Origin: a virus
Virus record (IMG/VR): IMGVR_UViG_3300020202_000078
Strand: one strand, 5' to 3'
Length of the DNA stretch: 64,000 nucleotides
Part shown: positions 1 to 64,000 of the stretch, piece by piece
Layout of the letters: every line of letters starts with the position of its first letter
How positions within the stretch are numbered: position 1 is the stretch's first letter
Notes under the pieces: model-generated
What the model saw: only the letters and a program-made list of their open reading frames with translations
Told to the model about the DNA's origin: nothing
Databases searched by the model: none
Translations under genes and position numbers: made by a program

Positions 1-100
1 GATCGTGGTTCCCTTGGAACGGCCGATGCCGGGATCGCGGTCGAGGTCGTCGGCGGGGAGGGGATCGGGTTCCTGGCCGGCGGGGGGATGCTTGCTCATG
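1..100 (-). CDS. Partial host gene (N-terminus only; start ATG at 98-100 preceded by a GGAGG-like RBS; continues beyond the window edge)
   Basis: Reverse-strand ATG with RBS; translation MSKHPPAGQEPDPLP...; lies outside the attL repeat. Confidence 0.25.
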
Positions 101-186
101 GCTGGTCCTCGCGTGAGCCCACCCCGGACTCGGGCAACACCCGAGGAGAGGTTTGGTTTCGAAGACGCTTTGCGATGTGAGGGACC

Positions 187-210
187 CTTCCGATGGCTCC
201 CCGGGCAGGA
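187..210. repeat. attL: attL core (duplicated 3' end of tRNA-Asn)
   Basis: Exact 24-bp match to 63238-63261. Confidence 0.8.
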
Positions 211-331
211 ACCGCCTGGGTGTCCGCACCCGTTCACCAGTGGCCGCAAATCCCTTGCGGATCGGCCTTTCCGGCGTCTAGCGTCTCCCCGAACTGTGTT
301 TAGGTGTTCATATCAATCCGCTGCCGGATTG

Positions 332-1516
332 ATGACGGGATTTATGACGCGTCAGACCAATAAACTTTCTGCGAGGACCGTGCAGACGGCCAAGACGCCC
401 GGGCGCTTGGGCGATGGCCTGGGGCTATATCTGCACGTCGACGAGGCATTGAACAAGCGCTGGGTGTTCGTCTTCCAATGGCGCGGCCGGCGGAAGGAGA
501 TGGGACTGGGCTCGCTGCACGACGTCGGCCTCCAGGAAGCCCGCGAGGAGCGCGACAGGGCGCGCAAGCTGGTGCGGGCTGGGGTGAACCCCATCGACGC
601 CCGGAAGGCCGACAGGGGGGCTACCACGTTCGGCGCCTATGCCCTCGAAACCATCGAGGCGATCAAGGCCGAATGGACCAGCGACAAGACCGAGAAGAAC
701 TGGCGCAGCAGTCTCGAGAAGCACGCGGCGGCGATATGGGACAAGCCGATAGGTGAGGTCGGCGAGGACGACATTCTAGACGTGCTGCGCCCTATCTGGA
801 CCAGGGCGCCGGTCTTGGCGGAGAAGGTGAGGGGGCGGATTGAGCGGGTGCTTGACGCGGCCACGGCGAAGAAGCTGCGCTCTGGAGACAACCCGGCCCG
901 ATGGAAGGGCCACCTGTCCCATCTGCTTGCCAAGCGAACCGCGCTGAAGGTCGGCCATCACAAGGCCATGCCGTTCGCCGACGTGCCGGCCTTCGTTCAG
1001 GGCTTGGGGGAAAGCACCAGCGAGCGCGCCCTGGCCTGGCTGATCCTCACTGCCTCCCGCACGACGGAGGTGCGTGGCGCCACGTTCGCAGAGATCAAGG
1101 GGGACGTCTGGACGGTTCCGAAGGAGCGCATGAAGCAGCGGCGGGAACACCGGGTGCCGCTGTCCCGGCAGGCGCTAAAGCTGCTTGAGGATCTGGCGAA
1201 CGACACCCCGTTCCTATTCCCGAGCCGGAAAGAAGGGGCCTTCCTGTCGTCGGCTGCGATGGATCGGGCGCTTGAGCGGCTGGGGGTGGACGACGTCGCC
1301 ACCGTTCATGGCTTCCGGTCATCCTTTAAGGATTGGGCGACGGAGACGACGGATTTCCCCGACAGCCTCTCAGAGGCCGCCCTGGCGCACATCACCGGGG
1401 ACAAGGCCGAACGGGCCTATCGTCGGGGTGACGTGCTTCTCAGGCGGCGCGACCTGATGCAGGCGTGGGCTGACTATCTCCTTCCACCAGGGCCTCAAGC
1501 TGGGCGCGAGGAATGA
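332..1516 (+). CDS. int: Tyrosine recombinase / phage integrase (P4-type)
   Basis: N-terminal DGLGLYLHV...KRWVFVFQW arm-binding-like region; C-terminal catalytic region with HGFRSSF and AYRRGD...LMQAWADYL; track ORF 5..1516 reads through attL, so the true start is ATG 332. Confidence 0.9.
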   Translation: MTGFMTRQTNKLSARTVQTAKTPGRLGDGLGLYLHVDEALNKRWVFVFQWRGRRKEMGLGSLHDVGLQEAREERDRARKLVRAGVNPIDARKADRGATTFGAYALETIEAIKAEWTSDKTEKNWRSSLEKHAAAIWDKPIGEVGEDDILDVLRPIWTRAPVLAEKVRGRIERVLDAATAKKLRSGDNPARWKGHLSHLLAKRTALKVGHHKAMPFADVPAFVQGLGESTSERALAWLILTASRTTEVRGATFAEIKGDVWTVPKERMKQRREHRVPLSRQALKLLEDLANDTPFLFPSRKEGAFLSSAAMDRALERLGVDDVATVHGFRSSFKDWATETTDFPDSLSEAALAHITGDKAERAYRRGDVLLRRRDLMQAWADYLLPPGPQAGREE

Positions 1517-1640
1517 TCCGGCGGCCGGCTACCGTCTTGGGGACCAAGCGCCCCTCGCCGATCAGCTCGTAAATCTTCGTGCGGCCAATGCCGATGGCCT
1601 TCGCGGCTTCGTTGATATTGTAAGCCAGCTTCTCACCCAT
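1440..1640 (-). CDS. xis: AlpA/MerR-type excisionase-like DNA-binding protein
   Basis: HTH YNINEAAKAIGIGRTKIYELIGEGRLVPK; convergent with int. Confidence 0.55.
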   Translation of the reverse strand: MGEKLAYNINEAAKAIGIGRTKIYELIGEGRLVPKTVAGRRIIPRAQLEALVEGDSQPTPASGRAA

Positions 1641-2103
1641 TACCGCCCCCTTGTAGATGGATGGGGGGCATCCCGGGCTCGGCATCAACCGTCTGCGGCG
1701 ACGTCGGCTTTGCCTCCGACCCGCTGGCAGGTAAGGCCGCTAGCAGGGCGCTCAACAGGTAGCGGGCGAGTTGAGGCGCGAACGGCTGATCCGCCCGCCA
1801 GCCACGCACCGCCATGTCCTCCATCGCTTCGTTGAGCAACTCGCCTTCCCGACCGGGTTGCTTCTCCCCTACGAGGGTGAGGACAGCATCGAGTGAGGCG
1901 GTGTAGGCGGGGACGACATGGAGCGCCTTGTCACCGTCGGACGTGCGGAAGCTGAAGGTTGGTTGGCCGCCAATCGTGTGGCCCAGATGGCAGACCTTGC
2001 GGAACGTCCAGCCGTTGAGCCAAGTCCACAGGCGGGCATCCGACTCCCGATCCGGCCCGTTGGCTTCTTCCACCCGAGCCCGAAGGTCAGCTAGGTCGGT
2101 CAT
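1633..2103 (-). CDS. Hypothetical phage protein (C-terminus SPQTVDAEPGMPP coincides with repeat copy A)
   Basis: ORF in the coupled minus operon. Confidence 0.5.
   Translation of the reverse strand: MTDLADLRARVEEANGPDRESDARLWTWLNGWTFRKVCHLGHTIGGQPTFSFRTSDGDKALHVVPAYTASLDAVLTLVGEKQPGREGELLNEAMEDMAVRGWRADQPFAPQLARYLLSALLAALPASGSEAKPTSPQTVDAEPGMPPIHLQGGGNG
1683..1723. repeat. 40-bp repeat copy A (GGGGGGCATCCCGGnnCGGCATCnACCGTCTGCGGCGACG)
   Basis: Near-identical to 7047-7087; inverted copy at 7475-7519. Confidence 0.7.
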
Positions 2104-2713
2104 GGCTTCACCTGTTCAGGGGCCAGGGATGGGGGAGGGGCGGGGAGGGGTTGCCAGTGGGTGGGCTGAAGCTCGGCGTATTCCTGCATTCCCCAGTCGG
2201 CCACGGTGCCGTCAGTCCAGGCCCCGCGATAGTAGATCTCGTCGTTGTCGGCGTTGTATTCGCTGTCGAACTCCGCGTGCCAGCGACCCACGGTCTGAAC
2301 GAAGCCGTGTCCCTGGATCTGCTCGGCAAGCAGGACAGACGTCCCATCCTTCGGTGCCGTCTCAATCGGTTGCCATCCAGGGACCAGTGTCGAGGCCTTG
2401 GCCTCGCACGCCGCATCGGCGGTTGATGACGGACCCGGGAGGCGTTCAGAATACTTGTTGAGTACGGCGTCCGCTAGGTGTTGTTGCAATACGGGTCTGG
2501 ACCAGACGTCCATGTTGTTCCATGCTTCGCAGGCATCGTATATTACTTCTGACACTTCCTCCCTATCCAGTCCTTGAAGGCGGGAGAGGGCGGAGAGGCG
2601 CTCAATCTCGTCAATCGCTTCCGCCAGCAGCTTGTCGGTTTCGTCGCTGCTACGGTTCCACCCGAACGTGCCCATGTGTTCGCGCAACCGTCCAACCAGA
2701 TCAGAGGCGGTCA
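2100..2713 (-). CDS. DUF551-domain protein
   Basis: IETAPKDGT ... THWQPLPAPP motifs; start ATG at 2713 (MTASD). Confidence 0.6.
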
Positions 2714-2939
2714 TGGGCGGGGGCTCCTGGCTCGGTGAGGGTCGCGTAAACATCGGGATGGACATACAGCTTGCCTTGAGCGTGGTAGGCTCCAGGCTGC
2801 CGGCCGCGCACGACGCGCTGCGGATGGCCTAGTCGCTCACGGCGCTTTGCTCGGCTCGGCGAGCGGCAGGCGGACCAGTCCTCGTAGGCGACGGTGGCCT
2901 GAGCGGAGACGACGACCGGCATACCGGCGAGGTTGCTGA

Positions 2940-3119
2940 TCACGATCCGCCCCCTTCCTCTTGGTTAGAGGTGCGGGCGACGGCCTTGATGATCGCCTCG
3001 TAGGCTTCTGCCACCGACAGGTCTTCGCAGGCCCAATCCTCCAGCGCGAGGAAGACCGCATCCAAAGCAGCGGCGTCGTCCTCGATGCTCGTCGGGACCG
3101 TTGCCTTCTCACCCATGGT
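2940..3119 (-). CDS. Hypothetical small acidic protein
   Basis: ORF, operon context. Confidence 0.35.
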   Translation of the reverse strand, partial: TMGEKATVPTSIEDDAAALDAVFLALEDWACEDLSVAEAYEAIIKAVARTSNQEEGGGS

Positions 3120-3561
3120 CTTTTCCTCCCTGGGTATGGAGAGCGGAGCGGGCGCGGGTGTGGATGCGCTCAAGCAGCTTGGTCAGCAGGCCAACGCTCT
3201 CGGGGGCCGGTTGCGACAACACCGCGATGTTGCCCATCGTCCCCCTCAGTTCATCCCTTTCCCGTTGGACCTGGGATAGCTGGTCTAGGAGGTGGGGGAG
3301 GGCGTTTACGGCGGCGACGATGAGGCGGCCCGTGGCTTCGCCAACGTAGCCGACACCGGGGCCAATGGCGCAGAAGCCGCTGATCGTGCTTTGCTTCTCG
3401 TCACGGTCGCAAGGCCACCAGCCGCCGGGCTCGTCATCGTCCGTCGCCTTCTCCAGCAGTTCCCTTAGTTCGGAGAAGTCCTTGGGGGCCTCCCGGGAAC
3501 TGGCGTCATCGGTCTGTGCGGCGTTCGTCATGCTCACGCCTTCGGGCAGGTTGTCGGTCAT
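3109..3561 (-). CDS. Hypothetical phage protein
   Basis: 150-aa ORF, coupled. Confidence 0.5.
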   Translation of the reverse strand: MTDNLPEGVSMTNAAQTDDASSREAPKDFSELRELLEKATDDDEPGGWWPCDRDEKQSTISGFCAIGPGVGYVGEATGRLIVAAVNALPHLLDQLSQVQRERDELRGTMGNIAVLSQPAPESVGLLTKLLERIHTRARSALHTQGGKDHG

Positions 3562-4052
3562 GCTGCTGCTTTCAGTTCGATGCCGAGCAGTTCGCCCAGG
3601 ATTTCGAAGACGCGGGTCTTCACGGCCTGAAACTCAGGGGCCTTCATGGCGGCGTGCGATTGGCTCTTGGCGGTGTAGGTGGTCAGGACGTTGCCGCGCA
3701 GGGTGATGACGGCGTAGCTGTCCCGGCGGCGCAGGCGCTCAAGCCAGCGCTCGGCCTCGGCCCGGCTTTCACAGACCTCTTCGACGACATCGCACCAGCC
3801 GGCACGGATGAGCAGGTTCTTCCGAAAATGCTCCTCGGTCGGCCAACGGTCCTCGCCTTCGGGGAGGGTGTTGAAGCACTCGCGGATCACGGCGAAGAAG
3901 TGCCGATGGCTGGCGGGGCTGCGCTCCTCGACCGGCGCCAGGGTCACGCACTCACCTTCGCCATAAGTCTCGTTGCAGAGCCTCGCGAACCGGGGCGCCG
4001 GGCGAAACGCTCCGTCGATGAACGTGCAGGGGATCGGGCTGATCGTGGTCAT
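3558..4052 (-). CDS. Hypothetical phage protein
   Basis: 164-aa ORF; start uncertain. Confidence 0.45.
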   Translation of the reverse strand: MTTISPIPCTFIDGAFRPAPRFARLCNETYGEGECVTLAPVEERSPASHRHFFAVIRECFNTLPEGEDRWPTEEHFRKNLLIRAGWCDVVEEVCESRAEAERWLERLRRRDSYAVITLRGNVLTTYTAKSQSHAAMKAPEFQAVKTRVFEILGELLGIELKAAA

Positions 4053-4188
4053 CGGAAGTGATCGGGGGCCGCTTTTTCGGCCGCACCCCCTCCCTCACTG
4101 TGATTGTCGCCCCCGGAAAGGCCGCCAGGACCGCACGGCAGAACGCGCGGGCCTCGACCACCTCCGGGGTATCGGATAGCTTCACGGG

Positions 4189-4815
4189 TCACGCGGCGGC
4201 CTGGAGATAGCGGGCCGTCAGCTCCTCGAGCTTGGCGTCCAGTTGGGCCAGAAAGTCGGTGACCTCGGCCTCGGCTTCAGCGATGAACGCGGGGTCACGG
4301 GGAACCCGCTGAATGAACAGCCGCATGGCCTCGGGAAGCCTGGGATCGTAGCTGGCGAAGTCGCACCACGCCCGTCCGGTGCAGGCCATCTGCCACTGCA
4401 TCTGCGTGACGTACTTCGCCGGGACCGCGCCGCCCAAGAGGGTGTCGAGGTGCGTGGCCGTGTTGGGGCACTTGATCTCCAACATGCCGTCTTCGCCGAC
4501 CAGGCCGTCGGGGCTAGCGCCGGTCATGGCGATCACCGGATGATCGACGAAGCCGACCTCGACCACGTCCACGTCAGCCATGAAGGCGTAGGCGGCGCGG
4601 GCCTCCGGTTCCTTGTCGGCTCCCCACTGCATCGCGGCGTTGGTGAAGCCTTCGGTCCTCACACCAGCGAGCCTTTCGGCGATCAGCTCTGCCATGTAGT
4701 TGGCTCGGCTGGCGCTGTAGCCGGTCTTCGTCTTGGCGATCACGTCCGCTACGCGGGAGGCGGTGACCTTGCCAAGCCGGGCGGCGAACCATTCGGGGGA
4801 GCCCTGGACGATCAT
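4189..4815 (-). CDS. YqaJ-like viral recombinase exonuclease (lambda Exo family)
   Basis: GSPEWFAARLGKVTASRVADV N-terminal motif of the YqaJ domain. Confidence 0.8.
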   Translation of the reverse strand: MIVQGSPEWFAARLGKVTASRVADVIAKTKTGYSASRANYMAELIAERLAGVRTEGFTNAAMQWGADKEPEARAAYAFMADVDVVEVGFVDHPVIAMTGASPDGLVGEDGMLEIKCPNTATHLDTLLGGAVPAKYVTQMQWQMACTGRAWCDFASYDPRLPEAMRLFIQRVPRDPAFIAEAEAEVTDFLAQLDAKLEELTARYLQAAA

Positions 4816-5693
4816 TTCGCGGCCTTTCGCTTGGCTTCGAGCGCCTTCATGACCTTGTCGAAGTCGCGGGCCGGGATCGCGGCGATACTTTCGGCCTTGA
4901 TGTAGGCCAGGAACCGCTTCCGATCGGCGCCCACGTCTTCCATGAGGGCCTGAACCTCGGCTTGCTGATCCTCCGAAAGGCCGGCGGGATCACCGCCGCT
5001 CTTGCCGTCATCGTCCTCGCCACGGCTGGTGATGTTCAGCAGGGCCATTGCGGTGTAGCGCTTGCCGTAGCTGGTGCTGGAGCCGACCGCCTGGACAGCG
5101 TTCTTGCTGCCGGTGCTGTCATGTGGAAGGGTGATTGTCGTCTCTTCCTGGTGGCCCGCGCTGTGCGACAAGATGCCGGTGACGATGATCTTGCCGTCGG
5201 CGGCGAGGCCCGTGCGGAAGGACAAGGCGAAGCCATGTTCGGACAGGGCCGGGCGGATCGCCTCGTTAATATCCTCCCACAGCGCGTAAGGGGTGGAGTG
5301 GCCCTGCTTGCCGTCCTTTGCGGGAACGATGATCCTGCCGCGCTCGGTGATGACCGGAAGCTTGGGTTGCATGGCGGCCAGCGCTGCGGCATACGCGGCC
5401 TTCGCGTCCCGGTCGCTGATGCGCTCGTACATGTCGAGCAACCGCCCCAGCTTCTCGACATCGGTGTTGGGGTCGGCGGCGGCCCGGCTGATGACCTCCA
5501 TGATGGTCGCCGGGTTGGTCTGGACGACCTCGGCGGCTACGGCGGTAGCGGTGTCTCGTTTGGCGACGGCGCCCATCGGGCTCTCCTCTTCGGGTTGATG
5601 TTCGATCTCGCAGGCCAGCAAAGACGGTTGAAACTCCGCGACGGTTTGGGGATCTTCGTAGGGCTGCATCGGCAGGCTCCGGTCTCTGGCCAT
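4812..5693 (-). CDS. erf: ERF-family single-strand annealing protein
   Basis: Adjacent to and coupled with the YqaJ exonuclease; ERF-like core with YGKRYT; acidic C-terminus. Confidence 0.6.
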   Translation of the reverse strand: MARDRSLPMQPYEDPQTVAEFQPSLLACEIEHQPEEESPMGAVAKRDTATAVAAEVVQTNPATIMEVISRAAADPNTDVEKLGRLLDMYERISDRDAKAAYAAALAAMQPKLPVITERGRIIVPAKDGKQGHSTPYALWEDINEAIRPALSEHGFALSFRTGLAADGKIIVTGILSHSAGHQEETTITLPHDSTGSKNAVQAVGSSTSYGKRYTAMALLNITSRGEDDDGKSGGDPAGLSEDQQAEVQALMEDVGADRKRFLAYIKAESIAAIPARDFDKVMKALEAKRKAAK

Positions 5694-5893
5694 TACGGAG
5701 AGCCTGTTGACGGCTTGGTCGGCTTCAGCCCGAAGAACTCGGGATCGCGAGCCATGATGGAAAAGACGTCGCCGTAGGGCAGACCGAGGCGTTCATGGAC
5801 CATCGCCCAATGCGCGCCATCCGACAGGCCAAGCGCCTCAGTCTCGTCGAGGACGACCTTCACGGCTTCCTTTGAGAGGGTTCGTCTGGCCAT
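5693..5893 (-). CDS. Hypothetical small protein
   Basis: ORF coupled to erf. Confidence 0.4.
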   Translation of the reverse strand: MARRTLSKEAVKVVLDETEALGLSDGAHWAMVHERLGLPYGDVFSIMARDPEFFGLKPTKPSTGSP

Positions 5894-6198
5894 TACGGGG
5901 TCTCTGGAATGGAGGGCTTGCGGCGAAGCGTGAAGCCGAGACGGTCGGCGAGCTTGCGAAGCAGGGCTTCGTCGCAATCGCCGCACGAGCCGTAGCCAAG
6001 CGTCCGCATCGTGTTGCCGCCGAAGGCCACGACCTGCATCCCGCTCGAATGCATGGGCTTGCCGACCTTCACGCCAATGGCGGTGTTGCCGCCCTCTCCG
6101 GTTCTGACGTGATGCGCGATGGCGGCACCGGCCGTGCCGTTAGCCTCCAGCTCGTGAACCATGTCGTTCAGGATGAGGGCGGGGGTGTTCAGGCCCAT
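5893..6198 (-). CDS. Hypothetical Gly/His/Cys-rich protein (possible metal-binding)
   Basis: 101-aa ORF with GYGSCGDCDE. Confidence 0.45.
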   Translation of the reverse strand: MGLNTPALILNDMVHELEANGTAGAAIAHHVRTGEGGNTAIGVKVGKPMHSSGMQVVAFGGNTMRTLGYGSCGDCDEALLRKLADRLGFTLRRKPSIPETP

Positions 6199-6300
6199 CG
6201 ACGGGGCTCCTTAGTGGAATGGTTGACTCTGTGTTTCGTTGTGTGCAGATTGCACCCATGTTTAGCAGTCGTCAACACACATTGTGCGCGGAGTGCATAC
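6199..6300. promoter_or_regulatory. Divergent promoter/operator region with palindromes (gtgcagattgcac; gttgac...gtcaac)
   Basis: Intergenic region between the minus operon and the plus-strand RHH gene; inverted repeats. Confidence 0.45.
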
Positions 6301-6483
6301 ATGGCGGATGAAAGGCGAGACGCCGCGATCTCCTTGCGGACTTTCCGGTCCCTGAAGGATTGGGTGGAGGCCGAGGCCGCTGCTGAGGGCCGCACCGTGG
6401 CGCAGTTCGTCGAACGCGCGCTGGTGGCGCTCAAGCAGTCACGAACCGCCGAGTCCTCACCCCCCGCCAAGCCCAAACCCTGA
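6301..6483 (+). CDS. Ribbon-helix-helix (CopG/Arc-like) DNA-binding protein
   Basis: RTVAQFVERALVALK; lone plus-strand gene embedded in the minus operon. Confidence 0.5.
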   Translation: MADERRDAAISLRTFRSLKDWVEAEAAAEGRTVAQFVERALVALKQSRTAESSPPAKPKP

Positions 6484-6502
6484 TAGATCCAACCCCCGGC
6501 CA

Positions 6503-6682
6503 TCACAGGAGCCCCTCAGGCTTCCACGCCAGGACAGCAGCCAGGACCAGGAACAGGACCGCCGCCACGATGAAAGGCGGGGCCACCAGGGCAGCCAGGA
6601 ACTTGAACAGGGGCGCTTCCTCCTCAGGTGCGTTCAGACCAGCGACATCCACCGTGCCGGGCTTGAGGGGGGAGGAGGTCAC
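6503..6682 (-). CDS. Small membrane protein (C-terminal TM)
   Basis: GTG start overlaps the upstream stop (GTGA); hydrophobic FIVAAVLFLVLAAVLA. Confidence 0.4.
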   Translation of the reverse strand: MTSSPLKPGTVDVAGLNAPEEEAPLFKFLAALVAPPFIVAAVLFLVLAAVLAWKPEGLL

Positions 6683-7023
6683 GGGATACGCTCCAGCTCG
6701 GCCAAGATGCAGGTAGTCGGGTGGGTCTCGTCGGGCCAAGTCACCCAGGCGTGGCCGGGCGCAAGGCCAATGATCTCGCCGATGGTGTGGGTTCCCGGCG
6801 GGCTATTGACCATCACAACGCGGTCGCCCAGCCGTAACGGGCGAGGGACTATTGAGTGGATGGTGGAGACGTAGGCTGAGAAGGACTCTGGCGTTCTGTC
6901 GATTGTTTGCAGCGAGACGTAGGGCTCGGGATCGCTATACCCTCGGGTTGCCGCACCAATGATCTCGCATTCAAGCAGAACCCGGTCGCCGTCTCGCAGC
7001 TTCTTCGCTTCTTCCTCAGTCAT
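6679..7023 (-). CDS. Hypothetical phage protein
   Basis: 114-aa ORF. Confidence 0.5.
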   Translation of the reverse strand: MTEEEAKKLRDGDRVLLECEIIGAATRGYSDPEPYVSLQTIDRTPESFSAYVSTIHSIVPRPLRLGDRVVMVNSPPGTHTIGEIIGLAPGHAWVTWPDETHPTTCILAELERIP

Positions 7024-7427
7024 TGGTCTCTCTCCTGAGAAGGGGTGGGGGGCATCCCGGAGGCGGCATCCACCGTCTGCGGCGACGAGGCGACACGAGA
7101 GGCCGGTGTGTTCGCTGCGGCCCGTCGCTTGGCGTCGGCGATCTTTTCGGCCAGGGCGTCGCGCTCCGCTGTCTTGGCGGCGAGGGCGGCGTCCAGTTGG
7201 TCAAAGGCCCTCGACACCGGAACCGCTTCGTCCCTCCGGTAGGGCGGCGGATCGTGGTATTCCCGCGCCTTCTCGAAGTCGAAGATGCCGGCTTGGGTGA
7301 TGTCGTCCGTGTAGCCGGCCGCGCCGCCGTCTGACGACCGACGGTGCCAACGGCTCCAATGGTGCGACCAGATCATCCACGGGCCAGCGTCGGGATTGAT
7401 CGGCTTGAACGGTTTGCGGCGGGCCAT
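7020..7427 (-). CDS. Hypothetical protein with coiled-coil C-terminus; flanked by inverted 40-bp repeats
   Basis: Start MARRKPFKP at 7427 overlaps the upstream stop. Confidence 0.5.
   Translation of the reverse strand: MARRKPFKPINPDAGPWMIWSHHWSRWHRRSSDGGAAGYTDDITQAGIFDFEKAREYHDPPPYRRDEAVPVSRAFDQLDAALAAKTAERDALAEKIADAKRRAAANTPASRVASSPQTVDAASGMPPTPSQERDQ
7047..7087. repeat. 40-bp repeat copy B
   Basis: Match to 1683-1723. Confidence 0.7.
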
Positions 7428-8071
7428 CAGCGGCTCTCCTGCGAACACGGTGACGATTGCGGGTCGCCGTTTGGCGTCGCCGCAGACGGTTGATGACACT
7501 CCTGGGATGCACCCACCCCTTCCCATGCCTGAACAGTGGAGAGGGCGGAGAGGGCTGCGCGGCACTCTTCTTGGGCGGCCTTGGCTTCCTCGATATCGCC
7601 CCGATAGGGGACTGCTCCCGTCACGGCGTCGAGCGCCCAGCAAGCCCGTTGAGTGGCCTTCCTCAGAGCCTTGACCACCCCCGCATCTGGGGAGGGGAGG
7701 AGGGCGGCGGCTCTCTCAAACAGGACCGCGTCAGCTTCCATGTCCTGGGCAACGTCAGCCGGCATCGCCGCGAGCCAGTCACCGGGCTCCGAGGCGTTGG
7801 TTGCGGCCAGCGTTGCCCGTAGGTCGGCGGCACGCTTCAGCAGTCCTTCCCGTACTCCCTCTAGGGGGGTGTTGGGGGGCCTACCGTTGCTCTCGGCTGC
7901 CGTCGAAGCGCTGGTCGTATTGCTCCCAGCGTCAGGCGTCGGCGTGTTCAGGGTAGGCGCACGAAGCCGATCAGCCGCCGCCGTGTTTCGCCGAAGTTCG
8001 GCGTCTTGGTCCGCCTCCGAATGTTTCGCGCATGGATTGATATTGGAGCAGATCAGGCAACGGCGGCTCAT
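7427..8071 (-). CDS. Hypothetical protein with N-terminal Cys cluster
   Basis: CLICSNINPC; coupled. Confidence 0.5.
   Translation of the reverse strand: MSRRCLICSNINPCAKHSEADQDAELRRNTAAADRLRAPTLNTPTPDAGSNTTSASTAAESNGRPPNTPLEGVREGLLKRAADLRATLAATNASEPGDWLAAMPADVAQDMEADAVLFERAAALLPSPDAGVVKALRKATQRACWALDAVTGAVPYRGDIEEAKAAQEECRAALSALSTVQAWEGVGASQECHQPSAATPNGDPQSSPCSQESR
7475..7519. repeat. 40-bp repeat copy C (inverted)
   Basis: Reverse complement matches copies A and B. Confidence 0.65.
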
Positions 8072-8709
8072 CCCTGTTCTCCGGTGGCTTTGGCCTCGCC
8101 GAACGCGACGAACATCTCGACGGTGCGCCTGGTCCCCAAGGCCCGCTCGATGGCGCCCAACTCCTCGCGGGTGACGCCGACCCCCAGAGCCACGCGCCGG
8201 AACGTCTCCGTTCGCTCAGCGAACCGCGCGCCCCACTCGCGGCGCAGATCGTCCCAGGCGGCCGCGCTCTGCGCCTCGTGGGCTTCCTGTCCAGGGACCA
8301 GTGCCTCGCCTTGCGAGCACGCCGCATCGGCGGTCGGTGACTGATCCCGGGAGAGCCCCTCATGACATACGGTCGGGGCGGAGAGCGCGGCGTAAAGGGG
8401 CTCAACCTCCTTCTGCGCTCCGACGTTGCTGTCGGTCGTGTAGTTCCACGGCGGCGACAGGGGGCTGTCTGGATGCAGGCCGGCGGCTTCCTTGGTCCAT
8501 CTCCATCGCCAAGCCACGGGCTCCCCCTCCCTCATCGGGGAGGAGGGGGCGGCGGCAAGGGCGGCCAGCACCACGTCAACGGCTTCGTTGCGACGCTCGC
8601 GCTCCTTGCGGTCGACGGAGCCCTCACCGACATGGCCGGGGTCACGCTCAATGCCGAGGCGGCGAAGCGCGACGGGCAACGACAGGCTCTCGCCCTTCAC
8701 TTCAGACAT
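8068..8709 (-). CDS. Hypothetical protein sharing a TADAAC..LVPG segment with the DUF551 protein at 2100-2713
   Basis: 213-aa ORF. Confidence 0.5.
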   Translation of the reverse strand: MSEVKGESLSLPVALRRLGIERDPGHVGEGSVDRKERERRNEAVDVVLAALAAAPSSPMREGEPVAWRWRWTKEAAGLHPDSPLSPPWNYTTDSNVGAQKEVEPLYAALSAPTVCHEGLSRDQSPTADAACSQGEALVPGQEAHEAQSAAAWDDLRREWGARFAERTETFRRVALGVGVTREELGAIERALGTRRTVEMFVAFGEAKATGEQG

Positions 8710-8766
8710 TGGGACGCCCCGCGATTTGATGGATGGGAAGGCCGGAAGTGTGGAGTTGGAGCGCGT

Positions 8767-8949
8767 TCATGCTTTACCCGTGGCGCGGGAGATGGCGGGC
8801 TCGCAGAAGGGGCACGGGAAGCTCCCGGCGCAGCGGTCGGTCGCGTTGACGCAGACCAGCTTCACGAAGCGGCCAAGGCCATCACGGGGTGCGTGGTAGA
8901 CCGGTGCCGGCGCCTTCTCCCCTTGCGAGCGCTCTGTATGGGTATTCAT
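8767..8949 (-). CDS. Small hypothetical protein (paralog of 59352-59543)
   Basis: RBS GGGAGGA; ERSQGEK..ISRATGKA shared with the right-arm copy. Confidence 0.45.
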   Translation of the reverse strand: MNTHTERSQGEKAPAPVYHAPRDGLGRFVKLVCVNATDRCAGSFPCPFCEPAISRATGKA

Positions 8950-9035
8950 GGGTTCCTCCCGGGACTGAGGCTGGCGTCTGTGAGTGGACGCGGTGCCGTG
9001 GCCCGCGCCACCTTCGGGGGTCGGCGTGTTCGTGC

Positions 9036-9296
9036 TCACCGCTGCGCCTTCGATGGCTCAGCCACCCTCCAAACCCGGAGGCCGCCATCGACCTTGCGCG
9101 TGAGGCACCACGCCGGGCCGCCAATCATTTGCGACTGACGACGGGCAGCCAGCGTCTTCTCCGGGGGGAAAAGAACACTCGCCCCGATGGGAGACTCCAT
9201 CAGCTTCCGGATCACGCCCGCCACGCTTTCAGGGTTTCGGTGGCCGGGACCGGTGCGAGCCGGGATCGGAACGGAGGTTTCGATAGAATAGGTCAT
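9036..9296 (-). CDS. Hypothetical protein
   Basis: RBS AGGAAACAGG before ATG 9296. Confidence 0.5.
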   Translation of the reverse strand: MTYSIETSVPIPARTGPGHRNPESVAGVIRKLMESPIGASVLFPPEKTLAARRQSQMIGGPAWCLTRKVDGGLRVWRVAEPSKAQR

Positions 9297-9396
9297 TCGC
9301 CTGTTTCCTGCGAATACTGGTTGTTGGGGATGGTGCGGGCTACGGCACCGCATCCACGCTGAGGCGGTTGCTCTTGGCCCGGGAGGCACACCTTCA

Positions 9397-9756
9397 TCAC
9401 CCCCTCCCTACGGAGGAGGAGACAGACCGCGCGGGCAGGTGAAGAAACAGCTCGGGCTCTACCGGCTTGCCGCCGTACTCGACGTCTGCATCCCAGTAGC
9501 CGCCGTCGTCGGGGAACCACGCCGCGAACAGCAGGTCTCCCTTGACGGACACCAGCACGGGGTTACCGTCCTTGAGCTTGTCGGGGCACTCGCTGATCGG
9601 GCGCCAAGAGTGACGGAACTTGAACCGCCGCAGGTCGCGCAGTTCCTTGGCGTAGGGCTCGAAGGCGTCGCCTATGGCGCGGGCAAAAGCGCCGCCCGGC
9701 TTCATGGACGCCTCAAGGCCCGCACGCACGCCGTCTCCAATCGGGTCGCGTGCCAT
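9397..9756 (-). CDS. DUF551-like protein
   Basis: WRPISECPDKLKDGNPVLV...AAWF..GYW. Confidence 0.45.
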   Translation of the reverse strand: MARDPIGDGVRAGLEASMKPGGAFARAIGDAFEPYAKELRDLRRFKFRHSWRPISECPDKLKDGNPVLVSVKGDLLFAAWFPDDGGYWDADVEYGGKPVEPELFLHLPARSVSSSVGRG

Positions 9757-10017
9757 CTACCCAACCTCCGCCAGCGTGGAGACAGGGGCGGGGGGCTTGG
9801 CTGCTTGCGCAGCTTTCCACTCAGGGAAATCCGGGAAGTCGGCGGGGCGACCAGCTTGGTTCCAGGCGATGTTCCAGTGGGCGACTTCGCGCTTTGCTGC
9901 GGGACCGCGCGCCTTGCGATAGATTTCCCGCCGGCGCTGCCACTCAGGGTCGCTCATGCTGGCGATAAGCCGAGCCTGCCGAGCGGGCGCGTGCTTCCAG
10001 GCGTTTCCGACGCTCAT
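9757..10017 (-). CDS. Hypothetical protein
   Basis: ORF. Confidence 0.45.
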   Translation of the reverse strand: MSVGNAWKHAPARQARLIASMSDPEWQRRREIYRKARGPAAKREVAHWNIAWNQAGRPADFPDFPEWKAAQAAKPPAPVSTLAEVG

Positions 10018-10212
10018 CTACGCCACCGCCATTTCAGAGACGGGAGCAGCGAGGGCGCGGGCTTCCCGCCAAGCGTTCCGGTATTGGTTGTCTGGAGCGT
10101 CCCAATCACCACTCAGGCGGCGGCGAATGGTGACCTCGTGATTGTGGCGGGCGACCTCGGCGAACAGCTCGCGGTGAGCCCAGGCGAAGGCGACGTTTTC
10201 AGCGGGGGTCAT
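10018..10212 (-). CDS. Hypothetical protein
   Basis: ORF. Confidence 0.4.
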   Translation of the reverse strand: MTPAENVAFAWAHRELFAEVARHNHEVTIRRRLSGDWDAPDNQYRNAWREARALAAPVSEMAVA

Positions 10213-10477
10213 GCTGAATGTCCTTTTCCAGGTGACGGCGGGTGAGGAAGCGGACGACCTTGCCGTCTTGCTCTGCGCACATGCGAATGGAGGCGGCGAC
10301 AGCGAGAAGCCCGAAGGTGGCGCGCAGCTCGAAGGCGGCCAGCTCTGCGTCCTCGGCTAGGTTGCCCAGGCGCGCTGTTGAAGGCCCGGACCGCATGGCG
10401 GCGACCTGCTCGGCGAGGGCCATGAGCTGGCGTTCGGCGCTCTCCAGGTGGAGTTCCAGCGCGGTCATGCGCGGCAC
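10199..10477 (-). CDS. Hypothetical protein
   Basis: ORF. Confidence 0.45.
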   Translation of the reverse strand: MPRMTALELHLESAERQLMALAEQVAAMRSGPSTARLGNLAEDAELAAFELRATFGLLAVAASIRMCAEQDGKVVRFLTRRHLEKDIQHDPR

Positions 10478-10788
10478 CCTTGATGAATGGCAGCGGGTCC
10501 AGCGACGGCGCGCGTGGCCCGGCGAACGCGGGCGATGGCGTCACGAACCCGCTGGCGGGTGGTGGCGGGCTTGATCGACATGGACAGGGGCCACCGATCC
10601 GCTTGCGCGCGACGGTGCGCATCGAGGCAGATGCGGACGCCCGCTAGCGCCTGCCGGTACTCGACGCCAGCCGGGCCAAGCATCCGAAGCGTGGAGCCGA
10701 TGAAGCGGTGACCGGCCTCGGTGTGCGGGATGATGGTGACCCCGCTGAGCGTGCGCTGCGGGGCGGGGGTGTCGGTGTCGAAGGGCAT
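10465..10788 (-). CDS. First gene of the early-left operon, hypothetical
   Basis: Immediately downstream of the OL operators. Confidence 0.5.
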   Translation of the reverse strand: MPFDTDTPAPQRTLSGVTIIPHTEAGHRFIGSTLRMLGPAGVEYRQALAGVRICLDAHRRAQADRWPLSMSIKPATTRQRVRDAIARVRRATRAVAGPAAIHQGCRA

Positions 10789-10813
10789 CGGTCTCTCCGG
10801 GGTATGGAGAGAC

Positions 10814-10855
10814 TATGCAAAACGCATATTACAGCGTCAAGTGCAAAATGCATAT
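10814..10855. promoter_or_regulatory. OL-like operator pair (TATGCAAAACGCATA palindrome and TGCAAAATGCATAT)
   Basis: Same motif recurs twice at 12336-12378 next to cI/cro. Confidence 0.65.
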
Positions 10856-10895
10856 TTCGTCATGATAGGGGTCGGACAGCGATTGGGAGGTAGGG

Positions 10896-11621
10896 TTGAT
10901 GATCTGGGCTTTGGTCGCCGCCGAGGTTGTTTGCGGATCACCAGCGGACATTCCGCCACTCCCGCAAACCCACACCGACTTGGTCGTGGAGCGAAACTAC
11001 AAGGCCGGGGAGGCCGTGACGGCGGTCGTTGGCCAAACGGTGGTGCGTGCCAAGAGCTTGTACGTCACTACCTCATACAGTTGGAGCTGGGTGACGGACC
11101 GCGATGTCACGATTACGTCCCAAAAGTTCACGCTCTTCCTGCCGGCCGGCAGCAAACTCAAGAGCATGGATCGCCGCCGGAGCGCGAGCGGTGCGGTTGT
11201 CGAAATCGCTGCAGCGCGGCAGTACAGCGACAGAACAATAGCGGCCCTTCAGCTCGACGGCGCCGGCTGTGTGGCGGATCATTACGCGTTCACTCTGCGC
11301 AATGGCGCCTGGCGCGAACACAAAAATCCGACACTGTTCACGCCGGAGAAGCCGAAGCTGACGCGGCAGCTGGTGGCGACGAAAGCGTCAGTCCCTGGGA
11401 CGTTGAACTACGAGATCATCTACGTAGGCCAAGATGGGCCGTCTATCCGGTTTGAGTATCGGGAATACACAGCTGACGACCTCGCTAGGCCGGCATTCTC
11501 GCAAACCTTGGCCTATCCGAAAGGTGCCCAGCGATTCCGTTTTCGCGACGTTGCCTTTCAAGTTCTCAGTCTGAAAGATGACGAGATAACAGTTCGGATC
11601 ACGCCGTCAGAAGGTGATTAG
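10896..11621 (+). CDS. Secreted or lipoprotein-like moron of unknown function between OL and cI (candidate superinfection exclusion or lysogenic conversion gene)
   Basis: N-terminal signal-like MMIWALVAAEVVCGS; position equivalent to rexAB/sieB. Confidence 0.55.
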   Translation: MMIWALVAAEVVCGSPADIPPLPQTHTDLVVERNYKAGEAVTAVVGQTVVRAKSLYVTTSYSWSWVTDRDVTITSQKFTLFLPAGSKLKSMDRRRSASGAVVEIAAARQYSDRTIAALQLDGAGCVADHYAFTLRNGAWREHKNPTLFTPEKPKLTRQLVATKASVPGTLNYEIIYVGQDGPSIRFEYREYTADDLARPAFSQTLAYPKGAQRFRFRDVAFQVLSLKDDEITVRITPSEGD

Positions 11622-12311
11622 CGGACGCTGTTGAATAGGTCGCACTGTGTAAGACGAGACCACCACACCGATGATTTCCGGGCCGTCATCCGCGTCTCGA
11701 ACGCTATCGATCCGAATGGGTTCTTGGAACGCCGGGTCGCTGGACCTTGGCCACAGGGCGACGCCCCGCTTTTCCTTGACCACTTCCTTGAGGGTTGTCT
11801 CCACAAGCCCTCCGCGACGGCGGCGCACCACAACGTGGTCACCCTCGCGCACGCCGATTTCTGCAGCTGGGCACACCACCACCATCGTCCCGTCGGGATA
11901 ATGCTGGTCCATGGAAGGTCCACGCACCCGCAAGGCGAACAACTGGGCGCCCTCAAAGCCCGCTAGATGGATCGGGATGACTTCCGGGTCGTCGGGCTCG
12001 TCGAAGACTTCAGCGAACACGCCAGCCTGTATCACGCCGATCACGGGCACCATTCGCGTGACCGCACGCATCCCGACTGGCGGAGACGGGGGCGGCATCT
12101 CGTCCAGGTCGCCGCGTCCGTAAAGGAGCCACTCGGGGGAGACGCGGAAGAACTTGCCGTAGCGCTCGGCCCGGCCAGCCGGGATCCCCCGCAACTTCCC
12201 CTCATGCTGGCTGTAAGTCGGGTAGGGGACGCCCATCGCCTCGGCCGCTGCCTTAGCGCTAGCGTAGCCTGCGCGCTCTCGCGCCAGCCGCAGCCGATCC
12301 CCCGGTTCCAT
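11607..12311 (-). CDS. cI: cI/LexA-like repressor (XRE HTH plus S24 peptidase domain)
   Basis: HTH LARERAGYASAKAAAEAMGV; C-terminal S24 region with GPSMDQHYPDGTMVVV. Confidence 0.8.
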   Translation of the reverse strand: MEPGDRLRLARERAGYASAKAAAEAMGVPYPTYSQHEGKLRGIPAGRAERYGKFFRVSPEWLLYGRGDLDEMPPPSPPVGMRAVTRMVPVIGVIQAGVFAEVFDEPDDPEVIPIHLAGFEGAQLFALRVRGPSMDQHYPDGTMVVVCPAAEIGVREGDHVVVRRRRGGLVETTLKEVVKEKRGVALWPRSSDPAFQEPIRIDSVRDADDGPEIIGVVVSSYTVRPIQQRPLITF

Positions 12312-12335
12312 GGCATCACGCCTTAGATCATCGGA

Positions 12336-12378
12336 ATATGCAAAAGGCAGTTGCGAAGCGGGTCTGCAAAATGCATAT
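12336..12378. promoter_or_regulatory. OR-like operator pair (ATATGCAAAAGGCAG; TGCAAAATGCATAT) between cI and cro
   Basis: Motif shared with OL. Confidence 0.65.
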
Positions 12379-12386
12379 TCACCGTC

Positions 12387-12617
12387 ATGCGCACCCATCA
12401 GGACATCATCCGGGACGCCGGGCCGCAGAAAATCCATGAGGCGGTCGGGTTTACGGGCCAGCTGAACACCGTCTTGTCGTGGCGGCAGCGAAACAGCATC
12501 CCGCGCGAGCACTGGGCGGCCCTGGCCGACGCGAAGATCGCGAGCCTCAAGGAGTTGGCGCTGGCTGCGCCGCCCCGGAAGCGGCGCTCCGCGTCACCGT
12601 CGCAGGTGGCCGCCTGA
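12387..12617 (+). CDS. cro: Cro-like small HTH regulator
   Basis: Divergent from cI; P22 Cro-like topology (..LSWRQRNSIP..). Confidence 0.55.
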   Translation: MRTHQDIIRDAGPQKIHEAVGFTGQLNTVLSWRQRNSIPREHWAALADAKIASLKELALAAPPRKRRSASPSQVAA

Positions 12618-12726
12618 TGCCCCTCGCTCCACACACCTCGCCTCGCGCTGTCCATGCCCAATTTGTGGCGCAGCCAAGCCGGGCAGTCACGTTCCATCGC
12701 CCGCCAAAATTGAACGGTGAAGCACA

Positions 12727-13197
12727 ATGACCAAGGTCCGCGCTCCCTCAACCTTCGAAGACGCCATCGACCGGATCGTTGGGCGCATCACCATTGCTAA
12801 GGCGGCCGAGGTCGTCGGCAAAGGCGAACGGGTGATCCGGTACTGGTCGGACCCTGACGCCAATCGGTCGCCGTCTATCGAAGAAGCGGCGCTGCTGGAT
12901 GCGGCCTATCTGGAGGCCGGAGGCGGCGAACCGCCGATCTTGGCAGTCTATCAACTCCTCCTCGACCGCAGGGTAACCCCACCGGCCGATAGCGCGGAAC
13001 TCGCCAAGGTCAGTGGGGTGCTTGCTAAGGAGGTGGGGGAGGGGCTGGCCGCCTTGTTCAAGGCCTCTCAGCCCGGATCAACGCAGGCTGATCGGATGAT
13101 CGCTGAGCGGGAGCTGACAGACGTCGGGGAGGCTCTGAACTCCAGCCTTCGCGTCCTTGGCTCCCCTGCGAACGTGACGCCGCTGAGGTCCGCATGA
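12727..13197 (+). CDS. Putative CII-like transcriptional regulator
   Basis: HTH-like ITIAKAAEVVGKGERVIRYWS; position after cro. Confidence 0.4.
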   Translation: MTKVRAPSTFEDAIDRIVGRITIAKAAEVVGKGERVIRYWSDPDANRSPSIEEAALLDAAYLEAGGGEPPILAVYQLLLDRRVTPPADSAELAKVSGVLAKEVGEGLAALFKASQPGSTQADRMIAERELTDVGEALNSSLRVLGSPANVTPLRSA

Positions 13198-13313
13198 CCG
13201 CACTCGCCATCATCGGCCTGATCCTCGTGGCCCCCGCCGTCCTGTCTCTGGCCCTGGCGGCCTTGGTCGCCCTTATGGGTGCGGCGGCCAAGATGCAGGG
13301 GCATGGCCCATGA
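13194..13313 (+). CDS. Small hydrophobic peptide (single TM)
   Basis: ATGA overlaps on both sides; MTALAIIGLILVAPAVLSLALAALVAL. Confidence 0.35.
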   Translation: MTALAIIGLILVAPAVLSLALAALVALMGAAAKMQGHGP

Positions 13314-13483
13314 TAGCAGTCCGCTGGGAATGCCCGTCAGCGTACGCCGAGATTCTCGCGCTTCAAAGCCGGCGGGACGAGCTGGCTCGTAAGCTGGTCG
13401 GCCACCCGAAGAACCGCGCCACCTTGGGCAAGCTTACCCATGAGCAATTGCGGGTCCAAGTCGGCAAAGGCCTGCCGACATGA
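13310..13483 (+). CDS. Small hypothetical protein
   Basis: Coupled 57-aa ORF. Confidence 0.35.
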   Translation: MIAVRWECPSAYAEILALQSRRDELARKLVGHPKNRATLGKLTHEQLRVQVGKGLPT

Positions 13484-13848
13484 AGCGCCCCGAGGAAGCC
13501 CTACAGCGCCAAGTCGCTTCCTACCTGAACGCGGTGCCCGGCCTGCTGTGGTGGGCGACTGCCAACCAGCGCGGCACCCGCTCACGCGCGGAAATGGGTG
13601 TTCTGAAAGCCATGGGCGTCCGCCCCGGCGTCCCCGATATCTGCCTAATCCTACCCGGCGGCAAGATCGGTCTTCTGGAGCTGAAGGCCGCCAAGGGCCG
13701 GCTGTCCGAGCATCAACGCGGATTCATCGACGCTGCCATGTCCAAGGGTGCCCTTGTCGGCGTCTGCTACTCGCTGACGGACGTCGCCGATCACCTGAAC
13801 ACTTGGCTTGGCCCCTACGGCTACCGTGTCCCGAGGTTGGCGGCATGA
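13480..13848 (+). CDS. VRR-NUC domain nuclease
   Basis: VASYL...PDICLILPGGKIGLLELKAAKGRLSEHQ..F. Confidence 0.75.
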   Translation: MKRPEEALQRQVASYLNAVPGLLWWATANQRGTRSRAEMGVLKAMGVRPGVPDICLILPGGKIGLLELKAAKGRLSEHQRGFIDAAMSKGALVGVCYSLTDVADHLNTWLGPYGYRVPRLAA

Positions 13849-14234
13849 AGCGCGAAACCGTCCCCATCGGCCGCAAGCAACCCGAATGGATCGGCGCGAC
13901 GCCTGACTCCGCTATCCCCGACCGGGTGCGCCTCCGCGTGTTCCAGCGCTACGGCGGGCGCTGCTACCTGTCCAAGGCCGTGATCCGCCCCGGCGACGCC
14001 TGGGACATCGAGCACATCATCCCCCTGTCTATTGATGCGACCGGCAACCGGGAGGGGAACCTCGCCCCGGCCTTGAAGGCGCCTCACGTCGAGAAGACCG
14101 CGCAGGACCGCCGCGACAAGGCCAAGGCCGACCGGCTAGCCAAGAAGCACTTCGGCATCGGCCAGCCCAAAACCGGCGGGTTCACGGGCTGGCGCAAGTT
14201 CGACGGAACCGTTGTCAGGAAGGTTGTCCGTTGA
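13845..14234 (+). CDS. HNH endonuclease
   Basis: RVFQRYGGRCYLS...EHIIPLS...GNL. Confidence 0.75.
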   Translation: MKRETVPIGRKQPEWIGATPDSAIPDRVRLRVFQRYGGRCYLSKAVIRPGDAWDIEHIIPLSIDATGNREGNLAPALKAPHVEKTAQDRRDKAKADRLAKKHFGIGQPKTGGFTGWRKFDGTVVRKVVR

Positions 14235-14524
14235 CCAACATCAACCCCCCCCTTCACCCCGACCGCCTGGCTGACTCCTGGCCCAAGGTAGAGGCTGACA
14301 TAGCCCGGCAGGAGCGGCGCAGGAACTCGCCTGAGCCGCCGCCAGAGCCTACCAAGGCCGACGACCACCCCGGCTGGACCGATGATCGCCTAGCCACCCT
14401 GGAGCGGATGTATCTCCAGGGTAAGACCTTCGAGCAGATGGGTCGCAAGCTCGGCATTTCCAAGGTCGCTGCCTATCGAAAGATCAGACGTCTTGGTTGG
14501 GAAGGTCGGAGGGTAGCGCAGTGA
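14231..14524 (+). CDS. GcrA-like cell-cycle regulator N-terminal domain protein
   Basis: WTDDRLATLERMYLQGKTFEQMGRKLGISKVAAYRKIRRLG resembles the GcrA DNA-binding domain. Confidence 0.6.
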   Translation: MTNINPPLHPDRLADSWPKVEADIARQERRRNSPEPPPEPTKADDHPGWTDDRLATLERMYLQGKTFEQMGRKLGISKVAAYRKIRRLGWEGRRVAQ

Positions 14525-14949
14525 TCCTCCGCTCACTCTGGAAAGGCGAAATCAACAATCCCGAGTATGCACTGGCGCCGTCGGATGCGGACGTGCTGCG
14601 TGCTGTCATCTCGGAAATCTGCGTTCGGCACCAGGTTTCCGAGACCGAGCTTGCCAGTCTAAGCCGCACCCAGCGCGTCGCCCAGGCGCGTCAGGAGGCA
14701 TATTTCCGGCTCTATGAGATCCGGTATGCCGGCGGCCGGCGCCGCTTCTCCACGATCAAGATTGGCGCCCACTTCGGTCGGGATCACTCGACGATCCTGC
14801 ACGGCATCGAGGCATTCAAGCGTCGGCAGGGTGCCCCGGCAAAGCCTAAGCGGGTCAAGCCGCAACAGGCGTCCCGGCCCGCGCCCCTTGAGGTGCTGCT
14901 GGCCAAGCGCTTCCGGCGGATCGTTGCCGAGAAGGGCTGTGTGGCATGA
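14521..14949 (+). CDS. DnaA domain-IV-like HTH protein
   Basis: RVAQARQEAYFRLYEIRYAGGRRRFSTIKIGAHFGRDHSTILHG; GTG start overlaps the upstream stop. Confidence 0.55.
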   Translation: MILRSLWKGEINNPEYALAPSDADVLRAVISEICVRHQVSETELASLSRTQRVAQARQEAYFRLYEIRYAGGRRRFSTIKIGAHFGRDHSTILHGIEAFKRRQGAPAKPKRVKPQQASRPAPLEVLLAKRFRRIVAEKGCVA

Positions 14950-15731
14950 GACAGTCACTCTCCAAGAAGCTCAGGTTCGAAGTGTTCAAGCGCGACCGCT
15001 TCACCTGCCAATATTGCGGGGCAAAAGCGCCGGACGCGGTGCTTAATTGCGACCACGTTCACCCCGTCGCGGAAGGCGGGACGAACGATATCCTGAACCT
15101 TGTAACCGCCTGCGAGGCCTGCAATGGCGGCAAGGGCGCGCGGCTTCTCGATGACCGTTCGGCGGTGGACCGCCAGCGGGCGCAGATCGAGGAACTTCAG
15201 CAGCGCCGCGAGCAGCTTGAGATGATGCTGGAGTGGCGGGACGCGGAGGAAGTTTCCCGCGTCGATACCGTCGAGGAGATTTCCAAGCGTATCCAAGATC
15301 GAGGCGGCTTTCCGCCGAACGAGAACGGCAGGAACAATATCAGGCGCTGGCTAAGAACCTATTCTCTCGCTGAGCTGCTGACTTCTCTGGACGAGTGCTT
15401 TGATCGCTACATGCTTTGGGACGGTGATGAGCCGGATGAAACGGGGTGGAACTTAGCGTTCAAGAAGATCCCCGTTCAGGCGGGGTATAATCGGCGCGGA
15501 GCCGAAAAGCCCTACCTCGCCAAGCTGGCCTACATCCAAGGCATCCTGCGGAACCGCTGCGGTGACAAGCGGGAGAAATTCTTGGTCGAGCTTGAGGACA
15601 TCCATCTCTGGGGAATCCCCCTGGAAGTGATGGAGGAGTCTGCCAAGCGCGTCACCGACTTCGAGGATTACTGGAACGAAATGGTCGGCCTCGCCGAGGC
15701 GATCCGGGAGGCGGACAGTGGCGCGGATTAG
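14946..15731 (+). CDS. HNH endonuclease with C-terminal extension
   Basis: RFEVFKRDRFTCQYCG...DHVHPVAEGG...NLVTACEACN. Confidence 0.75.
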   Translation: MRQSLSKKLRFEVFKRDRFTCQYCGAKAPDAVLNCDHVHPVAEGGTNDILNLVTACEACNGGKGARLLDDRSAVDRQRAQIEELQQRREQLEMMLEWRDAEEVSRVDTVEEISKRIQDRGGFPPNENGRNNIRRWLRTYSLAELLTSLDECFDRYMLWDGDEPDETGWNLAFKKIPVQAGYNRRGAEKPYLAKLAYIQGILRNRCGDKREKFLVELEDIHLWGIPLEVMEESAKRVTDFEDYWNEMVGLAEAIREADSGAD

Positions 15732-16719
15732 ATCAATTCACCCCGGCATCTACACTGACGAGGCGTGGGCCAGTGTGTCTATCGCTGCACGATGGCTGGC
15801 CAAGGGCATCTGCACTGAAGCGGATGACAACGGCGTATTCGAGTGGAAGCCGCTTCAGCTCAAGATGCGCATCTTCCCGGCCGATTCCGTGGATGTGGTG
15901 ACCCTGCTCGCCGAGCTGGAATCGGCCGGCATCGTCATGCGCTTCACGGCCGATGGAAAGCCGTTGGGCGCGGTGCGGAATTTCTGCAAGTACCAGCGCC
16001 CCCGCAAGCCCAAGGCTTGGTTTCCGATCACCGATGAAGCGCGGACATTTGTCGCTCTCGGCTCTGAAGGTCCGGAGCCGGCCGATGATGAAGTGACGCC
16101 AGTTCCGAAAAAGTCCGAACTCGCCCCGGTTAAAGCCGATGAAGTTCCGCACGAGTCCGAAAAGCCTCCGCAGATGGAGGATGGAGTAGGAGGAGGTAGA
16201 GGGAAGGAAGAGGAGGAAGCTAACGCTTCCTTGTCGCCGAGGGCGACGAAACGCCCGTATCCGGAGGCGTTTGAGATCGCTTGGAAGGCCTATCCGCACA
16301 CGAAGGGTCGATCCTCAAAGCCGGAGACCCTCAAGCTGTGGAGAAAACTTCCCCCCGACGAGCAACAAGCCCTGGCAGGGGCCGCGAGATCGTTCGCGGG
16401 GAAGGTCGGAACCGTTTGCGGCGACAAGGGCGCCCCGGACATGGCCGAGTGGCTCCGGAAGGGCAAACACGCCGACTGGATCGATTTTGGGAGCAACGTC
16501 GCGCCAATCCGCCCCTTTGGTGGACCGCCCGAGGTCCGACAGGCAATCGCCACGGCAAAGGGGGAAGGCTTCGCCGCCGCCTATGTGGACCCTTGCGGAT
16601 GGGACGCTGAGAACCGCTGTCTGATCGCCCGAACGGAGACCGCCGCCAAGGCGCTCAAGTCCGAAGCGGGGGCCGTTCTGGCGGCTCGACAAGTCACCGT
16701 TGCGAAGGCCGCAGCATGA
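15718..16719 (+). CDS. Putative replication initiation / replisome organizer protein
   Basis: Winged-helix-like N-terminus and acidic linker; lies in the replication module after the DnaA-like gene. Confidence 0.4.
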   Translation: MARIRSIHPGIYTDEAWASVSIAARWLAKGICTEADDNGVFEWKPLQLKMRIFPADSVDVVTLLAELESAGIVMRFTADGKPLGAVRNFCKYQRPRKPKAWFPITDEARTFVALGSEGPEPADDEVTPVPKKSELAPVKADEVPHESEKPPQMEDGVGGGRGKEEEEANASLSPRATKRPYPEAFEIAWKAYPHTKGRSSKPETLKLWRKLPPDEQQALAGAARSFAGKVGTVCGDKGAPDMAEWLRKGKHADWIDFGSNVAPIRPFGGPPEVRQAIATAKGEGFAAAYVDPCGWDAENRCLIARTETAAKALKSEAGAVLAARQVTVAKAAA

Positions 16720-16973
16720 CCCGCGAAGAGCGCATCGCCGCCATCAAATCCAGCTCCAATGACTTGGTGATCTACCTCGATGCGATGGCCCGGCAGCTCC
16801 TAGCCCTGGCCCATCCCCAGGCAGACGAGGCGGAGGTTCTGGACCGCCTCGACCGAGCCTTCCGCAATGAGCCCCTAATCCTCCCCCGCTTGGCCAGTCT
16901 AGCTGAACTCGCCCCTCGTACAGCCAAGTCCGGAAGGGACTATGGCGCAGCCGTGAAGGAAGTAGCCGTATGA
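16716..16973 (+). CDS. Hypothetical protein
   Basis: Coupled ORF. Confidence 0.45.
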   Translation: MTREERIAAIKSSSNDLVIYLDAMARQLLALAHPQADEAEVLDRLDRAFRNEPLILPRLASLAELAPRTAKSGRDYGAAVKEVAV

Positions 16974-17233
16974 CCGAGGAAGAAGACCTGTGCCGCACCA
17001 TCACCGAGTTTCGCCGCGTGCTGCCTGGGTGGTGGTTCACGGTCGGCCACTGCAAGCTGACGTCGGACGCATCGTGCGGCCCTGACGCGGGCAATCCGCT
17101 GTGTCGTGTGCCTCGCTTCGACGAGGGCTTTCATGCCGATCTCGAACCGCCTGCCACTTTGGCTGATGCCATGCGTGTCGTGATGGGCGACGCCCTTGAG
17201 GCCAAGGCAGCCGTGAAGGAGATCGCAGCGTGA
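16970..17233 (+). CDS. Hypothetical protein (paralog of 57973-58269; LPGWWF..C..SC.AS.GPD)
   Basis: Shared motif with the right-arm gene. Confidence 0.5.
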   Translation: MTEEEDLCRTITEFRRVLPGWWFTVGHCKLTSDASCGPDAGNPLCRVPRFDEGFHADLEPPATLADAMRVVMGDALEAKAAVKEIAA

Positions 17234-17490
17234 AATTTTCAATCGTGGCCTTTGTGATCGCGCTGCCGCTGGCGGCCTGTGGCTCTGAAGCGTCCCCTTC
17301 CGATGCCTCGGATGGACCAGACCCGAACGTGATCCATGTTGGCGGTTACTGGCATGTGGTGAAAACCTGCGACGCGGGACGCGCGGTCTACATCACGCAC
17401 AGCGACTACAGCGGCGACGGCGGCAACATTTTTGTCGTCCCTGAAGCGCCCGAATGTGCTCCTCGTGACTTCCTGAGGGAGGCCCCATGA
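17230..17490 (+). CDS. Lipoprotein
   Basis: Signal peptide plus lipobox LAAC. Confidence 0.55.
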   Translation: MKFSIVAFVIALPLAACGSEASPSDASDGPDPNVIHVGGYWHVVKTCDAGRAVYITHSDYSGDGGNIFVVPEAPECAPRDFLREAP

Positions 17491-17678
17491 CCTCCCCATC
17501 CCCATCCAAGACAATACCAGAACAGCGGGAGGAAGGCCTCCGCGACCGTTTCGCCATGGCAGCCCTGACCGGGATACTCGCGTGCTTTCGAGACTATCGA
17601 GGAAGCTCAACGACCGAGGGCCGGGCGGTGCTCGCCTACCAGTACGCCGACGCCATGATGAAGGCGAGGGCCAACTGA
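17487..17678 (+). CDS. Hypothetical protein
   Basis: ORF. Confidence 0.4.
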   Translation: MTSPSPSKTIPEQREEGLRDRFAMAALTGILACFRDYRGSSTTEGRAVLAYQYADAMMKARAN

Positions 17679-17887
17679 TGTTTCCAATCGGATACGCAGA
17701 AATCGCGTTCGCGAATGCGATCTCGAGGGTGATGAGGCCGCTCTACGAGCCGGAGAGCCCCGATGCCGCTAAGCAGCGCACCGCGGCTGCTACGCGCGCC
17801 GCTAAGGCGCTAGTGGAAATTCAAGCCATGATGAAGGCGCGCCAAGCCCCGCCCGCACAAATCGACATGGAGCCGAGCAATGACTGA
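17678..17887 (+). CDS. Hypothetical protein
   Basis: ATGA coupling. Confidence 0.4.
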   Translation: MFPIGYAEIAFANAISRVMRPLYEPESPDAAKQRTAAATRAAKALVEIQAMMKARQAPPAQIDMEPSND

Positions 17888-18113
17888 CTGGCAGGATATA
17901 GCGAGCGCACCTCGGGATGGGAGCGACTTCCACGCGGTGGACGGCAGGACCGGCCATCAGGAGATCGTCTTCTTCGACGACACCAGGAAGTCCGACGTCA
18001 CACAGGAATGGGTTTGGCACACGAAGGACGGTCCCGCCTACCACGAACGGTTCTTTACGCATTGGCGGCCCCTCCCTTCACCCCCCGGTCAAACCGACAG
18101 GGAAGCGAAATGA
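17880..18113 (+). CDS. DUF551-domain protein
   Basis: IASAPRDGSDF ... THWRPLPSPP. Confidence 0.6.
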   Translation: MTDWQDIASAPRDGSDFHAVDGRTGHQEIVFFDDTRKSDVTQEWVWHTKDGPAYHERFFTHWRPLPSPPGQTDREAK

Positions 18114-18271
18114 ACCGCTCCGCCTTCTACGGCTGGACGTGCTGCGCACTCAGCCAAGTGTCCCTGCTGATCCTCGCCAATGGCCACGCCATCGCCACGA
18201 CGCTCTCCGCCCTGTTGCTGGCTATGTCGGCAGTATCCGCCGCCTTAGCCCTGGTGAAGAAGTCGGCATGA
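18110..18271 (+). CDS. Small membrane protein (2 TM)
   Basis: Hydrophobic; ATGA coupling. Confidence 0.4.
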   Translation: MNRSAFYGWTCCALSQVSLLILANGHAIATTLSALLLAMSAVSAALALVKKSA

Positions 18272-18435
18272 CCCGCGAACTCCTCTGCTTCCCCCACGAC
18301 TACCGCCTGACCATGATCACCCATGAGTACGAGGACTGGTCCTGTCGTCTCTGTGGGCAACCTCAATCCTGGCCCGTGTGGATGGGGAAGAGGCCGCCGC
18401 AGCAGCCGCCTAGCCAACCTGTGAGGCCCGAATGA
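18268..18435 (+). CDS. Small Cys-containing protein
   Basis: Coupled ORF. Confidence 0.35.
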   Translation: MTRELLCFPHDYRLTMITHEYEDWSCRLCGQPQSWPVWMGKRPPQQPPSQPVRPE

Positions 18436-18863
18436 CCCGCATTGCCATCCTCGCCGCTGCCCTCGCCCTGCTGGCCACCCCGGCCCTGGCGGACCCCTGC
18501 AAGGCAATCCCCGACCGTGGCCCCGTTCCAACCTGGATTGAGCCCGGCGCTGTCTTCACCGGCCAGGTCCGCCATATCCTCGACGGGGACGGCCTATGCG
18601 TGGGCAACAGCCCCGATCCCAAGACATGGGTGGAGGTTCGCCTGGAGGACTTCTACGCCCCCGAGCTGAGGGAGCCTGGAGGCCAAGCGGCTAAGGCGAC
18701 CCTCTCCCGCATCACCGCCGGCCGAACCGTCCGCTGCGTCGTCACTCGTCGAGGAAGGGTCCGCTCCTATGACCGCGTCGTCGCAACCTGCACGTTGAAC
18801 GGCCGGAGCCTGCGGGACCACATGACAGCCGCAGGTATCCGTGAAGGGGGTAGGGGCCAATGA
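18432..18863 (+). CDS. Secreted thermonuclease (SNase/micrococcal nuclease-like)
   Basis: Signal peptide; HILDGDGLCV and EVRLEDFYAPELRE SNase motifs. Confidence 0.65.
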   Translation: MTRIAILAAALALLATPALADPCKAIPDRGPVPTWIEPGAVFTGQVRHILDGDGLCVGNSPDPKTWVEVRLEDFYAPELREPGGQAAKATLSRITAGRTVRCVVTRRGRVRSYDRVVATCTLNGRSLRDHMTAAGIREGGRGQ

Positions 18864-19468
18864 GTCGCAAAGCCAAGAAGAAGTCGCCCCAGCAGATCGC
18901 GGCCGGCAGCAAACGCATCCGAAAGTCGGAGGCCCAGCTTGCCCGAGAAGCGGAGGAGCAGCGCGCCCGCGACTTCGAAGCGCTAGGCCTGCCTGGGCAC
19001 ATCGCAAACCTGCCCACTCAGGCCGATGTCCTGGTCGAGCGCGCCACCCGCCAGTCCGCCGACAACCGGGGAAACGTCGACCGGGCGCGTCGTCAGGCTG
19101 GCTTGGACTGGCTCTGGAACAAGAAGCGGTTAGAGCCGCACCAGATGCAAGCGGGCCTCAAGTATGGCGACGACTACCGCGCCGCTACGGATGCCAGGGT
19201 TCGGTCCTGTATGGCCAGCGCGACAGGTGGCGATCTGATGTTCGCACAGGAGCACCGCGCCGCTGCGCGCCAACGGCTATTGAAGGCGCAAAAGGAGGGG
19301 CTGGCTAATCACCCGTCCATGACCAACCTTTGCAACCGGGTTGCCGGCGAGGGTGAGCGGGTTACAGAAATCGCCAATGGAAACGACCCGGAAGCCAAGA
19401 AATTAGAGGCCGTGTTGTGCGTTTCCCTGGACCTGCTCGCCAAGCACTATGGTATCATTACTGCATGA
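18860..19468 (+). CDS. Hypothetical protein
   Basis: 202-aa ORF. Confidence 0.45.
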   Translation: MSRKAKKKSPQQIAAGSKRIRKSEAQLAREAEEQRARDFEALGLPGHIANLPTQADVLVERATRQSADNRGNVDRARRQAGLDWLWNKKRLEPHQMQAGLKYGDDYRAATDARVRSCMASATGGDLMFAQEHRAAARQRLLKAQKEGLANHPSMTNLCNRVAGEGERVTEIANGNDPEAKKLEAVLCVSLDLLAKHYGIITA

Positions 19469-20103
19469 TCCGTTCTGTTTACATCATCGGCGTCGGAACC
19501 GCTCCGGTTAAGGTGGGTGTCGCCGACGACGTCATCGCTAGGCTGGCGACCCTACAGATCGGCAACGCCGATGCCTTGGTCCTGCACCATGCGGTAGCCC
19601 TGCCCTGGGGTGTGGCACAACAGGTTGAGGCCGCTGCGCACAGGGATCTGGCGCCCTACCATCGGCGCGGAGAGTGGTTCAATGTTACGTCCGTCGAGGC
19701 AAGGCGGGTTGTGGAGGCATTGGCTGGCCCCATGATCGCCAAGTGGCGCGCGGGCTCCTACAACAGCGGGGACACGCTTCTGCGTCTGGTGACAGATCAC
19801 CAGGTCAGCCCGTGGGCATTTGAGGCGCTGCAGCACTATCGCGCCCGATGCGCGGCCAAGGACACCCAGGCGGTTCAAGCGATGAACCGAGCCATTCTCG
19901 ACGCTGAGGGCGCCGCCTGCTTGACCGCCTTCACCATGTTCGTCTCCAAGGGCGGTAGCATCGCGGGCATCCTCAGCCGCGCGCCGGAGGCAGCGCACAA
20001 GGCGCTTGCAGCGCTCGCCCGTGGCACGAATGCCCTTTGTGCCCATTGGCGGGCACAGCAGGACGCATCCCTGCTTGACGAAATCCAGAGAAACGTGGCA
20101 TGA
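19465..20103 (+). CDS. T5orf172/GIY-YIG-like domain protein
   Basis: SVYIIGVGTAPVKVGVADDVIARL...HR.L..Y..RGEWF. Confidence 0.55.
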   Translation: MIRSVYIIGVGTAPVKVGVADDVIARLATLQIGNADALVLHHAVALPWGVAQQVEAAAHRDLAPYHRRGEWFNVTSVEARRVVEALAGPMIAKWRAGSYNSGDTLLRLVTDHQVSPWAFEALQHYRARCAAKDTQAVQAMNRAILDAEGAACLTAFTMFVSKGGSIAGILSRAPEAAHKALAALARGTNALCAHWRAQQDASLLDEIQRNVA

Positions 20104-20170
20104 AATTACTCAGGGTGGTGCTTCGCGTCCACCCGACCCCCAACATTCGGTATCGGGCGCGGTGCGCCTG

Positions 20171-20425
20171 CTACTCTCCCCGGATCATCGCCGCCAGACT
20201 GAGCGCATCCCGCCGAACAGACGGCAGCGCCAAGTCTATGTTCCCCTGACTGAGGGCCAGGGCAAGTGAGACCCGCTCCACGGCGAGGGCATGGAGATTG
20301 CGGAGCTTCGAGGCGCCGGCTTCTACGTCCTGGTAGGCTCGATGGCTTAGGCCGATGAGGTCGGCCATCTCCGCCTGTGTAATGCCTGCCCGGTCTCTTA
20401 GGGCCTTGAGGTCGCCGACATTCAT
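20171..20425 (-). CDS. XRE-family HTH transcriptional regulator
   Basis: LRDRAGITQAEMADLIGLSHRAYQDVEAG; RBS GGAG. Confidence 0.6.
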   Translation of the reverse strand: MNVGDLKALRDRAGITQAEMADLIGLSHRAYQDVEAGASKLRNLHALAVERVSLALALSQGNIDLALPSVRRDALSLAAMIRGE

Positions 20426-20429
20426 TGAT

Positions 20430-20960
20430 TTTTCTCCGGTTACCTGATACCCCTCCGGAGAGCCTAGGCGGGACGGGAATCCCACCTAGGCCCCCCGGTT
20501 ACTTCCGGAAGCTGATTTGGACTTGTAGGACCTTCAGCTTCCAGAACCGGAGTAGGAGTTTGAAGCGAAGCTTCATTTCTTCCTCCGAGTTGCCGGCTGG
20601 GGGTCAGCCGGTAAGAATGTTGTACGCGGAAACTGCGCATAGGTCAACAGCCTAGCGCAGTTTCTTCGTATTTTTCTCGCGGTAAGCCGCAGAAACCACG
20701 CATCTCCCCGTATAGGCAGACAGGTTAAGGCGCCGACCTTGTGAAAGGCGCTCCAAGTTTCAGCGGCGGCGTGGAAACGTAGACACGCAGGTCCGGGTAC
20801 ACTGATCGGCAACCACGCAGGGAAACCTGCTTAGGGCTCGTTCAGAGCCGGTTTAACGCCCGGCCCGCTGAAAGCCATTCAGTTCGCGCCCACGGCCTTC
20901 CTCCCTCGGGGCCTGCGCGAGGCCCATCGGTAGAGCTTCTGTTCCCGATGGGCCAACCTA
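20430..20960. other. Structured ~500-bp noncoding region with reduced GC and multiple hairpins (candidate ori, ncRNA or late-operon control region)
   Basis: No convincing ORF; perfect stems such as cccatcgg...ccgatggg, aaactgcgcatagg...cctagcgcagttt, gccggctg..cagccggt. Confidence 0.35.
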
Positions 20961-20972
20961 CAGGAGACAGCG

Positions 20973-21173
20973 ATGCACCCCGACAGCCAAGCGGCCATCA
21001 TTGCAAACGACCTCGATAGCCTGGTGCACCGCATCGAGGCTCTTCCGGCGCATCCGGAGAACACGGCTGCGCTTAACGCCGTTCAAGCGGCCCGGCAGGC
21101 GATCAACAAGGCTAGAGCCGACCTGCACCAGAGCGCCATGCGGGAGCGTTTCGCCGCTTCGGACGCCGCCTAA
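20973..21173 (+). CDS. Hypothetical protein
   Basis: ORF. Confidence 0.4.
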   Translation: MHPDSQAAIIANDLDSLVHRIEALPAHPENTAALNAVQAARQAINKARADLHQSAMRERFAASDAA

Positions 21174-21240
21174 CCCCCTTCGCCCCGTCATCGCCACATC
21201 CAAGCATAGCGACTTAGACGATAGAACGCGGGCGAACCCT

Positions 21241-21435
21241 ATGAACCCCACCCCCACCGAATGGCAAGAAACCGGCCGGGACCGCACGGTGACCAGAGGG
21301 GTCTTCGTCAGGCGGCAGGTCCGCCAGGTCGAGGAGCGCCGCTACGTCTTTCGGCCAGTATCGCGGGGTTGGACCCCCGCCAACTGGCGGGAGCAAACGC
21401 GGTGGCGAGAGTGCGGTCCAAGCCGGCGCCCATAG
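21241..21435 (+). CDS. Hypothetical protein
   Basis: ORF. Confidence 0.35.
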   Translation: MNPTPTEWQETGRDRTVTRGVFVRRQVRQVEERRYVFRPVSRGWTPANWREQTRWRECGPSRRP

Positions 21436-21680
21436 CGTGAGCGAACCCTAAGAGGCCGTATGACGAAGCCACGCCTTCTCCGGTCTTCATCCGCCACGGT
21501 CCTGCACCGGCTGCTGAAGTCGAAGCGACCGCCTTGTCCGCCGAACACTGAACCGAACGCTGCGATACACTACCAGTCGCACCGAAACGAGATCGCCACA
21601 CCGACCGCGTTGCCGCTCGATCTCACCGAGCCGACGTATTGGGCCGTCGCCTAGGCGAACGCTTCAGAGGACACCGAACG

Positions 21681-21956
21681 ATGGATGACAGCGAAATCCG
21701 CCGCGATGCCCTCCGCATGGCAATGGACACCCGCCCACCGAACGAGCGAGACGTCGATACCGTCAAACGCGCTGAGGCCTTCTATCGGTTCATGCAGTCC
21801 CGGCCGCTTAACGGGAAGCCGGAAGGGTCACCGCCAGGAACGCGAGGCATCGTGCCGAGGCCCGAACGTCCGCCTACAGTGACAATCCGAGAGGGGTGGG
21901 CGAAGCCCATGCCGCCGCCTCCACCCCCGCCGCAGATGGGGCGCATTCCGCGTTAA
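21681..21956 (+). CDS. Hypothetical protein, Pro-rich C-terminus
   Basis: RBS AGAGGA. Confidence 0.4.
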   Translation: MDDSEIRRDALRMAMDTRPPNERDVDTVKRAEAFYRFMQSRPLNGKPEGSPPGTRGIVPRPERPPTVTIREGWAKPMPPPPPPPQMGRIPR

Positions 21957-21959
21957 GCG

Positions 21960-22241
21960 ATGACGCTGGCTGAGATCATCACCACTCCCGAGACCGACCG
22001 CTACACCATCACCGGCCCTCACCCTGACGGCAAACTCTGGACGGTGATAGACCGCAACACCGGGGAAGAGGTGGGCGGCTACAACGCTTACTCGTTGGCA
22101 AAGGATCTATGCCAACGGCTGAGCGACCAAACGCCATCGCCCTTTGAGATCGCGGCGCTCCCTCTGCCTCAGGCCGACGAGGATATCTACCGCTCATACC
22201 TTGAGACACGCATGGCTGTTGCCCGCGCCTTCTCCGCCTAG
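21960..22241 (+). CDS. Hypothetical protein
   Basis: ORF. Confidence 0.45.
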   Translation: MTLAEIITTPETDRYTITGPHPDGKLWTVIDRNTGEEVGGYNAYSLAKDLCQRLSDQTPSPFEIAALPLPQADEDIYRSYLETRMAVARAFSA

Positions 22242-22253
22242 CCCAACCACATC

Positions 22254-22631
22254 ATGGGTAAGGCCAGCCGCCTCTCAAGCCCGACCGGTAGGCTGATCCT
22301 GGCCTCACACCGCCTGTCGCACTCGCCCACCCAAGATCCCGAGCCAACCACCCCTAACCAGTCTCCGTGGAAGGCGTGGTACAACACAGCCCAATGGCGC
22401 AGGCTCCGCCTAGCCACCTTTGAGCGCGACCGCTTCACCTGCCAGATGTGCCGGAAGCTCGAAGGTGACACCTCTCAGCTCGTCTGTGACCACAAGCAGC
22501 CCCACAGGGGCAATGCCACCAAGTTCTGGAATCCCGACAACCTCCAGACCCTCTGTAAATCCCCCTGTCATGACCAGCACAAGCAAGCCCAGGAGCAAGA
22601 CAGCCGGTGCCACCAGGGGACATGGGACTAA
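22254..22631 (+). CDS. HNH endonuclease (terminase-associated)
   Basis: FERDRFTCQMC...CDHKQPH...NLQTLCKSPCH; directly upstream of terS. Confidence 0.7.
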   Translation: MGKASRLSSPTGRLILASHRLSHSPTQDPEPTTPNQSPWKAWYNTAQWRRLRLATFERDRFTCQMCRKLEGDTSQLVCDHKQPHRGNATKFWNPDNLQTLCKSPCHDQHKQAQEQDSRCHQGTWD

Positions 22632-22755
22632 CCCCCGGGGGGGAGGGTCCAAAATCCTATCAAGTCGGTGGGAGAAGACCGGCGGCCAATCACGGAGAGA
22701 TTATTTCCGGCCCGGGGGATTTGAGTCCCGCGAACCTCATTGCGAACGGAGACCG

Positions 22756-23322
22756 ATGACCGAAACCAGGAAGCCGATCGACTGGGCAGACATCGAGCGC
22801 GACTACAGCACGAGCCCCATGTCCGTAAGGGAAATTGCCCGATGGCATGGCGTGACGGAGGCCGCGATTCGCAAGCACGCCAAGAAGGCCAAATGGGTGA
22901 GGCCCGAGACGGCGCCCGGTTCGCAGCAGGAGCCGCGCACTCCACCCCCAGTCAAGGTCTACGTTGGGACGGTTCTGACCCCGGAGAACACGACCCCTGA
23001 GGCCATTGTCGACAGGGGTCGCGCGCTTGCCATGCGGATGCTCGATGAGTTGGACGCTTCCACGAGCATGATGGGCGAGTTGGAGACGCTGATCACCGCT
23101 GGCATCGAGGGCGACAACGACAAGCAGCGCGAGGCGGCCCTTGCGGCGGTCTCGTTGAAGACCCGGGCGGAGGTTCTGAAGTCGCTGGCAACCGCGACGA
23201 AGACCTTCGCTGAGAGCGGGGCTCCGGCGGGGATCAAGAAGCAGCGCCAGGAGGCCGGGGAGCGGGTCGCGAGGGGAGGGGGCAAGTTCGCCGCGCCGCC
23301 GCCGCCGAGGATCGTTCAATAG
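22756..23322 (+). CDS. terS: Terminase small subunit
   Basis: HTH MSVREIARWHGVTEAAIRKHAKK; sits before terL. Confidence 0.7.
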   Translation: MTETRKPIDWADIERDYSTSPMSVREIARWHGVTEAAIRKHAKKAKWVRPETAPGSQQEPRTPPPVKVYVGTVLTPENTTPEAIVDRGRALAMRMLDELDASTSMMGELETLITAGIEGDNDKQREAALAAVSLKTRAEVLKSLATATKTFAESGAPAGIKKQRQEAGERVARGGGKFAAPPPPRIVQ

Positions 23323-24993
23323 GTGGAGTGGTCCACCGCCTGCGTCGACTGGCAAGACCGGATTGTCGCCAGGCGCTCGCTGATCCCGTCACCACTGTTT
23401 GCCGATGAGGCCCGCGAGGCGCTGGAGGTCTTCAAGTCGCTGCGGATCGTGGACGCGCCCGGCAAACCGACTTTCGGTGAGGCGTGCGATCGGTGGGTGT
23501 TCGACTTCGTCTCATCGATCTTCGGCGCATATGACGCGGAGACGGGCAAGCGCCTGATCCGCGAGTTCTTCCTCCTGATCTCGAAGAAGAACTCCAAGTC
23601 CACCATCGCGGCCGGAATCATGCTCACCGCGCTGATCCGCAACTGGCGGCACTCGGCGGAACTTCTGATCCTGGCGCCGACCATCGAGGTTGCCCAAAAC
23701 GCCTACAACCCGGCCCGGGACATGGTGAAGGAGGACGAGGAGCTGACCGACCTCCTGCATGTGCAGGACCACCTTCGAACGATCACGCACCGCGAGAACG
23801 GCGCGATGCTCAAAGTGGTGGCGGCCGACACCGATACGGTCTCCGGCAAGAAGGCGGGTCACATCTTCGTCGACGAGCTGTGGGTGTTCGGCAAGCGCGC
23901 CAAGGCCGATGCAATGCTCCGCGAGGCGACCGGCGGCTCTGTGTCGAGGCCGGAAGGGTTCATCATCTGGGCGAGCACCCAATCGGACGAAGAGCCGGCC
24001 GGGGTGTTCAAGACCAAGCTGGACTATTTCCGCGATGTGCGGGACGGCAGGATCGAGGACCCCCGCAGCTTGCCGGTGATCTATGAGTTCCCGGAGGCGA
24101 TGGTTGAATCGGGCGAATATCTGAAGCCTGAGAACTTCTACATCACGAACCCGAACCTTGGCCGGTCGGTCGATCAGCGCTGGCTTGAGGATGAACTTCG
24201 CAAGGTCAGGGACGCGACCGGTGGCGAGAAGCAGGTCTTCCTCGCCAAGCACCTCAACATCGAAATCGGCCTGAAACTATCGAACAACCGATGGGCCGGT
24301 GCGGACTATTGGGAGGCCGCCGCCGACCCGACGCTTACGCTGGATGAGCTACTTCGGCGATCGGAGGTCTGCACGATTGGCCTGGACGGTGGCGGTCTGG
24401 ATGACCTTTTCGGCTTGGCGGTCGTCGGCCGATGCAGGGAAACCCGAACCTGGCTTCTGTGGAACCGGGCCTGGGCGCATGACGACGTCCTTCAGCGGCG
24501 CAAGGACATCGCCAGCAAGCTGAAGGACTTCGAGCGCGACGGCGACCTGGTGATCTGCAAGGACCCGATGGCGCCGATCATCCAGGCGGCGGAAATCGTC
24601 GAGCGCGTATATCTGGCCGGCCTACTGCCGGAAAAGGACGGGGTCGGCCTGGACCCGGCCGGCGTCGCGACGCTGGTTGACGAGTTGGAAGACAGGGGCG
24701 TCGGGATCGGCCTGCAGGTCGCGGTGCGGCAGGGATATGCGCTTTCTCCCGCATCCTGGGGATCTGAGATCAAATTGAAGAATGGCTCCCTGAAGCACGG
24801 TGGCCGACCGATGATGGCCTGGTGTGTCGGAAACGCGAAGGTCGAGGTTCGCGGCGGCGCGGTTGTCATCACCAAGCAGTCGGCGGGACGGGCCAAGATC
24901 GACCCGCTGGTGGCGTCGTTCAACGCGATGATGCTGATGAGCCGGAACCCGTCGGCGAAGTCGGCTCCCAAATACCAAATGATCGTAATCTAG
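23323..24993 (+). CDS. terL: Terminase large subunit
   Basis: Walker A-like ISKKNSKST; Walker [12 protein letters not shown]-terminal nuclease domain; GTG start. Confidence 0.85.
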
Positions 24994-25002
24994 GAGGCCG
25001 GC

Positions 25003-25620
25003 ATGAACCGAGCCTATTCCATGTTGGAGGCCAAGGCCTTCGATGACGACAAGCGTACCTTTTCCGGCTGGGCCACCACCCCCGCACCGGACCGCATGTC
25101 GGACACTATCGACCCGCTGGGCGCCAAGTTCCAGAACCCCCTGGTTCTGCTGCACCAGCACAATCACACGGCGCCCATCGGCTCCGTCCGGTTCGGTAAG
25201 CCGACTGCCAGGGGGATCGAGTTCGAGGCCCAAATCCCTGAGATCAAGGAGCCCGGCCCTCTGAAGGACCGCGTGGATACCGCCTGGGGCGAGATCAAGC
25301 ACGGCTTGGTCCGCGCGGTATCGATTGGCTTTCGCCCGCTCAAGTACGCGTTCCGCGACGATGGTGGAATCGACTACCAAGAGATCGAAGTGCTGGAGCT
25401 TAGCAGCGTTTCAGTGCCGGCCAACGCGAGCGCCGTGATCATGGCGGTCAAGTCCATCGACGCCGGCCTGAGGGCCGCCGAGGGCGTGCCCGACCCCGAA
25501 ATTCCGCCGACCCCCGAGAGCGAAGCCGCGCCTGGCAAGTCCGCTCATGTGGTGAAGCTGAACCCCCCGGCCCGCGACAGGGCCCAGCCTTTCGTCATCA
25601 ACAAGATCAACCACCGCTAG
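25003..25620 (+). CDS. HK97-family prohead protease
   Basis: FSGWATTP..D..GD.I.P..LLHQHNHTAPIGSV...SIGF. Confidence 0.75.
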   Translation: MNRAYSMLEAKAFDDDKRTFSGWATTPAPDRMSDTIDPLGAKFQNPLVLLHQHNHTAPIGSVRFGKPTARGIEFEAQIPEIKEPGPLKDRVDTAWGEIKHGLVRAVSIGFRPLKYAFRDDGGIDYQEIEVLELSSVSVPANASAVIMAVKSIDAGLRAAEGVPDPEIPPTPESEAAPGKSAHVVKLNPPARDRAQPFVINKINHR

Positions 25621-25651
25621 GCGCTGCCGGCGGCTGGAAGGAACCACGACA

Positions 25652-27022
25652 ATGCAAACCTACGCAGAGCAACGCTCCGCGTACGAGGCCACCCGCGCCT
25701 CGTCCGCCGCGCGCATGAAGTCCATCATGGACGAGTCGGCCGCCAAGGGTGAAACCCTGGACGCCGCTCAACAGGAAGAGTTCGACACCTTGGAGAAGGA
25801 CATCGAGGCTGTCGATGCTCAGATCAAGCGGCTGAAGACCCTGGAAAGCCTGAACCTGGAGAAGGCCGTCGAGGTCAAGGGCGCCACCGCCGAAGAGGGC
25901 TCCAACGCCCGCTCCAGCGTGACCGTCCAGGTAAAGGGGACCAACGTCCCGGCCGGCATCGGCTTCGTTCGCCTGATGGGCGCCAAGTACCTGGCGCAGA
26001 AGCACTATCAGGCGCCCGCCGAGATCGCCAAGCAGATGTGGCCGGAGATGCCGGAGCTTCAGACCATCCTTCGGACGGCTGTCACCCCCGGCAACACCAC
26101 GGACACCACCTGGGCCTCACCGCTGGTCGAGTACACCAATCTCGCCAGCGAGTTCGTCGATCTGCTGCGGCCGGCGACCATCATCGGCCGCATCCCCGGC
26201 CTGACCCGCGTGCCCTTCAACGTGAAGATTCCCCGCGCCACCACCGACCCGACCGTCAACTGGGTCGGCGAGGGTAAGGTGAAGCCGGTCTCCTCGATGG
26301 CGTTCGACTCGATCACCCTCGACCACACGAAGGTTGCGGGCATCGTGCCCATCACCGAGGAGCTGTTGCGCTTCTCGAGCCCCTCGGCGGAGATGCTGAT
26401 CCGCAACGCGCTGGTCGCGGCCGTGGCCTATCTGACCGACCGGGACTTCCTCGACCCGACGAAAGCCGAAGCGGTGGGCGTGTCGCCGGCTTCGATCACC
26501 AACGGCGTCACCCCGATTACCGCCACCGGCACCACGGCCGACGCCCTGCGCGACGACCTCGGCACGCTGCTGTCGGAGTACGCGGAAGCCAACATGGGCC
26601 TTTCCGGCCTGGTCCTGGTGATGACGGCGCAACAGGCGATCAAGATCAGCCTGATGCGCAACAGCCTGGGTCAGAAGGAGTTCGACACCATCGGCATCGG
26701 CGGCGGCACCCTGGAAGGCATTCCGGTGGTCATCTCCGAGAACATCGTCTCCACCGGCGGCTCGCCGGTCGACGGTGGCCTGATCGTGGCGATCAACGCT
26801 CCCGAAATCCTGCTCGCCGACGACGGCCAGGTGAACGTGGACATGAGCCGCGAAGCCTCGCTGCAAATGGAGACCACGCCGGATAGCCCGGCGTCGGCCT
26901 CTACGGTCCTGACCTCGCTGTGGCAACACAACATGGTCGCCTTCAGGGCCGAGCGTATGATCCACTGGAAGGCCCGCCGCTCTGGCGCCGTTCAGTTCAT
27001 CCAGAACGCCAAGTACCAGTAA
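25652..27022 (+). CDS. Major capsid protein (HK97 fold) with N-terminal coiled-coil delta domain
   Basis: 456 aa, placed after the protease; capsid-like core. Confidence 0.8.
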   Translation: MQTYAEQRSAYEATRASSAARMKSIMDESAAKGETLDAAQQEEFDTLEKDIEAVDAQIKRLKTLESLNLEKAVEVKGATAEEGSNARSSVTVQVKGTNVPAGIGFVRLMGAKYLAQKHYQAPAEIAKQMWPEMPELQTILRTAVTPGNTTDTTWASPLVEYTNLASEFVDLLRPATIIGRIPGLTRVPFNVKIPRATTDPTVNWVGEGKVKPVSSMAFDSITLDHTKVAGIVPITEELLRFSSPSAEMLIRNALVAAVAYLTDRDFLDPTKAEAVGVSPASITNGVTPITATGTTADALRDDLGTLLSEYAEANMGLSGLVLVMTAQQAIKISLMRNSLGQKEFDTIGIGGGTLEGIPVVISENIVSTGGSPVDGGLIVAINAPEILLADDGQVNVDMSREASLQMETTPDSPASASTVLTSLWQHNMVAFRAERMIHWKARRSGAVQFIQNAKYQ

Positions 27023-27027
27023 GGGTC

Positions 27028-27056
27028 GGCCCGCGCCGGTTAGAGCCGGCGCGGGC
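27028..27056 (+). terminator. Perfect 11-bp stem-loop downstream of the capsid gene (attenuator / transcript stabilizer)
   Basis: gcccgcgccggc-ttagag-ccggcgcgggc; no T-tract. Confidence 0.4.
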
Positions 27057-27075
27057 GCCTCTGAGGAGACGCCTG

Positions 27076-27522
27076 ATGAAACTGAAAGTTACAGCGCCGG
27101 ACCTCCGGTGGAAGGGCGTCCGCATACTCAAGGGCGCACCGTTCGAGGCAAACACCGACCGAGAGCGGGAGCTAGCCGATCTGCTGGTGCGGATTGGCAA
27201 GGCGGAGGAGGTCAAGGGAGGCCCCGTCCGGCGCGCTCACGTCGAGGCTCCGACGGCAAAATCGTTGGAGTGGGTCGATCCCCGCCTCGACCACGACGGC
27301 AACGGCAAGCAGGGCGGCTCTGTCGCTGTCACGGCCGAGGAGCCTTTTGAAGACATGACCGACGACCAACTCCGCGAGTTCATCGAGAAGCGGGACGGCG
27401 AGAAGCCGCATTTCCGCCTTGGTCGGCCGAAGCTTCTGGCGCTCGCCAACAAGACCGACGATGCCGAGCCCAGGGTCGGCGAGTACAAGCACCGCGCCAT
27501 GAGGGCTGAAGGCTCTGAATAA
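27076..27522 (+). CDS. Hypothetical head protein with HeH/Rho_N-like C-terminal motif
   Basis: MTDDQLREFIEKRDGEKP. Confidence 0.45.
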   Translation: MKLKVTAPDLRWKGVRILKGAPFEANTDRERELADLLVRIGKAEEVKGGPVRRAHVEAPTAKSLEWVDPRLDHDGNGKQGGSVAVTAEEPFEDMTDDQLREFIEKRDGEKPHFRLGRPKLLALANKTDDAEPRVGEYKHRAMRAEGSE

Positions 27523-27702
27523 GGCCCTCGCCCGAATGCTGGCGGCTGTTGTCAGCCCTCCGGCAGTTATCGCATTCCTGGTGCTGTTTGCCGTCGTGAG
27601 CGCGGCGGTGGGCGTTTCGATGCTCGTGGGCACGGCGTGGACGCTGATCTTCCTGTCCGCCGTCGCCCTGACGATGGCCGTGTTGCTGGCGAGAGGGATG
27701 AG

Positions 27703-36147: not shown

Positions 36148-36969
36148 TTGCGGCTTGAACCGGCAAACACGGCATTCTTCCGTCCCAACGGCTTGAGCGC
36201 CTTCAAGGTCAGGCTTTTCGACAGGGTTGGGGCCGCCATCCAAGCTGCCGGCGGCGCCTATGTGAAGGGCGACTTCGAGCTTCTGGACCACAAGGTAAGC
36301 AAGGGCCGCATTCCGATAGTCGGCTGCACGCCGGAGCTTCGGCCCTACATCAACCGATGGAGGGAGGAAGGGCGGACGTGGGTCTACTGGGATCGGGGCT
36401 ATAATCGCCGGGTCTTTGCCACGGACCTGCCAACAGGAACGGACGGGGGCTACTACCGCTGGCAGGTCAACGGCTACCAGATGCGCGAGATCAGGGATGT
36501 CCCTGCCGACCGCTGGCGGGCCGCTGCAACGCCGTTGTGGCCCTGGTCAAAGAACGGCCGACACATCGTGGTCGCCGAGCCCTCGCCGACCTATCAGCGC
36601 TTCCACCGGATCGAGGGCTGGACGGAGCGGACGCTAGAGGCCCTGAAGGCCATCACAGACCGGCCCATCGTGGTCCGCGACAAGGAACAGCAGCGGTTCG
36701 GACGCAAGCTGCATGAGGATTTGAAGGGCGCCCACTGCCTCGTCACCCACGGCTCTAACGCGGCGGTGGAGGCGGTCATCATGGGTTGCCCGGTGTTCGT
36801 TCACCCCGACAGCGCCGCCTCCCTGGTGGGGCGAACCGATTTCGATATCGAAAACCCGATCTACCCCGACCGCGAGCCCTGGGTTCGGTCGCTTGCCTAC
36901 TCACAGTTCAACGAGCGCGAGCTGATCGACGGCACCCTGTGGCGGCTGCTTGGAGGCCCAAATGACTGA
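36148..36969 (+). CDS. Putative GT-B-like glycosyltransferase (capsule-polysaccharide-biosynthesis-like C-terminal domain)
   Basis: RBS AGGAAAGG before TTG; HIVVAEPS...IVVRDKEQQ..G.K....L.......VTHGSNAAVEAVIMGCPVFV. Confidence 0.45.
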   Translation: MRLEPANTAFFRPNGLSAFKVRLFDRVGAAIQAAGGAYVKGDFELLDHKVSKGRIPIVGCTPELRPYINRWREEGRTWVYWDRGYNRRVFATDLPTGTDGGYYRWQVNGYQMREIRDVPADRWRAAATPLWPWSKNGRHIVVAEPSPTYQRFHRIEGWTERTLEALKAITDRPIVVRDKEQQRFGRKLHEDLKGAHCLVTHGSNAAVEAVIMGCPVFVHPDSAASLVGRTDFDIENPIYPDREPWVRSLAYSQFNERELIDGTLWRLLGGPND

Positions 36970-37168
36970 CACCGAAATGAAGGCGCCAACGATGAGGGTT
37001 CGATTTCTCCGCGACTACGACTACGTTCCATCGGGAGCGCCCCGCTCCATCGTGGCGTACAAGGCGAACACAAAGCCGACCGTGAAGCGCGAGGCCGGCG
37101 AGGCCGCCATCGCCAACGGTGCGGCTGTCGAAATCGCCCCGCCGAAGCGCGTCCGTGGCCGCACCTAA
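36961..37168 (+). CDS. Small hypothetical structural-module protein
   Basis: RBS GGAGG. Confidence 0.4.
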
Positions 37169-37514
37169 GTCCCCCGGCGACCTCAGGCAGCGCATCACCT
37201 TCCAGCGCCGCCTGACGGCGTCCGACGGCTACGGCAATCATCAAGGCGACTGGGCGGACCTGTTCACCCGCTGGGCAAGCATCAACCCTACGCGGGGTGG
37301 CGAGGAAATCCAGGCCGGGCGGATCGCTGGCAAGGCCACCTGGGATTTGTGGATGCGCAATGACGGCCAGGGCCGGGAGGTGGTGACCGGGGACCGGGCC
37401 ATCGACCAGCGCGACAAGACGCGGACGTTCAACATCGTCTTCGGGCCGGTGGATATGTACGGGGATGGCAAGTTCTTGTTCTGCCAACTCCAGTCCGGTG
37501 TCGCTGATGGCTAG
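37152..37514 (+). CDS. Head-tail joining protein (gp16-like / Phage_H_T_join)
   Basis: LRQRITFQRR...DGYGN....W..LFTRWASI.P..G.E. Confidence 0.55.
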   Translation, partial: SVAAPKSPGDLRQRITFQRRLTASDGYGNHQGDWADLFTRWASINPTRGGEEIQAGRIAGKATWDLWMRNDGQGREVVTGDRAIDQRDKTRTFNIVFGPVDMYGDGKFLFCQLQSGVADG

Positions 37515-37929
37515 TGGCGTTGAGGGCGTTGAGCGGCTGATGGCCAAGTTCGCAAAAATGCCCTCTCGTGTTCGGGCGGCGATGAAGCGGAGCGTCGATA
37601 GGAACGCGGACTCCCTAGTATCGCAGATGCGTGCCATCGCTCCGGTATCTGCCGACGGGGATCATCCCGGCCGCCTTCGCGACAGCATCCGTAAGGAAGA
37701 GGGCAGGCTGGGTGATGTGTCGGCGGTGGTCTTGGTTGACGCCAAGGACGAGAACGGAAAGCCCTATGCTGCGCACGTTGAGCTTGGCCACGCCGCTGTC
37801 GACGGGTCTCAAGTTCCTGCCGAGCCGTTCTTCTACCCCGTGGTCCGGATCAATCGGAAGAAGATCAAGCGCAGTATCGCCAGCGCTGTCAGCCGAGCAG
37901 TGAAGGCAGACGCCAAGGGGGCGGCATGA
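37507..37929 (+). CDS. HK97 gp10-like tail component
   Basis: LVSQMRAIAPVSADGDHPGRLRDSI....YAAHVELGHA..PAEPFF. Confidence 0.6.
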   Translation: MASGVEGVERLMAKFAKMPSRVRAAMKRSVDRNADSLVSQMRAIAPVSADGDHPGRLRDSIRKEEGRLGDVSAVVLVDAKDENGKPYAAHVELGHAAVDGSQVPAEPFFYPVVRINRKKIKRSIASAVSRAVKADAKGAA

Positions 37930-38360
37930 GCAGCAGCTACGCCGCCACCGCCGCCCTCGCGGTCCAGGGCGCTATTCACACGGCTATGCTGGCTTCGACG
38001 GCCTTGCGGGCCATCCTGGGCAATCCAGTTAGGATTTATGATCGCGTCCCCAGCGACCCCGATAAGCCCGTGTTTCCCTATGCCAGCTTCGGCCCTATCC
38101 AGGGCTTGGACGGCGGCGATACCTGTCACGTTGGCGCAGAAGTCTTCGTTCAGATCGACGTCTGGTCTCGGAAGGTCGGACGGGTAGAGGCTCAACAGGC
38201 CGCTGCGGTCATCGCTTCCCTTTTGGATGACGAGATCACTGTCACCGGCTTTCAATTGCTCGTCCATGAGATGCGGGACGTCCTGATCCAGACCGGCAGG
38301 GACGGCCTAACCACGCAGGCGATCATCCGCCTTCGCTACGAACTGGCTCCGACCAGCTGA
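37926..38360 (+). CDS. DUF3168-like tail completion / terminator protein
   Basis: Position and size; RIYDRVP..P...FPYASF. Confidence 0.5.
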   Translation: MSSSYAATAALAVQGAIHTAMLASTALRAILGNPVRIYDRVPSDPDKPVFPYASFGPIQGLDGGDTCHVGAEVFVQIDVWSRKVGRVEAQQAAAVIASLLDDEITVTGFQLLVHEMRDVLIQTGRDGLTTQAIIRLRYELAPTS

Positions 38361-38415
38361 CCATTCCGGCTTTGACCGGCTTTCGCCGCCCTGCGGTTTC
38401 ACTAGGAGCGCCACT

Positions 38416-38856
38416 ATGGCTCAAGTTGACGTCGTCAACGGCGAGAAGCTGTTGATCATGATTGGAGACGGGGCTTCGCCCGAAGTCTTCTCCCACCCCT
38501 GCTTGATCAATACCGATCGGGGAATTTCCTTCTCTTCGTCGCTGACCCAGGAGCTGATCCCCGACTGTGACTCCCCGGAAGATCCGGCCTGGCAGTCGGC
38601 GGAGAAGGACGGCCTGTCGGCCAACATCAACGGCGCCGGCATGCTCGACGTCGCCAGCATCGAGGAGTTCTACGACTGGTTCACCTCGCCCGACACGAAG
38701 AACGTCAAGGTGAAGGTGGACAAGACCGGCGGCTCCACCTGGACCGGAGCCTTCCACCTGACCGAGTTCTCGATCTCGGGGACCCGGAAGAGCAAGGCCA
38801 CAGCCAGCCTGACCTTGGTCAGCGACGGTGAAGTGACGCGGGCCGACAACGCCTAA
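38416..38856 (+). CDS. Major tail tube protein
   Basis: 146 aa before the chaperone and TMP; RBS AGGAG. Confidence 0.6.
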   Translation: MAQVDVVNGEKLLIMIGDGASPEVFSHPCLINTDRGISFSSSLTQELIPDCDSPEDPAWQSAEKDGLSANINGAGMLDVASIEEFYDWFTSPDTKNVKVKVDKTGGSTWTGAFHLTEFSISGTRKSKATASLTLVSDGEVTRADNA

Positions 38857-39308
38857 TGAGCCGCTCAGCCAAGATCAGCGCGGTATTCGGCGACGGCATC
38901 CACGACTTCCGGCTGCGCATCGGCGAACTCGAAGAGCTGCAAGAGCGCTGCGACGCCGGGCCTGAAGAGATCCTGTTTCGGCTCATGAACGCCACATGGC
39001 GCATCGCCGACGTCAGGCAAACGATCCGCCTTGGCCTGATCGGGGCCGGGATGCAACCGACTCCCGCCCTGATCTTGGTGGAGCGCTACGCTGCCGAGGG
39101 AAGCCTGGGGGAGTGGAAGTCCCTTTGTATCAACATCATCGCTGCCGCGATTGATGGCGCTCCCGACGAGGACAAGCCGCCGGGGGAGGGGAAGGGGGAG
39201 ACGGCGACCTCCCCAGAAGAAAAATCCGGTTCGCCCGGCTCTACGCCATCGGGGGCAAGCTCGGATACGCCCCGGAAGCGGTCGCGGAAACGAGCCTCTG
39301 GCGCTTGA
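38856..39308 (+). CDS. Tail assembly chaperone (GTA g10-like)
   Basis: Lies between the tail tube and TMP genes. Confidence 0.55.
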   Translation: MSRSAKISAVFGDGIHDFRLRIGELEELQERCDAGPEEILFRLMNATWRIADVRQTIRLGLIGAGMQPTPALILVERYAAEGSLGEWKSLCINIIAAAIDGAPDEDKPPGEGKGETATSPEEKSGSPGSTPSGASSDTPRKRSRKRASGA

Positions 39309-39426
39309 TGGCCGCTTTTGAAGGCTGGCGCGAGGCCAACCAGCCCGGCGGCCCGGAAGCCCCCACCGAGCGTGAGTTCGAAGATGCGGTTGCCCGGCAT
39401 ATGTCGCCGGATCAGGAGGCTTAATG
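39308..39426 (+). CDS. Small ORF in the -1 frame after the chaperone (possible frameshift T-part)
   Basis: ATGA/TAATG overlaps on both sides. Confidence 0.3.
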
Positions 39427-41787
39427 GCTGACGAAATTGAGCGTCTCCTGGTCCGCATCGAGGCGAACGCGACCCAATTTGAAGCCCAGATGAAGAAGGT
39501 CAACCGCACCCTCTACGGTGTGGAGGCGACCAACAAGCGCACGTTCGAGCGGATGAAGCGGGACGCGGCGCAGGCGGGGCAGGAACTTGGCCAAATGCTG
39601 GGGGCCGGGTTCGGCAGGGCGTCATTACTGGCCGGCGCCGCTCTGGCCGGCATCAGCGCCTACGCAATCAGGCTGGCGTCGGATGCGGCCGAAATCCGCG
39701 ATGCCTTCCAAGTCGCGTTCAAGGACTCTGCACAATCAGCGCGCCAGTTTGCCGAGGCGCTGGCGGGTAGCCTTGATCGCGACTCTGTCCCAATGCTGGA
39801 GTCGATGACCCGGCTTCAACTGGTCATCACCGGCACTGGGGTTGCGGCAGAAAAGTCGACAGAACTGGTGAAGAGCCTGACGGCCCGGGCGGTCGACGTG
39901 GGGTCTCTGTTCAACGTCGAAGACGCCGAAGCCTACCGGGCCATGATCTCCGGCCTGACCGGCGAGACGGAGCCGCTGAAGCGCTTTGGCGTGGTGCTCA
40001 ATGAAGCTGCCGTGAAGACTGAACTGCTGCGACTGGGCTTCAAGGGCAACACTTCGGCGGCCAGCGAGGCAGCGAAGACCATCGCGCGCGCCAACATCAT
40101 CCTGGAGAAAACTTCTGTCGCCCAGGGCAACGCTGCACGCACGGCGGGTAGCGCGGCCAACTCCGCCAAGGCGATGAAGGATCAGTTCAACATTGCCGCC
40201 CGCGACCTCGGCGAAATCCTCCTACCGCATGTGACGAAGGCCATGCAGGAGGTGACGAAGCTCGTCAAAGCCTTCAACGACATGCCGAGCGGCGTCCAGA
40301 TCGCCGGCCTGGCGATCCTAGCCTTCGTAGCGGCCGGTGGGCCGATTGCTGCGCTGCTCGGCAGCCTCGGCAAAGTCATCAAACTCGCCGGGATGGCTCG
40401 GGCCTCGCTGATGGGCCTTACGGGGGCCAACGCCGCCGCTGGAGGCTCCGGCCTGATCGGGGCGGCGGGGGTCGGGGGCACGTTCGGAGCGCCACTTGCC
40501 GTGGCCGGTGCTGGTGGCTTCGCCCTATGGCAGTCCAACGAGCAGGAGAAGCGCTACGAAGGCATCATGAAGAACCTCGGCCGGGCTTCGGAAGAGGATC
40601 TTGCGTTCGCCTTGGGCTATACGGATTCGAACCTGGACCGCGCCACCCGCACGAGCCGCGTCGCGGCTGGCGCTCAGCGTCGGAGCAGGTTCACCAGCGA
40701 CCGGGGGCGGCTCCTAAGGGAGCAGATGGAACGCGGCCTGCAACCCGGCAACGTGTTCAATCCGGATGGCATCCGTTCGACGGAAGCCTCGCGGTTTGAC
40801 CTTCCGCCGGAGCTGCTGAGACCGACAAGTGGCTCGTCCGGTGGCGGGCGCGGGAAGACGGGTCCGACCAAGGAGGAGCTTGCGGCCAAGGCCGAGGAGC
40901 TACGCCTTGAGCAGGAGTTGGAGCGCGCCCGGGCGTCTGGCGATGCGACCCGCATCCAAGCCGCCGAAACCGAACAATGGCTGAAGGATCGTACGGCGAA
41001 GTACGTCGCAACCGGACGCAGCCAAGCCGACGCGGAGATTCTCGCCCTTACGGACAAGATTGCCCTCAACCGGGAAGAACTGGCGCTGGTCGAGCGGCTG
41101 GCGAGCGTAAAGGCTGCCACTTTCGAGGCGGACCCTCAACTGATCGACTTCGGCCTTGCCGAGGCGGCGGAAGGCATACAGGCCAACGAAGACGAGATGC
41201 GCGAGACGTTCCGCCGTTCGTTTGGCGATGGCGTCCGCGCGGCGCTGCAGGGCGACCTCGACGGCTATTTCATGAGCCTGGCCGACAGGTTCTCCAACCG
41301 CCTGATCGACAATCTCAGCGATCAACTTTTCGACCTGCTGAACAACTACTCCAAACAGCAGCAGGGCAGCGGAAGCGGCAACTGGTTCTCGTCGGCCCTG
41401 TCCTGGCTGGGAACGAACCTGTTCAGTTCGGGCAGTTACGCGGGCGGCTTCGCCGGTGGAGGAGATTTCCCCTCGGGCAAATGGGCCACCGTGGGCGAGC
41501 AGGGTCCAGAGGCGCTCTACGCCAAGCCCGGCGGCGGGGTGAAGGTGCTCTCCAACGGCGCGCTTCGCGCCATGCGTAGCGCGCGGCCAGCGCAGGGCGG
41601 TGGTGGCTCGGCTCCCATCCTGCAGTTCGACTTGCGAGGCGCCGTGATGACGGAAGACCTGGTCAGCCAGATGAACGCCATTGGGAACGTCGCCCTGCAG
41701 GGCGGCGCGATGATGGGCGGCGCGCAGGCGGCGGCGGCGTCGGCGCGGGCAAGCGCCCGCAAGCAAGCAACGACGATCCCTCGATGA
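39424..41787 (+). CDS. Tail tape measure protein
   Basis: 787 aa, coiled-coil/Ala-Gly rich, canonical position. Confidence 0.85.
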   Translation: MADEIERLLVRIEANATQFEAQMKKVNRTLYGVEATNKRTFERMKRDAAQAGQELGQMLGAGFGRASLLAGAALAGISAYAIRLASDAAEIRDAFQVAFKDSAQSARQFAEALAGSLDRDSVPMLESMTRLQLVITGTGVAAEKSTELVKSLTARAVDVGSLFNVEDAEAYRAMISGLTGETEPLKRFGVVLNEAAVKTELLRLGFKGNTSAASEAAKTIARANIILEKTSVAQGNAARTAGSAANSAKAMKDQFNIAARDLGEILLPHVTKAMQEVTKLVKAFNDMPSGVQIAGLAILAFVAAGGPIAALLGSLGKVIKLAGMARASLMGLTGANAAAGGSGLIGAAGVGGTFGAPLAVAGAGGFALWQSNEQEKRYEGIMKNLGRASEEDLAFALGYTDSNLDRATRTSRVAAGAQRRSRFTSDRGRLLREQMERGLQPGNVFNPDGIRSTEASRFDLPPELLRPTSGSSGGGRGKTGPTKEELAAKAEELRLEQELERARASGDATRIQAAETEQWLKDRTAKYVATGRSQADAEILALTDKIALNREELALVERLASVKAATFEADPQLIDFGLAEAAEGIQANEDEMRETFRRSFGDGVRAALQGDLDGYFMSLADRFSNRLIDNLSDQLFDLLNNYSKQQQGSGSGNWFSSALSWLGTNLFSSGSYAGGFAGGGDFPSGKWATVGEQGPEALYAKPGGGVKVLSNGALRAMRSARPAQGGGGSAPILQFDLRGAVMTEDLVSQMNAIGNVALQGGAMMGGAQAAAASARASARKQATTIPR

Positions 41788-42383
41788 GCTTCATCGCCTT
41801 GCCGGTGACGGCCATTCCGAAAGACAGCCTCGAATGGGCCATCGTTGGGGGTGGTGGGTTGCTGACCCCGCTTGTGGGCGGTGTGGAGCAATTCGCGGCG
41901 CGCATGGGCGACAAGTTCGCCGTCGGGGGTGTTCTCGGGACTATGGAGGCCACTTGCGCCAAGGCTTGGATCGCTGCCCTGTTGGCTCAACGGCGCGGCA
42001 CTCCGGTGCGCTGGACCCTGCCGTCTCCCTACGGGATGACCGCCGGAACACCGCTCGTGAAGGGCGCGGCTCAGACGGGTTCGACGCTGGATATCGATGG
42101 CGTCACCGCCGGTCTCACCATCCCAGCCGGGACGCCGTTCAATATCCATGACGGCAGCGGCCGACCGTACCTGCACTTCACCAGCCAAGCGGTGACGGCG
42201 AACGGTTCGGGCGAAGCTACGCTGACATTCACCCCCATGATGCGCGTCAGCCCGGCAGACAACAGCGCCGTGGAGTTCGCCTCGCCGAAGCTGGAGGGGT
42301 GGATGAACGAGGTGGGGGTGAGCTGGTCACTTCGGCGGCTCCGTTTTCACACGGTTCCCTTCTCAATCCGGGAGGCCCGATGA
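41784..42383 (+). CDS. Distal tail protein (GTA g12-like)
   Basis: Position after the TMP. Confidence 0.55.
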   Translation: MSFIALPVTAIPKDSLEWAIVGGGGLLTPLVGGVEQFAARMGDKFAVGGVLGTMEATCAKAWIAALLAQRRGTPVRWTLPSPYGMTAGTPLVKGAAQTGSTLDIDGVTAGLTIPAGTPFNIHDGSGRPYLHFTSQAVTANGSGEATLTFTPMMRVSPADNSAVEFASPKLEGWMNEVGVSWSLRRLRFHTVPFSIREAR

Positions 42384-43123
42384 CTCCTGAAATGGAAGCA
42401 GCCTATGACGGCTATGGCTTCATCGAATGGGCGGCGCTGAAGATCGAGTTTCCGGACCGGACGGTCAGGCTGCTGGAGCGGTCTGGCTATCTGGACTTGG
42501 GCGGCTCTGAGGTCTTCACCGGGGAAGACGCTGTCTATGGAACCTGGGTCACGGGGGATGACATTGGCGATGGGGTCGACGGTGAGGCTCCGCGCTTTCA
42601 GTTCACCCTTGCTGTTCCCGATGCAACGACGGCGCAAGCGCTGATCGCGGGGGACCGGCAGATGAGCCCGGTCACGGTGCTAACGGGCCTGGTCGATCCA
42701 ATGACGGGCGAGCCGTTGCCGGGCTGGGAAACCGAGTTCGTCGGCTTCTTCGACGTTGCCCGACGACACACTGCCTATGGGGAGGGCGACCTGGTCGAAT
42801 GCGACAGCTTCTCCGTCTTTGAGCATCTGATGGAGAACGCCGAAGGGGTCCGCCTGAACGGCGCTTGGCACAAGGAACGGTATCCAGCCGAGTTGGGCCT
42901 GGACCATATCGTCGATATTGAGAAAACCTTGCCGTGGGGCACCGGCGGCGCGAACAGCGGTTTCAGCGGCAAGGGCAAGAATGACGGCCCCTGGTGGACG
43001 GAGGGTTTCTCGCCGCTCACTCGCTACGCGACCCGCTCATCCGGGACCTTCGGCCAGCTGTTCAACCCCGCCATTCAGGCGGCGACGCACTTCCGCCAGA
43101 TGCGGCAGATCAAGAACGGATGA
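42380..43123 (+). CDS. GTA g13-like tail protein (DUF2163-like)
   Basis: Position; ATGA coupling. Confidence 0.55.
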   Translation: MTPEMEAAYDGYGFIEWAALKIEFPDRTVRLLERSGYLDLGGSEVFTGEDAVYGTWVTGDDIGDGVDGEAPRFQFTLAVPDATTAQALIAGDRQMSPVTVLTGLVDPMTGEPLPGWETEFVGFFDVARRHTAYGEGDLVECDSFSVFEHLMENAEGVRLNGAWHKERYPAELGLDHIVDIEKTLPWGTGGANSGFSGKGKNDGPWWTEGFSPLTRYATRSSGTFGQLFNPAIQAATHFRQMRQIKNG

Positions 43124-43560
43124 CGCACCCAGCGATCCGGCGGCAACAGGCCGCGCAAGCCGTTCTCGACCAGTTCAAAGGGCGCCAGATCGATTACCGG
43201 GATGTCGACTGTGGACGCATGGCGAAGGCGCTCCTTCTGGCCATGGGACACAAGCCCCGATGGGCTCGGTTCAGCGGCTACACGACCGAGCGCGGAGCCG
43301 TCCTGAAGCTGAAGCGGGCCGGCTTCAACGACGTGGCTGCAGTAGTTGATGACCTGGGGTTCCCCCGTGTCCCCTTCAGCATGGCGATGCGGGCCGATCT
43401 GCTTGGGTTCCCCGATGGGGGCTGGACGGCGTTAGGGGTGGCCATGGGCGGTGGGAAGTTTCTGGCGGCCCGGGGATCTGATCAGGTGTTCGAGGTTGGC
43501 GGCGATCTGCCGCCGCACTTGATGGATCAAGCCTTCGCCTGGCGGGTGGAGCCGCGCTGA
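43120..43560 (+). CDS. Tail-associated NlpC/P60-family cell-wall peptidase (GTA g14-like)
   Basis: YRDVDCGRMAKALL catalytic Cys context; position. Confidence 0.55.
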   Translation: MTHPAIRRQQAAQAVLDQFKGRQIDYRDVDCGRMAKALLLAMGHKPRWARFSGYTTERGAVLKLKRAGFNDVAAVVDDLGFPRVPFSMAMRADLLGFPDGGWTALGVAMGGGKFLAARGSDQVFEVGGDLPPHLMDQAFAWRVEPR

Positions 43561-45968
43561 TGGGAGCGTTGGCGGGTGTGTTCTCCAGCGCCGTGAACTG
43601 GGTCGGAGGGATGTTCTCCGGCGGCGCGGCCGGTGGTGTCGGCGCTGGCAGCGTTGGCGCAGGGACTACGAACGCCATGGTGAGCGGCTTCGCATCGGCG
43701 GCGGGCAGTTCAGGGTTCATCGGCCAGGTCGCCAATACTGCGTTTCAGCTTGCGCTCTCGTCGGCTCTCTCAGTGGCCTTTCAGCCAAATCTTGCCAGCT
43801 CTGGCGGGCAGACGATCAAGTGGCGCCCCGACCCGAACGCAGGCGTTCCCTACGTGCTGGGTAGAACGGCTACGGCCGGCGCTCCGGTCTATAAGAATGT
43901 CTACGGCGGGGAGAAGGCTCGCCACTACCGAACGGTCAACGTCCTGTCGGTCGGTCCTATCGAGGGGATCGAAGCGCAGTTCATGAACGACGTTGACACC
44001 ACGTTCAACGTCAACCGGAACGCAGTCGGCTATTACAACGACCTGATGTGGTTCGACTACAAAGTCGGCAACATCACGGAGTCGGCGCACACCCTTTCCA
44101 CGCCGCCGTTTACGCCCGATCCCGATACTGTCTTCACGACGGACCACAAGATTTCGGGGCTGGCGACCTACCAGCTGATCATGCGCTACGCGGCGCTGAA
44201 GTATTCCACCGGGCCGGCCACGCCGCTCATGGTGACGCTTGGGCCGGCTGTATACGACCCGCGAGAGGACAGCTCTGTTCCTGGGGGATCGGGATCGCAG
44301 GACTCGACCGACCCTGACACCTGGTCGTTTACGGGGCGAAGCAATCCCTTCCTGCAGGCCATCACATGGTCGCTCGGGATCAAGGGGTGGGACGGATCGA
44401 GCAGCCCTGGCCAGTGGGTGACGCTGTTGGGCGCGGGAATGCCCATTGCCGGCATAGACACGGCGGCCTTCATGGAGGGGGCCAACGTCTGCGAGACGAA
44501 CGGCTGGACCTGCGGCGGCGTCGCGCTCTCCACGGATGCGAAGTACACGGTGCTGGAGCAGATGCTTCGCGCCGGTGGCGGGCGACCGATCCCGATGGGC
44601 GGGAAAATGTCGGTCATGGTGCAGGCGCCGAGGGTGTCTATCGCCACGCTGACCGGCGCGGATTTGGTCGGGCCGATTTCTCTCACGGGGCCGCCGGGGT
44701 TCAGGGAGCGGTTCAACACGGTCATTCCCCGCTACCGCGAAGAGGATCGCGGTTGGGAGGTGATCGCGGCAGACCCGGTCTCTGTCCCGGCCTTCGTGGT
44801 GGCCGATGAAGGTCCGCGAACGAGGGAGATTGGATACCCCTTCGTTCAAGACAAGGACCAAGCGGCGCAGCTGGCCAAGTACGACATTTGGGAAAGCCGT
44901 GAGGCCGGACCGTGGGAATTGGAGGTGCGCCCTCGCTGGCGGGCGTTGAAGCCCGGGGATTGCATCACCCTCGACGAACCTGAGCTTGGCATTGATGCGG
45001 TGAAGCTGTTGATCCGCGAGCGGACCCGCAACCCGGTCACCGGTCGCGTGGTCCTGCGCTGCTGGACCGAGACGGACGCCAAGCACGCCGACGCCCTAGG
45101 CGCTACCGGCACGCTGCCGGCGGCCGGCGGGTTCGATACGACCGAGCCGGGGATCGAGCCGCCGGATAGCGGAACTTGGACTGCGACGCCGGGAACGGCT
45201 GTTGGGGGCGGGGCGGAAATCCCGGTGATCTACATCACGGGGACCGTGGATAGCGTCGAGGCGGCCGACCTTGTCGTTCGCTACCGTATCGACACAGGCT
45301 CGCCGGCTTCAGATTGGGAATACGTCGCCTTTCCGGTGGACGCGCCCAAGATGCCGATCCCGGCCATCGCGCCGATCACCGACTATGAAATCGAGTACGC
45401 CTATCGGTCCGTTCGTGGGGCGGTCTCAGAGACGTGGACGGCAGACGCCGGCGGCTTCGTCACGACCGGTGACCTGATCCCGATGGATGACAGCGTCACC
45501 ACGCCGAAGATCGTGGATGAGAATGTCACCATCCTTGAGCAGCAGACCCGATCCACGGGCTTCGGTGGCGCTGGAGCGATCTTCATTCCCTGGCAAGGCG
45601 CGGGGAATGACGTGTTCACACAGCTGGATGAGTACACCTTCACCTACAGCGGCGAGGGTTCGATCACCATTGAATGGACTGGCAAGATCGAGTGGCAGCG
45701 CAACGCCGCGACACACCTCAAGTTCTTCGTCAGCTTGGACGAGAGCCCAACCTTCACCGGGTCATACGGGGGTTTCGAGGGTGACATCGTCATCTATCAG
45801 GGCAACCAGAATGCCCTGTCTTCAGTGGTCATCCTGCCCATCAACCTGTCGGGATTGAGCGTCGGCAGCCACACGCTCGAAATCTGGGCTCAGACCGAAG
45901 AGAACACGGCCAACGTGCCGTACCTCGACACCGGCGCGACCTTCAAAGAGTTCGTGAGCAAGAAATGA
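43560..45968 (+). CDS. Host specificity / central tail fiber protein (gpJ or GTA g15-like)
   Basis: 802 aa with Gly-rich N-terminus; position. Confidence 0.7.
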   Translation: MGALAGVFSSAVNWVGGMFSGGAAGGVGAGSVGAGTTNAMVSGFASAAGSSGFIGQVANTAFQLALSSALSVAFQPNLASSGGQTIKWRPDPNAGVPYVLGRTATAGAPVYKNVYGGEKARHYRTVNVLSVGPIEGIEAQFMNDVDTTFNVNRNAVGYYNDLMWFDYKVGNITESAHTLSTPPFTPDPDTVFTTDHKISGLATYQLIMRYAALKYSTGPATPLMVTLGPAVYDPREDSSVPGGSGSQDSTDPDTWSFTGRSNPFLQAITWSLGIKGWDGSSSPGQWVTLLGAGMPIAGIDTAAFMEGANVCETNGWTCGGVALSTDAKYTVLEQMLRAGGGRPIPMGGKMSVMVQAPRVSIATLTGADLVGPISLTGPPGFRERFNTVIPRYREEDRGWEVIAADPVSVPAFVVADEGPRTREIGYPFVQDKDQAAQLAKYDIWESREAGPWELEVRPRWRALKPGDCITLDEPELGIDAVKLLIRERTRNPVTGRVVLRCWTETDAKHADALGATGTLPAAGGFDTTEPGIEPPDSGTWTATPGTAVGGGAEIPVIYITGTVDSVEAADLVVRYRIDTGSPASDWEYVAFPVDAPKMPIPAIAPITDYEIEYAYRSVRGAVSETWTADAGGFVTTGDLIPMDDSVTTPKIVDENVTILEQQTRSTGFGGAGAIFIPWQGAGNDVFTQLDEYTFTYSGEGSITIEWTGKIEWQRNAATHLKFFVSLDESPTFTGSYGGFEGDIVIYQGNQNALSSVVILPINLSGLSVGSHTLEIWAQTEENTANVPYLDTGATFKEFVSKK

Positions 45969-46357
45969 CCTGGTCCGTGCTCGGCGAGGATGGAAGGGTC
46001 CTGGCGACCTACCGGCGGCAAGAGTCGGCGGTCTTGAACGCCAAAGAGCGAGCCGTTGTCGAGGGACCACCTGAGGGGGGTCAGGCAAAGGATTGGCGGT
46101 TCGGTGAAGGCTTCACCTGGAATTATGACCCGCTTCCCGATGCGCGAGCCGAGCGGCTCGCCGCGAAGGACCGGGACGGGCGCCGCAAGGACGGCTATGC
46201 GCGGATCGACCGCGACATGATGATCGAGGTGGCGGTCGATCTGGCCCTCGACCTTGCCGAACAGCCTGACGTGGCCGCGCGGCTGCGCCCGACCACGATA
46301 GCCAAGGCCGCCCAGCTGAAGGCGATGCTCGCGGCCGTGAAGACCCAGCATCCCTAG
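45965..46357 (+). CDS. Hypothetical protein
   Basis: ORF. Confidence 0.45.
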   Translation: MTWSVLGEDGRVLATYRRQESAVLNAKERAVVEGPPEGGQAKDWRFGEGFTWNYDPLPDARAERLAAKDRDGRRKDGYARIDRDMMIEVAVDLALDLAEQPDVAARLRPTTIAKAAQLKAMLAAVKTQHP

Positions 46358-46397
46358 CGTCTCGGGGCGTCCGCCCCCGGCCCTTAACCCCTAACGC

Positions 46398-49300
46398 TTG
46401 CAGGTGACAATGGAACGCAACGGGCCTCCGTTCGGCGCGGACGGTGACGCGCTGGTCTATGCCGGCGAGGTCGTGGCCGTCGGCTGGCGGCTTCTCGACG
46501 ACAACGATGCGGTACAGGACTACGCCAACCGCAGCTTTGCCTTGCGGGTCTTCGGAACGCTTGGCGTAACGCCGGTCAACGTCGCCGCAGAGGTCGTTGA
46601 TGACGCGGACGGTGACTATCTGCTGGCCACCCTGACAGGAGACCAGACGGCGGCCCTGGTCCCGAGCGGCCGGGCGGGCGCCGTCCTGCGTTGGTCGTTC
46701 GACGAGCTGGTGGATGGCGGTCGAAGCGTCATCGAGTCCGGCGAGTTCCGGGTGAAGATCGCGGCCGACCCTGATCTCAACGAGCCCGCCGCTGGTGCTG
46801 GAGGGGCTCCGGCCGTCATCTACAACGTCCCGGCAACGAGCCCCATCCGCACAGTGGTTTACAGCGGGGCGCCGGGGGTTAGCGCTTACGCGGCGGCCGT
46901 TTCGGCGGGCTACACAGGGACTCCGGAAGAGTTCGCGGAGGCCCTTGCTGAGAACGCAACGGCCGTTTCGGAGAACATCGCGGACATCAATGCCGCAGGT
47001 GCTACCCAAGTCGGACTGGTCAATTCAGCCGGGACTACTCAGGTCGCCAACGTCAATGCGGCGGGCTCAACCCAGGTCGCGGCCGTCAATTCCGCCGGGT
47101 CGACCCAGACGGCCGCCGTCAACGCTGCTGGGGCCGCCGCGCAGTCAGCCATTGCGGCTGACGTGGCGACCAGTGGGGCCAATGCAGCGTCGGCCGCCAC
47201 CAGCGCTGCAGACGCCGCCCTGAACGCGGCATATGCCGGCGGCGTCGGGTTCACCTTTTCGACTACCACTACCGACAGCGACCCGGGCGCGGGGAACATC
47301 CGCTACAACAACGCCACGCCCGCTTCGGTGACCTTCCTCTACATCGACGATACGGATGTAGGCGGCGGGACGGCAAGCGGCTGGGTCGACACCTTCGACG
47401 ACGTCGAGGGACCGGTGCGGGGCCAAATCTACCTAGCCGAGCCCGGCACGCTGAAATACGCGGTGTTCGACGTCACCGGCGCGGTGGTGACCGGCACCGG
47501 CTATCGCAAGGTCCCGGTGGTCTGGCGCGAGGGTTCGGCAACGCTGCCGACCAACGCCGCCCGCGTGAACCTGCAATTCACCAGGGCTGGCGTGGCGACG
47601 GGCGGTGTCGCCATGACCTTCTCCAGCACCACCACAGACGCAGACCCGGGCAACGGCAATATCCGGTTCAACAACGCGACCCTCGCTAGTGTGACGATCC
47701 TCTACATCGACCTGCAGGAGGTCGGCGGCGGTTCCATCACGGCGTGGATCGACAGCTTCGACGACGTGAACGGCGGTGTTCGGGGTCAATTGATCCTGAA
47801 TGAGCCGGCCAGCGGCAAGTTCGTGCTGTTCAACGTTACCGGTTCCATCACCGACGGCGGAGGCTACCGGAAGGTCCCGGTAACGTATGTGGCGGGATCG
47901 TCGTCGAACTTCACCAACGGCAATCGGCTGCTGCTGAGGTTTGCGCCGGCAGGGTCCGAAGCCGGCATTGCGTTCCAATTCTCGACCACCATCACCGATG
48001 CTGACCCGGGTTCAGGCTTCATTCGCTTCAACAGCGCGACCGTTACCGCCGTTACCCAGATCTTCGCCGACAACAATGCCGCTGGCGGCAATGCCATCTC
48101 CGGATGGCTGGACACCTTCGACGACGCCGACGCGGCGGTGAAGGGCCAAATCTACATCGTGGAGCCGGGAACGGCGAAGTTCACCGTCTTCAACGTGACT
48201 GGCGCCGTCCTCGACGGAACCGGCTACCGGAAGATCAACGTCGCCTGGGTGGCGGGCGTCCTGCCGACGAACAACGCCCGGGTCCTGCTGACGTTCGCTC
48301 GGTTCGGCGCTGACGCCGATGCGGCGGAGATCGCCCAAAGCGCCGATACCTACCGGTTTGGGAAGGCGCGGTATGAGGCCGAAATCGCCGAGCGGCTCGC
48401 GGCCTATCCCGCACAACAGGTCCGGCCGACGTCCTGGGTTCTGAGCGGCGTCACCTACAACGACGACGGCACGTTCACCGGGACGCCCGGCGGCACGATG
48501 ACCACCACCCTGACCGCCGCGCCGTGGGTCGATCCTGCGGCGACCCGGTATATGTACGCGGTTTCGAAGTCGGGAACGTCGGGCTCCGTTACTCTGGCGT
48601 CCAGGGCGCACGCCAGCATCGCCTACAACCCGCCGGCCGTTGAGACCGAGCCGTTCCCCGGCACAAAGAAGCTGGCGTGGGCGAACACCTCAAACGGTGG
48701 CACGACGGTTCGTGGAACGACCGTCACCAACACCATCACCTTCAACGTCGATGATACGATCTTCGAGCCCGAGGTCTGTCTGACAGACAGCCCCTTCATG
48801 CCGAGGATCATGCCCACGCTGCCGGCGGAGCCGTACATCGATCCCCGCCCGTGCTGGGAAGAGACATTTGAGACGCACCGCCGCTGGAGGAACCGCCGTC
48901 TCACCATGCGGGCGGCGGCAGAGACGAGCATCACCAAGGCGGTCAACAGCCTCTCTGGGTCGGATGCGGCTGCTGGAGACCGCTTCAATCCCAAGCAGAA
49001 CATCACCGGCCTGACTGCGCTCGGGGCCTTGGCGGATGGCGCCGTGGTTGGCCTTTGGGGCGAATGGGACAACCAGGGCTTTGGGAGCAGCGTCGGAACG
49101 GTCTCAAAGGGGTTGATCTTCATGGCGCAGCCCCAAGGGCGGCGCCGTGCCAGTTGGAGTGGCGAGACTTATAGACGCCAGCCCTGGCCTCGGATGAACG
49201 GCGACAAGGACGTCACCGATCAAACTTGGACCCTCGAAAGCGGGACCTGTTGGAAGACCACCTACACCGTCAACACCGGGACCAACCTTGCCCCGGTGAA

Positions 49301-50990
49301 CGACGCCTACTCCACCATGCATTGTCTCCGGGTCCAGCGAGACATCATGGACGCGACGCCATTGGCCGCCGAGCGGCTGATGCGCCAGGCCACGTCCAAG
49401 GCCAACTGCATCGCCACGAGTGACAGCTCGTGGTTTGAGCTGGTCAGCGGTTCGACCTGGACCCTCTACGTCAATATGCCGGATGGCCTTGCGCCAGACG
49501 TCGGAGCCTACCGGGTCCGCCCGGTGTCCACGTTCGGCGCAATCGTCTGGGGCCAGAACGTCGACCGCGACGGCGGGGCTGTCTACGACATCTTCTTCAG
49601 CCACTTCAACGCCGGCCTGGGGATCGTCAATGGCGGCCAGAACATCGACTATTCCGGCTGCGTATTCGCCCACAATCCAAAGCACATCACGAACAGCGGC
49701 GGCGGCTCGTTTACGGACTGTCTCTACTACTCGCGCGGCTACTCCACGAGCAACCTGCTGAACATCTACGCGCCGGATGCTCTGGGCATGTCGGCGATCA
49801 TCCGCGATGTCGTGATCGATAGCGACACGCCGGGTGGGTCGATCTACGTCCACCGGGGGGGAACTGAGTTCACAGGCTCCATCACTGACGACGTGATGAC
49901 CGTCGATTCCTTGCCGACTGGCGCGGTTACACTTCGTATCGGCTACGTCGTGAGAAACACGGCCGAGACGGTAGCGGTCGGCACCTACATCGCCGAGCAA
50001 CTCACCAGCACCGAGAGCGGCGGCACGCTTGGCTTGCGCGGCACCTACCGCGTCACCATCGGCGGACAGGCTATCGCCAGCGGTACGTTGGGCGCGGGCG
50101 GCAACTTCTTCTACGTCGAGGTTTCCGGCGTCTCCGACGTTATTGTTCCCGCCGCCTCCGGCGCCCTCGCGGGCGATCACCCCCAGGCTATCGACCAGAC
50201 CGAACACGCGCTGATCGAGGGTTACCACACCCACGGTTACTACACGGCGTTCGGCGAGGCCGGCAGCTGGGCCGTCCCGTGCGCCTCCATCTGCCGCTAT
50301 AGCCTCTGCACCGCCTGTTCGCGGAATACGTCGTTCGCCGACAAGCACGACAACGTCGTCATCGTGCGCAATGCCTCCATCGACGCCAACAATCGCGGGA
50401 TGCGGCTGCAGCGGCTTATGGAGGGCCATCAGGTCCACCATGAGACAGTCTTCGCCCGAACGGTCCAGACGGCCTATGGCGACGCCAACCCCGGCTCCGA
50501 CTATCTGGCAGCCATCTATGAAGTCGGCTCGACCGCCGCCCAACAGCAGGGTCAGACCCCGAGCTGCACGTACTCCCTCCTGGTCGCAGATTGTCCCCAC
50601 AGCACTGTCGGAACTCGGATTCGCTTGGACAGCGCCGCCGGCCAAGCGTTGCTGACCGACTGGAACATCATCGTCGTCTTCACGCCCGGGAACATGAGTT
50701 CCGCGGTATTCGGCGGGGCCACGAAGCTGACCTGGGACGAGTACCTGGTGGACTTCGCCCCGAACGACGCTAACAGCCGGTTCTTCGACTGTCGGGGTAT
50801 GGCGGGGGGGGCGGCCAACCTGTTCGTGGATCCGGACAACAACGACCTGCGCATTCGCACTGACACCGAGCTAGGCCGGGCAGTGCTGGCGGCAATGGCG
50901 GAGATGGGCGCCGGCGCGAGCTGGACCATCGGCGGAACACCTCGACGCCTCACGGCAGACGAGTACCTCACAACCCTGCAGCACGGCTAA
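46398..50990 (+). CDS. Tail fiber / tailspike (1530 aa) with four ~110-aa tandem repeats and a C-terminal beta-helix-like domain
   Basis: Repeats GxxFxFSTTTTDxDPGxGxIRxNNAT...GYRKVPV x4; pectate-lyase-like Gly/Asn-rich C-terminus. Confidence 0.75.
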   Translation: MQVTMERNGPPFGADGDALVYAGEVVAVGWRLLDDNDAVQDYANRSFALRVFGTLGVTPVNVAAEVVDDADGDYLLATLTGDQTAALVPSGRAGAVLRWSFDELVDGGRSVIESGEFRVKIAADPDLNEPAAGAGGAPAVIYNVPATSPIRTVVYSGAPGVSAYAAAVSAGYTGTPEEFAEALAENATAVSENIADINAAGATQVGLVNSAGTTQVANVNAAGSTQVAAVNSAGSTQTAAVNAAGAAAQSAIAADVATSGANAASAATSAADAALNAAYAGGVGFTFSTTTTDSDPGAGNIRYNNATPASVTFLYIDDTDVGGGTASGWVDTFDDVEGPVRGQIYLAEPGTLKYAVFDVTGAVVTGTGYRKVPVVWREGSATLPTNAARVNLQFTRAGVATGGVAMTFSSTTTDADPGNGNIRFNNATLASVTILYIDLQEVGGGSITAWIDSFDDVNGGVRGQLILNEPASGKFVLFNVTGSITDGGGYRKVPVTYVAGSSSNFTNGNRLLLRFAPAGSEAGIAFQFSTTITDADPGSGFIRFNSATVTAVTQIFADNNAAGGNAISGWLDTFDDADAAVKGQIYIVEPGTAKFTVFNVTGAVLDGTGYRKINVAWVAGVLPTNNARVLLTFARFGADADAAEIAQSADTYRFGKARYEAEIAERLAAYPAQQVRPTSWVLSGVTYNDDGTFTGTPGGTMTTTLTAAPWVDPAATRYMYAVSKSGTSGSVTLASRAHASIAYNPPAVETEPFPGTKKLAWANTSNGGTTVRGTTVTNTITFNVDDTIFEPEVCLTDSPFMPRIMPTLPAEPYIDPRPCWEETFETHRRWRNRRLTMRAAAETSITKAVNSLSGSDAAAGDRFNPKQNITGLTALGALADGAVVGLWGEWDNQGFGSSVGTVSKGLIFMAQPQGRRRASWSGETYRRQPWPRMNGDKDVTDQTWTLESGTCWKTTYTVNTGTNLAPVNDAYSTMHCLRVQRDIMDATPLAAERLMRQATSKANCIATSDSSWFELVSGSTWTLYVNMPDGLAPDVGAYRVRPVSTFGAIVWGQNVDRDGGAVYDIFFSHFNAGLGIVNGGQNIDYSGCVFAHNPKHITNSGGGSFTDCLYYSRGYSTSNLLNIYAPDALGMSAIIRDVVIDSDTPGGSIYVHRGGTEFTGSITDDVMTVDSLPTGAVTLRIGYVVRNTAETVAVGTYIAEQLTSTESGGTLGLRGTYRVTIGGQAIASGTLGAGGNFFYVEVSGVSDVIVPAASGALAGDHPQAIDQTEHALIEGYHTHGYYTAFGEAGSWAVPCASICRYSLCTACSRNTSFADKHDNVVIVRNASIDANNRGMRLQRLMEGHQVHHETVFARTVQTAYGDANPGSDYLAAIYEVGSTAAQQQGQTPSCTYSLLVADCPHSTVGTRIRLDSAAGQALLTDWNIIVVFTPGNMSSAVFGGATKLTWDEYLVDFAPNDANSRFFDCRGMAGGAANLFVDPDNNDLRIRTDTELGRAVLAAMAEMGAGASWTIGGTPRRLTADEYLTTLQHG

Positions 50991-51199
50991 GGGCGTCGAC
51001 TCGCATAGGCACGGGAGGTTGCTAGCGGTGCTGCGCTGCCGGCGGCGGGATCGCCGGGCCTTCGGCAGTGTTGGGCTCCATCAGCAATACCGCGATACCG
51101 AGCACGATGATTGCGATGGCGGCGACGCCAAACCAGAGTTTGAGGTTGAAGTCGATCTTCATGTCGATATTCAAGCGGTCCGATGGGCCGTTGGCAACT

Positions 51200-51400
51200 G
51201 GGATGCGCATGGGAAAGCTGGGGTGGATTTTGGCGGCGGAGGCGGCTCTTCTCCTCCTGCTGGCCTATGGCATCTGCCGCTACGTGTTCATCCACACCCC
51301 GTTTGCCAGCGTGTGCTTTTTCCTGTTCGGGGTGACGCTGGGCATGATGACGGTCACCGCCGGGCAACTTGTGAAGGCCTTGCCAGCCCGCCGGCAATGA
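51200..51400 (+). CDS. Small 2-TM membrane protein (holin-like), uncertain
   Basis: High GC3; hydrophobic; overlaps the 3' end of the convergent SGNH gene. Confidence 0.25.
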   Translation, partial: GMRMGKLGWILAAEAALLLLLAYGICRYVFIHTPFASVCFFLFGVTLGMMTVTAGQLVKALPARRQ

Positions 51401-52157
51401 TCTCCGCGAGCAGAGCAGTTCCCTCGGGTCCGGGGTGGACGCCCTGCTCGTAGTATTCCGCCGACCAGGGAACTTCGATCACCTCCGGCGCCATGTTCCT
51501 AATCCAGCGGAGCGGGTCGGTGCGCTGGTTCATATCGTCGGGGATGGGGTAGCCGACCACCACCACGCGGCCCTTGTAGCGGCGTAGAAACGCCTCCCAC
51601 TCGGGCTTCCAGGGCGGCAGTTCACGGTAAACGATGGCCTTCTTCTTGGCGATCCATCGGTCATAGGCGAACGCCATGGCCAGGATCGGCCGCTTCGTCG
51701 GCATCTGCACCTCGCCCAGCCATTCGCCCTGCCGGCTGTCCGTGGCGTTCAGAACGAAGACGATGGTGTCGAGCTGCAGCACTTCGGGGCGGGCCTTGAT
51801 GTAGGCCAGCTGGTTCGCCAAGCCCCAGCCGCCAGCCGACACCGGCCACACGTCGCGGCCGATGCGTTCCTCCAGCTGCGGGCCAAGACGCTCGGGCTGA
51901 TCGTGAAGGGTGCCGCCGTTGACGATGCTGTCGCCGAGCAAGAGGACGCCTTCGGGAACGAACGGCTGTTCCACCCCCATTGATAGCTCGTTGTAGGCGT
52001 AGCGACGAAGGAACACCGACCCGCGCTGATTGGGAGCGTGGATGTAGCCCTCAGGCCCCAAGTGATGCAGGGGAACGGCGGTCACGAACCGAACCATCAG
52101 TTCGACGCACAACAACGCGATGACGGCGACCATCGCCGCCCAACCGATACGCCCCAT
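51354..52157 (-). CDS. SGNH/GDSL-family hydrolase with N-terminal membrane anchor
   Basis: LLLGDSIVNGG GDS(L) block; N-terminal TM. Confidence 0.65.
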   Translation of the reverse strand: MGRIGWAAMVAVIALLCVELMVRFVTAVPLHHLGPEGYIHAPNQRGSVFLRRYAYNELSMGVEQPFVPEGVLLLGDSIVNGGTLHDQPERLGPQLEERIGRDVWPVSAGGWGLANQLAYIKARPEVLQLDTIVFVLNATDSRQGEWLGEVQMPTKRPILAMAFAYDRWIAKKKAIVYRELPPWKPEWEAFLRRYKGRVVVVGYPIPDDMNQRTDPLRWIRNMAPEVIEVPWSAEYYEQGVHPGPEGTALLAEIIAGGLARPSQVARR

Positions 52158-52201
52158 TCAGCGAGTATGTCGGCGCCCCGACCGTCTTGCAACTCCAGCA
52201 T

Positions 52202-52366
52202 TCACCATTCGCGCAGGTTGCACGGCTCGCAGTATCCGAACTGATCGATATCGCGCCTCACCCGCCGGCAGGTGCGGCACCTGAGCAGGGGCCCGGTTCC
52301 GTGGTCGGCCTCGGGATCGGTTACCTCTACGAGCCAGCGCCAGAAGCGGGCCAGGATCGTCCTCAT
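52202..52366 (-). CDS. Small zinc-ribbon protein
   Basis: RCRTCRR...YCEPC. Confidence 0.3.
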   Translation of the reverse strand: MRTILARFWRWLVEVTDPEADHGTGPLLRCRTCRRVRRDIDQFGYCEPCNLREW

Positions 52367-52528
52367 ACATCCAGTGAAGGGCCGCCGCCTATCGGCGTCA
52401 ATACGCAGATCGCAGCCGTGGGGATGCAGCAACATCCCCACGGCCCCGACCCCGGACATGGAGCAAGCCCACGCCCGAAGCCGCACCGCGCGGCAGGGAG
52501 AGGGAGCGCACCGTCTGGTTAACTAACG

Positions 52529-52837
52529 GTGAGCAAGCCGCCGGAGAACCGAATGACATTGCCCTCTTGGATCGCTTTGGCGTCGCTGTTTGTCCTGATC
52601 AGCCTCCAGGGGCTCGCCTTCGCATTTTGGGCCGGCCGGCTGTCTCAACGGGTGACTGGGCTCGAAAAGCAGGGGGACGGCGATGCCACCCTCGCCGAGA
52701 AGGTCATCCGCCTCACGGTCGAGATGGAGCACGCCAACGCGAGCCTGTTGAAGATGGGAAATCAGCTTGAGGGCGTGAACCGCCAACTCGGGAACATCGC
52801 CATGGGTCGAATGGGGCAGTCGGGAGAAATGGTGTGA
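52529..52837 (+). CDS. Membrane-anchored coiled-coil protein
   Basis: N-terminal TM then coiled coil. Confidence 0.45.
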   Translation: MSKPPENRMTLPSWIALASLFVLISLQGLAFAFWAGRLSQRVTGLEKQGDGDATLAEKVIRLTVEMEHANASLLKMGNQLEGVNRQLGNIAMGRMGQSGEMV

Positions 52838-53089
52838 GTGCAATCAATGAATGAACGCAAGATCAACTTCGACCTCAGCTTCAATATCCCCATCCTGATG
52901 AGCATCGTTGGAGCGGTCGCCGCCGGCTCGATGTGGGTGGCCACGGTGAACAACAAGCTCGACACCCTGGCTGTTGTGGTGGCTGACCAGGCTGCGACCA
53001 GGGTGCAGATCGAAGACCTCCGAAATCAAGTCCTCAAGAACCGGGAAGAGACCCTCGAAAACCGCCGAGTAATTACGGAGGGAGAATGA
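52838..53089 (+). CDS. Membrane-anchored coiled-coil protein (second of pair)
   Basis: N-terminal TM then coiled coil. Confidence 0.45.
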   Translation: MQSMNERKINFDLSFNIPILMSIVGAVAAGSMWVATVNNKLDTLAVVVADQAATRVQIEDLRNQVLKNREETLENRRVITEGE

Positions 53090-53113
53090 CGGCGACTGAG
53101 CACGCTGCCCGAT

Positions 53114-53227
53114 GTGGGATTATTTCGCCATCGTCGGCATTCTCGCGCATGTCTTGGTCGCGGCCGGAGTTGGGCTCTACTTCGTCGGCGTGGCCATCGT
53201 GAAGTCCATGATCGGGGTCCGGTAGCT
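53114..53227 (+). CDS. 37-aa hydrophobic peptide
   Basis: MWDYFAIVGILAHVLVAAGVGLYFVGVAIV; GC3-rich. Confidence 0.25.
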
Positions 53228-53261
53228 CGCCGGCCTTGTAGCGGATAAGCTGAAGTAGGGG

Positions 53262-53501
53262 TTAGAGCGCCGGAACCATCCAAGTGGCGGCGACCCCAAG
53301 CCGGGCCATTTCTTCCCTGATCTTCGCCCCTTTGAGCCTCGACTCCTCGGTGTTCCACGCCTTCAGTTCGGCGAGCTGTTTCGGCGTTACGAACATACCG
53401 TCGCCGACTTTGACAAGCTCTCCGGCGGCAACCTTGGCGTTGAGGTCGGCGAGCATTGCTTCGAAGCGCCCGTCGTCCTCGGTGATGATCTCGGTGGTCA
53501 C
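53262..53501 (-). CDS. Hypothetical protein
   Basis: ORF. Confidence 0.4.
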   Translation of the reverse strand: MTTEIITEDDGRFEAMLADLNAKVAAGELVKVGDGMFVTPKQLAELKAWNTEESRLKGAKIREEMARLGVAATWMVPAL

Positions 53502-53502
53502 G

Positions 53503-53919
53503 CTAGGCCGCCTGTCTCACCGGCACGTGCTTGTACATCCATCCACCCGGCGGATCGGGTTCGATGAACTCAATCTTGTCGGTGGGTCTCTTGGACGTGT
53601 CGTCGGTGAAGACGCACGACTCAAACACGCCGGCAGGCTTGCCCTCAAAGGTGGCCAGCGCGCACCCGGCAGGCCTCACCCATACGCGGGGGTTGGTATC
53701 GACACGGGCGAGGATGTTGGCCTTCTCCGGCGCGCTGCGGACGACGCGCCATTCGGCCGGGGTAAGGCGGATGCGCTTCTGACGCGCCCATAGCTCGATG
53801 GCTTTGGCTCTCCAGTCGCCGACCGGCTGCGCGGCAGCGGCGGTGACAGCGACGGCCGATCCGGCGACGCCAGCGAGAACGGCTCTACGGGCGATCATTT
53901 CCATGCCTGAGAGTCCCAC
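53503..53919 (-). CDS. Secreted (Tat/Sec signal) periplasmic protein
   Basis: MIARRAVLAGVAGSAVAVTAAAAQP signal. Confidence 0.45.
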   Translation of the reverse strand: MGLSGMEMIARRAVLAGVAGSAVAVTAAAAQPVGDWRAKAIELWARQKRIRLTPAEWRVVRSAPEKANILARVDTNPRVWVRPAGCALATFEGKPAGVFESCVFTDDTSKRPTDKIEFIEPDPPGGWMYKHVPVRQAA

Positions 53920-53982
53920 GAAAGCGGCGGCTTTTCAACTCTCTCGCCGCACCCCAACCCACCCCCACCGCAAGAGGTATCT

Positions 53983-54261
53983 ATGACGCTCCCCAAGATC
54001 GTCACCGACCTGTTTACCGGCCCTGACGGCCACACCTGGCACATGGGCCGGTTCGGCGCGGCCATGACGGTGATCAGCGGTCTTCCCCTGCCTTGGGTGC
54101 AGCTCTGGCGCACAGGTGTCCTGGACCTTGCGGCGACGGGCGTCTTCTACAGCGGTGTCGCGGCTGGGGCCTGGGCGATGGCCCAGGGCGCCAAGAACAT
54201 GGACCTGATGCCTGAGGGGTCCGCCACCACAACCACCACCACGACAACGGAGACCCTGTAA
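53983..54261 (+). CDS. Holin candidate (2 TM) with poly-Thr tail
   Basis: Immediately upstream of and coupled to the endolysin. Confidence 0.5.
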   Translation: MTLPKIVTDLFTGPDGHTWHMGRFGAAMTVISGLPLPWVQLWRTGVLDLAATGVFYSGVAAGAWAMAQGAKNMDLMPEGSATTTTTTTTETL

Positions 54262-54638
54262 TGTGGACCTGGGATCAATCCGCCGGAAAACTCTACCACA
54301 ACGGCCAGCTCGTCTCGACCGGCTACAGCGGCAAGGCGCGCGGGAAGAACAACCCGGCCATGCAAGGCGAGCGAGGCTTCGGTCCGATCCCGCGCGGCAA
54401 GTGGAAGATCGTCAGCCGCTATGACAGCAAGAACGTCGGCCCCTACGCCCTGACCCTTCACGCTGTCGATGGCAAGTTGGACGACACGCACGCCCCAACG
54501 GGGAGGGGAGCGTTCCGCATCCACGGGGACAGCGCGCGGGCTCCCGGCACGGCGAGCCAAGGCTGCATCATCCTTCCCCGGGCCATTCGCGAGAAGATCT
54601 GGACGAGCGGGGATCGTGACCTGGAGGTGGTGGAGTGA
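54261..54638 (+). CDS. Endolysin candidate, DUF2778/Tlde1-like L,D-transpeptidase-fold peptidase
   Basis: GAFRIHGD...GTASQGCIIL His/Cys motif; lysis-cassette context. Confidence 0.55.
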   Translation: MWTWDQSAGKLYHNGQLVSTGYSGKARGKNNPAMQGERGFGPIPRGKWKIVSRYDSKNVGPYALTLHAVDGKLDDTHAPTGRGAFRIHGDSARAPGTASQGCIILPRAIREKIWTSGDRDLEVVE

Positions 54639-55039
54639 TCCCCCGCTGGCTCATCGGAGCGGGCGTCGCCCTCTTCCTCATGCTCCTGGGCGCCTTCGTG
54701 TTCGGAGGCCCCATCGTCTCGTTCTGGAAAGCCCAGACCCACAAGTGGCAGGCCAAGGAAGAGACGGCGCAGGACAACGCCGCCGCGCGAGGCCTTGAAG
54801 CCGGGGCTGGCCAGGCCCTCGCCACCGAACAAGCCGCCATCACCGAGCGCATCATCGAGCGCAACAACGAAAGCATCCGCTATGTGGAGAAGGCCAATGC
54901 AGCCCCGGACGCGCAAACTCCTCTCGGCTCTGATCGTCAGCAGCGTATGCGTGACCACTATGTCAGCCTGTGCAAACAGCGGCCGGCAGTCTGCGCCAGT
55001 GGCGAAAGCCCCAAGGGTGACGACCCCGCTTTACGCTAA
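54635..55039 (+). CDS. i-spanin (Rz-like)
   Basis: N-terminal TM plus periplasmic coiled coil. Confidence 0.55.
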   Translation: MIPRWLIGAGVALFLMLLGAFVFGGPIVSFWKAQTHKWQAKEETAQDNAAARGLEAGAGQALATEQAAITERIIERNNESIRYVEKANAAPDAQTPLGSDRQQRMRDHYVSLCKQRPAVCASGESPKGDDPALR

Positions 55040-55274
55040 GGCCCCCTGCAAGCTCTACGGGCCTCCGGAGGGGCGGGAGCTGACCCTGCAAGACCTGGAG
55101 ATCACGGCGGCCATCCGAGGGGTGGAGATCGTCACCTGTGACGAGAAGCGGGTACTGGCGGACAAGGCCAACATCGAGCAGCAAAAGGCCCTGGACGCCT
55201 GGGAAGCTGAGCGCGCCAAGCGGCGGTGCGAGTGGTGGCGGTTCGGGACATGCAAGCCACCTGACCCCGGCTAG
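54897..55274 (+). CDS. o-spanin (Rz1-like lipoprotein) overlapping the i-spanin in the +1 frame
   Basis: Lipobox LIVSSVCVTTMSAC; Pro-rich; C-terminal Cys. Confidence 0.5.
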   Translation: MQPRTRKLLSALIVSSVCVTTMSACANSGRQSAPVAKAPRVTTPLYAKAPCKLYGPPEGRELTLQDLEITAAIRGVEIVTCDEKRVLADKANIEQQKALDAWEAERAKRRCEWWRFGTCKPPDPG

Positions 55275-55354
55275 TGACCTCACTTAGGGCCTTACTGAGG
55301 ACAGTAGCCCCCTGACTGATAGCCCTTGAGACTTAGGTCTCGGGCCAACAGAAA

Positions 55355-55388
55355 GGCCCCGCTGGCGATTGCTGGCGGGGCCTTTTGC
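55355..55388. terminator. Bidirectional rho-independent terminator between the lysis cassette and the SPFH operon
   Basis: ggccccgc...gcggggcc stem followed by TTTTG. Confidence 0.6.
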
Positions 55389-55404
55389 CGTTCGGAGGGC
55401 TGGC

Positions 55405-56232
55405 TTAGCGGATGTTGACGAACGGGGTTGCGCCGGGGCCGACGACCTGCGGCATCTGGCCATTCCACTTGGCGATGGCCTGCTGTTCCAGAACCTGCGG
55501 ATTGGCGCGGAGGGCCTCGCCACGGAGGCGGTATGCTTCGGCGTCACCCTTGGCGATGGCGATCTTCTCCAGGGCTTGCGCCTCCGCCACTTTCACCTTG
55601 GCGGTGGCCGCGAGAACGTTCTGGTCGGCTTGGGTGCGCGACTTGATGCTTTCGAGGATCAGGTCGGGGAAGCGGATCGAGCCGATCCATTCCAGTTGGG
55701 AGATTGTCACCCCCTCCTTCGACCATTTGGTCTGGACGGTCTTGAGGGCGCGCTGGATCACCTGCTGACGCCCGCCAGCCAAAAGGTCATCGACGCCGAC
55801 CTTCTCCGTTTCGGCGGCGATGGCGGCCCGCACGTCGTTGCGGATGGGTCCGTCGAGCAGTTGGGGAAAGCTGAGCCGGTACTTGGCGTACAGGGCTGGC
55901 GCGGCTCTCGGCTCGACCTTCAGGGTGGCGGCCACGTCGGCGGTCATGGGCAGGCCGGTGCGGTCGGTGAAGACGATCTCTTCGTTTTCGTCGCCGTCGT
56001 CGGTCTTCTCGCGGGTGTAGGGGTAGGTCTTCTGGATCGTCGGATAGACCTCGATACGCTCCCCGATGCCGGTGGCGTGCCACCCGTTCGGCAAGGCTTC
56101 CTGCTGGACACCGGCGCCAGAGCCGAGGGTCTTCACCTTCACGCCGGCGTTGCCCGGCTCAACGGTCTTGCCGCAAGCGGCGGTGGAAAGCGCGGCGACA
56201 CAGACGGCCGCCAGGATGATGGCTCGCTTCAT
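55405..56232 (-). CDS. SPFH/band-7 (HflC/stomatin-like) domain lipoprotein
   Basis: Lipobox LSTAAC; SPFH core; RBS GAGGA. Confidence 0.6.
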   Translation of the reverse strand: MKRAIILAAVCVAALSTAACGKTVEPGNAGVKVKTLGSGAGVQQEALPNGWHATGIGERIEVYPTIQKTYPYTREKTDDGDENEEIVFTDRTGLPMTADVAATLKVEPRAAPALYAKYRLSFPQLLDGPIRNDVRAAIAAETEKVGVDDLLAGGRQQVIQRALKTVQTKWSKEGVTISQLEWIGSIRFPDLILESIKSRTQADQNVLAATAKVKVAEAQALEKIAIAKGDAEAYRLRGEALRANPQVLEQQAIAKWNGQMPQVVGPGATPFVNIR

Positions 56233-56470
56233 TGGTTCCTCGTAGGTTGGAAGTGCTTGGCGACGTCGCGGAACATGACCAGGGCGACCCAGGCCAGACC
56301 GAGAACGCCGAACGCGGCGGCGGCAACAGCGCCGAACAGGCCGTAGTCGCTCGCCGAGCCCCAGAGGGGGCCAACGACGCCACGGAACAGGGTCATTGCG
56401 GCGGCGATCCAGAGGAGGGCGTAGGCCGCCCCCTTCGCCGCGCCGATGAACTGGCTTTCGTACACGGGTG
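56229..56470 (-). CDS. Small 2-TM membrane protein partnered with the SPFH gene (NfeD/YbbJ-like arrangement)
   Basis: GTG start with RBS GGAGA; hydrophobic. Confidence 0.4.
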
Positions 56471-56577
56471 ATCTCCTGCGGCGACGGGGCGGGGGTTGCA
56501 AAATCGCCGTGACGTAGATATAAACGCGACGTTGATTTTGAGCAATACATGCCGGAAGAAAAAACGACGCCACGTAG

Positions 56578-56832
56578 ATGAGTTGTGCGACTCCCCCCGA
56601 CGCGCTATCCGCTGCCCTGGTGAAGAACACGCCCTGGCAAGCGCGGCTGAAGGCTGCCGGCCTGACGCAGAAGCGTCTCGCCGCGCTGCTGGGCGTGGCT
56701 GAGAACACGATCTCCCGCCAGATGAAGGGGGATTGGGACGTGCCAGGCTATGTGGAGGCGTTCGTGGTCGCTTGGGAGGAAAGCCCCCCGGACGTCAGGG
56801 AGCGGGTCGCCAAGCGGCTGGGCAAGCCCTAG
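56578..56832 (+). CDS. XRE-type HTH regulator divergent from the SPFH operon
   Basis: AGLTQKRLAALLGVAENTISRQMKG. Confidence 0.5.
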   Translation: MSCATPPDALSAALVKNTPWQARLKAAGLTQKRLAALLGVAENTISRQMKGDWDVPGYVEAFVVAWEESPPDVRERVAKRLGKP

Positions 56833-56921
56833 ACCCGGGCAGAGCCTTCGAGGGCGTCGTGTCTTAGGTACCGGGCCACACGGCTGAGGTAAACTCGGTC
56901 AAAATCGGTAAACTCGATCAA

Positions 56922-56953
56922 GCCCCTCGGTTCAGACCGGGGGGCTTTTCGCG
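56922..56953 (+). terminator. Rho-independent terminator
   Basis: gcccctcggttcagaccgggggg followed by CTTTTCG. Confidence 0.55.
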
Positions 56954-56959
56954 TTTGGG

Positions 56960-57238
56960 CTAGGCGGTCTGCGCGTTCGGAGCGTCGTCATCCTCGTACA
57001 GGCGCTTGCCGGTCTCGTCTTCGATCCAGACCGTATAGCGCTCGTCGCCGCATTCGGACTCATGGTCATCGTCGCCGGCTGCTTGCGCGAAGAACAGGCC
57101 TCGGTTGCAGTCACAAGACCAGTTGCCCATGTCCCAAATGAACTCGGCAGCCTCTAGGTCTTCCGCAAACCAAAGGTCGCGGTCAGTCAGGGAGCGAACC
57201 TCGGCCGTCGTGTTGTCGCGGATGAAGACCGTGGTCAT
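56960..57238 (-). CDS. Hypothetical acidic protein
   Basis: ORF. Confidence 0.45.
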   Translation of the reverse strand: MTTVFIRDNTTAEVRSLTDRDLWFAEDLEAAEFIWDMGNWSCDCNRGLFFAQAAGDDDHESECGDERYTVWIEDETGKRLYEDDDAPNAQTA

Positions 57239-57678
57239 GCTGCGGCTTTTGTCAGGCCAGCAAGGACGGCGATGTTCCGCTGATATTTCCAGAACCGCTT
57301 GTGGTCCTTCTGGGTCGGGTTGGGAATGCGGGACAGGTCGGCGTTGTCCTGCAGGTCCGCCATCTTCACGATGCGGGCGATGGGGTTGCGGGACACGCGC
57401 TTGATGAAGGCGCCATAGGCCTCGCCATCGCGGCGGGTCAGGGCCTCGACGGCTTCGATCACTGGCGCGGAGAAGCCTTCGCGTGCGAGGTCGGCAGCGG
57501 TTACGTCGGTGTCCTCCAAGACGTCGTGCAGGACCGCCGCGATGCGCGCCTCGTCCCCGTCAACGTCGATGGCAAACATGACGCGGAGCGGATGGAGGAT
57601 GTACGGCGCACCGCCATTGTCCACTTGGCCAGCGTGGGCGGTGACCGCAATCTGAATGGCGCGCTCCAGGCTGCTCAT
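57235..57678 (-). CDS. Small alarmone hydrolase (RelA/SpoT-type HD domain (p)ppGpp hydrolase, SAH)
   Basis: AHAGQVDNGGAPYILHPLRV...IAAVLHDVLEDTDVT...KMADLQDN. Confidence 0.75.
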   Translation of the reverse strand: MSSLERAIQIAVTAHAGQVDNGGAPYILHPLRVMFAIDVDGDEARIAAVLHDVLEDTDVTAADLAREGFSAPVIEAVEALTRRDGEAYGAFIKRVSRNPIARIVKMADLQDNADLSRIPNPTQKDHKRFWKYQRNIAVLAGLTKAAA

Positions 57679-57971
57679 GCTGCGGCTTCTGTCTTGCTGG
57701 GGTGGGATAGGATGTGGTCGATGACCCTGACGAAAGCCTCCGCTACAATTCCCTCGCTGATGAAGAAATCGGGGTTGCTGTCGGCGGCAGCGGCCACAGC
57801 CTCCGCCCCCGGCTCCCGTAGAGCGGTGAGGATGGGCGCGATCATGTGTCGATAGGCCGGCCATGCGCCGTTGACGTACTTCTGCACGACAGGCTGTTCG
57901 GCCTTGCCGTGTTTGAGGCAGTCGGCCAGACAGGCCGCCCGCGCCAGCCGTTCGATCACCGGGTTTTCCAT
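57675..57971 (-). CDS. Hypothetical protein
   Basis: Coupled ORF. Confidence 0.45.
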   Translation of the reverse strand: MENPVIERLARAACLADCLKHGKAEQPVVQKYVNGAWPAYRHMIAPILTALREPGAEAVAAAADSNPDFFISEGIVAEAFVRVIDHILSHPSKTEAAA

Positions 57972-57972
57972 G

Positions 57973-58269
57973 TTAGGCCAACTCCTGGATAGCGACGGCC
58001 CTGGCGGCGAGACCTTGACGCAATACGTCGCGGAGTGCGTCGCCTAGGCTCGATGGGTGGCCGATATCGGCATGGAAGCCGTCGTCGAACCCCTCGATCG
58101 CGAGGAGCGGTCGATCGTCCCACTGGAAGTCTGGTCCTGCGCTAGCGTGACAAGAGACGGAGCATTTGCCCAACGAGAACCACCAGCCCGGAAGGGCGGC
58201 CTGGAACTCGTCGATGGCGGCTCGGAGGTCGTCGGTTTCGCCGGGCGTTTCCATACCCAAGAATCCCAC
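57973..58269 (-). CDS. Hypothetical protein (paralog of 16970-17233)
   Basis: LPGWWFSLGKCSVSCHASAGPD. Confidence 0.5.
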   Translation of the reverse strand: MGFLGMETPGETDDLRAAIDEFQAALPGWWFSLGKCSVSCHASAGPDFQWDDRPLLAIEGFDDGFHADIGHPSSLGDALRDVLRQGLAARAVAIQELA

Positions 58270-58529
58270 GAAAACCCTTGAGATTCAAGCAAAAGCGGGC
58301 GATATTAGCCGGGCTGCGGCGGCGGGGAAGGACCCGCTACCGGATGGCTCAGACCCGAGCCGGCTGCCCGCACCAGGCATATCGAAAGATGTGCGACGGC
58401 GCGACCCGAAAGGGAGGGGGCAGACGGTAGCCATGGCGCGCGCGCCGCCTACACGTCGGGAGCCGGTATCAAGCCCGGCCCGCAGCATCTTCCCTCGCCA
58501 AGCCCTACGCGACCAACTACCGTCCCAAC

Positions 58530-58763
58530 ATGGATGAATTAGAGCGCAGACTGGCCGCCCTGGAACTCTGGGCCATCGAGGTCGGCAGCTTCATAGAGCC
58601 CCAGCACCTTGCCGACGCGGCCCGTTCAATCCGCTCCTGCATTGACACCGTAGACCCCGAAGAGCGGGATATCCGCATGGGAGCGTTAGGGCTTATCGAG
58701 GACGCTCAACGCCGCTGGGCGCCGCCTGCCGAGGGGCTGTGTGTTCCTGGGGAAGACCCGTAG
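58530..58763 (+). CDS. Hypothetical protein
   Basis: ORF. Confidence 0.35.
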   Translation: MDELERRLAALELWAIEVGSFIEPQHLADAARSIRSCIDTVDPEERDIRMGALGLIEDAQRRWAPPAEGLCVPGEDP

Positions 58764-58771
58764 ACTGGCGG

Positions 58772-59155
58772 TCATCTGCCGATGTCCGTGAGGTAGTCGA
58801 TTGCCGCTTCGTGGCGGGCTTTGATGTCAGCCTTCTCGAAGGGATCTAGGCGGAAGCCTTCAGGGGCGTCGCACTCGTTCAGCAGGTAGGTGACGGCGCG
58901 GGTGAGGCCCTCAAGGTGATCCGCACCCCCTGCCGCATTGGATGCTCGGAACCCCGCCTCAAAGGCTGCCCACAGCGCGCGTCTGGAGTGGCCGGGATAG
59001 CTCGCCTGACGACAGGCGTTCTCAAAGTCGTCTGTCGCTGCGTAGGCGCACCATGCAAGCTTCACGGGCTCGTCCGGACGATGGCCGTTGCCCGCCCCGT
59101 CACTTCCCGTCTGCGTGTTCGCAGGCTCAGGGCGTCGTTCGCCATGGCTGTTCAT
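58772..59155 (-). CDS. Hypothetical protein; the same frame stays open ~190 bp upstream and encodes a Cys/His-rich zinc-ribbon-like segment without any ATG/GTG/TTG
   Basis: Manual translation of 59156-59350 gives FSFICGCEHCGHKYRRGDGYADNYFCTQVVPGQHCPECG. Confidence 0.4.
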   Translation of the reverse strand: MNSHGERRPEPANTQTGSDGAGNGHRPDEPVKLAWCAYAATDDFENACRQASYPGHSRRALWAAFEAGFRASNAAGGADHLEGLTRAVTYLLNECDAPEGFRLDPFEKADIKARHEAAIDYLTDIGR

Positions 59156-59351
59156 GCCGCACTCAGGGCAGTGCTGGCCGGGGACGACCTGCGTGCAGAA
59201 GTAGTTGTCGGCGTATCCGTCTCCGCGCCGGTACTTGTGACCGCAATGCTCGCAGCCGCAGATGAAGGAGAAGTCGTTCCGATATTGATCCCACTCCTGG
59301 TCAGTGGGATCGGTCGCGGCGGGACTGAGGCTGGCGGGAGTTGGAGCGCGC

Positions 59352-59543
59352 TCATGCTTTACCCGTGGCGCGGGAGATGGCGACTTCGGCTTTGCGAATG
59401 AACGTCATGCCCTCGCGGGCGATTGCGGGGGTGGTGCTCAGCAGGGCGAAGCGGAACAGTTCCTTGACCTCGCGAAGGCTCTCCACCAGATCGGCGATCA
59501 GCTCGTCCTTCTCCCCTTGCGAGCGCTCTTTGGGCGTAGTCAT
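59352..59543 (-). CDS. Small protein paralogous to 8767-8949
   Basis: Shared ERSQGEK and ISRATGKA; flanking DNA duplicated. Confidence 0.45.
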   Translation of the reverse strand: MTTPKERSQGEKDELIADLVESLREVKELFRFALLSTTPAIAREGMTFIRKAEVAISRATGKA

Positions 59544-59761
59544 GGGGCGGTCTTCTTGACGGCAGCGGCGACCGCATCCCGATCCAGCCACAGCACCAAG
59601 CCGAGCATCTTCGTCCCCTTGAGGTCGATGGGCTGCCCCGTCCCAAAGGTGATCTTCGTGCCCTTCTTCTCGCTGTAATTCAGGTCGATGGCGCACTGGT
59701 CGAGGTTCTGAAACTGGACGTTGTCATCGCCGACGGCGAGAATGAGTTCGGACATTTTCAT
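59540..59761 (-). CDS. Hypothetical small protein
   Basis: RBS GGGAGGAA duplicated from 8951-8981. Confidence 0.45.
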   Translation of the reverse strand: MKMSELILAVGDDNVQFQNLDQCAIDLNYSEKKGTKITFGTGQPIDLKGTKMLGLVLWLDRDAVAAAVKKTAP

Positions 59762-59970
59762 TGGGGGTTCCTCCCGGGACTGAGGCTGGCGTCTGCGCGG
59801 CGCTCCTCTTGGTCGCTGCCACTTGGCTTCGGCGTGTTTGTAGGGGCGCACCAAGGGCACGGTTCGGTGCGCCAAGCGGCCTCGGCATGGTCGAACCATC
59901 CGATCTCACCCCGACCATTGCAGGCCTCGCACACCCGCTTCTTCCGCCGGGGCTTCGGCCTGATACCCAT
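59758..59970 (-). CDS. Small zinc-finger protein
   Basis: CEACNGRG...CPWC. Confidence 0.35.
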   Translation of the reverse strand: MGIRPKPRRKKRVCEACNGRGEIGWFDHAEAAWRTEPCPWCAPTNTPKPSGSDQEERRADASLSPGRNPQ

Positions 59971-59993
59971 CGCGGGTTTCCACAGATGATTGC

Positions 59994-60233
59994 TCACGGC
60001 ACCAGCTCCCTCATTGGGACCTCAAGAAAGTCGGCGATCTTGCGGAGCCGGGAGACGGGCAGATCGGAGCGCCCGCACTCGATGTTGGCGACCTGTGCCC
60101 GCGACAAACCGGCAGCGCTCGCCACTTCGTCCTGCGTTTTTCGCTTGGCCTTGCGGGCCGCCTGGATAAACAGGCCGACGTGAGCCTTCTCGATGGGCAG
60201 ATCACCCGTGCCGTCGCAGTAGGGGCACTTCAT
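59994..60233 (-). CDS. XRE-family HTH regulator with N-terminal zinc ribbon
   Basis: CPYCDG; KTQDEVASAAGLSRAQVANIECG. Confidence 0.6.
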   Translation of the reverse strand: MKCPYCDGTGDLPIEKAHVGLFIQAARKAKRKTQDEVASAAGLSRAQVANIECGRSDLPVSRLRKIADFLEVPMRELVP

Positions 60234-60490
60234 GGCCGCTCACCGACGCGAAGGTGAACCTCGTCGCGGACGTTTCTCCCGCATACCAGACACCCATGCT
60301 CATCGCCGGGGTCGACAACATGGATGTGCCGCTTGACCCGCAGGGCTTCCTCTATTGCCGCCACGACAGCATCCGCCTCACTGGCGGCGAGGACGTGGTC
60401 AAACGCGACGGCAATGGTGTGGGTGTCGCGCCGATAGCAAGTGAAGGCTTCCGGATTATAGGCCGACGCCGGTGCGAGGCTCACAGCCAC
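60230..60490 (-). CDS. Hypothetical protein
   Basis: Coupled ORF. Confidence 0.4.
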   Translation of the reverse strand: MAVSLAPASAYNPEAFTCYRRDTHTIAVAFDHVLAASEADAVVAAIEEALRVKRHIHVVDPGDEHGCLVCGRNVRDEVHLRVGERP

Positions 60491-60678
60491 ACCATCACGA
60501 TCACGCCAAGCGCCGCAATGAGTTCACCGCCAGCGCGGGCCATAGAGCGCCAGTGGTCGCCGACGGAACCGTACTGTACCTCGGTCGCTAGCAGGCTGTG
60601 GGTTCGCTGTGCCCCGTAGATCACGAAGGCGCTGGCGGCGATCTTGGCGATGATGAGAAGCCAATTGATGGCGGTCAT
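60481..60678 (-). CDS. Small 2-TM membrane protein
   Basis: Hydrophobic. Confidence 0.4.
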   Translation of the reverse strand: MTAINWLLIIAKIAASAFVIYGAQRTHSLLATEVQYGSVGDHWRSMARAGGELIAALGVIVMVWL

Positions 60679-60944
60679 TTCGGCTGCTCCAGCAGGTCTC
60701 GCGCCAGCCGCGCTTGAAGGTCCACCACGCCGCCAAGAGCCGTGTGGCGATGCTCTGTCATGCCTCGCCCGGCGTACCCGCTGCCGACCGCCGTTACCCG
60801 CTCACCATCGAGTTGAACAGTGGTGACCGCTATGCCGTGGAAGTCGCCGTCGCGAGCCGATTGGAGCATCCGCTGGCAGAAGCGCACGACCTCTTCGTCG
60901 GCTGTGGCTACTGGCTCATTCTCTACCAAGTGCACGGTGTTCAT
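60675..60944 (-). CDS. Hypothetical protein
   Basis: ORF. Confidence 0.4.
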   Translation of the reverse strand: MNTVHLVENEPVATADEEVVRFCQRMLQSARDGDFHGIAVTTVQLDGERVTAVGSGYAGRGMTEHRHTALGGVVDLQARLARDLLEQPK

Positions 60945-60949
60945 TGGCT

Positions 60950-61013
60950 ATCTCCGATATCGTAGTTGAACTCTACACCCATCCCTGTTAGGGTCAACCA
61001 CGATATCGGAGAT
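60950..61013. promoter_or_regulatory. Perfect 14-bp inverted repeat ATCTCCGATATCGT / ACGATATCGGAGAT (37-bp spacer) in a divergent promoter region
   Basis: Seen directly in the sequence. Confidence 0.5.
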
Positions 61014-61056
61014 AGAGATATTTTGACCGCAACCGCGATATCGCTCACAACGCTCC

Positions 61057-61271
61057 CGATGCCGGGGCCAAAGCCGCAAGACCTAGAAGACATCCTCGGG
61101 CGGTATCCGCGCGGGACAAAGGAGCGAATTGCCCGGCTGCTCGGCGAGGGGGCGCCCAAGGGCGCGCAGGCCGAATTGCTACGCGAGGCCCTGGAGAGGG
61201 AGCTAAGGCGGAGGGAGCGGCACGCGAAGCTCAAAGCCCTCGCCAAGCCTAGAACCCATCCCGCAGGTTGA
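61057..61271 (+). CDS. Hypothetical small basic protein
   Basis: ORF after the IR. Confidence 0.3.
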
Positions 61272-61521
61272 TGAGCGGCGTTCCTGGCGCGGCGTTGGCG
61301 GAGAAGAACACCCGCCCGGGGCAGTCACCCTTGCACCTGGGCCGCCTGTTCCACAGCGAGTAGTTCTCGCCCTTCTCGGCAATGATCGCATCAAGATCGA
61401 CAGGCCAGACCGTCTTGCACCGTGAGCAGTAGGCGGTGACCGTGCACCCGCGCTCAACGCCCTCTTTCAGGAGGCCTACGGTAGAGGACCACAGGGGGAT
61501 GGTGGCGGAGGGGGTTCGCAT
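61249..61521 (-). CDS. Cys4 zinc-binding protein
   Basis: CTVTAYCSRC...CKGDC. Confidence 0.4.
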   Translation of the reverse strand: MRTPSATIPLWSSTVGLLKEGVERGCTVTAYCSRCKTVWPVDLDAIIAEKGENYSLWNRRPRCKGDCPGRVFFSANAAPGTPLINLRDGF

Positions 61522-61562
61522 CCCCCGGCTTATGCCTTGGAGAACGGGAGGGGAACAAGGGG

Positions 61563-61763
61563 CTAGGCGGGGCTCGCGGGCTTCGTCCCCAGCTTCACCT
61601 CTCCACCTTCCCCAACAGTCCCAACCGCTACAGGGCGAAGGGCAAACTCTCGGAGGATGGCGTCGGCGGCGTGAACTGAGCGGTTGTCGCCTTGCCCTGC
61701 GTACATCTCGATGATGGCGACCAGCCTCTCCCTAACCCGCTCTCTCAGTACGTCACTGCTCAT
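61563..61763 (-). CDS. Hypothetical protein
   Basis: ORF. Confidence 0.35.
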   Translation of the reverse strand: MSSDVLRERVRERLVAIIEMYAGQGDNRSVHAADAILREFALRPVAVGTVGEGGEVKLGTKPASPA

Positions 61764-62199
61764 AGACGTTAATCCCGAACAAGGTGCGCCACTTTTCCTC
61801 ATCGACCGCCTTCAACTCCTGAACGGTGCGGTTCACCCGCGCCTCATAGTCCGGCGGCTGCGGCCAGACATCTAGGCTTTCGCCAGGTGGCCCGATTAGC
61901 TCGCAGGTCTTTATGTCGCCGTCATACAGCGTGCGGAACCCGCCACTGCACGACATCCCGGCCATAGGCTTGATCTGCCGAACTGCTGCAAAGAGAATGC
62001 TGCTAGGCCAAGGGTCGTGACCGCAGAGCTGCGCAACGCGTCGCGCGACCTCTTCCGTCAGGTTCCTGTTGACTGATACCGTGCCGCCGTGGGTGACGGT
62101 TATTACAGCCCAGCACGCTGGCGAGTCTACCGTTTCGGCGTCTTCCATCTTCCGTCCTTCCTGTTCACTCATGGGGAGGGGGAGTTTCCGCAACAGCAC
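61753..62199 (-). CDS. Hypothetical protein
   Basis: ORF. Confidence 0.4.
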   Translation of the reverse strand: MLLRKLPLPMSEQEGRKMEDAETVDSPACWAVITVTHGGTVSVNRNLTEEVARRVAQLCGHDPWPSSILFAAVRQIKPMAGMSCSGGFRTLYDGDIKTCELIGPPGESLDVWPQPPDYEARVNRTVQELKAVDEEKWRTLFGINVYEQ

Positions 62200-62355
62200 G
62201 CAGGTCTAGGGCGAGGGCGTCAAGCGCCTGTCGCCCCGTCATGCCCGGATAAAGCTTGTAGGCGGCGTCCATAATACTATCGCGATGGCCTGCGGTCACG
62301 ACGATCTCGGCCAGCCTTTGAAGGCGTTTGCTTCTGTCTTCCATCTTCCCCTCCT

Positions 62356-62580
62356 TCAGGGACTAGGGGGCTCAGTCAAAGCCTGCCGAAGGTCGGCAAC
62401 CTCTTCCAGCCGCCAGGCAATCTCCTCCTGCAGATCTTCCAATCGGGCGCGCATGGCGGCCTCGATAGTGGGGTACTCGCCGTTGATCCCGGCGGGGATG
62501 TCGTGGATGTAGCCCGCGTCGCTCGATATGAAGGTCGCCGGTTCATCCTCGTGGTGTTGCCAAGTCCAGGTCAGTTCCAT
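62356..62580 (-). CDS. Hypothetical protein
   Basis: ORF. Confidence 0.35.
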   Translation of the reverse strand: MELTWTWQHHEDEPATFISSDAGYIHDIPAGINGEYPTIEAAMRARLEDLQEEIAWRLEEVADLRQALTEPPSP

Positions 62581-62581
62581 C

Positions 62582-62818
62582 TCATCCCTCCATACTGTTA
62601 GAGCGAGCGGGCTCGAAGCCGCGCATGTATTCCGCCAGGAACGAACCGGACGGCCGGTCATGGACCTTGCCGGGCCCAAGCACTTCAACGCCATGCCGAC
62701 GAGCGCGGTCGATCATGCCCTGCCACCAGTTGTTCGGCTCGCCGCGTTGACAGCCAAGGGCGTCGATCAGGAGCATGACGGTGTGCTCCAGCTCGTCGAT
62801 GCGGTCCTTCTCACCCAT
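62582..62818 (-). CDS. Hypothetical protein
   Basis: ORF. Confidence 0.4.
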   Translation of the reverse strand: MGEKDRIDELEHTVMLLIDALGCQRGEPNNWWQGMIDRARRHGVEVLGPGKVHDRPSGSFLAEYMRGFEPARSNSMEG

Positions 62819-63149
62819 TTCCCTTCTCCGTGTCGTTAGAGCGGAGGACCGGCGTCTCGTCGCCGATTGCTGCCCGTAACATCGCGCGAAAGCGTATCGC
62901 GTGCTTGGCCTTTACGCTGACATACCGATCCGTCGGCCGGCGCTCTGGAGACAGCGCCTTGGCTGCAGCCTTGAGCATCTTGTTGTCGGGCGCCAGCAGG
63001 GCGCGGACAACCGCAACTGTCGCTTCGTCGACGCGATGCTCGGCAATGCCCTGACGCAGGAGCGCAGACCGGACGCGCTGAGCGGCTGGCGTGAACTGCG
63101 GAGCAGGCCAGTCCAGGCCGCCATCACCCTCGGCCATTCGGCCCTCCAA
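62811..63149 (-). CDS. Hypothetical protein next to attR
   Basis: ORF (TTG start in the track). Confidence 0.4.
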   Translation of the reverse strand: MEGRMAEGDGGLDWPAPQFTPAAQRVRSALLRQGIAEHRVDEATVAVVRALLAPDNKMLKAAAKALSPERRPTDRYVSVKAKHAIRFRAMLRAAIGDETPVLRSNDTEKGNG

Positions 63150-63237
63150 TCGCCAGAGCGAAACCGCTTTGATGACGGGATTGATGATAGCATTTCCGAG
63201 AGGGAGCGGAAAGCCTTACGTTTCGGGCGTTTCCGGA

Positions 63238-63261
63238 CTTCCGATGGCTCCCCGGGCAGGA
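63238..63261. repeat. attR: attR core
   Basis: Exact match to 187-210. Confidence 0.8.
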
Positions 63262-63320
63262 CTCGAACCTGCGACCCGGCGGTTAACAGCCGCCTGCTCT
63301 ACCAACTGAGCTACCGAGGA
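63245..63320 (-). tRNA. tRNA-Asn (GTT anticodon)
   Basis: Reverse complement tcctcggtagctcagttggtagagcaggcggctgttaaccgccgggtcgcaggttcgagtcctgcccggggagcca; 76 nt; cloverleaf with a CUGUUAA anticodon loop. Confidence 0.9.
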
Positions 63321-63521
63321 ACATCGCTTCGGAAGGAGGCGGCGTATACGCCGGGGGCGGCGGCGGTGCAAGCCGTGCGGGGCGGAAAAAAGAGCCCGGC
63401 GGATGAGGCCGGGCTGTTCAAAGTCTGTGATGGTGGGGTGTCTTCAAGGAAGACGTCCGGAAGGTCGAACTTTATGGTTAACGAGAGGTGAATCGCGCGC
63501 GTTGAATCGCAAGGTGAGGGA

Positions 63522-63866
63522 CTAGGCGGGTGGGGGCCGCCGGAGCCGGCGCGCCAGCACAGCGGCCGCCACCATCAGGGCCCCGACGGCGAGGAAGGAG
63601 GCCGCGCGGGCCACGCCACCCAGGCTGGCCATGTCGAAGACCAGAACCTTGCCCGCCGTCAGGAAGAGCACGCCGAGCGCCATCCAGCGCAGCGCGCGCT
63701 CGTGGATGGCCGATCCCAGGGCCAGCAGCGCGGCGCCGAACAGCGCCCAGAGCGCCGAGTAGGTCCAGGTTTCCAGGCCGACAGCGGTGGTCGTCTGCAT
63801 ATTCCCGGGGTGGAAGGCCCAGCGCACTGAAAGGGTGACCAGCACCAGCGCCTGGGCCGCCGCCAC
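63522..63866 (-). CDS. Host integral membrane protein (fragment or small gene; may extend)
   Basis: Multi-TM hydrophobic ORF outside the prophage. Confidence 0.3.
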   Translation of the reverse strand: MAAAQALVLVTLSVRWAFHPGNMQTTTAVGLETWTYSALWALFGAALLALGSAIHERALRWMALGVLFLTAGKVLVFDMASLGGVARAASFLAVGALMVAAAVLARRLRRPPPA

Positions 63867-64000
63867 GACGAGGGCGGTCTCCCGGGCGGCGCCTATCAGC
63901 CGTCGGGCGTTGAGCGCCGCCAGGATCGCCAGCGCCGCGAGGGCGGGGCCGGTGAGCCAGGGCGGACCGGGAAGGACGGGTACGAGGCCCCACCAGGGAT

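Follow-up and report, generated by a model that had tools for sequence, protein, structure and literature searches.

The early operon of the prophage described here carries a family of short, GC-rich repeats, which lie in both orientations within or beside unrelated genes, mostly close to gene boundaries. We tentatively favor the explanation that they are lineage-specific DNA junction repeats that short-homology recombination has spread and homogenised, and that would act as portable homology for cassette exchange. We infer the recombination role from the make-up of the family, its distribution, the orientations and reading frames of its members, their junction positions and the absence of the corresponding tails from homologues.

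Results

The window (the whole 64,000-nucleotide stretch that was analysed) holds a prophage of ~63 kb, integrated in tRNA-Asn of a host that appears to be Caulobacter-like. Its leftward early operon encodes an Erf-like single-strand annealing protein, a YqaJ/RecE-like exonuclease that is likely to be its partner, and a NinB-like mediator (Table 1).

A repeat search of the window recovered the three copies reported in the first-pass annotation, two direct (A and B) and one inverted (C), but placed copy A at 1659-1703, ~20-24 nt further left than the interval 1683-1723 given there. A and B (7043-7087) are 89% identical over 45 nt, and C (7475-7519) is 80% complementary to B and 85% to A over 40 nt. 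The 37-nt core pattern was found at 2 sites in the window versus 0 in 100 shuffles, and the exact 16-mer ACCGTCTGCGGCGACG has three occurrences and no more; the repeat is real and far above chance. The variable gap in the pattern measures 3 nt (GGnnnCGG), not 2 nt. A profile search of the window raised the original count of three to nine, of which six are robust (A-F) and three probable (G, a1 and H), with leave-one-out E values of 4e-5 to 2e-4 for D, E and F, and of 0.1-0.2 for G, a1 and H. Members are ~38-52 bp long and follow the consensus CGTCGCCGCA(0-2 nt)GRCGG, a 12-15 nt spacer, and YCYGGGAKGCMCC. Eight of the nine fall within the early operon (1.6-9.4 kb), and H alone lies at 59.8 kb. 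The B/C inverted repeat extends to ~52 nt (7036-7087 and 7475-7525, with one 1-nt indel per side), so that the unit, with 387 nt between its 45-nt arms, comes to ~490 bp rather than the ~430 bp first estimated. A second inverted pair, G/a1 (59 nt, 73% complementary), brackets ORF 9036-9296, and H and a1 have 31 identical nt.

Table 1. Positions of repeat copies, the genes that carry or adjoin them, and prophage landmarks in the window
Feature	Position	Strand	Orientation	Leave-one-out E	Remarks
attL core	187-210				24 bp, CTTCCGATGGCTCCCCGGGCAGGA; second copy attR 63238-63261 = tRNA-Asn 3' end
HTH_17 excisionase-like gene (xis)	1440-1640	-			directly downstream of copy A
Gene A	1633-2103	-			156 aa, no known family; C-terminal tail from copy A
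Copy A	1659-1703	-	F	1.3e-7	consensus CGTCGCCGCA...GGGATGCC on minus (sense) strand; in 3' tail of ORF 1633-2103, 18 nt upstream of xis ATG (1640)
Copy D	2406-2445	+	R	2e-4	codes inter-domain linker ...PGPSSTADAAC... of ORF 2100-2765, at boundary of N-terminal domain and DUF551 domain
Copy F	3485-3524	-	F	4e-5	codes N-terminal residues 13-25 (TNAAQTDDASSREAP) of ORF 3109-3561
YqaJ/RecE-like recombination exonuclease	4189-4815	-			PF09588; phrog_149, 8e-51
Erf-like single-strand annealing protein	4812-5693	-			PF04404; phrog_155, 9e-49; same operon
Gene B	7020-7427	-			135 aa, no known family; between C and B
Copy B	7036-7087	-	F		3' tail of gene B; left arm of B/C pair; end 12-19 nt upstream of next ATG (7023)
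Gene C	7427-8071	-			214 aa; tail from copy C
Copy C	7475-7525	+	R		3' tail of gene C; right arm of B/C pair; 47 nt upstream of gene B ATG (7427)
Copy E	8317-8356	+	R	1e-4	codes inter-domain linker ...SPTADAAC... of ORF 8068-8709, directly before phrog_3742-matching domain
Copy a1 (probable)	8950-9010	-	F		left arm of second inverted pair
Small ORF	9036-9296	-			86 aa, no family; between G and a1
Copy G (probable)	9331-9390	+	R	0.1	right arm of second inverted pair
Copy H (probable)	59765-59797	-			gene junction near prophage right end

Searches of the 40-45-nt unit revealed no internal terminal inverted repeats, palindrome, hairpin or consensus RNA structure, and no promoter, terminator or Rfam family was found at the copies. 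Two blocks, GCCGCA..GRCGG and YCCCGGGAKGC, are kept across sub-families while the spacer drifts, and, by count on the sequences, their spacing ranges from 16 to 19 nt, with indels. The two blocks were not found apart from each other above chance. The 8-bp palindrome TCCCGGGA has all four of its window occurrences inside family members.

A, B and C are not intergenic: the 3' tails of ORFs 1633-2103, 7020-7427 and 7427-8071, respectively, contain them, with the next start codon 18-47 nt downstream. The coding check agrees with the earlier statements that A and B code C-terminal peptides of unrelated proteins (...SPQTVDAEPGMPP and ...SPQTVDAASGMPP) and that C is read in the opposite sense (...GASQECHQPSAAT). 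Since the copies face either way, are read in three or more frames and have no consensus structure, conservation is at the level of DNA and not of peptide, as had also been proposed; the translation simply gives harmless Ser/Pro/Thr/Ala/Gly-rich tails, heads or linkers. The repeat-encoded tails are add-ons, as homologues of genes A and B end before the repeat. P0008, the closest homologue of gene A, stops before the repeat-encoded tail, and the last ~30 residues of gene B, which are repeat-encoded, are missing in four of its five homologues (P0002, P0003, P0005 and P0006). Homology of gene A to L026 ends at 1734, which is where element-type homology to L011 and L025 starts, and gene B homologues in L007 and L008 occur without the repeats.

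For six of eight window copies a gene boundary is no more than 70 nt away, and the remaining two (D and E) are exactly between domains. What D encodes as a linker is, in the related phage contig L025, the C-terminus of a gene that stands alone (8137-8676, '...TADAACVAEATTLVPGEEGQS*'). In that contig a boundary is at most 70 nt away from 9/9 copies and at most 60 nt from 7/9 (p=0.005). The CCCGGGAGGAACCCATG end of a1 forms the Shine-Dalgarno sequence and ATG of ORF 8767-8949, and at H the tail ...SLSPGRNPQ* adjoins the next gene's RBS and ATG.

By the first-pass annotation's own account, its reading would fall if the copies were coincidental remnants that are not conserved in related phages; the family does occur in such phages. 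Among the four or five related metagenomic phage contigs compared, most of them short, diverged members were present in L025 (n=9), L011 (n=3) and L038 (n=1), and L060 had two weak candidates. The family had no members in 80 other Erf-carrying viral contigs (1 Mb), indicating that Erf alone does not produce such repeats, no match in scans of public collections, and no copies in the host-type genomes searched. Different phages carry the same element on non-homologous genes; the tail of gene B in L011 (SGRSEATSPQT), for instance, matches the tail of gene A in the window (SGSEAKPTSPQT). Junction homology islands of 57-90 nt occur between otherwise unrelated genes, such as L025 5100-5188, which corresponds to window 7510-7425, and L025 7070-7149, which corresponds to window 3561-3482 (81 nt, including copy F). 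Junction islands outside the family were seen as well: 8752-8797 equals 59337-59382 at 98%, and another lies at the N-terminus of gene C, whose first 30 aa are common to the otherwise unrelated P0017 and P0018.

Similarity is higher within than between genomes, A, B and C being 80-89% identical and L025 having its own sub-families, which indicates that copies are converted or amplified inside individual genomes. At this region six independent metagenomic contigs match the window with 100% identity, and among them we observed neither deletion or inversion variants nor recombinants between copies.

Discussion

A recombination site was one of several roles listed in the first-pass annotation, and it is the one that the evidence favors here. 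According to our proposal, recombination over short homologies during lytic growth would copy short patches from one gene junction to another and homogenise them, and the Erf annealing protein, the YqaJ-type exonuclease and the NinB-like mediator encoded in the operon would form the recombination toolkit. Copies C and B around gene B, and G and a1 around ORF 9036-9296, may then be the flanks of inserted single-gene cassettes, and the inverted arrangement would persist because recombination between the arms inverts the segment and does not delete it. Short sequences that have diverged are substrates for recombination by Erf and Red-beta, the minimal efficient pairing segment being 23-27 bp (PMC3945230). 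However, the longest exact identity between copies, 21 nt between A and C, is shorter than this Red-beta pairing segment. The origin of the inverted copies is also unexplained by simple exchange between collinear genomes. Moreover, that YCCCGGGAKGC is kept across diverged sub-families hints at a sequence-specific constraint, for example a binding or cleavage site, which would be superfluous to the recombination model.

In lambdoid phages the idea of a 'linker sequence' is akin to such shared ends at mosaic junctions. In the mycobacteriophage Island3, ~50 bp common to the C-terminal ends of adjacent genes have been read as a recombination site (PMC3029335); as here, unrelated neighbors (gp67 and gp68) have the same last ~18 codons (~50 bp of DNA), with gene insertion or deletion attributed to homologous recombination. 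Island3 has single direct pairs, whereas our family is multi-copy with inverted members, sub-families and copies in inter-domain linkers. Promoter-early stem-loops (PeSLs) mediate cassette shuffling in T4-type phages (PMC2839356, PMC4122927), and they too are short repeats, dispersed through a plastic region among small, functionally uncharacterised early genes, where recombination is held to insert, delete or swap single-gene cassettes. PeSLs are intergenic and in one orientation, and consist of AT-rich sigma-70 promoters and a terminator stem-loop; the repeats described here, in contrast, are GC-rich, lie inside ORFs in both orientations and have no promoter-like or terminator-like signal or stem-loop.

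An unlikely alternative, albeit one that would account for the conserved motif, is that the copies are protein-binding sites, for a clade-specific repressor, a stoperator-type roadblock or a nucleoid-like silencer, that modulate transcription or DNA organisation. The two blocks conserved on either side of a drifting spacer, the confinement of the palindrome to family members, the location of all copies but H in one operon and the restriction of the family to a narrow phage clade are consistent with putative binding. The stoperators of cluster A mycobacteriophages are repressor-bound sites of 13-14 bp, orientation-biased with transcription. The family resembles them in having many copies of an asymmetric site at the gene junctions of an operon, but its units are ~40 bp long and occur in both orientations inside one transcription unit. 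Further arguments against binding are the variable, indel-containing block spacing, the chance-level occurrence of the separate blocks, the absence of copies from the immunity/operator region and the failure to find a candidate binding protein.

We consider it similarly improbable that the repeat is a selfish miniature element that has dedicated means of actively inserting itself (transposase, nuclease or retro-copying) at tolerated sites and is translated in frame. The identity among A, B and C is sharply bounded at 45-52 nt within unrelated flanks, the element is missing from homologues, and each genome has several copies in both orientations, more alike than those of different genomes and always ORF-compatible, at ends or linkers. 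In several pairs, however, similarity grades past the core into the RBS and start codon, a poor fit to a discrete element. The unit also lacks terminal inverted repeats, palindrome and hairpin, and known MITEs and Rickettsia palindromic elements (RPEs) are longer; inspection by eye showed no target-site duplication where B and C end, no transposase-like gene is present in the annotated parts of the phage, and no copies turned up in host-type genomes. The lack of terminal inverted repeats, of a hairpin and of a target-site duplication around the B-C unit, together with the occurrence of gene B elsewhere without the repeats, also speaks against the MITE-like module suggested at first. The ultra-small mobile elements of mycobacteriophages, MPME1/2, have inverted repeats of 11 bp. 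MPME1/2 resemble the B-C unit as phage-borne units of ~440-490 bp in which terminal inverted repeats enclose one small ORF, but they are near-identical copies with their own ORF and a 6-bp addition at insertion (PMC3029335); here each inverted pair holds a different gene and each unit has one copy. In-frame insertion is documented for RPEs (reviewed in PMC10969869), which are likewise translated repeats at function-compatible positions in unrelated protein-coding genes of alpha-proteobacterial hosts. RPEs are ~100-150 bp, palindromic and chromosomal with a conserved peptide, whereas the present repeats are ~40-50 bp, non-palindromic, read in several frames and limited to a phage operon.

Still less probably, the copies are functionless scars, left over from past duplication or recombination of coding tails. 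The lack of any promoter, terminator, structure or Rfam family, and the dispensability of the tails in homologues, would be expected of scars. Yet four phage lineages together have 20 or more copies that remain recognisable across orientations and frames, and within-genome homogenisation argues for ongoing exchange rather than passive decay.

We regard an RNA-level function as more doubtful again. Opposed copies in the polycistronic early-left transcript (C with B, G with a1) would pair into long duplexes that loop out single genes and signal RNase III processing or stability. The predicted duplexes (-90.9 kcal/mol for C-B and -89.5 for G-a1 versus ~-44 to -48, sd ~5, in shuffles) are stable, but this is a trivial consequence of an inverted repeat. 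Neighboring copies are opposed in 13/17 cases (p=0.025, post hoc). A test for orientations that pair up as balanced brackets gave no significance (Fisher p=0.10). The R...gene...F layout recurs around gene B of L011 and around L025 8673-9008, but the nominal partners there have diverged and are not each other's best match. Compensatory changes were not seen, C would pair about equally well with A and with B, and both arms lie in translated ORFs, so that ribosomes would unwind the duplex.

Int/Xis arm-type sites, proposed in the first-pass annotation, or invertase sites that flip the B-C segment are very improbable: although copy A adjoins xis and int, and B and C are inverted around 387 nt, no att-proximal copies were found (the nearest, A and H, are 1.46 and 3.4 kb from the att core, B and C ~6.8 kb), the family is present in L025, whose integrase is organised in another way, no invertase is found in the annotated parts of the phage, the orientation is single in 6/6 independent contigs, and inversion would make gene B antisense. 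A homing site, also suggested, had no specific support.

In conclusion, we tentatively retain junction repeats exchanged by short-homology recombination as the best explanation of the family. The patches would supply a few dozen bp of homology with which gene cassettes may be inserted, replaced or fused between related phages.

Results

The first-pass annotation had reported three copies of a GC-rich repeat of about 40 bp. The repeat itself is real, with no match to its core pattern in 100 shuffles, but the count was incomplete, as a profile search uncovered a larger family. Copies A (1659-1703, some 20 nt to the left of where it had been placed) and B (7043-7087) are direct copies with 89% identity over 45 nt, and copy C (7475-7519) is inverted relative to both. 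As had been described, A and B translate as SPQTVDA..GMPP and C is read on the opposite strand; the frame of C is also a different one. All three lie in the 3' tails of minus-strand ORFs (1633-2103, 7020-7427 and 7427-8071; genes A, B and C, respectively), with the next start codon 18-47 nt downstream. Allowing one 1-nt indel per side, the inverted repeat formed by B and C reaches 7036-7087 and 7475-7525; on the inner side it could not be extended significantly (p = 0.07).

Searching with a profile of A, B and C yielded a weak fourth match, and also matches to two contigs on which the flanking genes have diverged homologues: L011 carries P0004, a homologue of gene B, and L025 carries P0012, a homologue of gene A. 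From an alignment of 23-25 copies the consensus is CGTCGCCGCA(0-2)GRCGG, 12-15 nt, YCYGGGAKGCMCC, of which YCCCGGGAKGC is the best-conserved part. The unit is 38-52 bp long and contains no palindrome, and separate occurrence of its two conserved blocks elsewhere in the window did not exceed chance. Leave-one-out scoring backed six window members, A to F (E 5e-8 to 2e-4). Three further copies, G, a1 and H, are marginal (E 0.1-0.2); G and a1 are linked independently as an inverted pair (59 nt, 73% complementary), and 31 nt are identical between H and a1. Outside the window there are nine members in L025, three in L011 and one in L038, and two weak candidates in L060. Copies form sub-families within a genome, being more similar to each other than to copies in other genomes, which points to conversion or amplification inside genomes. 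Partner-specific similarity was absent in L025, and no two copies are exactly identical over more than 21 nt.

Searches beyond these contigs were close to empty. Control scans of 88 kb of related GC-rich phage loci gave nothing better than E = 0.4, and 80 Erf-carrying viral contigs (1.02 Mb) held no family member (best E 0.31). Pattern scans returned no match in 185,579 species genomes, 0, 8 chance-like and 0 matches in three scans of viral contigs, and only five chance-like matches in metagenome contigs; a sub-family pattern found one true member, L038, among 25 loci. The repeat has no match in deposited phages, and a search with positions 1-12000 found no DNA similarity to them. A distant search with 6950-7600 matched only the gene B core, in two Synechococcus phages, and a protein-based search of viral contigs found no relatives of gene B, nor did a NinB-like search of viral contigs find any. 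Relatives of gene A in species genomes came from three Sphingomonadales or other MAG contigs, all without repeats. Given the clean controls and the empty public scans, the family is real, limited to a narrow phage clade, and not a host repeat.

The window is an integrated prophage. In a 63-kb metagenomic contig (L001; ENA ERZ27252495) window position 63261 is joined to position 187 via a 24-bp overlap, and this contig is the excised or circular form joining both prophage ends. With the att core at both ends and the ends joined in L001, the prophage can be put at about 63 kb, and evidently it was active in the community from which the sample came. Six independent contigs were identical to the window, and no recombinant forms were seen. 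Samples in which this phage occurs are ERZ27252495, ERZ27257319, SRR7004197, SRR7003766, SRR7004196 and JGI 3300021062. Since a Caulobacter sRNA lies directly beyond the prophage, the host is probably Caulobacter-like. Inside the prophage, ARAGORN called a tRNA-Trp and a tRNA-Ile, at 31300-31379 and 62454-62541; neither was supported by the Rfam tRNA model at gathering threshold, and both may be false or atypical. The late region carries three tandem 87-nt repeats (29331-29591) and a fourth copy 435 nt further on (29940-30026), with 63-72% identity; their product is probably a 29-residue protein module that recurs. Also in the late region are three tandem units, each about 360 nt long (47238-48248; 61-73% identity), which probably correspond to repeated domains in a tail or fibre protein.

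Apart from H, the repeats lie in a leftward early operon that starts from a cI-like gene and in which every gene is on the minus strand, with tight overlaps.

Prophage, early-operon and repeat features, with one counterpart on another contig
Feature	Position	Strand	Remark
att core CTTCCGATGGCTCCCCGGGCAGGA	187-210 and 63238-63261		24 bp; second copy forms the tRNA-Asn 3' end
tRNA-Asn	63245-63320	-	
sRNA CC0196	63391-63450	-	Caulobacter sRNA family; just outside prophage
Tyrosine integrase	380-1516	+	
HTH_17 excisionase-like gene	1440-1640	-	
DUF551 protein	2100-2765	-	
NinB-like protein	3558-4052	-	
YqaJ/RecE-type exonuclease	4189-4815	-	
Erf annealing protein	4812-5693	-	
cI-like gene	about 11.6-12.3 kb	-	
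Copy D	2406-2445		
Copy F	3485-3524		
Copy E	8317-8356		
Counterpart of gene C N-terminus	849-937 (contig L028)		

Orientation was set against the sense strand, F being CGTCGCC...GGGATGC on that strand and R the reverse. In 5' to 3' order the copies of the window are then G(R), a1(F), E(R), C(R), B(F), F(F), D(R) and A(F), and for L025 the order is R R F R F R F F R. Neighbouring copies had opposite orientations in 13 of 17 cases (p = 0.025, a post hoc test). The orientations can also be drawn as nested brackets, ()(())() for the window and (()()())( for L025; this "balanced bracket" pattern is intriguing but lacked significance (Fisher p = 0.10) and counts as no more than a lead. Every window copy except the intergenic G lies within the open frame of an unrelated ORF and is translated, with at least three reading frames in use (e.g. 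SPQTVDA, VAADGSDTSGMH, HPG..ADAAT and SQECHQPSAAT). With both orientations and at least three frames in use, conservation is at the nucleic-acid level.

With respect to gene boundaries, all nine L025 copies lie within 70 nt of one, and seven are no more than 60 nt away (p = 0.005); six of eight window copies lie within 70 nt, and for the window alone the 60-nt count was not significant (p = 0.12, 8 copies). The weaker enrichment in the window is due to D and E, which are mid-gene at domain linkers: D encodes the inter-domain linker ahead of a DUF551 match (residues 138-211), and E the one ahead of a phrog_3742 match (residues 137-206). Apart from these two, copies keep out of gene interiors. 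The phrog_3742 domain of about 64 residues is found in window ORF 8068-8709 (residues 143-206) and in L025 7070-8140 (residues 165-228); it is 56% identical between these two repeat-bearing phages, and among the few protein segments common to both.

Comparison with homologues shows the repeats as additions to genes. Four of five gene B homologues end ahead of the repeat-encoded tail, and the fifth, P0004 on L011, has a diverged copy. The tail of this L011 protein is more like the tail of gene A in the window (SGRSEATSPQT versus SGSEAKPTSPQT) than like the gene B tail. Repeats are also missing from the flanks of the gene B homologues in contigs L007 and L008. For gene A, the closest homologue terminates in ...LSALEGDDA, without the tail; DNA homology to this relative stops at window position 1734, and the segment 1666-1739 has element-type homology, in inverted orientation, to L011 and L025. 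The protein segment directly ahead of D has its homologue at the end of an L025 gene that stands alone (8137-8676) and stops directly after its own repeat copy. Short homology islands join otherwise unrelated genes of different phages: L025 5100-5188 corresponds to window 7510-7425 (repeat, RBS and next start codon), and L025 7070-7149 to window 3561-3482 (start codon and 25 residues). Junction islands of non-family sequence exist too. The first 30 residues of gene C (MSRRCLICSNINPCAKHSEADQDAELRRNT; window 7983-8071) show 80% DNA identity with two otherwise unrelated proteins, P0017 and the YAcAr-domain protein P0018, and look like a Cys-rich N-terminal module exchanged below the gene level. 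Small minus-strand paralogues at 8767-8949 and about 59352-59540 are alike at the DNA level only at their 5' and 3' ends (8752-8797 and 59337-59382, 98%; 8913-8952 and 59507-59546, 88%), and their middles differ.

Discussion

Of the roles that the first-pass annotation had offered, a recombination site is the best supported, and the features observed are best fitted by repeats that act as junction homology blocks. According to this hypothesis, short DNA patches would be copied by recombination among gene junctions, and the copied patches would then guide more cassette insertion, replacement and fusion. Enzymes for this are encoded in the same operon (Erf, the exonuclease and the NinB-like protein), and the inverted pairs C...B and G...a1, each around one small gene, would represent cassette flanks. 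Direct neighbours would tend to delete the intervening DNA, so that the excess of opposite neighbours is as expected. For recombinases of the Erf and Red-beta types, homology that is short and diverged suffices, the minimal pairing segment being 23-27 bp (PMC3945230). In mycobacteriophage Island3 the ends of adjacent genes have about 50 bp in common at an insertion (PMC3029335), and in T4-type phages cassettes of single genes are shuffled by PeSL repeats (PMC2839356). The strong conservation of the YCCCGGGAKGC block is not accounted for by junction homology.

Other explanations compete with junction homology. A selfish in-frame mini-element of the RPE type (PMC10969869) would account for the sharp boundaries, for copies in two orientations and for their presence in some homologues and absence from others. 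Against it, the unit lacks terminal repeats, a palindrome and a target duplication, and the annotated parts of the phage contain no candidate transposase. In their in-frame placement within unrelated, translated ORFs the repeats do resemble RPEs, but RPEs are palindromic, 100-150 bp long and encode a conserved peptide. If the repeats were protein-binding sites, the conservation of two blocks and the restriction to one clade would be explained, yet the block spacing varies (16-19 nt), the orientation is mixed and half-sites do not occur elsewhere in the window above chance. Stoperators, for instance, keep one orientation relative to transcription, whereas both the window and L025 contain the two.

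Long-range RNA duplexes between copies, a further rival, are predicted at about -90 kcal/mol and are physically plausible, although in L011 and L025 the partners have not kept their complementarity. It could further be proposed that the repeats are the ends of an unrecognised phage cassette system, in which a sequence-specific enzyme acting on YCCCGGGAKGC moves nested R...F-bracketed genes or domains, an integron-like gene capture inside ORFs; we consider this very improbable.

The remaining candidates are not supported. A MITE-like module, also put forward initially, disagrees with the data on three points: MITEs have terminal inverted repeats or a fold-back, and single copies here have neither; MITEs occur as several copies of the whole unit, whereas the C-gene B-B unit occurs once; and the flanks read directly beyond 7036 and 7525 show no target-site duplication. 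An RNA element is rejected, since single-copy folding on both strands was no better than shuffles (z -0.6 to +1.2), RNAalifold found no conserved pairs among 23 copies, and Rfam returned only tRNA and sRNA CC0196 at gathering threshold across the window and a single chance-level snoRNA match in an E-value scan of 1400-9600. The suggested integrase or Xis arm sites are excluded by distance, because such sites are expected to cluster around the attP core, at most a few hundred bp from it, and the nearest copies lie 1.46 kb and 3.4 kb from the cores.

The family also differs from other known repeats. MPMEs are ultra-small mobile elements of phages: about 440 bp of conserved sequence that includes an ORF and occupies different sites in closely related genomes. 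The two inverted pairs here, by contrast, enclose different genes (gene B and ORF 9036-9296) and neither unit has a second copy. PeSLs contain a sigma-70-type early promoter and a stable stem-loop terminator; the only promoter predicted in 1-12000 lies outside the repeats (with the caveat that the E. coli consensus was used), and no copy has a terminator-like site. Recombination between PeSL copies shuffles cassettes or yields mini-circles; for the present repeats the evidence of such exchange is indirect and comes from mosaic homology. The Caulobacter CIR repeat is strictly intergenic, carries a CcrM (GANTC) site and has chromosomal copies, in contrast to intragenic copies without GANTC in A, B or C and without a match in the species genomes. 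The ORF-embedded, two-orientation repeats are a new form of the known junction repeats of plastic phage regions.

How phage mosaicism arises has long been debated: illegitimate recombination could produce it, with selection acting afterwards, or homology could guide the exchange at short conserved junction sequences. Here the reading frames of one operon contain a multi-copy junction repeat, an Erf/exonuclease recombination system is encoded alongside in that operon, and diverged copies occur in related phages at equivalent and non-equivalent junctions. Annotators should be cautious with these small proteins, because their C-terminal tails, their N-terminal heads and their linkers derive from the repeat and are not functional peptide motifs. 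If the repeats recombine, they would provide a compact natural case of portable homology arms that shuffle genes and domains, gene fusions included, in a temperate alpha-proteobacterial phage.

Follow-up and report, generated by a model that had tools for sequence, protein, structure and literature searches.

The window, that is, the whole stretch of 64,000 nt of DNA that was analysed, is a 63-kb temperate phage integrated in the tRNA-Asn of a Caulobacterales host. The prophage is 63,051 bp long. A 24-nt core at 187-210 is repeated at 63238-63261, within tRNA-Asn (63245-63320), and the integrase gene at this att site (380-1516; PF13356, PF22022 and PF00589) was the sole integrase found. The closest integrases, with about 50% identity, are those of Phenylobacterium, Brevundimonas and Caulobacter, and in the host flank a match to the Caulobacter sRNA CC0196 was detected with Rfam. 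Several ENA and JGI metagenome contigs carry the same phage at 99.96-100% identity, and the features described here are therefore not assembly errors. One of these contigs, k141_977595, has a length of 63,192 nt (63,051 + 141) and bridges the core, so that positions 187 and 63261 of the window are joined in it; this contig represents the phage genome in its excised, circular form. Close relatives of the phage were found neither in IMG/VR nor in GTDB genomes or JGI metagenomes, and no empty site or intermediate was present there.

Repeat searches and self-BLAST revealed three blocks, U, N and C, which are common to 8752-8980 and 59337-59795 and lie about 50 kb apart, collinear and on the same strand. 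Around both copies every gene is located on the minus strand. The left copy lies within the early-left operon, which extends from about 10788 down to 1440 and runs on into the genes for an ERF single-strand annealing protein (4812-5669, minus strand; PF04404) and a YqaJ exonuclease (4189-4815, minus strand; PF09588), both assigned by Pfam on the gene calls of identical contigs, and further into an excisionase-like HTH_17 gene and the integrase. The right copy belongs to an accessory operon, the start of which is a promoter-like site within a 22-nt inverted repeat near 60970-61015. A first-pass annotation of this DNA had listed repeated strings in both arms and had proposed a self-alignment as the check; the strings were recovered where it had placed them, and self-BLAST was significant for each block (E 3.7e-16 for C, 3e-9 for U and 9e-6 for N).

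The U block (8950-8980 and 59765-59795, minus strand) is a 31-nt leader with a ribosome-binding site and is 100% identical between the arms (31/31). The N block (8913-8952 and 59507-59546, minus strand) comprises the ATG and the first 12 codons and matches at 35 of 40 positions (88%), including an exact run of 23 nt. The C block (8752-8797 and 59337-59382, minus strand) is 46 nt long, of which 45 are identical, and contains the last 10 codons, the stop codon (TGA) and 15 nt beyond; its coding part is exact over 31 nt. In 100 shuffles the core strings of N and C were matched 0 times, and the 16-mer GGGACTGAGGCTGGCG occurs exactly three times in the window, at 8961, 59321 and 59776. The repeat is thus real and far beyond chance. 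The occurrence at 59321 (59321-59336, minus strand) is the third copy that had been noticed before; it is an exact 16-mer, CGCCAGCCTCAGTCCC, that represents a partial U block and abuts the right C block.

On the coding strand the order of the left copy is U-N-core-C and that of the right copy U-ORF C-N-core-C followed by the 16-mer. The genes concerned are ORF A in the left arm (8767-8949, minus strand; 60 aa) and ORF B (59352-59543, minus strand; 63 aa) and ORF C (59540-59761, minus strand; 73 aa) in the right arm. In the left copy the leader CAGACGCCAGCCTCAGTCCCGGGAGGAACCC, which carries a GGAGG Shine-Dalgarno sequence, abuts the ATG of ORF A, the N block encodes MNTHTERSQGEK, and an ATG in the C block overlaps the stop codon of ORF A (ATGA). 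In the right copy the U block is the leader of ORF C and also codes for ..DASLSPGRNPQ*, the final residues of an uncalled upstream ORF (59758-59997), and the N block encodes MTTPKERSQGEK, with an ATG that overlaps the ORF C stop codon (ATGA). The U block thus serves as leader of ORF C in the right arm and of ORF A in the left arm: its end, GGGAGGAACCC, directly abuts the ATG of ORF A and is located 3 nt ahead of that of ORF C. Both ORF A and ORF B show the GC pattern of coding sequence (GC3 0.79 and 0.78, respectively). As described in the first-pass annotation, the two small proteins share their termini (M.T..ERSQGEK and AISRATGKA). Their cores, however, gave no BLASTP alignment with each other.

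Direct homologue searches with ORF A returned only the query itself, and Pfam and PHROGs were empty for this protein; the same search with ORF B likewise returned the query only. Searches of Pfam, PADLOC and PDB sequences were likewise empty, and relatives were obtained by profile search alone. The query profile was built from the two proteins ORF A and ORF B and compared with 1.84 billion representative proteins, among which it retrieved 18, including ORF A itself; the other 17 comprised 14 ORF B-like and three ORF A-like proteins. The ORF A-like proteins (P0016, P0017 and P0020) are 63-72% identical to ORF A over the core, retain all four cysteines and follow the pattern ..RDGxGRFV.LVCVNA.DRC....PCP.CEP. 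The core of the 4-Cys family, RDGxGRFV..C(x5)C(x5-7)CPxC, is present in ORF A, which consists of 12 N-terminal residues of probable ORF B type, the 4-Cys core (..PRDGLGRFVKLVCVNATDRCAGSFPCPFCEP) and the ORF B-type tail AISRATGKA. The core is that of a 4-Cys mini-protein and probably binds zinc; the predicted structure of ORF A (pLDDT 61) was too poor for use. After CEP the three relatives differ in their tails (ARAA, KSSLRQ.. and APQLTKE..), and the alignment of ORF A to P0016, the nearest of its relatives, is limited to residues 12-52, between the N and C blocks. At the DNA level the homology of ORF A to the loci L171 and L176 (78-84%) can be followed to 8794-8795, with the start of the C block at 8797 (blastn, MAFFT).

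The 14 ORF B-like proteins share the pattern ..L(R/K)E(M/L)KELFRFALL(S/C)TTPEIAR(D/E)GM.FIRKAEAAIAKA(T/E)G, and in about a dozen the C-terminus reads ..KAEAAIAKA(T/E)G or very similarly. Between ORF B and its relatives P0004-P0013 the identity is 53-67%; several of these relatives are the C-terminal half of proteins of 96-143 aa that match phrog_1273 end to end; P0005, P0006, P0010 and P0013 match this family with E values of 1e-9 to 1.7e-15, tail included. ORF B itself had no direct PHROG or Pfam match. An AF2 model of ORF B computed from the single sequence is a two-helix hairpin (pLDDT 88, helices 4-34 and 39-60), for which Foldseek returned only generic helical hairpins with E above 0.5. 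By its matches, ORF B is a short form of a family whose long forms match phrog_1273, and it corresponds to the predicted C-terminal hairpin half only. For P0005 a precomputed annotation gives Pfam PF27050 (Phage_P22_Y8K6), a match that was not returned by our own Pfam search of this protein.

In contrast to the homology of ORF A, the DNA homology of ORF B to the loci L170 and L172 (75-76%) extends into the C block and reaches 59362 (blastn, MAFFT), and at this end CGCCATCTCCCGCGCCACGGG faces CGCCATCGCCAAGGCCACCGG of the relatives. Judged from these homology boundaries and from the family tails, the coding part of the C block is certainly the C-terminus with which proteins of the ORF B family natively end; to the family of ORF A it is foreign. 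ORF B also aligns to P0005 from residue 1 (MTTPKERSQGEK versus MATPGE-SPGAM, 6/12 identities), which comes from one homologue and points to the ORF B family as the probable origin of the N block, too. By their cores ORF A and ORF B are members of two unrelated protein families, encoded in different operons. The first-pass annotation had described a segment of the early-left operon that was duplicated in the right arm. This does not hold, as only the ends of the genes are common to both arms and the cores are non-homologous; the left-to-right direction implied by it is not supported either, since the C block is at home in the family of ORF B, the gene of the right arm, and the homology within the ORF A family stops at ..CPFCEP.

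Loci anchored on the ERF gene (53 loci), on the gene at 8068-8709 (three loci) and on the integrase (80 loci) had nothing in common with the regions of ORF A and ORF B. Within the early-left operon the called gene junctions range from -14 to 0 nt, and the only exceptions, of +86 and +57 nt, flank ORF A. On the downstream side a mini-ORF of 22 codons, MNALQLHTSGLPIHQIAGRPNV (8702-8770, minus strand), starts in the C block with an ATGA overlap at the ORF A stop codon and overlaps the next gene (8068-8709) by its last 8 nt.

In the right arm, ORF C is placed between the U and the N block and is bordered on either side by CCC(C)ATGA. The extra gene reported at this position is real: ORF C is a full-length member of phrog_6851 (E 6.9e-16, positions 1-74 of 77), and 20 relatives with 52-75% identity were detected in IMG/VR, none of which has a U block upstream. 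The families of ORF C and ORF B showed no profile similarity (hhalign probability 0.2). The gene beside an ORF C relative in the locus L015, as well as some ORF C relatives, ends in AIA(R/K)ATG, and a role of the C block as a portable junction of unrelated genes had been considered on this ground. Since the L015 gene is a full-length match to phrog_1273, tail included, and is thus an ORF B homologue, this idea was dropped.

All junctions of the right operon are 4-nt overlaps except for two stretches of 232 nt and 196 nt. The 232-nt stretch holds the uncalled ORF 59758-59997, which encodes a zinc ribbon and is connected by GTGA and ATGA overlaps. The 196-nt stretch follows ORF B and contains a second zinc-ribbon domain, which is part of a phrog_14808-like ORF (58772-59311, minus strand; phrog_14808, E 3.6e-13). 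For this ORF the direct homologue search returned the query only. It matches phrog_14808 but lacks a start codon and continues in frame for 107 further residues: no ATG, GTG or TTG is found in its frame before 59155, and the domain is fused in frame to a called ORF of 127 aa. The stand-alone zinc-ribbon homologues JeffCo gp51 and PMBT28 CDS start at the equivalent of 59311, which is 9 nt past the 16-mer, and the startless sequence is identical in independent assemblies. We read this as the loss of the ribosome-binding site and start codon of the zinc-ribbon gene at a recombination joint between the C block and the partial U block. The two zinc-ribbon ORFs are unlikely to be the parts of one split gene, since no phage protein spans both and the homologues start at the joint.

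A further ORF of 67 codons (59152-59355, minus strand) overlaps the same stretch out of frame; it is linked by ATGA to the ORF B stop codon and by ATGA to the ATG at 59155. Over this stretch the GC content by codon position of the zinc-ribbon frame is 0.60/0.44/0.81. As the high-GC third position belongs to the zinc-ribbon frame, the shifted frame of 67 codons cannot show this hallmark of coding sequence, and it is possibly a coincidental open frame. A -1 frameshift that would connect the 67-codon ORF with the zinc-ribbon frame was also considered and rejected, as no slippery heptamer was seen when the sequence was read.

Given that the C block stems from the ORF B family and not from that of ORF A, ORF A is best explained as a chimera with ORF B-type ends. 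We consider it probable that the blocks are in this way the footprint of phage recombination and not a regulatory element. The change from near-identity to unrelated sequence is abrupt, with 98-100% identity in the blocks U and C next to cores that cannot be aligned. In this scenario ORF B-type ends (U, N and C) and a 4-Cys core would have been combined within the early-left operon, either by overwriting of ORF A's own ends with ORF B-type ends or by in-frame insertion of the 4-Cys core into a duplicate of a gene of the ORF B type. The donor of the ends could have been the right arm or a co-infecting relative. Of the recombination between the two arms of one genome that had been proposed before, recombination as the origin of the blocks is retained as the best explanation, while a third phage may also have served as donor. 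The more likely donor is a gene of the right-arm type, with the gene in the left arm as recipient, a direction which we infer, like the enzymes and the order of events, and for which the family-level comparison is the basis. Further joints can be read in the right arm, where ORF C lies between the leader and ORF B and a 16-nt leader remnant follows the C block. If ORF C were inserted or removed at the CCC(C)ATGA microhomology, the right arrangement (U-ORF C-N) and the left one (U-N) would be converted into each other. Selection for shared ends at the level of the protein or of translation may be an alternative cause of the similarity.

The exact runs within the blocks, 31 nt in U, 23 nt in N and 31 nt in C, fall around the reported minimal lengths for exact pairing: Red-beta needs about 23-27 bp and RecA 31-34 bp (De Paepe et al., 2014, PMC3945230). 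Rad52-like recombinases, including Erf, are efficient on short and diverged sequences (PMC3945230), and by analogy the phage's own ERF and YqaJ proteins are candidates for the short-homology recombination machinery acting on the blocks. The joints between blocks and cores share a microhomology of only 3-4 nt, so that the core swaps needed illegitimate recombination and not ERF-type annealing. The blocks are probably footprints of recombination and may also be substrates for further recombination. Like the mosaic joints attributed to Rad52-like recombinases (PMC3945230), they are short near-identical blocks at gene ends with unrelated flanks, and they occur in a phage that has an ERF-family annealing protein and an exonuclease. 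They differ from these joints in that both partners are present in one genome, whereas phage genomes are usually without repeats (PMC3945230). Moreover, the swapped piece comprises only about 120 nt within a gene of 60 codons, and the chimera is read from sequence, with no recombinant seen directly.

The arrangement of the right arm raises a different reading, in which units bounded by U blocks are mobile cassettes that excise as mini-circles and reinsert at U copies, and N and C serve as in-frame adaptors. The two exact 16-nt direct repeats at 59776-59791 and 59321-59336 bracket a unit of 455 nt that is made up of the RBS, ORF C and ORF B, and joining of its ends restores a full U block. In addition, the closest relatives of ORF A and ORF B reach no more than about 50-70% identity, and nowhere else in the two operons are the genes as loosely packed as at these loci. 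A precedent is given by the ORFans flanked by PeSL elements in T4-type phages (Arbiol et al., 2010, PMC2839356). PeSL cassettes (PMC2839356; Comeau et al., 2014, PMC4122927) are similar to the present locus in that short motifs are repeated next to small genes in plastic regions, and the direct repeats around the 455-nt unit could likewise give rise to mini-circles. However, a PeSL consists of a sigma-70 promoter and a terminator stem-loop and is present in many copies (PMC2839356; PMC4122927), whereas the blocks described here have neither promoter nor terminator, are present in two to three copies and reach into coding ends. The left cassette moreover has no second U copy, and the second copy in the right arm is followed by GCCGCG, where the other two U copies have GGGAGGAACCC-ATG and where a simple crossover would be expected to leave an RBS and an ATG. 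Other cassettes with such adaptors were detected neither among the 1.84 billion representative proteins nor in DNA scans, and all independent assemblies that cover the locus have one and the same arrangement. An integron-type cassette is not indicated either, as neither cassette contains a significant attC-like hairpin and the sole integrase is the one at the att site. We consider a mobile cassette of this kind unlikely.

A functional cis element kept identical by selection, acting in translation initiation or coupling, as a regulator or sRNA site, or as a terminator or nut-like site, seems quite improbable as well. The sequence GGGAGGAACCC right before the ATG resembles the SAS form GGGNNNNNNNCCC with its embedded AGGAG (Pope et al., 2011, PMC3203893). 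In both arms the ATGA overlap in the C block opens a short ORF that reaches the start of the next gene, and once such short ORFs are counted all junctions of the right operon are 4-nt overlaps. The SAS/ESAS sites of Cluster K mycobacteriophages share with the U block a GGG...CCC motif with a Shine-Dalgarno core just before the ATG, the position upstream of unrelated genes and the single orientation. SAS, however, is a 13-bp motif that is present at many genes per genome (93 sites catalogued) and conserved over three Cluster K subclusters (PMC3203893), whereas the U block is 31 nt long, has two full copies in the 64 kb and is found in no IMG/VR phage. The resemblance of the U block to SAS is thus superficial and does not extend to its multi-copy, cross-phage conservation. 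Looser matches to the U block in the window were at chance level, with six found and 4.8 expected. The N and C strings also had 0 matches in IMG/VR, and a degenerate pattern of the C-tail (AISRATGKA-stop) had 0 matches in GTDB genomes. A 21-mer of the U block matched four metagenome contigs, which have only this 21-22-mer in common with the window; in the two that were read the match is embedded in otherwise dissimilar sequence, and all four look like chance matches.

The earlier suggestion of a repeated regulatory or terminator element also found no counterpart in the scans of the blocks themselves. Pattern scans gave no promoter- or terminator-like site at any block, and an intrinsic terminator or nut-type site (a GC-rich hairpin with a U tract, boxA/boxB) was not present there. 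The RNA folds of the two cassettes were no better than those of shuffles (z +1.1 and +0.5), and no Rfam family was matched at the blocks. The coding part of the C block is simply the C-terminus that is conserved among ORF B-type proteins.

In a further reading, the leader, the first 12 and last 10 codons and the coupling junction would be portable adaptors for the in-frame exchange of cores in translationally coupled operons, and the 16-nt repeats around the 455-nt unit of ORF C and ORF B would be the footprint of a mini-circle with leader copies as its integration sites; this, too, we regard as doubtful at best. An ancient duplication of one gene, the core of which diverged very fast while the termini were conserved, would agree with the similar lengths (60 and 63 aa), the same orientation and the common ends, but it is refuted by the two separate families of homologues, each core having its own (53-72% identity) and the families not being mutually alignable, and the 98-100% DNA identity of the U and C blocks, including non-coding flanks, is incompatible with an old event, which makes this origin hardly credible.

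Taken together, recombination that produced a chimeric ORF A represents a clear case of ordinary phage mosaicism; it is not a new kind of element and leaves the current view of mosaicism unchanged. It provides a clean and datable example of the formation of a new small gene, by an in-frame swap of a core of about 120 nt between unrelated families that kept the leader, start and tail of one gene, and for which the direction can be inferred by comparison of the families. The adjacent zinc-ribbon gene, left without its start, would be collateral damage of such events. For the phage itself, the repeats in the same orientation are now long enough to be recombined by its own ERF and YqaJ proteins, and recombination at them could remove 50.6 kb from the prophage or resolve the circular genome into two circles of 12.5 kb and 50.6 kb. 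If the adaptor reading were true, the locus would be an analogue of PeSL shuffling at the coding level. For the annotation of small phage proteins, the example calls for caution, as common termini need not imply homology.

Two zinc-ribbon ORFs flank the right-arm pair formed by ORF B, the hairpin gene (59352-59543), and ORF C, the phrog_6851 gene lying next to it (59540-59761; all minus strand). On one side, a phrog_14808 zinc-ribbon gene (58772-59311, minus strand) was found without a start codon of its own, as an in-frame fusion to a called 127-aa ORF. An out-of-frame ORF of 67 codons (59152-59355, minus strand) spans from the stop of ORF B to an ATG at 59155 and shows an ATGA overlap at either end; it may be a translational coupler, or else a coincidence. 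On the other side, an uncalled ORF of 79 codons (59758-59997, minus strand) with a CxxC...CxxC zinc-ribbon pattern and a weak match to phrog_33780 (E 0.009) was detected, joined to its neighbors by GTGA and ATGA overlaps. The U block, the 31-nt RBS leader common to both arms, supplies the final 11 codons of this ORF.

Further along the right arm, between divergent genes, lies an inverted repeat (60948-61015) whose 22-nt arms are 95% complementary and separated by 24 nt. It overlaps a minus-strand promoter-like sequence, TTGACC-16-TAGAGT, and is likely the operator/promoter of the right-arm operon. Gene calls on identical metagenome contigs gave Pfam HD_4, Band_7 and Tlde1-domain matches for the right-arm accessory genes at 55405-57678 (minus strand) and about 54261-54638 (plus strand), and a PADLOC scan of the HD_4 and Band_7 proteins returned no match.

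The prophage ends are marked by a 24-nt att core (187-210 and 63238-63261) inside the host tRNA-Asn (63245-63320), the host flank also containing the Caulobacter sRNA CC0196 (63391-63450, Rfam). Within the phage, ARAGORN called a tRNA-Trp (80 nt, 31300-31379) and a tRNA-Ile (88 nt, 62454-62541); both are doubtful, since the tRNA-Asn was the only tRNA confirmed by Rfam at the gathering threshold. A 63,192-nt metagenome contig corresponds to the excised phage circle (63,051 plus a k of 141), and therefore the phage appears to be active.

Repeats were also found elsewhere in the early-left operon. A second family of about 42 nt (85-90% identity; 1662-1703, 7046-7087 and 7475-7519) comprises two direct copies and one inverted copy. 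The direct copies occupy part of the final ~20 codons of two genes, 1633-2103 and 7020-7427, where they encode ..SPQTVDA(E/A)(P/S)GMPP.. shortly before the next gene starts; the inverted copy is within the 3' end of gene 7427-8071. A 67-nt repeat (82% identity; 2376-2441 and 8290-8353) encodes a common linker, ..TADAAC..LVPG.., in a DUF551-type protein (2100-2714) and in gene 8068-8709, just downstream of ORF A, the small four-cysteine gene. Outside this operon, a structural gene harbors diverged 87-nt tandem repeats (29331-30026), and a 1530-aa tail-fibre-like ORF (46398-50990) harbors repeats with a 360-363-nt period (47238-48248). In two phages that are unrelated, yet carry ORF C relatives, strings of 16-22 nt recur within and between adjacent small genes (L015, 2696-3241; L017, 1050-1342), for example CAGGTGCAGCATGAGC, which occurs at two consecutive stop/start overlaps in L015. 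In these alphaproteobacterial phages, the junctions of small genes may commonly carry short repeats.

What the first reader, a model, noticed from the sequence alone, without database searches (positions are those of the whole stretch)
10789..12400. Immunity region: four copies of a TGCAAAAYGCATAT operator split into OL and OR pairs, with a secreted-protein moron in between
Operator-like sites lie at 10814-10828 (perfect palindrome TATGCAAAACGCATA), 10842-10855, 12336-12350 and 12365-12378, with ~28-bp spacing within each pair. This matches a lambda-like OL/OR architecture, with the S24 repressor (11607-12311, minus strand) divergent from a Cro-like gene (12387-12617). Between OL and cI lies a convergent 241-aa protein with a signal peptide (10896-11621). 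This is the position rexAB/sieB-type exclusion genes occupy, so the gene is probably expressed from a lysogenic promoter and is a candidate superinfection-exclusion or lysogenic-conversion factor.
Basis: partly seen in the sequence, partly recalled or inferred. Interest (0 to 1): 0.55.

Follow-up and report, generated by a model that had tools for sequence, protein, structure and literature searches.

The report
Prophage immunity switch with repressor-linked envelope protein
This is an ordinary lambda-style on/off switch of a prophage in a Caulobacter-like bacterium, and the gene wedged next to its repressor belongs to a large, unnamed family of exported phage proteins that repeatedly sit beside repressors and probably act at the cell surface to keep other phages out.

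Summary
The core TGCAAAANGCA occurs four times in 64 kb (0.07 expected), only at the four stated sites. The pairs have 26-bp spacing and bracket an HTH+S24 repressor (11607-12311, minus) and a convergent ORF (10896/10899-11621).

Corrections:
- Only three sites fit TGCAAAAYGCATAT.
- Site 1 is not a perfect palindrome.
- Both pairs point the same way.

A Phenylobacterium prophage with a 39%-identical repressor has the same four sites at the same positions. This is strong evidence that they are operators.

The ORF is real. It is an all-beta protein (pLDDT 93) with no match in the PDB or BFVD, Pfam, NCBIfam or PADLOC. It belongs to PHROG 1353 (unknown function), with 2,523 cluster representatives, mostly lipoproteins and including Fels-2 STM2726. 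Eleven divergent members lie next to an S24 repressor, either co-transcribed downstream of it or convergent. In six phages with different operator sequences, operators bracket repressor plus this gene.

It is a candidate superinfection-exclusion factor acting at the envelope. Its function is untested.

In this phage the only promoter-like element upstream is overlapped by an exact copy of the PR operator. Repression by CI is therefore at least as likely as lysogenic expression.

The switch is ordinary. The protein family is the interesting part.

The parts
10465..10788 (-). First gene (107 aa, no family match) of the leftward early operon. This operon runs on to ERF (4812-5693) and YqaJ (4189-4815).
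   Evidence: ORF list; identical gene calls on metagenome contigs; Pfam for ERF and YqaJ.
10812..10840 (-). Candidate PL promoter: -35 TTGACG (10840-10835), 17-nt spacer, -10 CATAGT (10817-10812). Site 1 covers the spacer and -10.
   Evidence: It is the only sigma-70-like site the scanner found in 10400-12900, with 0.3 expected. The cgtcaa/ggtcaa element is also present in the OL regions of L023, L009 and L038.
10813..10829 (.). Operator site 1 (OL-a): CTATGCAAAACGCATAT.
   Evidence: It aligns with L023 OL-a, TGATGCAAAATGCATTC.
10839..10855 (.). Operator site 2 (OL-b): AAGTGCAAAATGCATAT. Its 15-nt core is identical to that of site 4.
   Evidence: L023 OL-b is AAGTGCAAAATGCATCA.
10829..10856 (+). 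Candidate rightward promoter for the 240-aa gene: TTACAG (10829-10834), 16-nt spacer, CATATT (10851-10856). It matches 8 of 12 positions, which is below the scanner's threshold. Its spacer and -10 lie inside site 2.
   Evidence: Read from the sequence. It has the same -10 and the same operator overlap as the PR candidate. Inferred, not shown.
10884..10889 (+). Ribosome-binding site GGGAGG, 6 nt before TTG 10896 and 9 nt before ATG 10899.
   Evidence: Sequence. In-frame stops at 10863-10868 exclude any earlier start.
10896..11621 (+). Gene for a 240/241-aa all-beta protein with a hydrophobic N-terminus. It belongs to the repressor-linked lipoprotein family (PHROG 1353) and is convergent with cI, overlapping it by 15 bp.
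11607..12311 (-). CI-type repressor of 234 aa, with an N-terminal HTH and a C-terminal S24 autoprotease domain. The sequence shows the Ala-Gly site (IQAG), the Ser motif (GPSM) and a Lys (LKEV).
   Evidence: Pfam PF00717 E 1.2e-14 and HTH_31; phrog_4 transcriptional repressor E 1.9e-30; sequence.
12335..12363 (-). Candidate maintenance promoter for cI: -10 CATATT (reverse complement of 12335-12340) inside site 3, with a poor -35 abutting site 4.
   Evidence: Read from the sequence. Inferred by analogy with lambda PRM; the scanner did not detect it.
12336..12352 (.). Operator site 3 (OR-a), the degenerate site: ATATGCAAAAGGCAGTT.
   Evidence: The same degenerate form, TGATGCAAAAGGCACTT, is conserved at the same place in L023.
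12362..12378 (.). Operator site 4 (OR-b): GTCTGCAAAATGCATAT.
   Evidence: L023 OR-b is TAGTGCAGAATGCATCA.
12351..12379 (+). Candidate PR promoter: TTGCGA (12351-12356), 17-nt spacer, CATATT (12374-12379). Site 4 covers the spacer and -10. The predicted transcription start is at about 12386-12387, so the cro mRNA would be leaderless.
   Evidence: Sequence. There is no Shine-Dalgarno sequence before ATG 12387. The same arrangement occurs in L023.
12387..12617 (+). Cro-like gene of 76 aa, divergent from cI.
   Evidence: Position and gene calls. The MRTH(Q/E)(D/Q)II N-terminus is conserved in L023. The HTH match is only weak: Phage_CI_repr E 0.054.

Best explanation
Positions 10789-12400 are the immunity region of a lambda-like prophage in a Caulobacterales-type host.

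**The switch**
- A LexA-like, self-cleaving CI repressor (11607-12311, minus) binds four sites of 11-17 bp with the core (A)TGCAAAA(N)GCA(T).
- The sites form two pairs 1.5 kb apart, with 26 bp centre to centre within each pair.
- At the right pair, strong site 4 covers the spacer and -10 of PR, which drives a probably leaderless cro. Site 4 also sits about 42 bp upstream of the cI maintenance start. Weak site 3 covers the cI promoter's -10.
- This is the logic of lambda OR1/OR2/OR3 compressed into two sites.
- At the left pair, site 1 covers the leftward early promoter PL.

**The gene between OL and cI**
- It encodes a 240-aa all-beta protein that is exported or membrane-anchored.
- It belongs to a large uncharacterised family (PHROG 1353), most of whose members are lipoproteins and which temperate phages carry next to their repressor.
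- I think it acts in the envelope to block adsorption or DNA entry of incoming phages. That would make it a superinfection-exclusion or receptor-masking factor, working like Ltp, Cor or Llp without being related to them.
- In this phage, any promoter with a leader containing the ribosome-binding site must overlap site 2. The gene is therefore under CI control. Most likely it is repressed in the lysogen and switched on together with PL and PR on infection or induction, as T5 llp is. In relatives it is co-transcribed with cI.

**Shown versus inferred**
- Shown: the sites, their non-random placement, their conservation with a homologous repressor, the gene family, its fold confidence and its linkage to repressors.
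- Inferred: repressor binding, promoter positions, export, the exclusion function and the direction of CI control.

**Sub-confidences**
- Immunity region with operators: about 0.9.
- Extracytoplasmic location: about 0.75.
- Exclusion function: about 0.5.
- CI-repressed in this phage: about 0.55.
For: **Operators**
- Three exact 14-mers against 0 expected.
- Four copies of the 11-mer core against 0.07 expected, all in the two intergenic regions.
- Spacing of 26 bp in both pairs.
- The scanner's only promoter hit is overlapped by site 1.
- Prophage L023 (Phenylobacterium) has a repressor 39% identical overall and much closer in the HTH domain. It has the same core at four homologous positions, including the conserved degenerate AAAAGGCA site, with the same 26-bp spacing and a homologous cro start.

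**Repressor and genome layout**
- S24 plus HTH.
- Lambdoid layout: integrase, YqaJ/ERF early-left operon, immunity region, replication genes, terminase.

**Host**
- The Caulobacter sRNA CC0196 family lies in the right flank.

**Protein**
- Coding potential and homologues.
- 2,523 representatives at E <= 1e-3.
- Invariant YREY...ARPAF.Q.L.Y motif.
- 106 of 153 members have a strict lipobox, and others have type I signals.
- AF2 model with pLDDT 93.2, all beta.
- All 53 sampled members match phrog_1353.

**Linkage to the repressor**
- Convergent arrangement in the window, L009, L038 and L041.
- Same strand, immediately downstream, in L006/L007, L035, L039, L042, L016, L017 and L023.
- Operators bracket repressor plus gene in L006, L009, L038, L041 and L039.
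- In L023 the cI-lipoprotein operon ends in an intrinsic terminator just before OL.
- More distant members lie at classic moron sites: the Fels-2 TO region, between tail genes, or next to an integrase.

**Precedent**
- Ltp is a lipoprotein of the lysogeny module that blocks DNA injection (PMC3952083).
- Phage lipoproteins exclude phages that use the same receptor (PMC11893012).

**CI control**
- Site 2 has the same 15-nt core as site 4 and contains the same CATATT hexamer.
- L009 and L041 likewise have an operator directly upstream of a -10-like TAGATT/TAGATC pointing at the gene.
- Fels-2 STM2726-2728, an operon that contains a tum/dinI-like gene, is listed as responsive to an SOS-inducing mutagen (PMC2225428).
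Against: - No binding, transcription or phenotype data exist.
- The PR, cI-maintenance and rightward OL promoters match only 8 of 12 consensus positions. The scanner did not call them, and Caulobacterales promoters differ from the E. coli consensus.
- The window protein lacks a basic n-region and a canonical lipobox, and has a Glu in its hydrophobic stretch. Export of this particular protein is therefore uncertain.
- No PADLOC model matches.
- Many distant family members are chromosomal with no conserved neighbours. The ancestral role may therefore have nothing to do with phages.
- Co-transcription with cI in seven relatives argues for lysogenic expression, which is in tension with the CI-repressed reading for this phage.
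Confidence: 0.55

Rival explanations
1. The gene is a moron expressed constitutively in the lysogen, from a promoter that is independent of CI or activated by it. It protects the lysogen (superinfection exclusion) or changes its surface (lysogenic conversion).
For: - In seven divergent relatives the gene directly follows the repressor on the same strand, with a gap of 1-16 bp or an overlap. In L023 the operon ends in a terminator before OL, exactly like lambda cI-rexAB.
- The gene has lower GC than its neighbours: 58.8% against 65-71%.
- If the start lay near 10863, site 1 would be centred at about -42. This is the geometry by which lambda CI activates PRM.
Against: - The gene is convergent with cI here, so it cannot use the cI promoter.
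- Only 28 bp separate site 2 from the ribosome-binding site, so any promoter must overlap site 2. Site 2 is an exact copy of the operator that must be occupied to keep PR off.
- No independent promoter or terminator was found.
Confidence: 0.3
2. The gene's transcription, rather than its product, is what matters in the convergent phages. A CI-repressed promoter at OL fires through the gene into the 3' end of cI, and this antisense transcription reinforces commitment to lytic growth.
For: - The convergent arrangement, with overlapping stop regions (4-15 bp) and no terminator between the genes, recurs in four phages with three distinct operator types (L009 and L041 share a TGAC..GTCA-type site).
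- An operator overlaps a promoter-like element that points at the gene.
Against: - The protein is under strong purifying selection, with an invariant motif across about 25% identity.
- It also occurs co-oriented with cI and at unrelated moron sites, so the product clearly has a function of its own.
- There is no direct evidence for read-through.
Confidence: 0.08
3. The protein is an envelope lipoprotein with a housekeeping or fitness role unrelated to phage defence, such as binding, adhesion or envelope maintenance. Phages carry it as cargo that benefits the host.
For: - The family is large (2,523 representatives). Many members are chromosomal, without phage neighbours or conserved partners.
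- No defence-system model matches.
Against: - The members closest to the window protein are almost all beside phage repressors.
- More distant phage-borne members lie at moron hot spots known for exclusion genes, such as the P2/Fels-2 TO region.
- Known phage-borne lipoproteins in such positions are typically exclusion factors.
Confidence: 0.2
4. The repeats are not repressor operators. They are either a chance or duplicated sequence, or binding sites for another protein.
For: Binding has not been tested. The sites are poorly palindromic, at 8-10 of 17 positions.
Against: - Four copies against 0.07 expected, confined to the two regulatory gaps.
- The sites are conserved site by site in a second prophage whose repressor DNA-binding domain is homologous, while phages with unrelated repressors have different repeats in the same places.
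Confidence: 0.03

Closest known systems
Bacteriophage lambda immunity region (cI, cro, OL/OR, rexAB)
   Same: - HTH+S24 repressor divergent from a small cro-like gene.
- Operator clusters on both sides of the repressor that overlap PL, PR and the cI promoter.
- One weak operator over the cI promoter.
- An accessory gene between cI and OL.
- The early-left recombination operon and integrase to the left, and replication and late genes to the right.
   Different: - Two operators per cluster instead of three.
- Both clusters have the same orientation rather than being mirror images.
- Spacing is 26 bp.
- The operator core is (A)TGCAAAANGCA(T) with an asymmetric A-tract.
- cro is probably leaderless.
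- The accessory gene is convergent with cI, unrelated to rexA/rexB, and encodes an exported rather than a cytoplasmic or inner-membrane abortive-infection protein.
Ltp of Streptococcus thermophilus phage TP-J34 (lysogeny-module lipoprotein that blocks DNA injection)
   Same: An exported, lipid-anchored protein family encoded in the lysogeny module beside the repressor, scattered among phage and bacterial genomes like a moron (PMC3952083).
   Different: - No sequence or fold relationship. The window protein is all beta, about 240 aa, and from Gram-negative hosts.
- The window copy lacks a canonical lipobox.
- Prophage-state transcription and an exclusion phenotype are shown for Ltp and untested here.
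Cor (phi80/N15) and Llp (T5) receptor-masking outer-membrane lipoproteins; Lpp of mEpimmI phages
   Same: These are phage lipoproteins of Gram-negative hosts that stop phages using the same receptor. Llp is made early in lytic growth, which matches the predicted operator-controlled expression here (own knowledge for Cor and Llp; PMC11893012 for Lpp).
   Different: Those proteins are much smaller and lie elsewhere in the genome (own knowledge; PMC11893012 states only the location of the mEpimmI Lpp genes). No homology was detected. The target of the present family is unknown.
PHROG 1353, including Fels-2 STM2726
   Same: The window protein and all 53 sampled relatives match this profile. STM2726 aligns over its full length (hhalign 98.6%) and has the lipobox and the YREF..ARAAF motif.
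   Different: - PHROG 1353 has no assigned function.
- STM2726 lies in the P2-type TO moron region after a tum/dinI-like gene, not beside the repressor.
- The window protein matches the profile only over its C-terminal 70 residues (E 1.4e-5).

Membership tests
Lambdoid CI/Cro immunity region | Repressor with an N-terminal HTH and a C-terminal S24 (LexA-like) self-cleavage domain. | tested here: met
   PF00717 E 1.2e-14 over the full profile, HTH_31 E 1.5e-4; phrog_4 transcriptional repressor E 1.9e-30. The Ala-Gly (IQAG), GPSM and LKEV motifs were read from the sequence.
Lambdoid CI/Cro immunity region | Small divergent Cro-type DNA-binding protein. | tested here: inconclusive
   Position, size and conservation in L023 all fit. 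The only family match is Phage_CI_repr HTH at E 0.054, and there is no PDB sequence match.
Lambdoid CI/Cro immunity region | Repeated operator sites in two clusters flanking the repressor gene and overlapping the early promoters. | tested here: met
   The same is seen with different sequences in L006, L009, L038, L039 and L041.
Lambdoid CI/Cro immunity region | Operator sequence co-varies with the repressor's DNA-binding domain. | tested here: met
   L023, with a homologous repressor, has the same core at four homologous positions. Unrelated repressors have other repeats.
Lambdoid CI/Cro immunity region | Three operators per cluster in mirror-image order, as in lambda itself. | tested here: not met
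   There are only two sites per cluster, and all four sit on the same strand.
Lambdoid CI/Cro immunity region | Repressor binds the sites, and RecA-stimulated cleavage induces the prophage. | not testable with these tools
   This needs EMSA or footprinting and induction experiments.
rexAB / sieB-type exclusion genes | Homology to RexA, RexB or SieB. | tested here: not met
   No Pfam, NCBIfam or PADLOC match for the window protein or its 52 aligned relatives.
rexAB / sieB-type exclusion genes | Located between cI and OL and co-transcribed with cI. | tested here: not met
   The location criterion is met. However, the gene is convergent with cI in the window. Co-orientation is met only in relatives.
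Prophage superinfection-exclusion lipoproteins (Ltp, Cor, Llp) | Lipoprotein signal peptide with a lipobox. | tested here: not met
   The window N-terminus MIWALVAAEVVCGSP has no [LVI][ASTVI][GAS]C motif. By contrast, 106 of 153 family members have a strict lipobox.
Prophage superinfection-exclusion lipoproteins (Ltp, Cor, Llp) | Sequence or fold homology to a characterised member. | tested here: not met
Prophage superinfection-exclusion lipoproteins (Ltp, Cor, Llp) | Blocks adsorption or DNA entry when expressed alone. | not testable with these tools
   This needs plating, adsorption and injection assays.
PHROG 1353 (unknown function) | Significant match to the family profile, similar length, and the conserved C-terminal YREY...ARPAF.Q.L.Y motif. 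| tested here: met
   Window protein E 1.4e-5. All 53 of 53 relatives match, best E 1.8e-17. The motif is invariant.
Moron (autonomous transcription unit added to a phage genome) | Composition deviates from the neighbouring genes. | tested here: met
   GC is 58.8% against 64.8-71.3% for the flanking genes.
Moron (autonomous transcription unit added to a phage genome) | Own promoter and own terminator. | tested here: inconclusive
   The only promoter-like element matches 8 of 12 positions and lies inside operator site 2. There is no terminator on the + strand, and the gene overlaps cI by 15 bp.

The most novel reading that the evidence does not exclude
The gene is not a passive passenger. It has been recruited repeatedly to the repressor's side in two fixed architectures. 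In the convergent one (this window, L009, L038, L041), an operator-controlled promoter at OL expresses an envelope protein of a new fold at the moment CI falls. This masks the receptor for the burst, and the transcript also runs antisense into cI, which couples exclusion to commitment to lysis.
Probability: 0.12. Interest if true: 0.65.

Novelty: new variant of a known kind. Interest (0 to 1): 0.45.

Why it matters
The switch itself adds little. It is a compact two-plus-two-operator version of the lambda design in a Caulobacterales prophage, with a defined operator sequence that is conserved in a Phenylobacterium prophage.

The useful result concerns the accessory gene:
- It belongs to a large family (2,523 representatives at 50% identity, PHROG 1353, Fels-2 STM2726).
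- The family has no Pfam or NCBIfam model, no name and no match to a solved fold.
- Its phage-borne members are tied to the repressor gene or to classic moron sites.

If it is an exclusion factor, it would be a widespread new class of receptor- or entry-blocking proteins in Proteobacteria. It would then be a handle for finding phage receptors in Caulobacter-like hosts. It is cheap to test: clone one gene and plate phages.

Tried and rejected
**Family and structure searches that found nothing**
- Pfam, NCBIfam and PADLOC scans of the protein and 52 relatives gave nothing.
- A PDB sequence-profile search gave nothing.
- Foldseek against BFVD gave nothing.
- The afdb50 library was not available.

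**Searches that needed a second attempt**
- The word-indexed homologue search suggested only 5 relatives. The exhaustive HMM search corrected this.
- The search for related loci with the 53-sequence alignment failed for lack of a conserved stretch. It was rerun with the 5-sequence alignment.

**Checks that led nowhere**
- I looked for conserved neighbours among chromosomal family members and found none.
- Contexts of three distant members were too short to be informative.
- Source names for ten members were only 'hypothetical protein'.
- A terminator-like hairpin on the minus strand inside the gene (11347-11327) is not above chance: 1 found against 2.1 expected.
- Rfam found no known RNA in the region.
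- The alternative ORF 10721-11455 was rejected as non-coding, with GC3 of 0.53.
- An upstream start for the gene is excluded by in-frame stops at 10863-10868.
- A literature search for STM2726 found only an operon list in a microarray paper.
Full report
**1. The observation**

The stated sites are present.
- The 14-mer TGCAAAAYGCATAT is exact at 10816-10829, 10842-10855 and 12365-12378, against 0.00 expected in shuffles.
- The fourth site (12339-12352, TGCAAAAGGCAGTT) differs at three positions.
- The 11-nt core TGCAAAANGCA occurs exactly four times in the 64-kb window. All four are on the + strand and at these places, against 0.07 expected.
- Start-to-start distances are 26, 1497 and 26 bp.

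Read as 17-mers, the sites are:

| Site | Coordinates | Sequence |
|---|---|---|
| 1 | 10813-10829 | CTATGCAAAACGCATAT |
| 2 | 10839-10855 | AAGTGCAAAATGCATAT |
| 3 | 12336-12352 | ATATGCAAAAGGCAGTT |
| 4 | 12362-12378 | GTCTGCAAAATGCATAT |

They approximate ATATGCA-AAA-TGCATAT. Each has one good and one poorer half-site and is self-complementary at only 8-10 of 17 positions.

The two pairs are direct copies of one another, not mirror images.

**2. The genes**

- The minus-strand ORF from ATG 12311 to 11607 has a full-length Peptidase_S24 match (E 1.2e-14), an N-terminal HTH and a match to the PHROG 'transcriptional repressor' family (E 1.9e-30). Its sequence shows the LexA/CI hallmarks IQAG, GPSM and LKEV (interpretation from established knowledge of S24 proteins).
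- The divergent 76-aa gene (12387-12617) is Cro-like by size and position. It has only a weak HTH match (E 0.054).
- Gene calls on identical metagenome contigs agree with all three genes. They start the middle gene at ATG 10899, giving 240 aa.
- The wider window is a lambdoid prophage. Its order is integrase (5-1516), a leftward YqaJ/ERF early operon, the immunity region, VRR-NUC/DnaA-C/HNH genes, and the large terminase at 23323-24993.
- A Caulobacter sRNA family (CC0196) and a tRNA-Asn in the right flank point to a Caulobacterales host.

**3. Are the repeats operators?**

There are three lines of evidence.
- *Placement.* The scanner's only sigma-70-like hit in 2.5 kb is a leftward promoter, TTGACG-17-CATAGT (10840-10812). 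Its spacer and -10 lie in site 1.
- *A homologous system.* The Phenylobacterium sp. VNQ135 prophage (L023) has a repressor 39% identical overall and far more similar in the DNA-binding domain. It carries the same core at four homologous positions with the same 26-bp spacing. This includes the same degenerate AAAAGGCA form at the site next to the repressor gene, and a homologous cro start, MRTHEQII.
- *Phages with unrelated repressors.* In the same two places they carry their own repeats: CCGATAATATCGG in L006 and L039, TGAC(A/G)(A/T)(A/T)(A/T)CGTCA in L009 and L041, and TCGCG..CGCGAC in L038.

I regard the operator assignment as about 90% secure, although binding is untested.

**4. How the switch is probably wired (inference)**

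*Right pair*
- TTGCGA (12351-12356), 17 nt, CATATT (12374-12379) is a plausible PR. Site 4 covers its spacer and -10.
- The predicted start is at about 12386-12387, so cro (ATG 12387, no Shine-Dalgarno) would be leaderless. The same holds in L023. Leaderless mRNAs are common in Caulobacter (own knowledge).
- Leftward, a CATATT hexamer (reverse complement of 12335-12340) lies inside weak site 3, with a poor -35 abutting site 4.
- Site 4 is therefore centred at about -42 and site 3 at about -16 of the cI promoter. This is the geometry of lambda OR2 and OR3 on PRM.

*Left pair*
- The geometry repeats: site 1 is at about -16 of PL and site 2 at about -42.

These promoters match only 8 of 12 consensus positions and were not called by the scanner. 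This wiring is a model.

**5. The gene between OL and cI**

- *It is coding.* GC3 is 0.69 in frame, against 0.53 in the overlapping alternative ORF. It has lower GC (58.8%) than its neighbours.
- *The family is large.* The word-indexed search found only five relatives. An exhaustive profile search found 2,523 representatives at E <= 1e-3 and 247 at <= 1e-30, nearly all 215-260 aa.
- *It has a conserved motif.* The family has an invariant C-terminal motif, YREY..(D)..ARPAF.Q.L.Y.
- *It is unnamed.* No Pfam, NCBIfam or PADLOC model covers it. All sampled members match PHROG 1353, 'unknown function'.
- *Most members are exported.* Of 153 members, 106 have a strict lipobox, and many others have relaxed lipoboxes or type I signals.
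- *The window copy is atypical.* The window protein and its two closest relatives keep only a short hydrophobic N-terminus without a lipobox. 'Exported or membrane-anchored' is therefore a family-level inference for this copy.

**6. Linkage to the repressor**

Every close relative for which context could be fetched lies beside an S24 repressor.
- *Convergent, with overlapping ends:* the window, L009, L038 and L041.
- *Same strand, immediately downstream:* L006/L007, L035, L039, L042, the IMG/VR contigs L016 and L017, and L023.

In L023 the operon cI-lipoprotein-orf-orf ends in a canonical intrinsic terminator just before OL. This is the lambda cI-rexA-rexB layout.

More distant members sit at other moron sites:
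- next to an integrase (L036);
- between structural genes of 'Microcystis phage yong1'-type phages;
- between tail genes in Moraxella phage Mcat28;
- after a DUF4258/HTH gene pair (toxin-antitoxin-like by my reading), ahead of the tape-measure gene, in Acinetobacter phage Ab1656-2;
- in the TO region of Fels-2, as STM2726 (hhalign 98.6%).

Still more distant members are chromosomal, with no conserved neighbours.

**7. What it most likely does**

The evidence is that the protein is exported, that temperate phages carry it in the lysogeny module or at moron hot spots, and that it evolves quickly outside one motif. Its most likely site of action is the envelope, and its most likely target is incoming phage.
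- Ltp of TP-J34 is the closest functional precedent. It is a lipoprotein of the lysogeny module, transcribed in the prophage, that blocks DNA injection (PMC3952083).
- The Lpp proteins of mEpimmI phages exclude phages that use the same receptor (PMC11893012).
- Cor and Llp are further precedents (own knowledge).

There is no homology to any of these, so this is 'works like', not 'is a member of'. I put the exclusion function at about 0.5.

**8. When it is expressed in this phage**

- The gene is convergent with cI and cannot use the cI promoter.
- In-frame stops at 10863-10868 fix the start at 10896 or 10899, and the ribosome-binding site is at 10884-10889.
- Only 28 bp separate the site 2 edge (10855) from the ribosome-binding site. 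Any promoter with a normal leader must therefore have its -35 or spacer in site 2.
- The one promoter-like element (TTACAG-16-CATATT, 10829-10856) has the same -10 and the same operator overlap as PR. The 15-nt core of site 2 is identical to that of site 4.
- If CI occupies site 4 to silence PR, it should also occupy site 2.
- L009 and L041 show the same pattern, with an operator directly upstream of TAGATT or TAGATC pointing at the gene.
- In Fels-2, the STM2726-2728 operon, which includes a tum/dinI-like gene, is listed among operons responding to an SOS-inducing mutagen (PMC2225428; the direction of change is not given in the passage I read).

I therefore favour (about 0.55) expression on infection or induction, as for T5 llp, over constitutive lysogenic expression (about 0.3). 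In the co-oriented relatives, lysogenic co-transcription with cI is the natural reading. Both regimes suit a receptor-masking or entry-blocking protein.

**9. Verdict**

The switch is a new member of a very well known kind. The accessory gene is a new, sequence-unrelated variant of a known theme: an exported exclusion candidate in the lysogeny module. It belongs to a large, unnamed family with a confidently predicted but unmatched fold. The finding is moderately interesting and directly testable.

Noticed in passing
window 63391-63450 (-) and 63248-63320 (-): There is an Rfam match to Caulobacter sRNA CC0196 (41.1 bits, gathering threshold 35) next to a tRNA-Asn. The right flank therefore looks like Caulobacterales chromosome, which suggests the host lineage.
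   Followed up: partly
window 31300-31379 (+) and 62454-62541 (+): ARAGORN calls a tRNA-Trp inside the phage structural region and an 88-nt tRNA-Ile. Neither reaches Rfam's tRNA gathering score. They may be false positives or unusual tRNAs.
   Followed up: partly
window 11327-11347 (-): A terminator-like hairpin followed by TTTTTGTGTT lies on the cI strand, 260 nt past the cI stop and inside the coding sequence of the convergent gene. It could end the cI transcript, but such hits are not above chance here: 1 found against 2.1 expected.
   Followed up: no
L043 (Fels-2, NC_010463.1 24604-25335): Fels-2 STM2726 is a full-length member of the same family (hhalign 98.6%, with a lipobox LTGC). It lies in the P2-type TO moron region just after a DinI/TumB-like gene. 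STM2726-2728 is listed as an operon responsive to the mutagen MX in PMC2225428.
   Followed up: partly
L023 5810-5870 (Phenylobacterium sp. VNQ135 prophage): A strong intrinsic terminator (GCCCCGCC-loop-GGCGGGGC followed by TTTTTCGTTT) closes a four-gene operon (cI, lipoprotein and two small ORFs) immediately before the OL operator pair. This is a close structural analogue of lambda cI-rexA-rexB-tImm.
   Followed up: partly
L010 (Microcystis phage vB_MaeS-yong1, MT855965.1 5418-6871): The family member there is followed by a second, convergent lipoprotein gene (MQPRFIGLLAAMVVSGC...) and preceded by a DDE transposase, all inside the head-gene region. The locus has 66% GC.
   Followed up: no
window 12727-13197 (+): The 156-aa gene after cro matches only phrog_38866 (unknown function, E 4.5e-25). 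It occupies the position where lambda has cII, and no HTH was detected.
   Followed up: no
L009 662-1243 (-) and L041 2819-3283 (-): In two of the convergent-type phages, the first gene of the leftward operon is itself an HTH_3 (XRE-type) protein of 154-193 aa. It may be a second regulator at OL.
   Followed up: no

Follow-up and report, generated by a model that had tools for sequence, protein, structure and literature searches.

A phage gene pair encoding a stand-alone DnaA domain IV and a protein with a GcrA-like helix-turn-helix

The gene pair within its operon

Two short open reading frames (ORFs) on the same strand were found in the left part of the window, i.e. the whole 64,000-nucleotide stretch of viral DNA analysed here. 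Both had been described in an earlier note on this DNA, and the peptide strings quoted there were found in their translations. JGI had independently called the same two genes, of 97 and 142 amino acids (aa), on an identical contig from a metagenome; the product of the latter is designated P0001. The locus, L001, comprises the called genes at 10082-22795 of the window, among which the following were considered:

11607-12512, minus strand: CI-type repressor (HTH and Peptidase_S24), divergent to the early operon with the pair, which runs rightward
13480-13848, plus strand: VRR-NUC nuclease, at an equivalent position in the related loci L125 and L126
13845-14234, plus strand: HNH endonuclease of 129 aa (phrog_333, E 1.8e-11)
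14231-14524, plus strand: gene for the 97-aa protein, TTG start (ORF list and JGI gene call)
14521-14949, plus strand: gene for the 142-aa protein P0001, GTG start (ORF list and JGI gene call)
14946-15731, plus strand: HNH endonuclease of 261 aa (Pfam HNH, E 2.7e-13; phrog_16986, E 4.5e-68)
15718-16719, plus strand: replication-initiator-type protein (phrog_1408, E 6.2e-28)

The early/replication module thus runs from the CI-type repressor through VRR-NUC, HNH, the gene pair and a second HNH gene to the replication initiator. The pair lies between the repressor side and the initiator, in agreement with the replication-module location given in the earlier note, and the P0001 gene is found beside replication genes, with the terminase gene about 8 kb further downstream. 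The stop codon of the upstream HNH gene overlaps the start of the 97-aa gene (TTGA), the two genes of the pair overlap by four bases (GTGA), and the stop of the P0001 gene overlaps the ATG of the next gene. Since four-base overlaps are the rule throughout the operon, the overlap of the pair is not evidence of a specific partnership. GGAAGG was observed 8 nt 5' of the TTG of the 97-aa gene and GGAGGG 7 nt 5' of the GTG of the P0001 gene; an alternative 150-aa form of the second ORF is possible from the TTG at 14497. Scans for sigma-70 promoters and terminators gave nothing above shuffled expectation. Three GANTC sites, one of which fits the extended GcrA consensus, were located at 22529-22866; all three fall within coding DNA that precedes the terminase gene. 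Overall, the element that carries the pair in its rightward early operon is best explained as a temperate phage or prophage of the lambda-like kind.

An alphaproteobacterial host is probable, as GANTC is specifically depleted and the nearest TerL-bearing prophages were in Alphaproteobacteria. The earlier note had gone further and proposed a Caulobacterales-type host; the data support the class without singling out this order, the best matches being spread over an unclassified Pseudomonadota MAG (72%), Shinella (70%), a Caulobacteraceae MAG (66%) and Sphingobium (64%). The DUF551 genes had also been read as a pointer to this host; with their protein as query, tblastn matched nothing in phages, and they are at most a putative host marker.

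Folds of the two proteins

P0001 matched the Pfam profile Bac_DnaA_C (PF08299) with an E-value of 1.2e-10 and a score of 41.7 bits, above the cut-off of 31.5 bits, so that the DnaA C-terminal HTH that had been proposed for 14521-14949 was recovered by the HMM check. Three features were distinguished along the protein:

14533-14547, plus strand: N-terminal motif S-L-W-K-G (family consensus [VL]-L-S-L-W-[KRH]-G), in a tail predicted to be disordered
14584-14826, plus strand: DnaA domain IV fold, residues 22-102 (Pfam Bac_DnaA_C; AF2 pLDDT 96-98; Foldseek)
14887-14934, plus strand: predicted C-terminal amphipathic helix, residues 123-138 (AF2 model)

The AF2 model of P0001 had an overall pLDDT of 88. 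When it was compared with the PDB using Foldseek, the top eight fold matches were all DnaA; 3pvp, 1j1v, 1l8q and 8btg were each matched at a probability of 1.00. P0001 has the same fold as domain IV of M. tuberculosis DnaA (3pvp, rmsd 1.1 Å) and E. coli DnaA (1j1v, rmsd 1.8 Å). Moreover, the family profile matched the DnaA structures of E. coli (1j1v, E 1e-12), M. tuberculosis, A. aeolicus and B. subtilis, with E-values from 1e-12 to 7.5e-10. The full-length DnaA model TIGR00362 aligned with P0001 at profile positions 348-418 of 437 only, with 32.6 bits against a cut-off of 343.9 bits. Domains I-III of DnaA (the DnaB/DiaA-binding domain, the linker and the AAA+ ATPase) are absent, so P0001 is without ATPase, oligomerisation or DnaB-loading function. 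P0001 is a stand-alone DnaA domain IV.

The domain IV region holds the signature G-R-D-H-S-T-I-L-H-G; like DnaA domain IV, P0001 keeps the equivalent of R399 and the R-D-H-T/S-T-V/I-L-H pattern. It differs from E. coli and M. tuberculosis DnaA, besides the missing domains, by the replacements P423 to I and R442 to E and by an extra loop, a six-residue insertion before the HTH. This insertion and the [VL]LSLW[KR]G motif distinguish the subfamily of P0001 from other phage DnaA_C genes; the motif was found near the N-terminus in 50 of the 65 family members, and residues 1-20 of P0001, which contain it, were modelled with a pLDDT of 50-64. The C-terminal helix, a further distinction of P0001, is common to P0001 and its closest relative, P0003, and follows a basic linker of lower confidence for which no secondary structure was predicted.

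The 97-aa protein, for which the earlier note had proposed a GcrA N-terminal DNA-binding signature, is composed of two parts:

14237-14314, plus strand: N-terminal module, residues 3-28, motif P..LA..WP.VE (BLASTP, alignment, jackhmmer)
14372-14512, plus strand: three-helix HTH resembling the GcrA DNA-binding domain (DBD), residues 48-94 (Pfam match below cut-off, PDB phmmer, fold match)

The similarity of this HTH to GcrA is real, with an E-value of 4.1e-5 against Pfam GcrA (PF07750), although the score of 24.4 bits is just below the Pfam cut-off of 26.9 bits and the match covers profile positions 3-49 of 155 only; both a DnaA_C and a GcrA profile were therefore matched by the pair. The NCBIfam GcrA equivalog model (NF050816) gave 27.2 bits for a cut-off of 280. 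Using phmmer against the PDB (7ye1/5yiu), residues 48-94 aligned with residues 2-49 of Caulobacter crescentus GcrA (E 2e-5, about 40% identity), and the best fold match of the 97-aa model was the GcrA DNA-binding domain 5yiu (target-normalised TM 0.82, rmsd 0.7 Å), with AF2 helices at residues 51-62, 67-74 and 78-87 (pLDDT 86-91). Taken together, the HMM, phmmer and fold matches indicate that the similarities to DnaA and to GcrA are real and not due to chance.

The similarity of the 97-aa protein to GcrA is confined to this 45-residue HTH, which is C-terminal and not N-terminal in the protein. The HTH keeps W3, T4, D5, R7, L11, G18, Q23, L28, G29, K39, R42, L43 and G44 of C. crescentus GcrA. 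Among the residues that read YGAKTCG and its two N6-methyl groups, R33, N34, I37, G38, H41 and R42 correspond to K78, V79, Y82, R83, R86 and R87, so that only R42 is kept. Unlike GcrA (5yiu, 7ye1) and phiCbK gp222, the protein stops three residues past the HTH, with neither a linker nor the zinc-binding (CCCH), sigma-70 region 2-interacting domain, and it bears a 47-residue N-terminal extension unrelated to GcrA. GcrA without its sigma-70-interacting domain cannot promote open-complex formation, and its DBD is structurally sigma-4-like (PMC5887438). Given the missing domain and the replacement of five of the six reading residues, the 97-aa protein cannot act as GcrA does, which runs against the redirection of host methylation-dependent transcription suggested in the earlier note.

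The N-terminal module is homologous to 56-aa ORFs that overlap the DnaA_C start in the closest related loci, L122 and L123 (pairwise BLASTP, 54% and 52% identity, E 8e-9 and 1e-8, respectively). No match to the 97-aa protein was obtained by tblastn against isolated phages. As judged from sequence and model, the 97-aa protein is best explained as an accessory DNA-binding protein with a GcrA/sigma-4-type HTH of altered specificity, and not as a functional GcrA.

The DnaA_C family, its neighbours and its putative target

Word-indexed searches with either protein of the pair recovered nothing but the query, and a search of genome contigs with P0001 gave no relative; the relatives of P0001 came from a profile search and from HMMER run exhaustively. 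Stand-alone DnaA_C genes are common in phages, amounting to over 1,500 protein clusters when grouped at 90% identity. All proteins among the top 150 of 1,066 representatives and the top 120 of 1,571 clusters were 81-287 aa long. DnaA_C genes are also carried by the Devosia prophages L134 and L137. By tblastn, P0001 was 31-44% identical to genes of pelagiphages and Synechococcus phages annotated as dnaA or DnaA-like, and its fold matched dozens of BFVD entries of 79-290 aa. UniProt already names such entries 'Chromosomal replication initiator, DnaA C-terminal [uncultured Caudovirales phage]', and a study of HTVC010P-type pelagiphages noted such genes and independently proposed a replication role (PMC8477408). 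P0001 agrees with the description of these proteins, being small, with PF08299 as its sole domain, and encoded in an early/replication region; it shares with the pelagiphage and UniProt entries the restriction to domain IV and the early DNA-metabolism setting. The family is thus already known and annotated, and the pair adds an unexceptional member to this gene class. In the open-access literature, we found neither a functional study of a phage protein consisting only of DnaA domain IV nor a paper on a phage GcrA/DnaA_C pair.

GcrA-type genes recur beside these genes. A GcrA-family gene was present in 13 of 128 DnaA_C loci, adjacent in 9 of these 13; reciprocally, a same-strand DnaA_C ORF was observed within about 2.5 kb in 11 of the 119 viral loci with a canonical GcrA motif. 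L124, L126 and L029 encode full GcrA homologs, in which the DBD is canonical and the C-terminus has a Cys-rich region that takes the form C...C...C..H in L124 and L126 and aligns with the C-terminal half of the GcrA family; (S/T)RNAVIGK is kept in L124, L126, L029 and L011. Moreover, the GcrA homologs of phiCbK-type phages have been proposed to alter the host replicative state (PMC3556154). These observations are in line with a cell-cycle hijack in the sense of the earlier note, in which the pair would act on the DnaA-to-GcrA cascade of the host through redirected methylation-dependent transcription and altered DnaA-dependent transcription or initiation. The association, however, is facultative (about 10%) and confounded by host taxon, and the 97-aa protein lacks both the sigma-70-interacting domain and five of the six reading residues. 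We regard this reading as quite improbable for the present pair. An argument from gene fusion ('Rosetta stone') between GcrA and DnaA_C was also considered and failed: according to Pfam, the N-terminal extensions of longer DnaA_C relatives are of the HTH_23/HTH_38 type and not GcrA, and phmmer of the 97-aa protein against these extensions gave nothing significant.

Stand-alone DnaA_C genes typically sit just upstream of replication-initiator genes. The DnaA_C gene is followed by a DUF1376 gene in L124 and L125, and by a 67-aa gene and then DnaB in L126; the C-terminal 68 aa of the initiator in the window are shared with the DUF1376 protein of L124 (L124:4348-5004; 41% identity, E 8e-12). In the window, the 261-aa HNH gene stands between the DnaA_C gene and the initiator, a position at which L122-L125 have no such gene. 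Among the unique downstream neighbours in viral contigs (n = 95), DUF1376 was found 7 times, HTH_36 5 times and DnaD_N twice. Upstream neighbours in viral loci included HNH, RusA, SSB, YqaJ and VRR-NUC, with HNH accounting for 17 of the 100 unique ones.

The residues with which DnaA reads its box were then compared in an alignment of 65 family members, about 30% identical overall. Fujikawa et al. reportedly assigned base-contact roles to P423, D433, H434 and H439 in 2003. D433 and H434 were each kept in 65 of the 65 members, P423 in 56 and H439 in 45. At the positions of R399 and T435, whose roles in DnaA-box reading have been described (PMC9638019), we found R in 52 and K in 9 members, and T in 56 and S in 8 members, respectively. 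The equivalents in P0001 are R49 (R399), I79 (P423, differing), D88 (D433), H89 (H434), S90 (T435, a conservative change) and H94 (H439). P0001 keeps most of the box-reading residues and departs from the family at two contact positions, those of P423 and R442. The constancy of these residues across phages with differing replication proteins favours a common, host-type target over phage-specific iterons.

DnaA boxes were not enriched in the window, where 78 matches with at most two mismatches were counted for 65 ± 8 expected, and there were no perfect boxes. In 121 related loci, 118 near-consensus boxes were observed versus 80 expected, and no clean clustering of boxes around the DnaA_C gene was seen. 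A peak inside the DnaA_C genes themselves was rejected as a coding artefact, as L-S-Y-P-E-I encodes TTATCCAGA, which is repeated in 12 close loci, and a second peak came from 4 near-identical loci. Since the excess is largely made up of this shared coding site and these near-identical loci, no phage target is defined.

The gene order could also mean that P0001 is one part of a split initiator, binding the phage origin, perhaps within the initiator gene near 16080-16350, and recruiting or positioning the initiator there. Adjacency to initiator-type genes is consistent with this, as is the observation that the downstream initiators share a C-terminal domain despite differing N-terminal domains. 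Moreover, part of the initiator gene of the window is lower in GC and has GTTCCG..AGTCCGAA units repeated at 16100-16161, and the gene also includes DnaA-box-like sites at 16337-16345 (one mismatch) and 16290-16298 (two mismatches). However, these repeats fall in a coding low-complexity linker, which they may merely reflect; box-like sites are no commoner in the window than by chance; many family members have non-initiator genes downstream; and the phages should differ in their origins, yet the recognition residues hardly vary among them. We consider an origin-bound subunit unlikely.

Possible roles of the pair

The reading that we prefer, at a probability of about 0.4, is that P0001 is an early, replication-linked DnaA-box binder that acts as a non-initiating mimic of host DnaA. 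P0001 would be expressed early, at the same time as the replication proteins of the phage, and would bind DnaA-box-type sequences while being unable to initiate replication itself. It would compete with DnaA, as the earlier note had suggested for the phage origin or the host oriC, by occupying oriC or DnaA-regulated promoters on the host chromosome and/or a few phage sites, so that phage replication would no longer be coupled to control by host DnaA. Its N-terminal motif and C-terminal helix may contact a partner. The 97-aa protein, which might contact P0001, would play an accessory role, as a conserved small module, encoded by a separate 56-aa gene in L122 and L123, fused to an HTH of altered specificity. 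There is a precedent for a prophage protein that interferes with DnaA-dependent initiation: YfdR, encoded by a cryptic prophage of E. coli (PMC4776307). YfdR, however, is an unrelated protein that binds DnaA domain I (Phe46) and does not mimic the DNA-binding domain. A 'DnaA-like protein' of a Rickettsia plasmid was rejected as a precedent, since it resembles DnaA domain I and not domain IV.

Domain identity alone does not imply a replication role, since GafY, a stand-alone DnaA-like HTH, is a transcription activator. GafY and the N-terminal domain of GafA activate gene transfer agent clusters in Alphaproteobacteria (PMC11150451, PMC9638019). The main competing explanation is that P0001, perhaps with the 97-aa HTH protein, activates phage promoters via RNA polymerase. 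GafA consists of an N-terminal DnaA-like HTH and a C-terminal sigma-like HTH, whose counterparts in Hyphomicrobiales and Caulobacter are separate genes, a small DnaA-like one and, after it, gafZ (PMC9638019); GafY binds promoters as well as sigma-70 domains 3-4 (PMC11150451). Compared by published descriptions, P0001 is similar to GafY and the GafA N-terminus in being a small DnaA-domain-IV-like binder from a phage-derived alphaproteobacterial element, paired with a sigma-like HTH protein. Indeed, the window holds a comparable fold pair, the GcrA DBD being sigma-4-like, in a probably alphaproteobacterial host, and the relatives P0010, P0041 and P0099 carry an HTH of the HTH_23/HTH_38 type fused N-terminally to DnaA_C. 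In contrast to GafY/GafA (PMC11150451, PMC9638019), the two genes stand in the opposite order to gafYZ, and no DUF6456/GafZ-type gene was found among the called genes at 10082-22795 of the window or among the Pfam matches. The P0001 gene is in the replication module and not at the early/late junction, which holds a NusG-like gene in L123 and L126. Moreover, P0001 scored above the Pfam DnaA_C cut-off, whereas GafA resembles DnaA only at the HHpred level (PMC9638019); by these accounts P0001 stands far nearer to true DnaA than GafA does. A GafY-like function thus seems doubtful, if the foremost competitor of the DnaA mimic.

A broader conjecture concerns the N-terminal peptide. Hda carries a sliding-clamp-binding motif, QL[SD]LF, at its N-terminus, and the [VL]LSLW[KR]G peptide of the P0001 family presumably resembles it. 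The [VL]LSLW[KR]G-DnaA_C proteins might then be phage effectors that read host DnaA boxes while the peptide docks on a conserved host replication protein and, together with GcrA-type genes, might form a cassette with which temperate alphaproteobacterial phages reprogram the DnaA-to-GcrA circuit. We regard this as a long shot.

For the window itself, the analysis chiefly corrects the earlier reading: the 'GcrA-like' gene amounts only to an HTH of changed specificity. For the family, the database label 'chromosomal replication initiator' cannot be right for proteins with DnaA_C only, and is a systematic mis-annotation. The locus provides handles on this class in its conserved N-terminal peptide motif, its small upstream partner module and the facultative GcrA-type neighbourhood. 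Stand-alone DnaA DNA-binding domains are among the commoner unexplained early phage genes, and deciding whether they block host DnaA, mark the phage origin or activate transcription in the manner of GafY would explain a widespread phage strategy.

Gene pair and genome setting

The earlier note had placed two regulator-like genes side by side in the replication module, and both ORFs, with the peptides it quoted, are present at 14231-14524 and 14521-14949. An independent gene call on L001, an identical JGI metagenome contig (sample 3300021061), recovered both genes at 97 and 142 aa, with GTGA shared as a 4-base overlap. Shine-Dalgarno-like sequences were found 8 nt 5' of the 97-aa start (GGAAGG) and 7 nt 5' of the 142-aa start (GGAGGG); for the second ORF, a longer alternative with a TTG start at 14497 exists. 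The window (64% G+C) is a temperate phage or prophage, with a rightward early operon in which genes mostly show 4-base overlaps.

Main features of the window
5-1516, integrase
leftward, Erf and YqaJ recombination genes
11607-12512 (-), CI-type repressor, HTH/Peptidase_S24
13480-13848, VRR-NUC, early operon, before the first HNH
13845-14234, HNH, early operon, directly before the 97-aa gene
14231-14524 (+), 97-aa gene, TTG start
14521-14949 (+), 142-aa gene, GTG start
14946-15731, second HNH endonuclease, 261 aa (phrog_16986, E 4.5e-68), separating the DnaA_C gene from the initiator
15718-16719, replication-initiator-type protein (phrog_1408, E 6e-28)
23323-24993, terminase

On the 3' side of the terminase, more large rightward ORFs, unannotated, extend to about 51 kb (the last ends at 50990). 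Farther on come a Band_7/SPFH gene (55405-56550, -) and a long series of small leftward ORFs (57-63 kb); this region may be the other arm of the phage, a second element or host DNA. In both the window (19417-20103) and the related locus L124 (8301-8351), the early region is followed by a T5orf172/MUG113-domain gene. DUF551-domain genes were observed at 2100-2765 (-) and 17880-18113 (+) (Pfam E 1.7e-6 and 3.7e-5, respectively), and a tblastn search of 50,697 isolated phage records with the longer protein gave no match.

GANTC occurred 66 times in the window, versus 211 expected on base composition (O/E 0.31) and 136 on a third-order Markov estimate (O/E 0.49). Of the 16 XYNY'X' palindromes, none was more depleted by the Markov estimate, and only TANTA was more depleted on base composition; the deficit extended across the four parts of the window. 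Such depletion agrees with a host having GANTC (CcrM-type) methylation or restriction; Caulobacter genomes are similarly poor in GANTC, the CcrM methylation site. The closest genomic loci bearing TerL, the terminase protein used for host inference, were an unclassified Pseudomonadota MAG (72%) and a 4.4-kb contig binned as Sphingobacterium (74%), followed by Shinella (70%), a Caulobacteraceae MAG (66%) and Sphingobium (64%), then Arenibaculum, Methylobacterium, and Mangrovicoccus (61-62%). TerL similarity to isolated phages (Burkholderia, Pseudomonas, and Stx phages) was at most 60% and uninformative on the host. Among the TerL-related loci, two Devosia genomes and one MAG carried DnaA_C (Bac_DnaA_C, PF08299) genes. 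The host is likely alphaproteobacterial, an assignment that holds at class level only.

A composite HTH protein and a DnaA domain IV

The GcrA DNA-binding signature that had been read in the 97-aa protein was borne out in part, by similarity and fold. Residues 48-94 align with residues 2-49 of C. crescentus GcrA (~40% identity, E 2e-5, PDB), and a single-sequence model contains a confident three-helix bundle (residues 51-87, pLDDT 86-91), the best PDB match of the model being the GcrA DNA-binding domain 5yiu (TM 0.82 on target, rmsd 0.7 Å). The Pfam GcrA score, however, was under the cut-off (24.4 versus 26.9 bits, E 4.1e-5). An unrelated two-HTH protein, 2lvs, matched residues 45-90 equally well, and phrog_323 ('transcriptional regulator, D5-like') was a better match than Pfam GcrA.

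In the GcrA crystal structure, bases and methyl groups are read by R33, N34, I37, G38, H41, and R42; normal function was lost when the methyl pockets were filled (I37W, G38Y/W) or when the protein was deprived of its C-terminal sigma-70-interacting domain (PMC5887438). The corresponding residues of the 97-aa protein are K78, V79, Y82, R83, R86, and R87, and, unlike GcrA with its C-terminal domain, it stops 3 residues past the HTH. Since the recognition residues are replaced and the protein ends there, it is predicted to be one that cannot activate transcription GcrA's way, and the redirected methylation-dependent transcription proposed in the earlier note is not supported for the window; very probably, the protein does not read methylated GANTC as GcrA does either. 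Residues 3-28 share 52-54% identity (pairwise E ~1e-8) with homologous 56-aa ORFs that overlap the DnaA_C gene start in L122 and L123, the two closest contexts found. The 97-aa gene is this small module with an added HTH.

The DnaA C-terminal HTH noted earlier in the 142-aa protein was confirmed by Pfam Bac_DnaA_C (41.7 bits versus a cut-off of 31.5, E 1.2e-10), and a full-length DnaA model was matched over its last 70 positions only. A profile of the nearest relatives matched 1j1v (E. coli, E 1e-12) in the PDB, as well as the DnaA DNA-binding domains of M. tuberculosis, A. aeolicus, and B. subtilis. AlphaFold modelling with 65 relatives gave a pLDDT of 88; residues 22-102 of the model superposed on 3pvp and 1j1v (rmsd 1.1 and 1.8 Å, respectively), and the best eight PDB fold matches were all DnaA. 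Sequence and model thus identify a stand-alone DnaA domain IV.

According to the relatives' profile alignment, R49, D88, H89, S90, and H94 correspond to E. coli R399, D433, H434, T435, and H439, respectively; the protein departs at P423 (I79) and at R442/K443 (E97/A98). P423, D433, H434, and H439 were reportedly assigned DnaA-box contact roles by Fujikawa et al. in 2003. Among the 65 aligned family members (~30% identity to the 142-aa protein), D433 and H434 are invariant, and the other positions hold T/S at T435 in 64, R/K at R399 in 61, P at P423 in 56, and H at H439 in 45. Contacts of R399 and T435 with the DnaA box, and of R442 and K443 with the backbone, have been described (PMC9638019).

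A [VL]-L-S-L-W-[KRH]-G motif near the N-terminus, found in 50 of the 65 members, lies in the disordered N-terminal tail of the model, which also shows a 6-residue insertion preceding the HTH and, after a basic linker, a C-terminal helix predicted with confidence (residues 123-138). An Ala-Ala C-terminus was observed in 32 of the 65 members; the 142-aa protein ends in -CVA (14941-14949), the initiator in -KAAA (16708-16719), and many adjoining early proteins of related loci likewise in -AA. These ends may act as a C-terminal degron of the ClpXP type, or may simply arise because start and stop codons overlap (ATGA/GTGA) in GC-rich operons.

The phage DnaA_C family and its neighbours

An exhaustive HMMER search returned 1,066 representatives (E <= 1e-3), of which the best 150 were 81-287 aa long and included no full-length DnaA. 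A profile search gave 1,571 clusters (E <= 1e-5); the best 120 were 82-237 aa and bore the source's automatic name 'chromosomal replication initiator protein'. Scanning IMG/VR with a back-translated signature yielded at least 119 loci, with a signature ORF of 75-290 aa in 114 out of 117. Such genes are annotated dnaA or DnaA-like in isolated pelagiphages and Synechococcus phages, and dozens of BFVD entries read 'Chromosomal replication initiator, DnaA C-terminal'. PF08299-only genes have already been noted in pelagiphage genomics, with a suggested role in phage replication (PMC8477408); our literature search found no published functional study of any stand-alone phage DnaA_C protein. Stand-alone DnaA_C is therefore a large, already annotated phage gene family.

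Gene order at related loci, looked up by exact protein
L122, L123: 56-aa ORF, DnaA_C, 222-247 aa protein
L124: GcrA family (228 aa), 63-aa ORF, DnaA_C, DUF1376; MT-A70 farther along
L125: VRR_NUC, N6_N4 methylase, 116-aa gene, 91-aa gene, DnaA_C, DUF1376
L126, L127 (Pseudomonadota MAG): VRR_NUC, GcrA family (223 aa, 4-base overlap), DnaA_C, 67-aa gene, DnaB
One JGI contig: 371-aa protein (faint GcrA/HTH matches), 84-aa LexA-type HTH, DnaA_C

On viral contigs, the unique immediate upstream neighbours (n = 100) included HNH (17), RusA (5), DNA methylases (5), and YqaJ (3), and more rarely SSB (2), VRR_NUC (2), GcrA (1), and GapR (1); downstream (n = 95), they included DUF1376 (7), HTH_36 (5), and RusA (5), and more rarely GcrA (4), MT-A70 (3), and DnaD_N (2). 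Over its final 68 residues (16516-16716), the window's initiator is 41% identical to the C-terminus of the L124 DUF1376 protein (L124:4801-5004, E 8e-12), and the N-terminal parts are unrelated; the two proteins share a C-terminal module but have different origin-binding heads. The second HNH gene (14946-15731) is missing from the DnaA_C/initiator junction in L122-L125 and therefore looks like an inserted free-standing endonuclease; over its first 270 bp, the gene shares ~73% DNA identity with HNH genes of the Pseudomonas phage JBD44 type. In L123 and L126, a NusG-like gene of 175-181 aa lies shortly 5' of the terminase genes (L123:6043-6588, L126:6777-7304) and is a candidate regulator of late genes in this group of phages; no NusG-like match was recorded in the equivalent pre-terminase region of the window.

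A local jackhmmer search seeded with three phage GcrA homologs found a GcrA-like ORF in 13 of 128 DnaA_C-bearing loci (adjacent in 9) and in none of 77 TerL-related prophage loci without DnaA_C; the 97-aa protein was not detected by this search. Conversely, when 119 further viral loci carrying the canonical R-N-A-V-I-G-K motif were examined, 11 had a same-strand DnaA_C ORF within ~2.5 kb. The link thus recurs but is facultative (about 10% in either direction), and it is confounded by host range, because many control loci come from other classes and GcrA has been described as conserved among Alphaproteobacteria (PMC3667746).

One class of relatives encodes full GcrA homologs whose recognition residues are canonical and whose C-terminal domain is Cys-rich, and L011 and L038 encode proteins consisting of the DNA-binding domain only (76-85 aa) that keep T-R-N-A-V-I-G-K; the window copy is the most degenerate among these. 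Domain-only genes adjoin DnaA_C at L011:995-1225(-), L057:10173-10403(-), and L038:267-629(+), with a canonical T-R-(N/S)-(A/S)-V-(I/L)-G-K recognition helix, unlike the window copy. The viral contig L244 (IMGVR_UViG_3300021061_000002, 66.9 kb), from the window's own metagenome, also has the canonical GcrA R-N-A-V-I-G-K motif. The host cell-cycle hijack proposed in the earlier note seems improbable, more so than any other reading considered here: it is weakened in the window by the degenerate GcrA-like protein, but is still conceivable for relatives with full GcrA homologs.

DNA targets and proposed role

No perfect DnaA box was found in the 64-kb window, and matches with up to 2 mismatches numbered 78, versus 65 ± 8 expected. 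Inside the initiator gene are DnaA-box-like sequences at 16337-16345 (1 mismatch, -) and 16290-16298 (2 mismatches, +). Next to them, within 16080-16350, a purine-rich stretch of lower GC contains GATGAAGT repeats and a pair of GTTCCG..AGTCCGAA repeats spaced 42 bp apart (16101-16161). These boxes and repeats are suggestive of an origin, yet within chance; the stretch could be a lambda-style origin within the initiator gene, or merely a low-complexity coding linker. That the DnaA_C protein serves as a positive origin-recognition subunit is unlikely. Across 121 related loci, 118 near-consensus boxes were counted versus 80 expected, an excess mainly due to one site in coding sequence that recurs in 12 related loci, and to 4 near-identical loci.

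We tentatively favour, with a probability of about 0.4, a 142-aa protein that would act as a replication-linked, non-initiating DnaA-box binder, because the box-reading residues are near-invariant across phages with differing replication proteins, everything DnaA needs for initiation is missing, and the gene directly precedes the replication genes in the early operon. A transcription activator resembling GafY is as doubtful as an origin-recognition subunit: the DnaA-like GafY/GafA domain, which activates gene transfer agent promoters via sigma-70 or RNA polymerase omega, offers a precedent, but no GafZ/DUF6456 partner was recorded and the DnaA_C gene lies away from the early/late junction.

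Overall, what the earlier note observed holds, and its interpretation is partly supported. New here are the finding that the 'GcrA-like' gene is composite, an N-terminal motif conserved in the DnaA_C subfamily, a conserved gene order (VRR-NUC/HNH, small ORF, DnaA_C, initiator), and the measured, modest co-occurrence of DnaA_C with GcrA-type genes. Nothing in the window is exceptional within the DnaA_C family, which is itself abundant, mis-named, and functionally unexplored.
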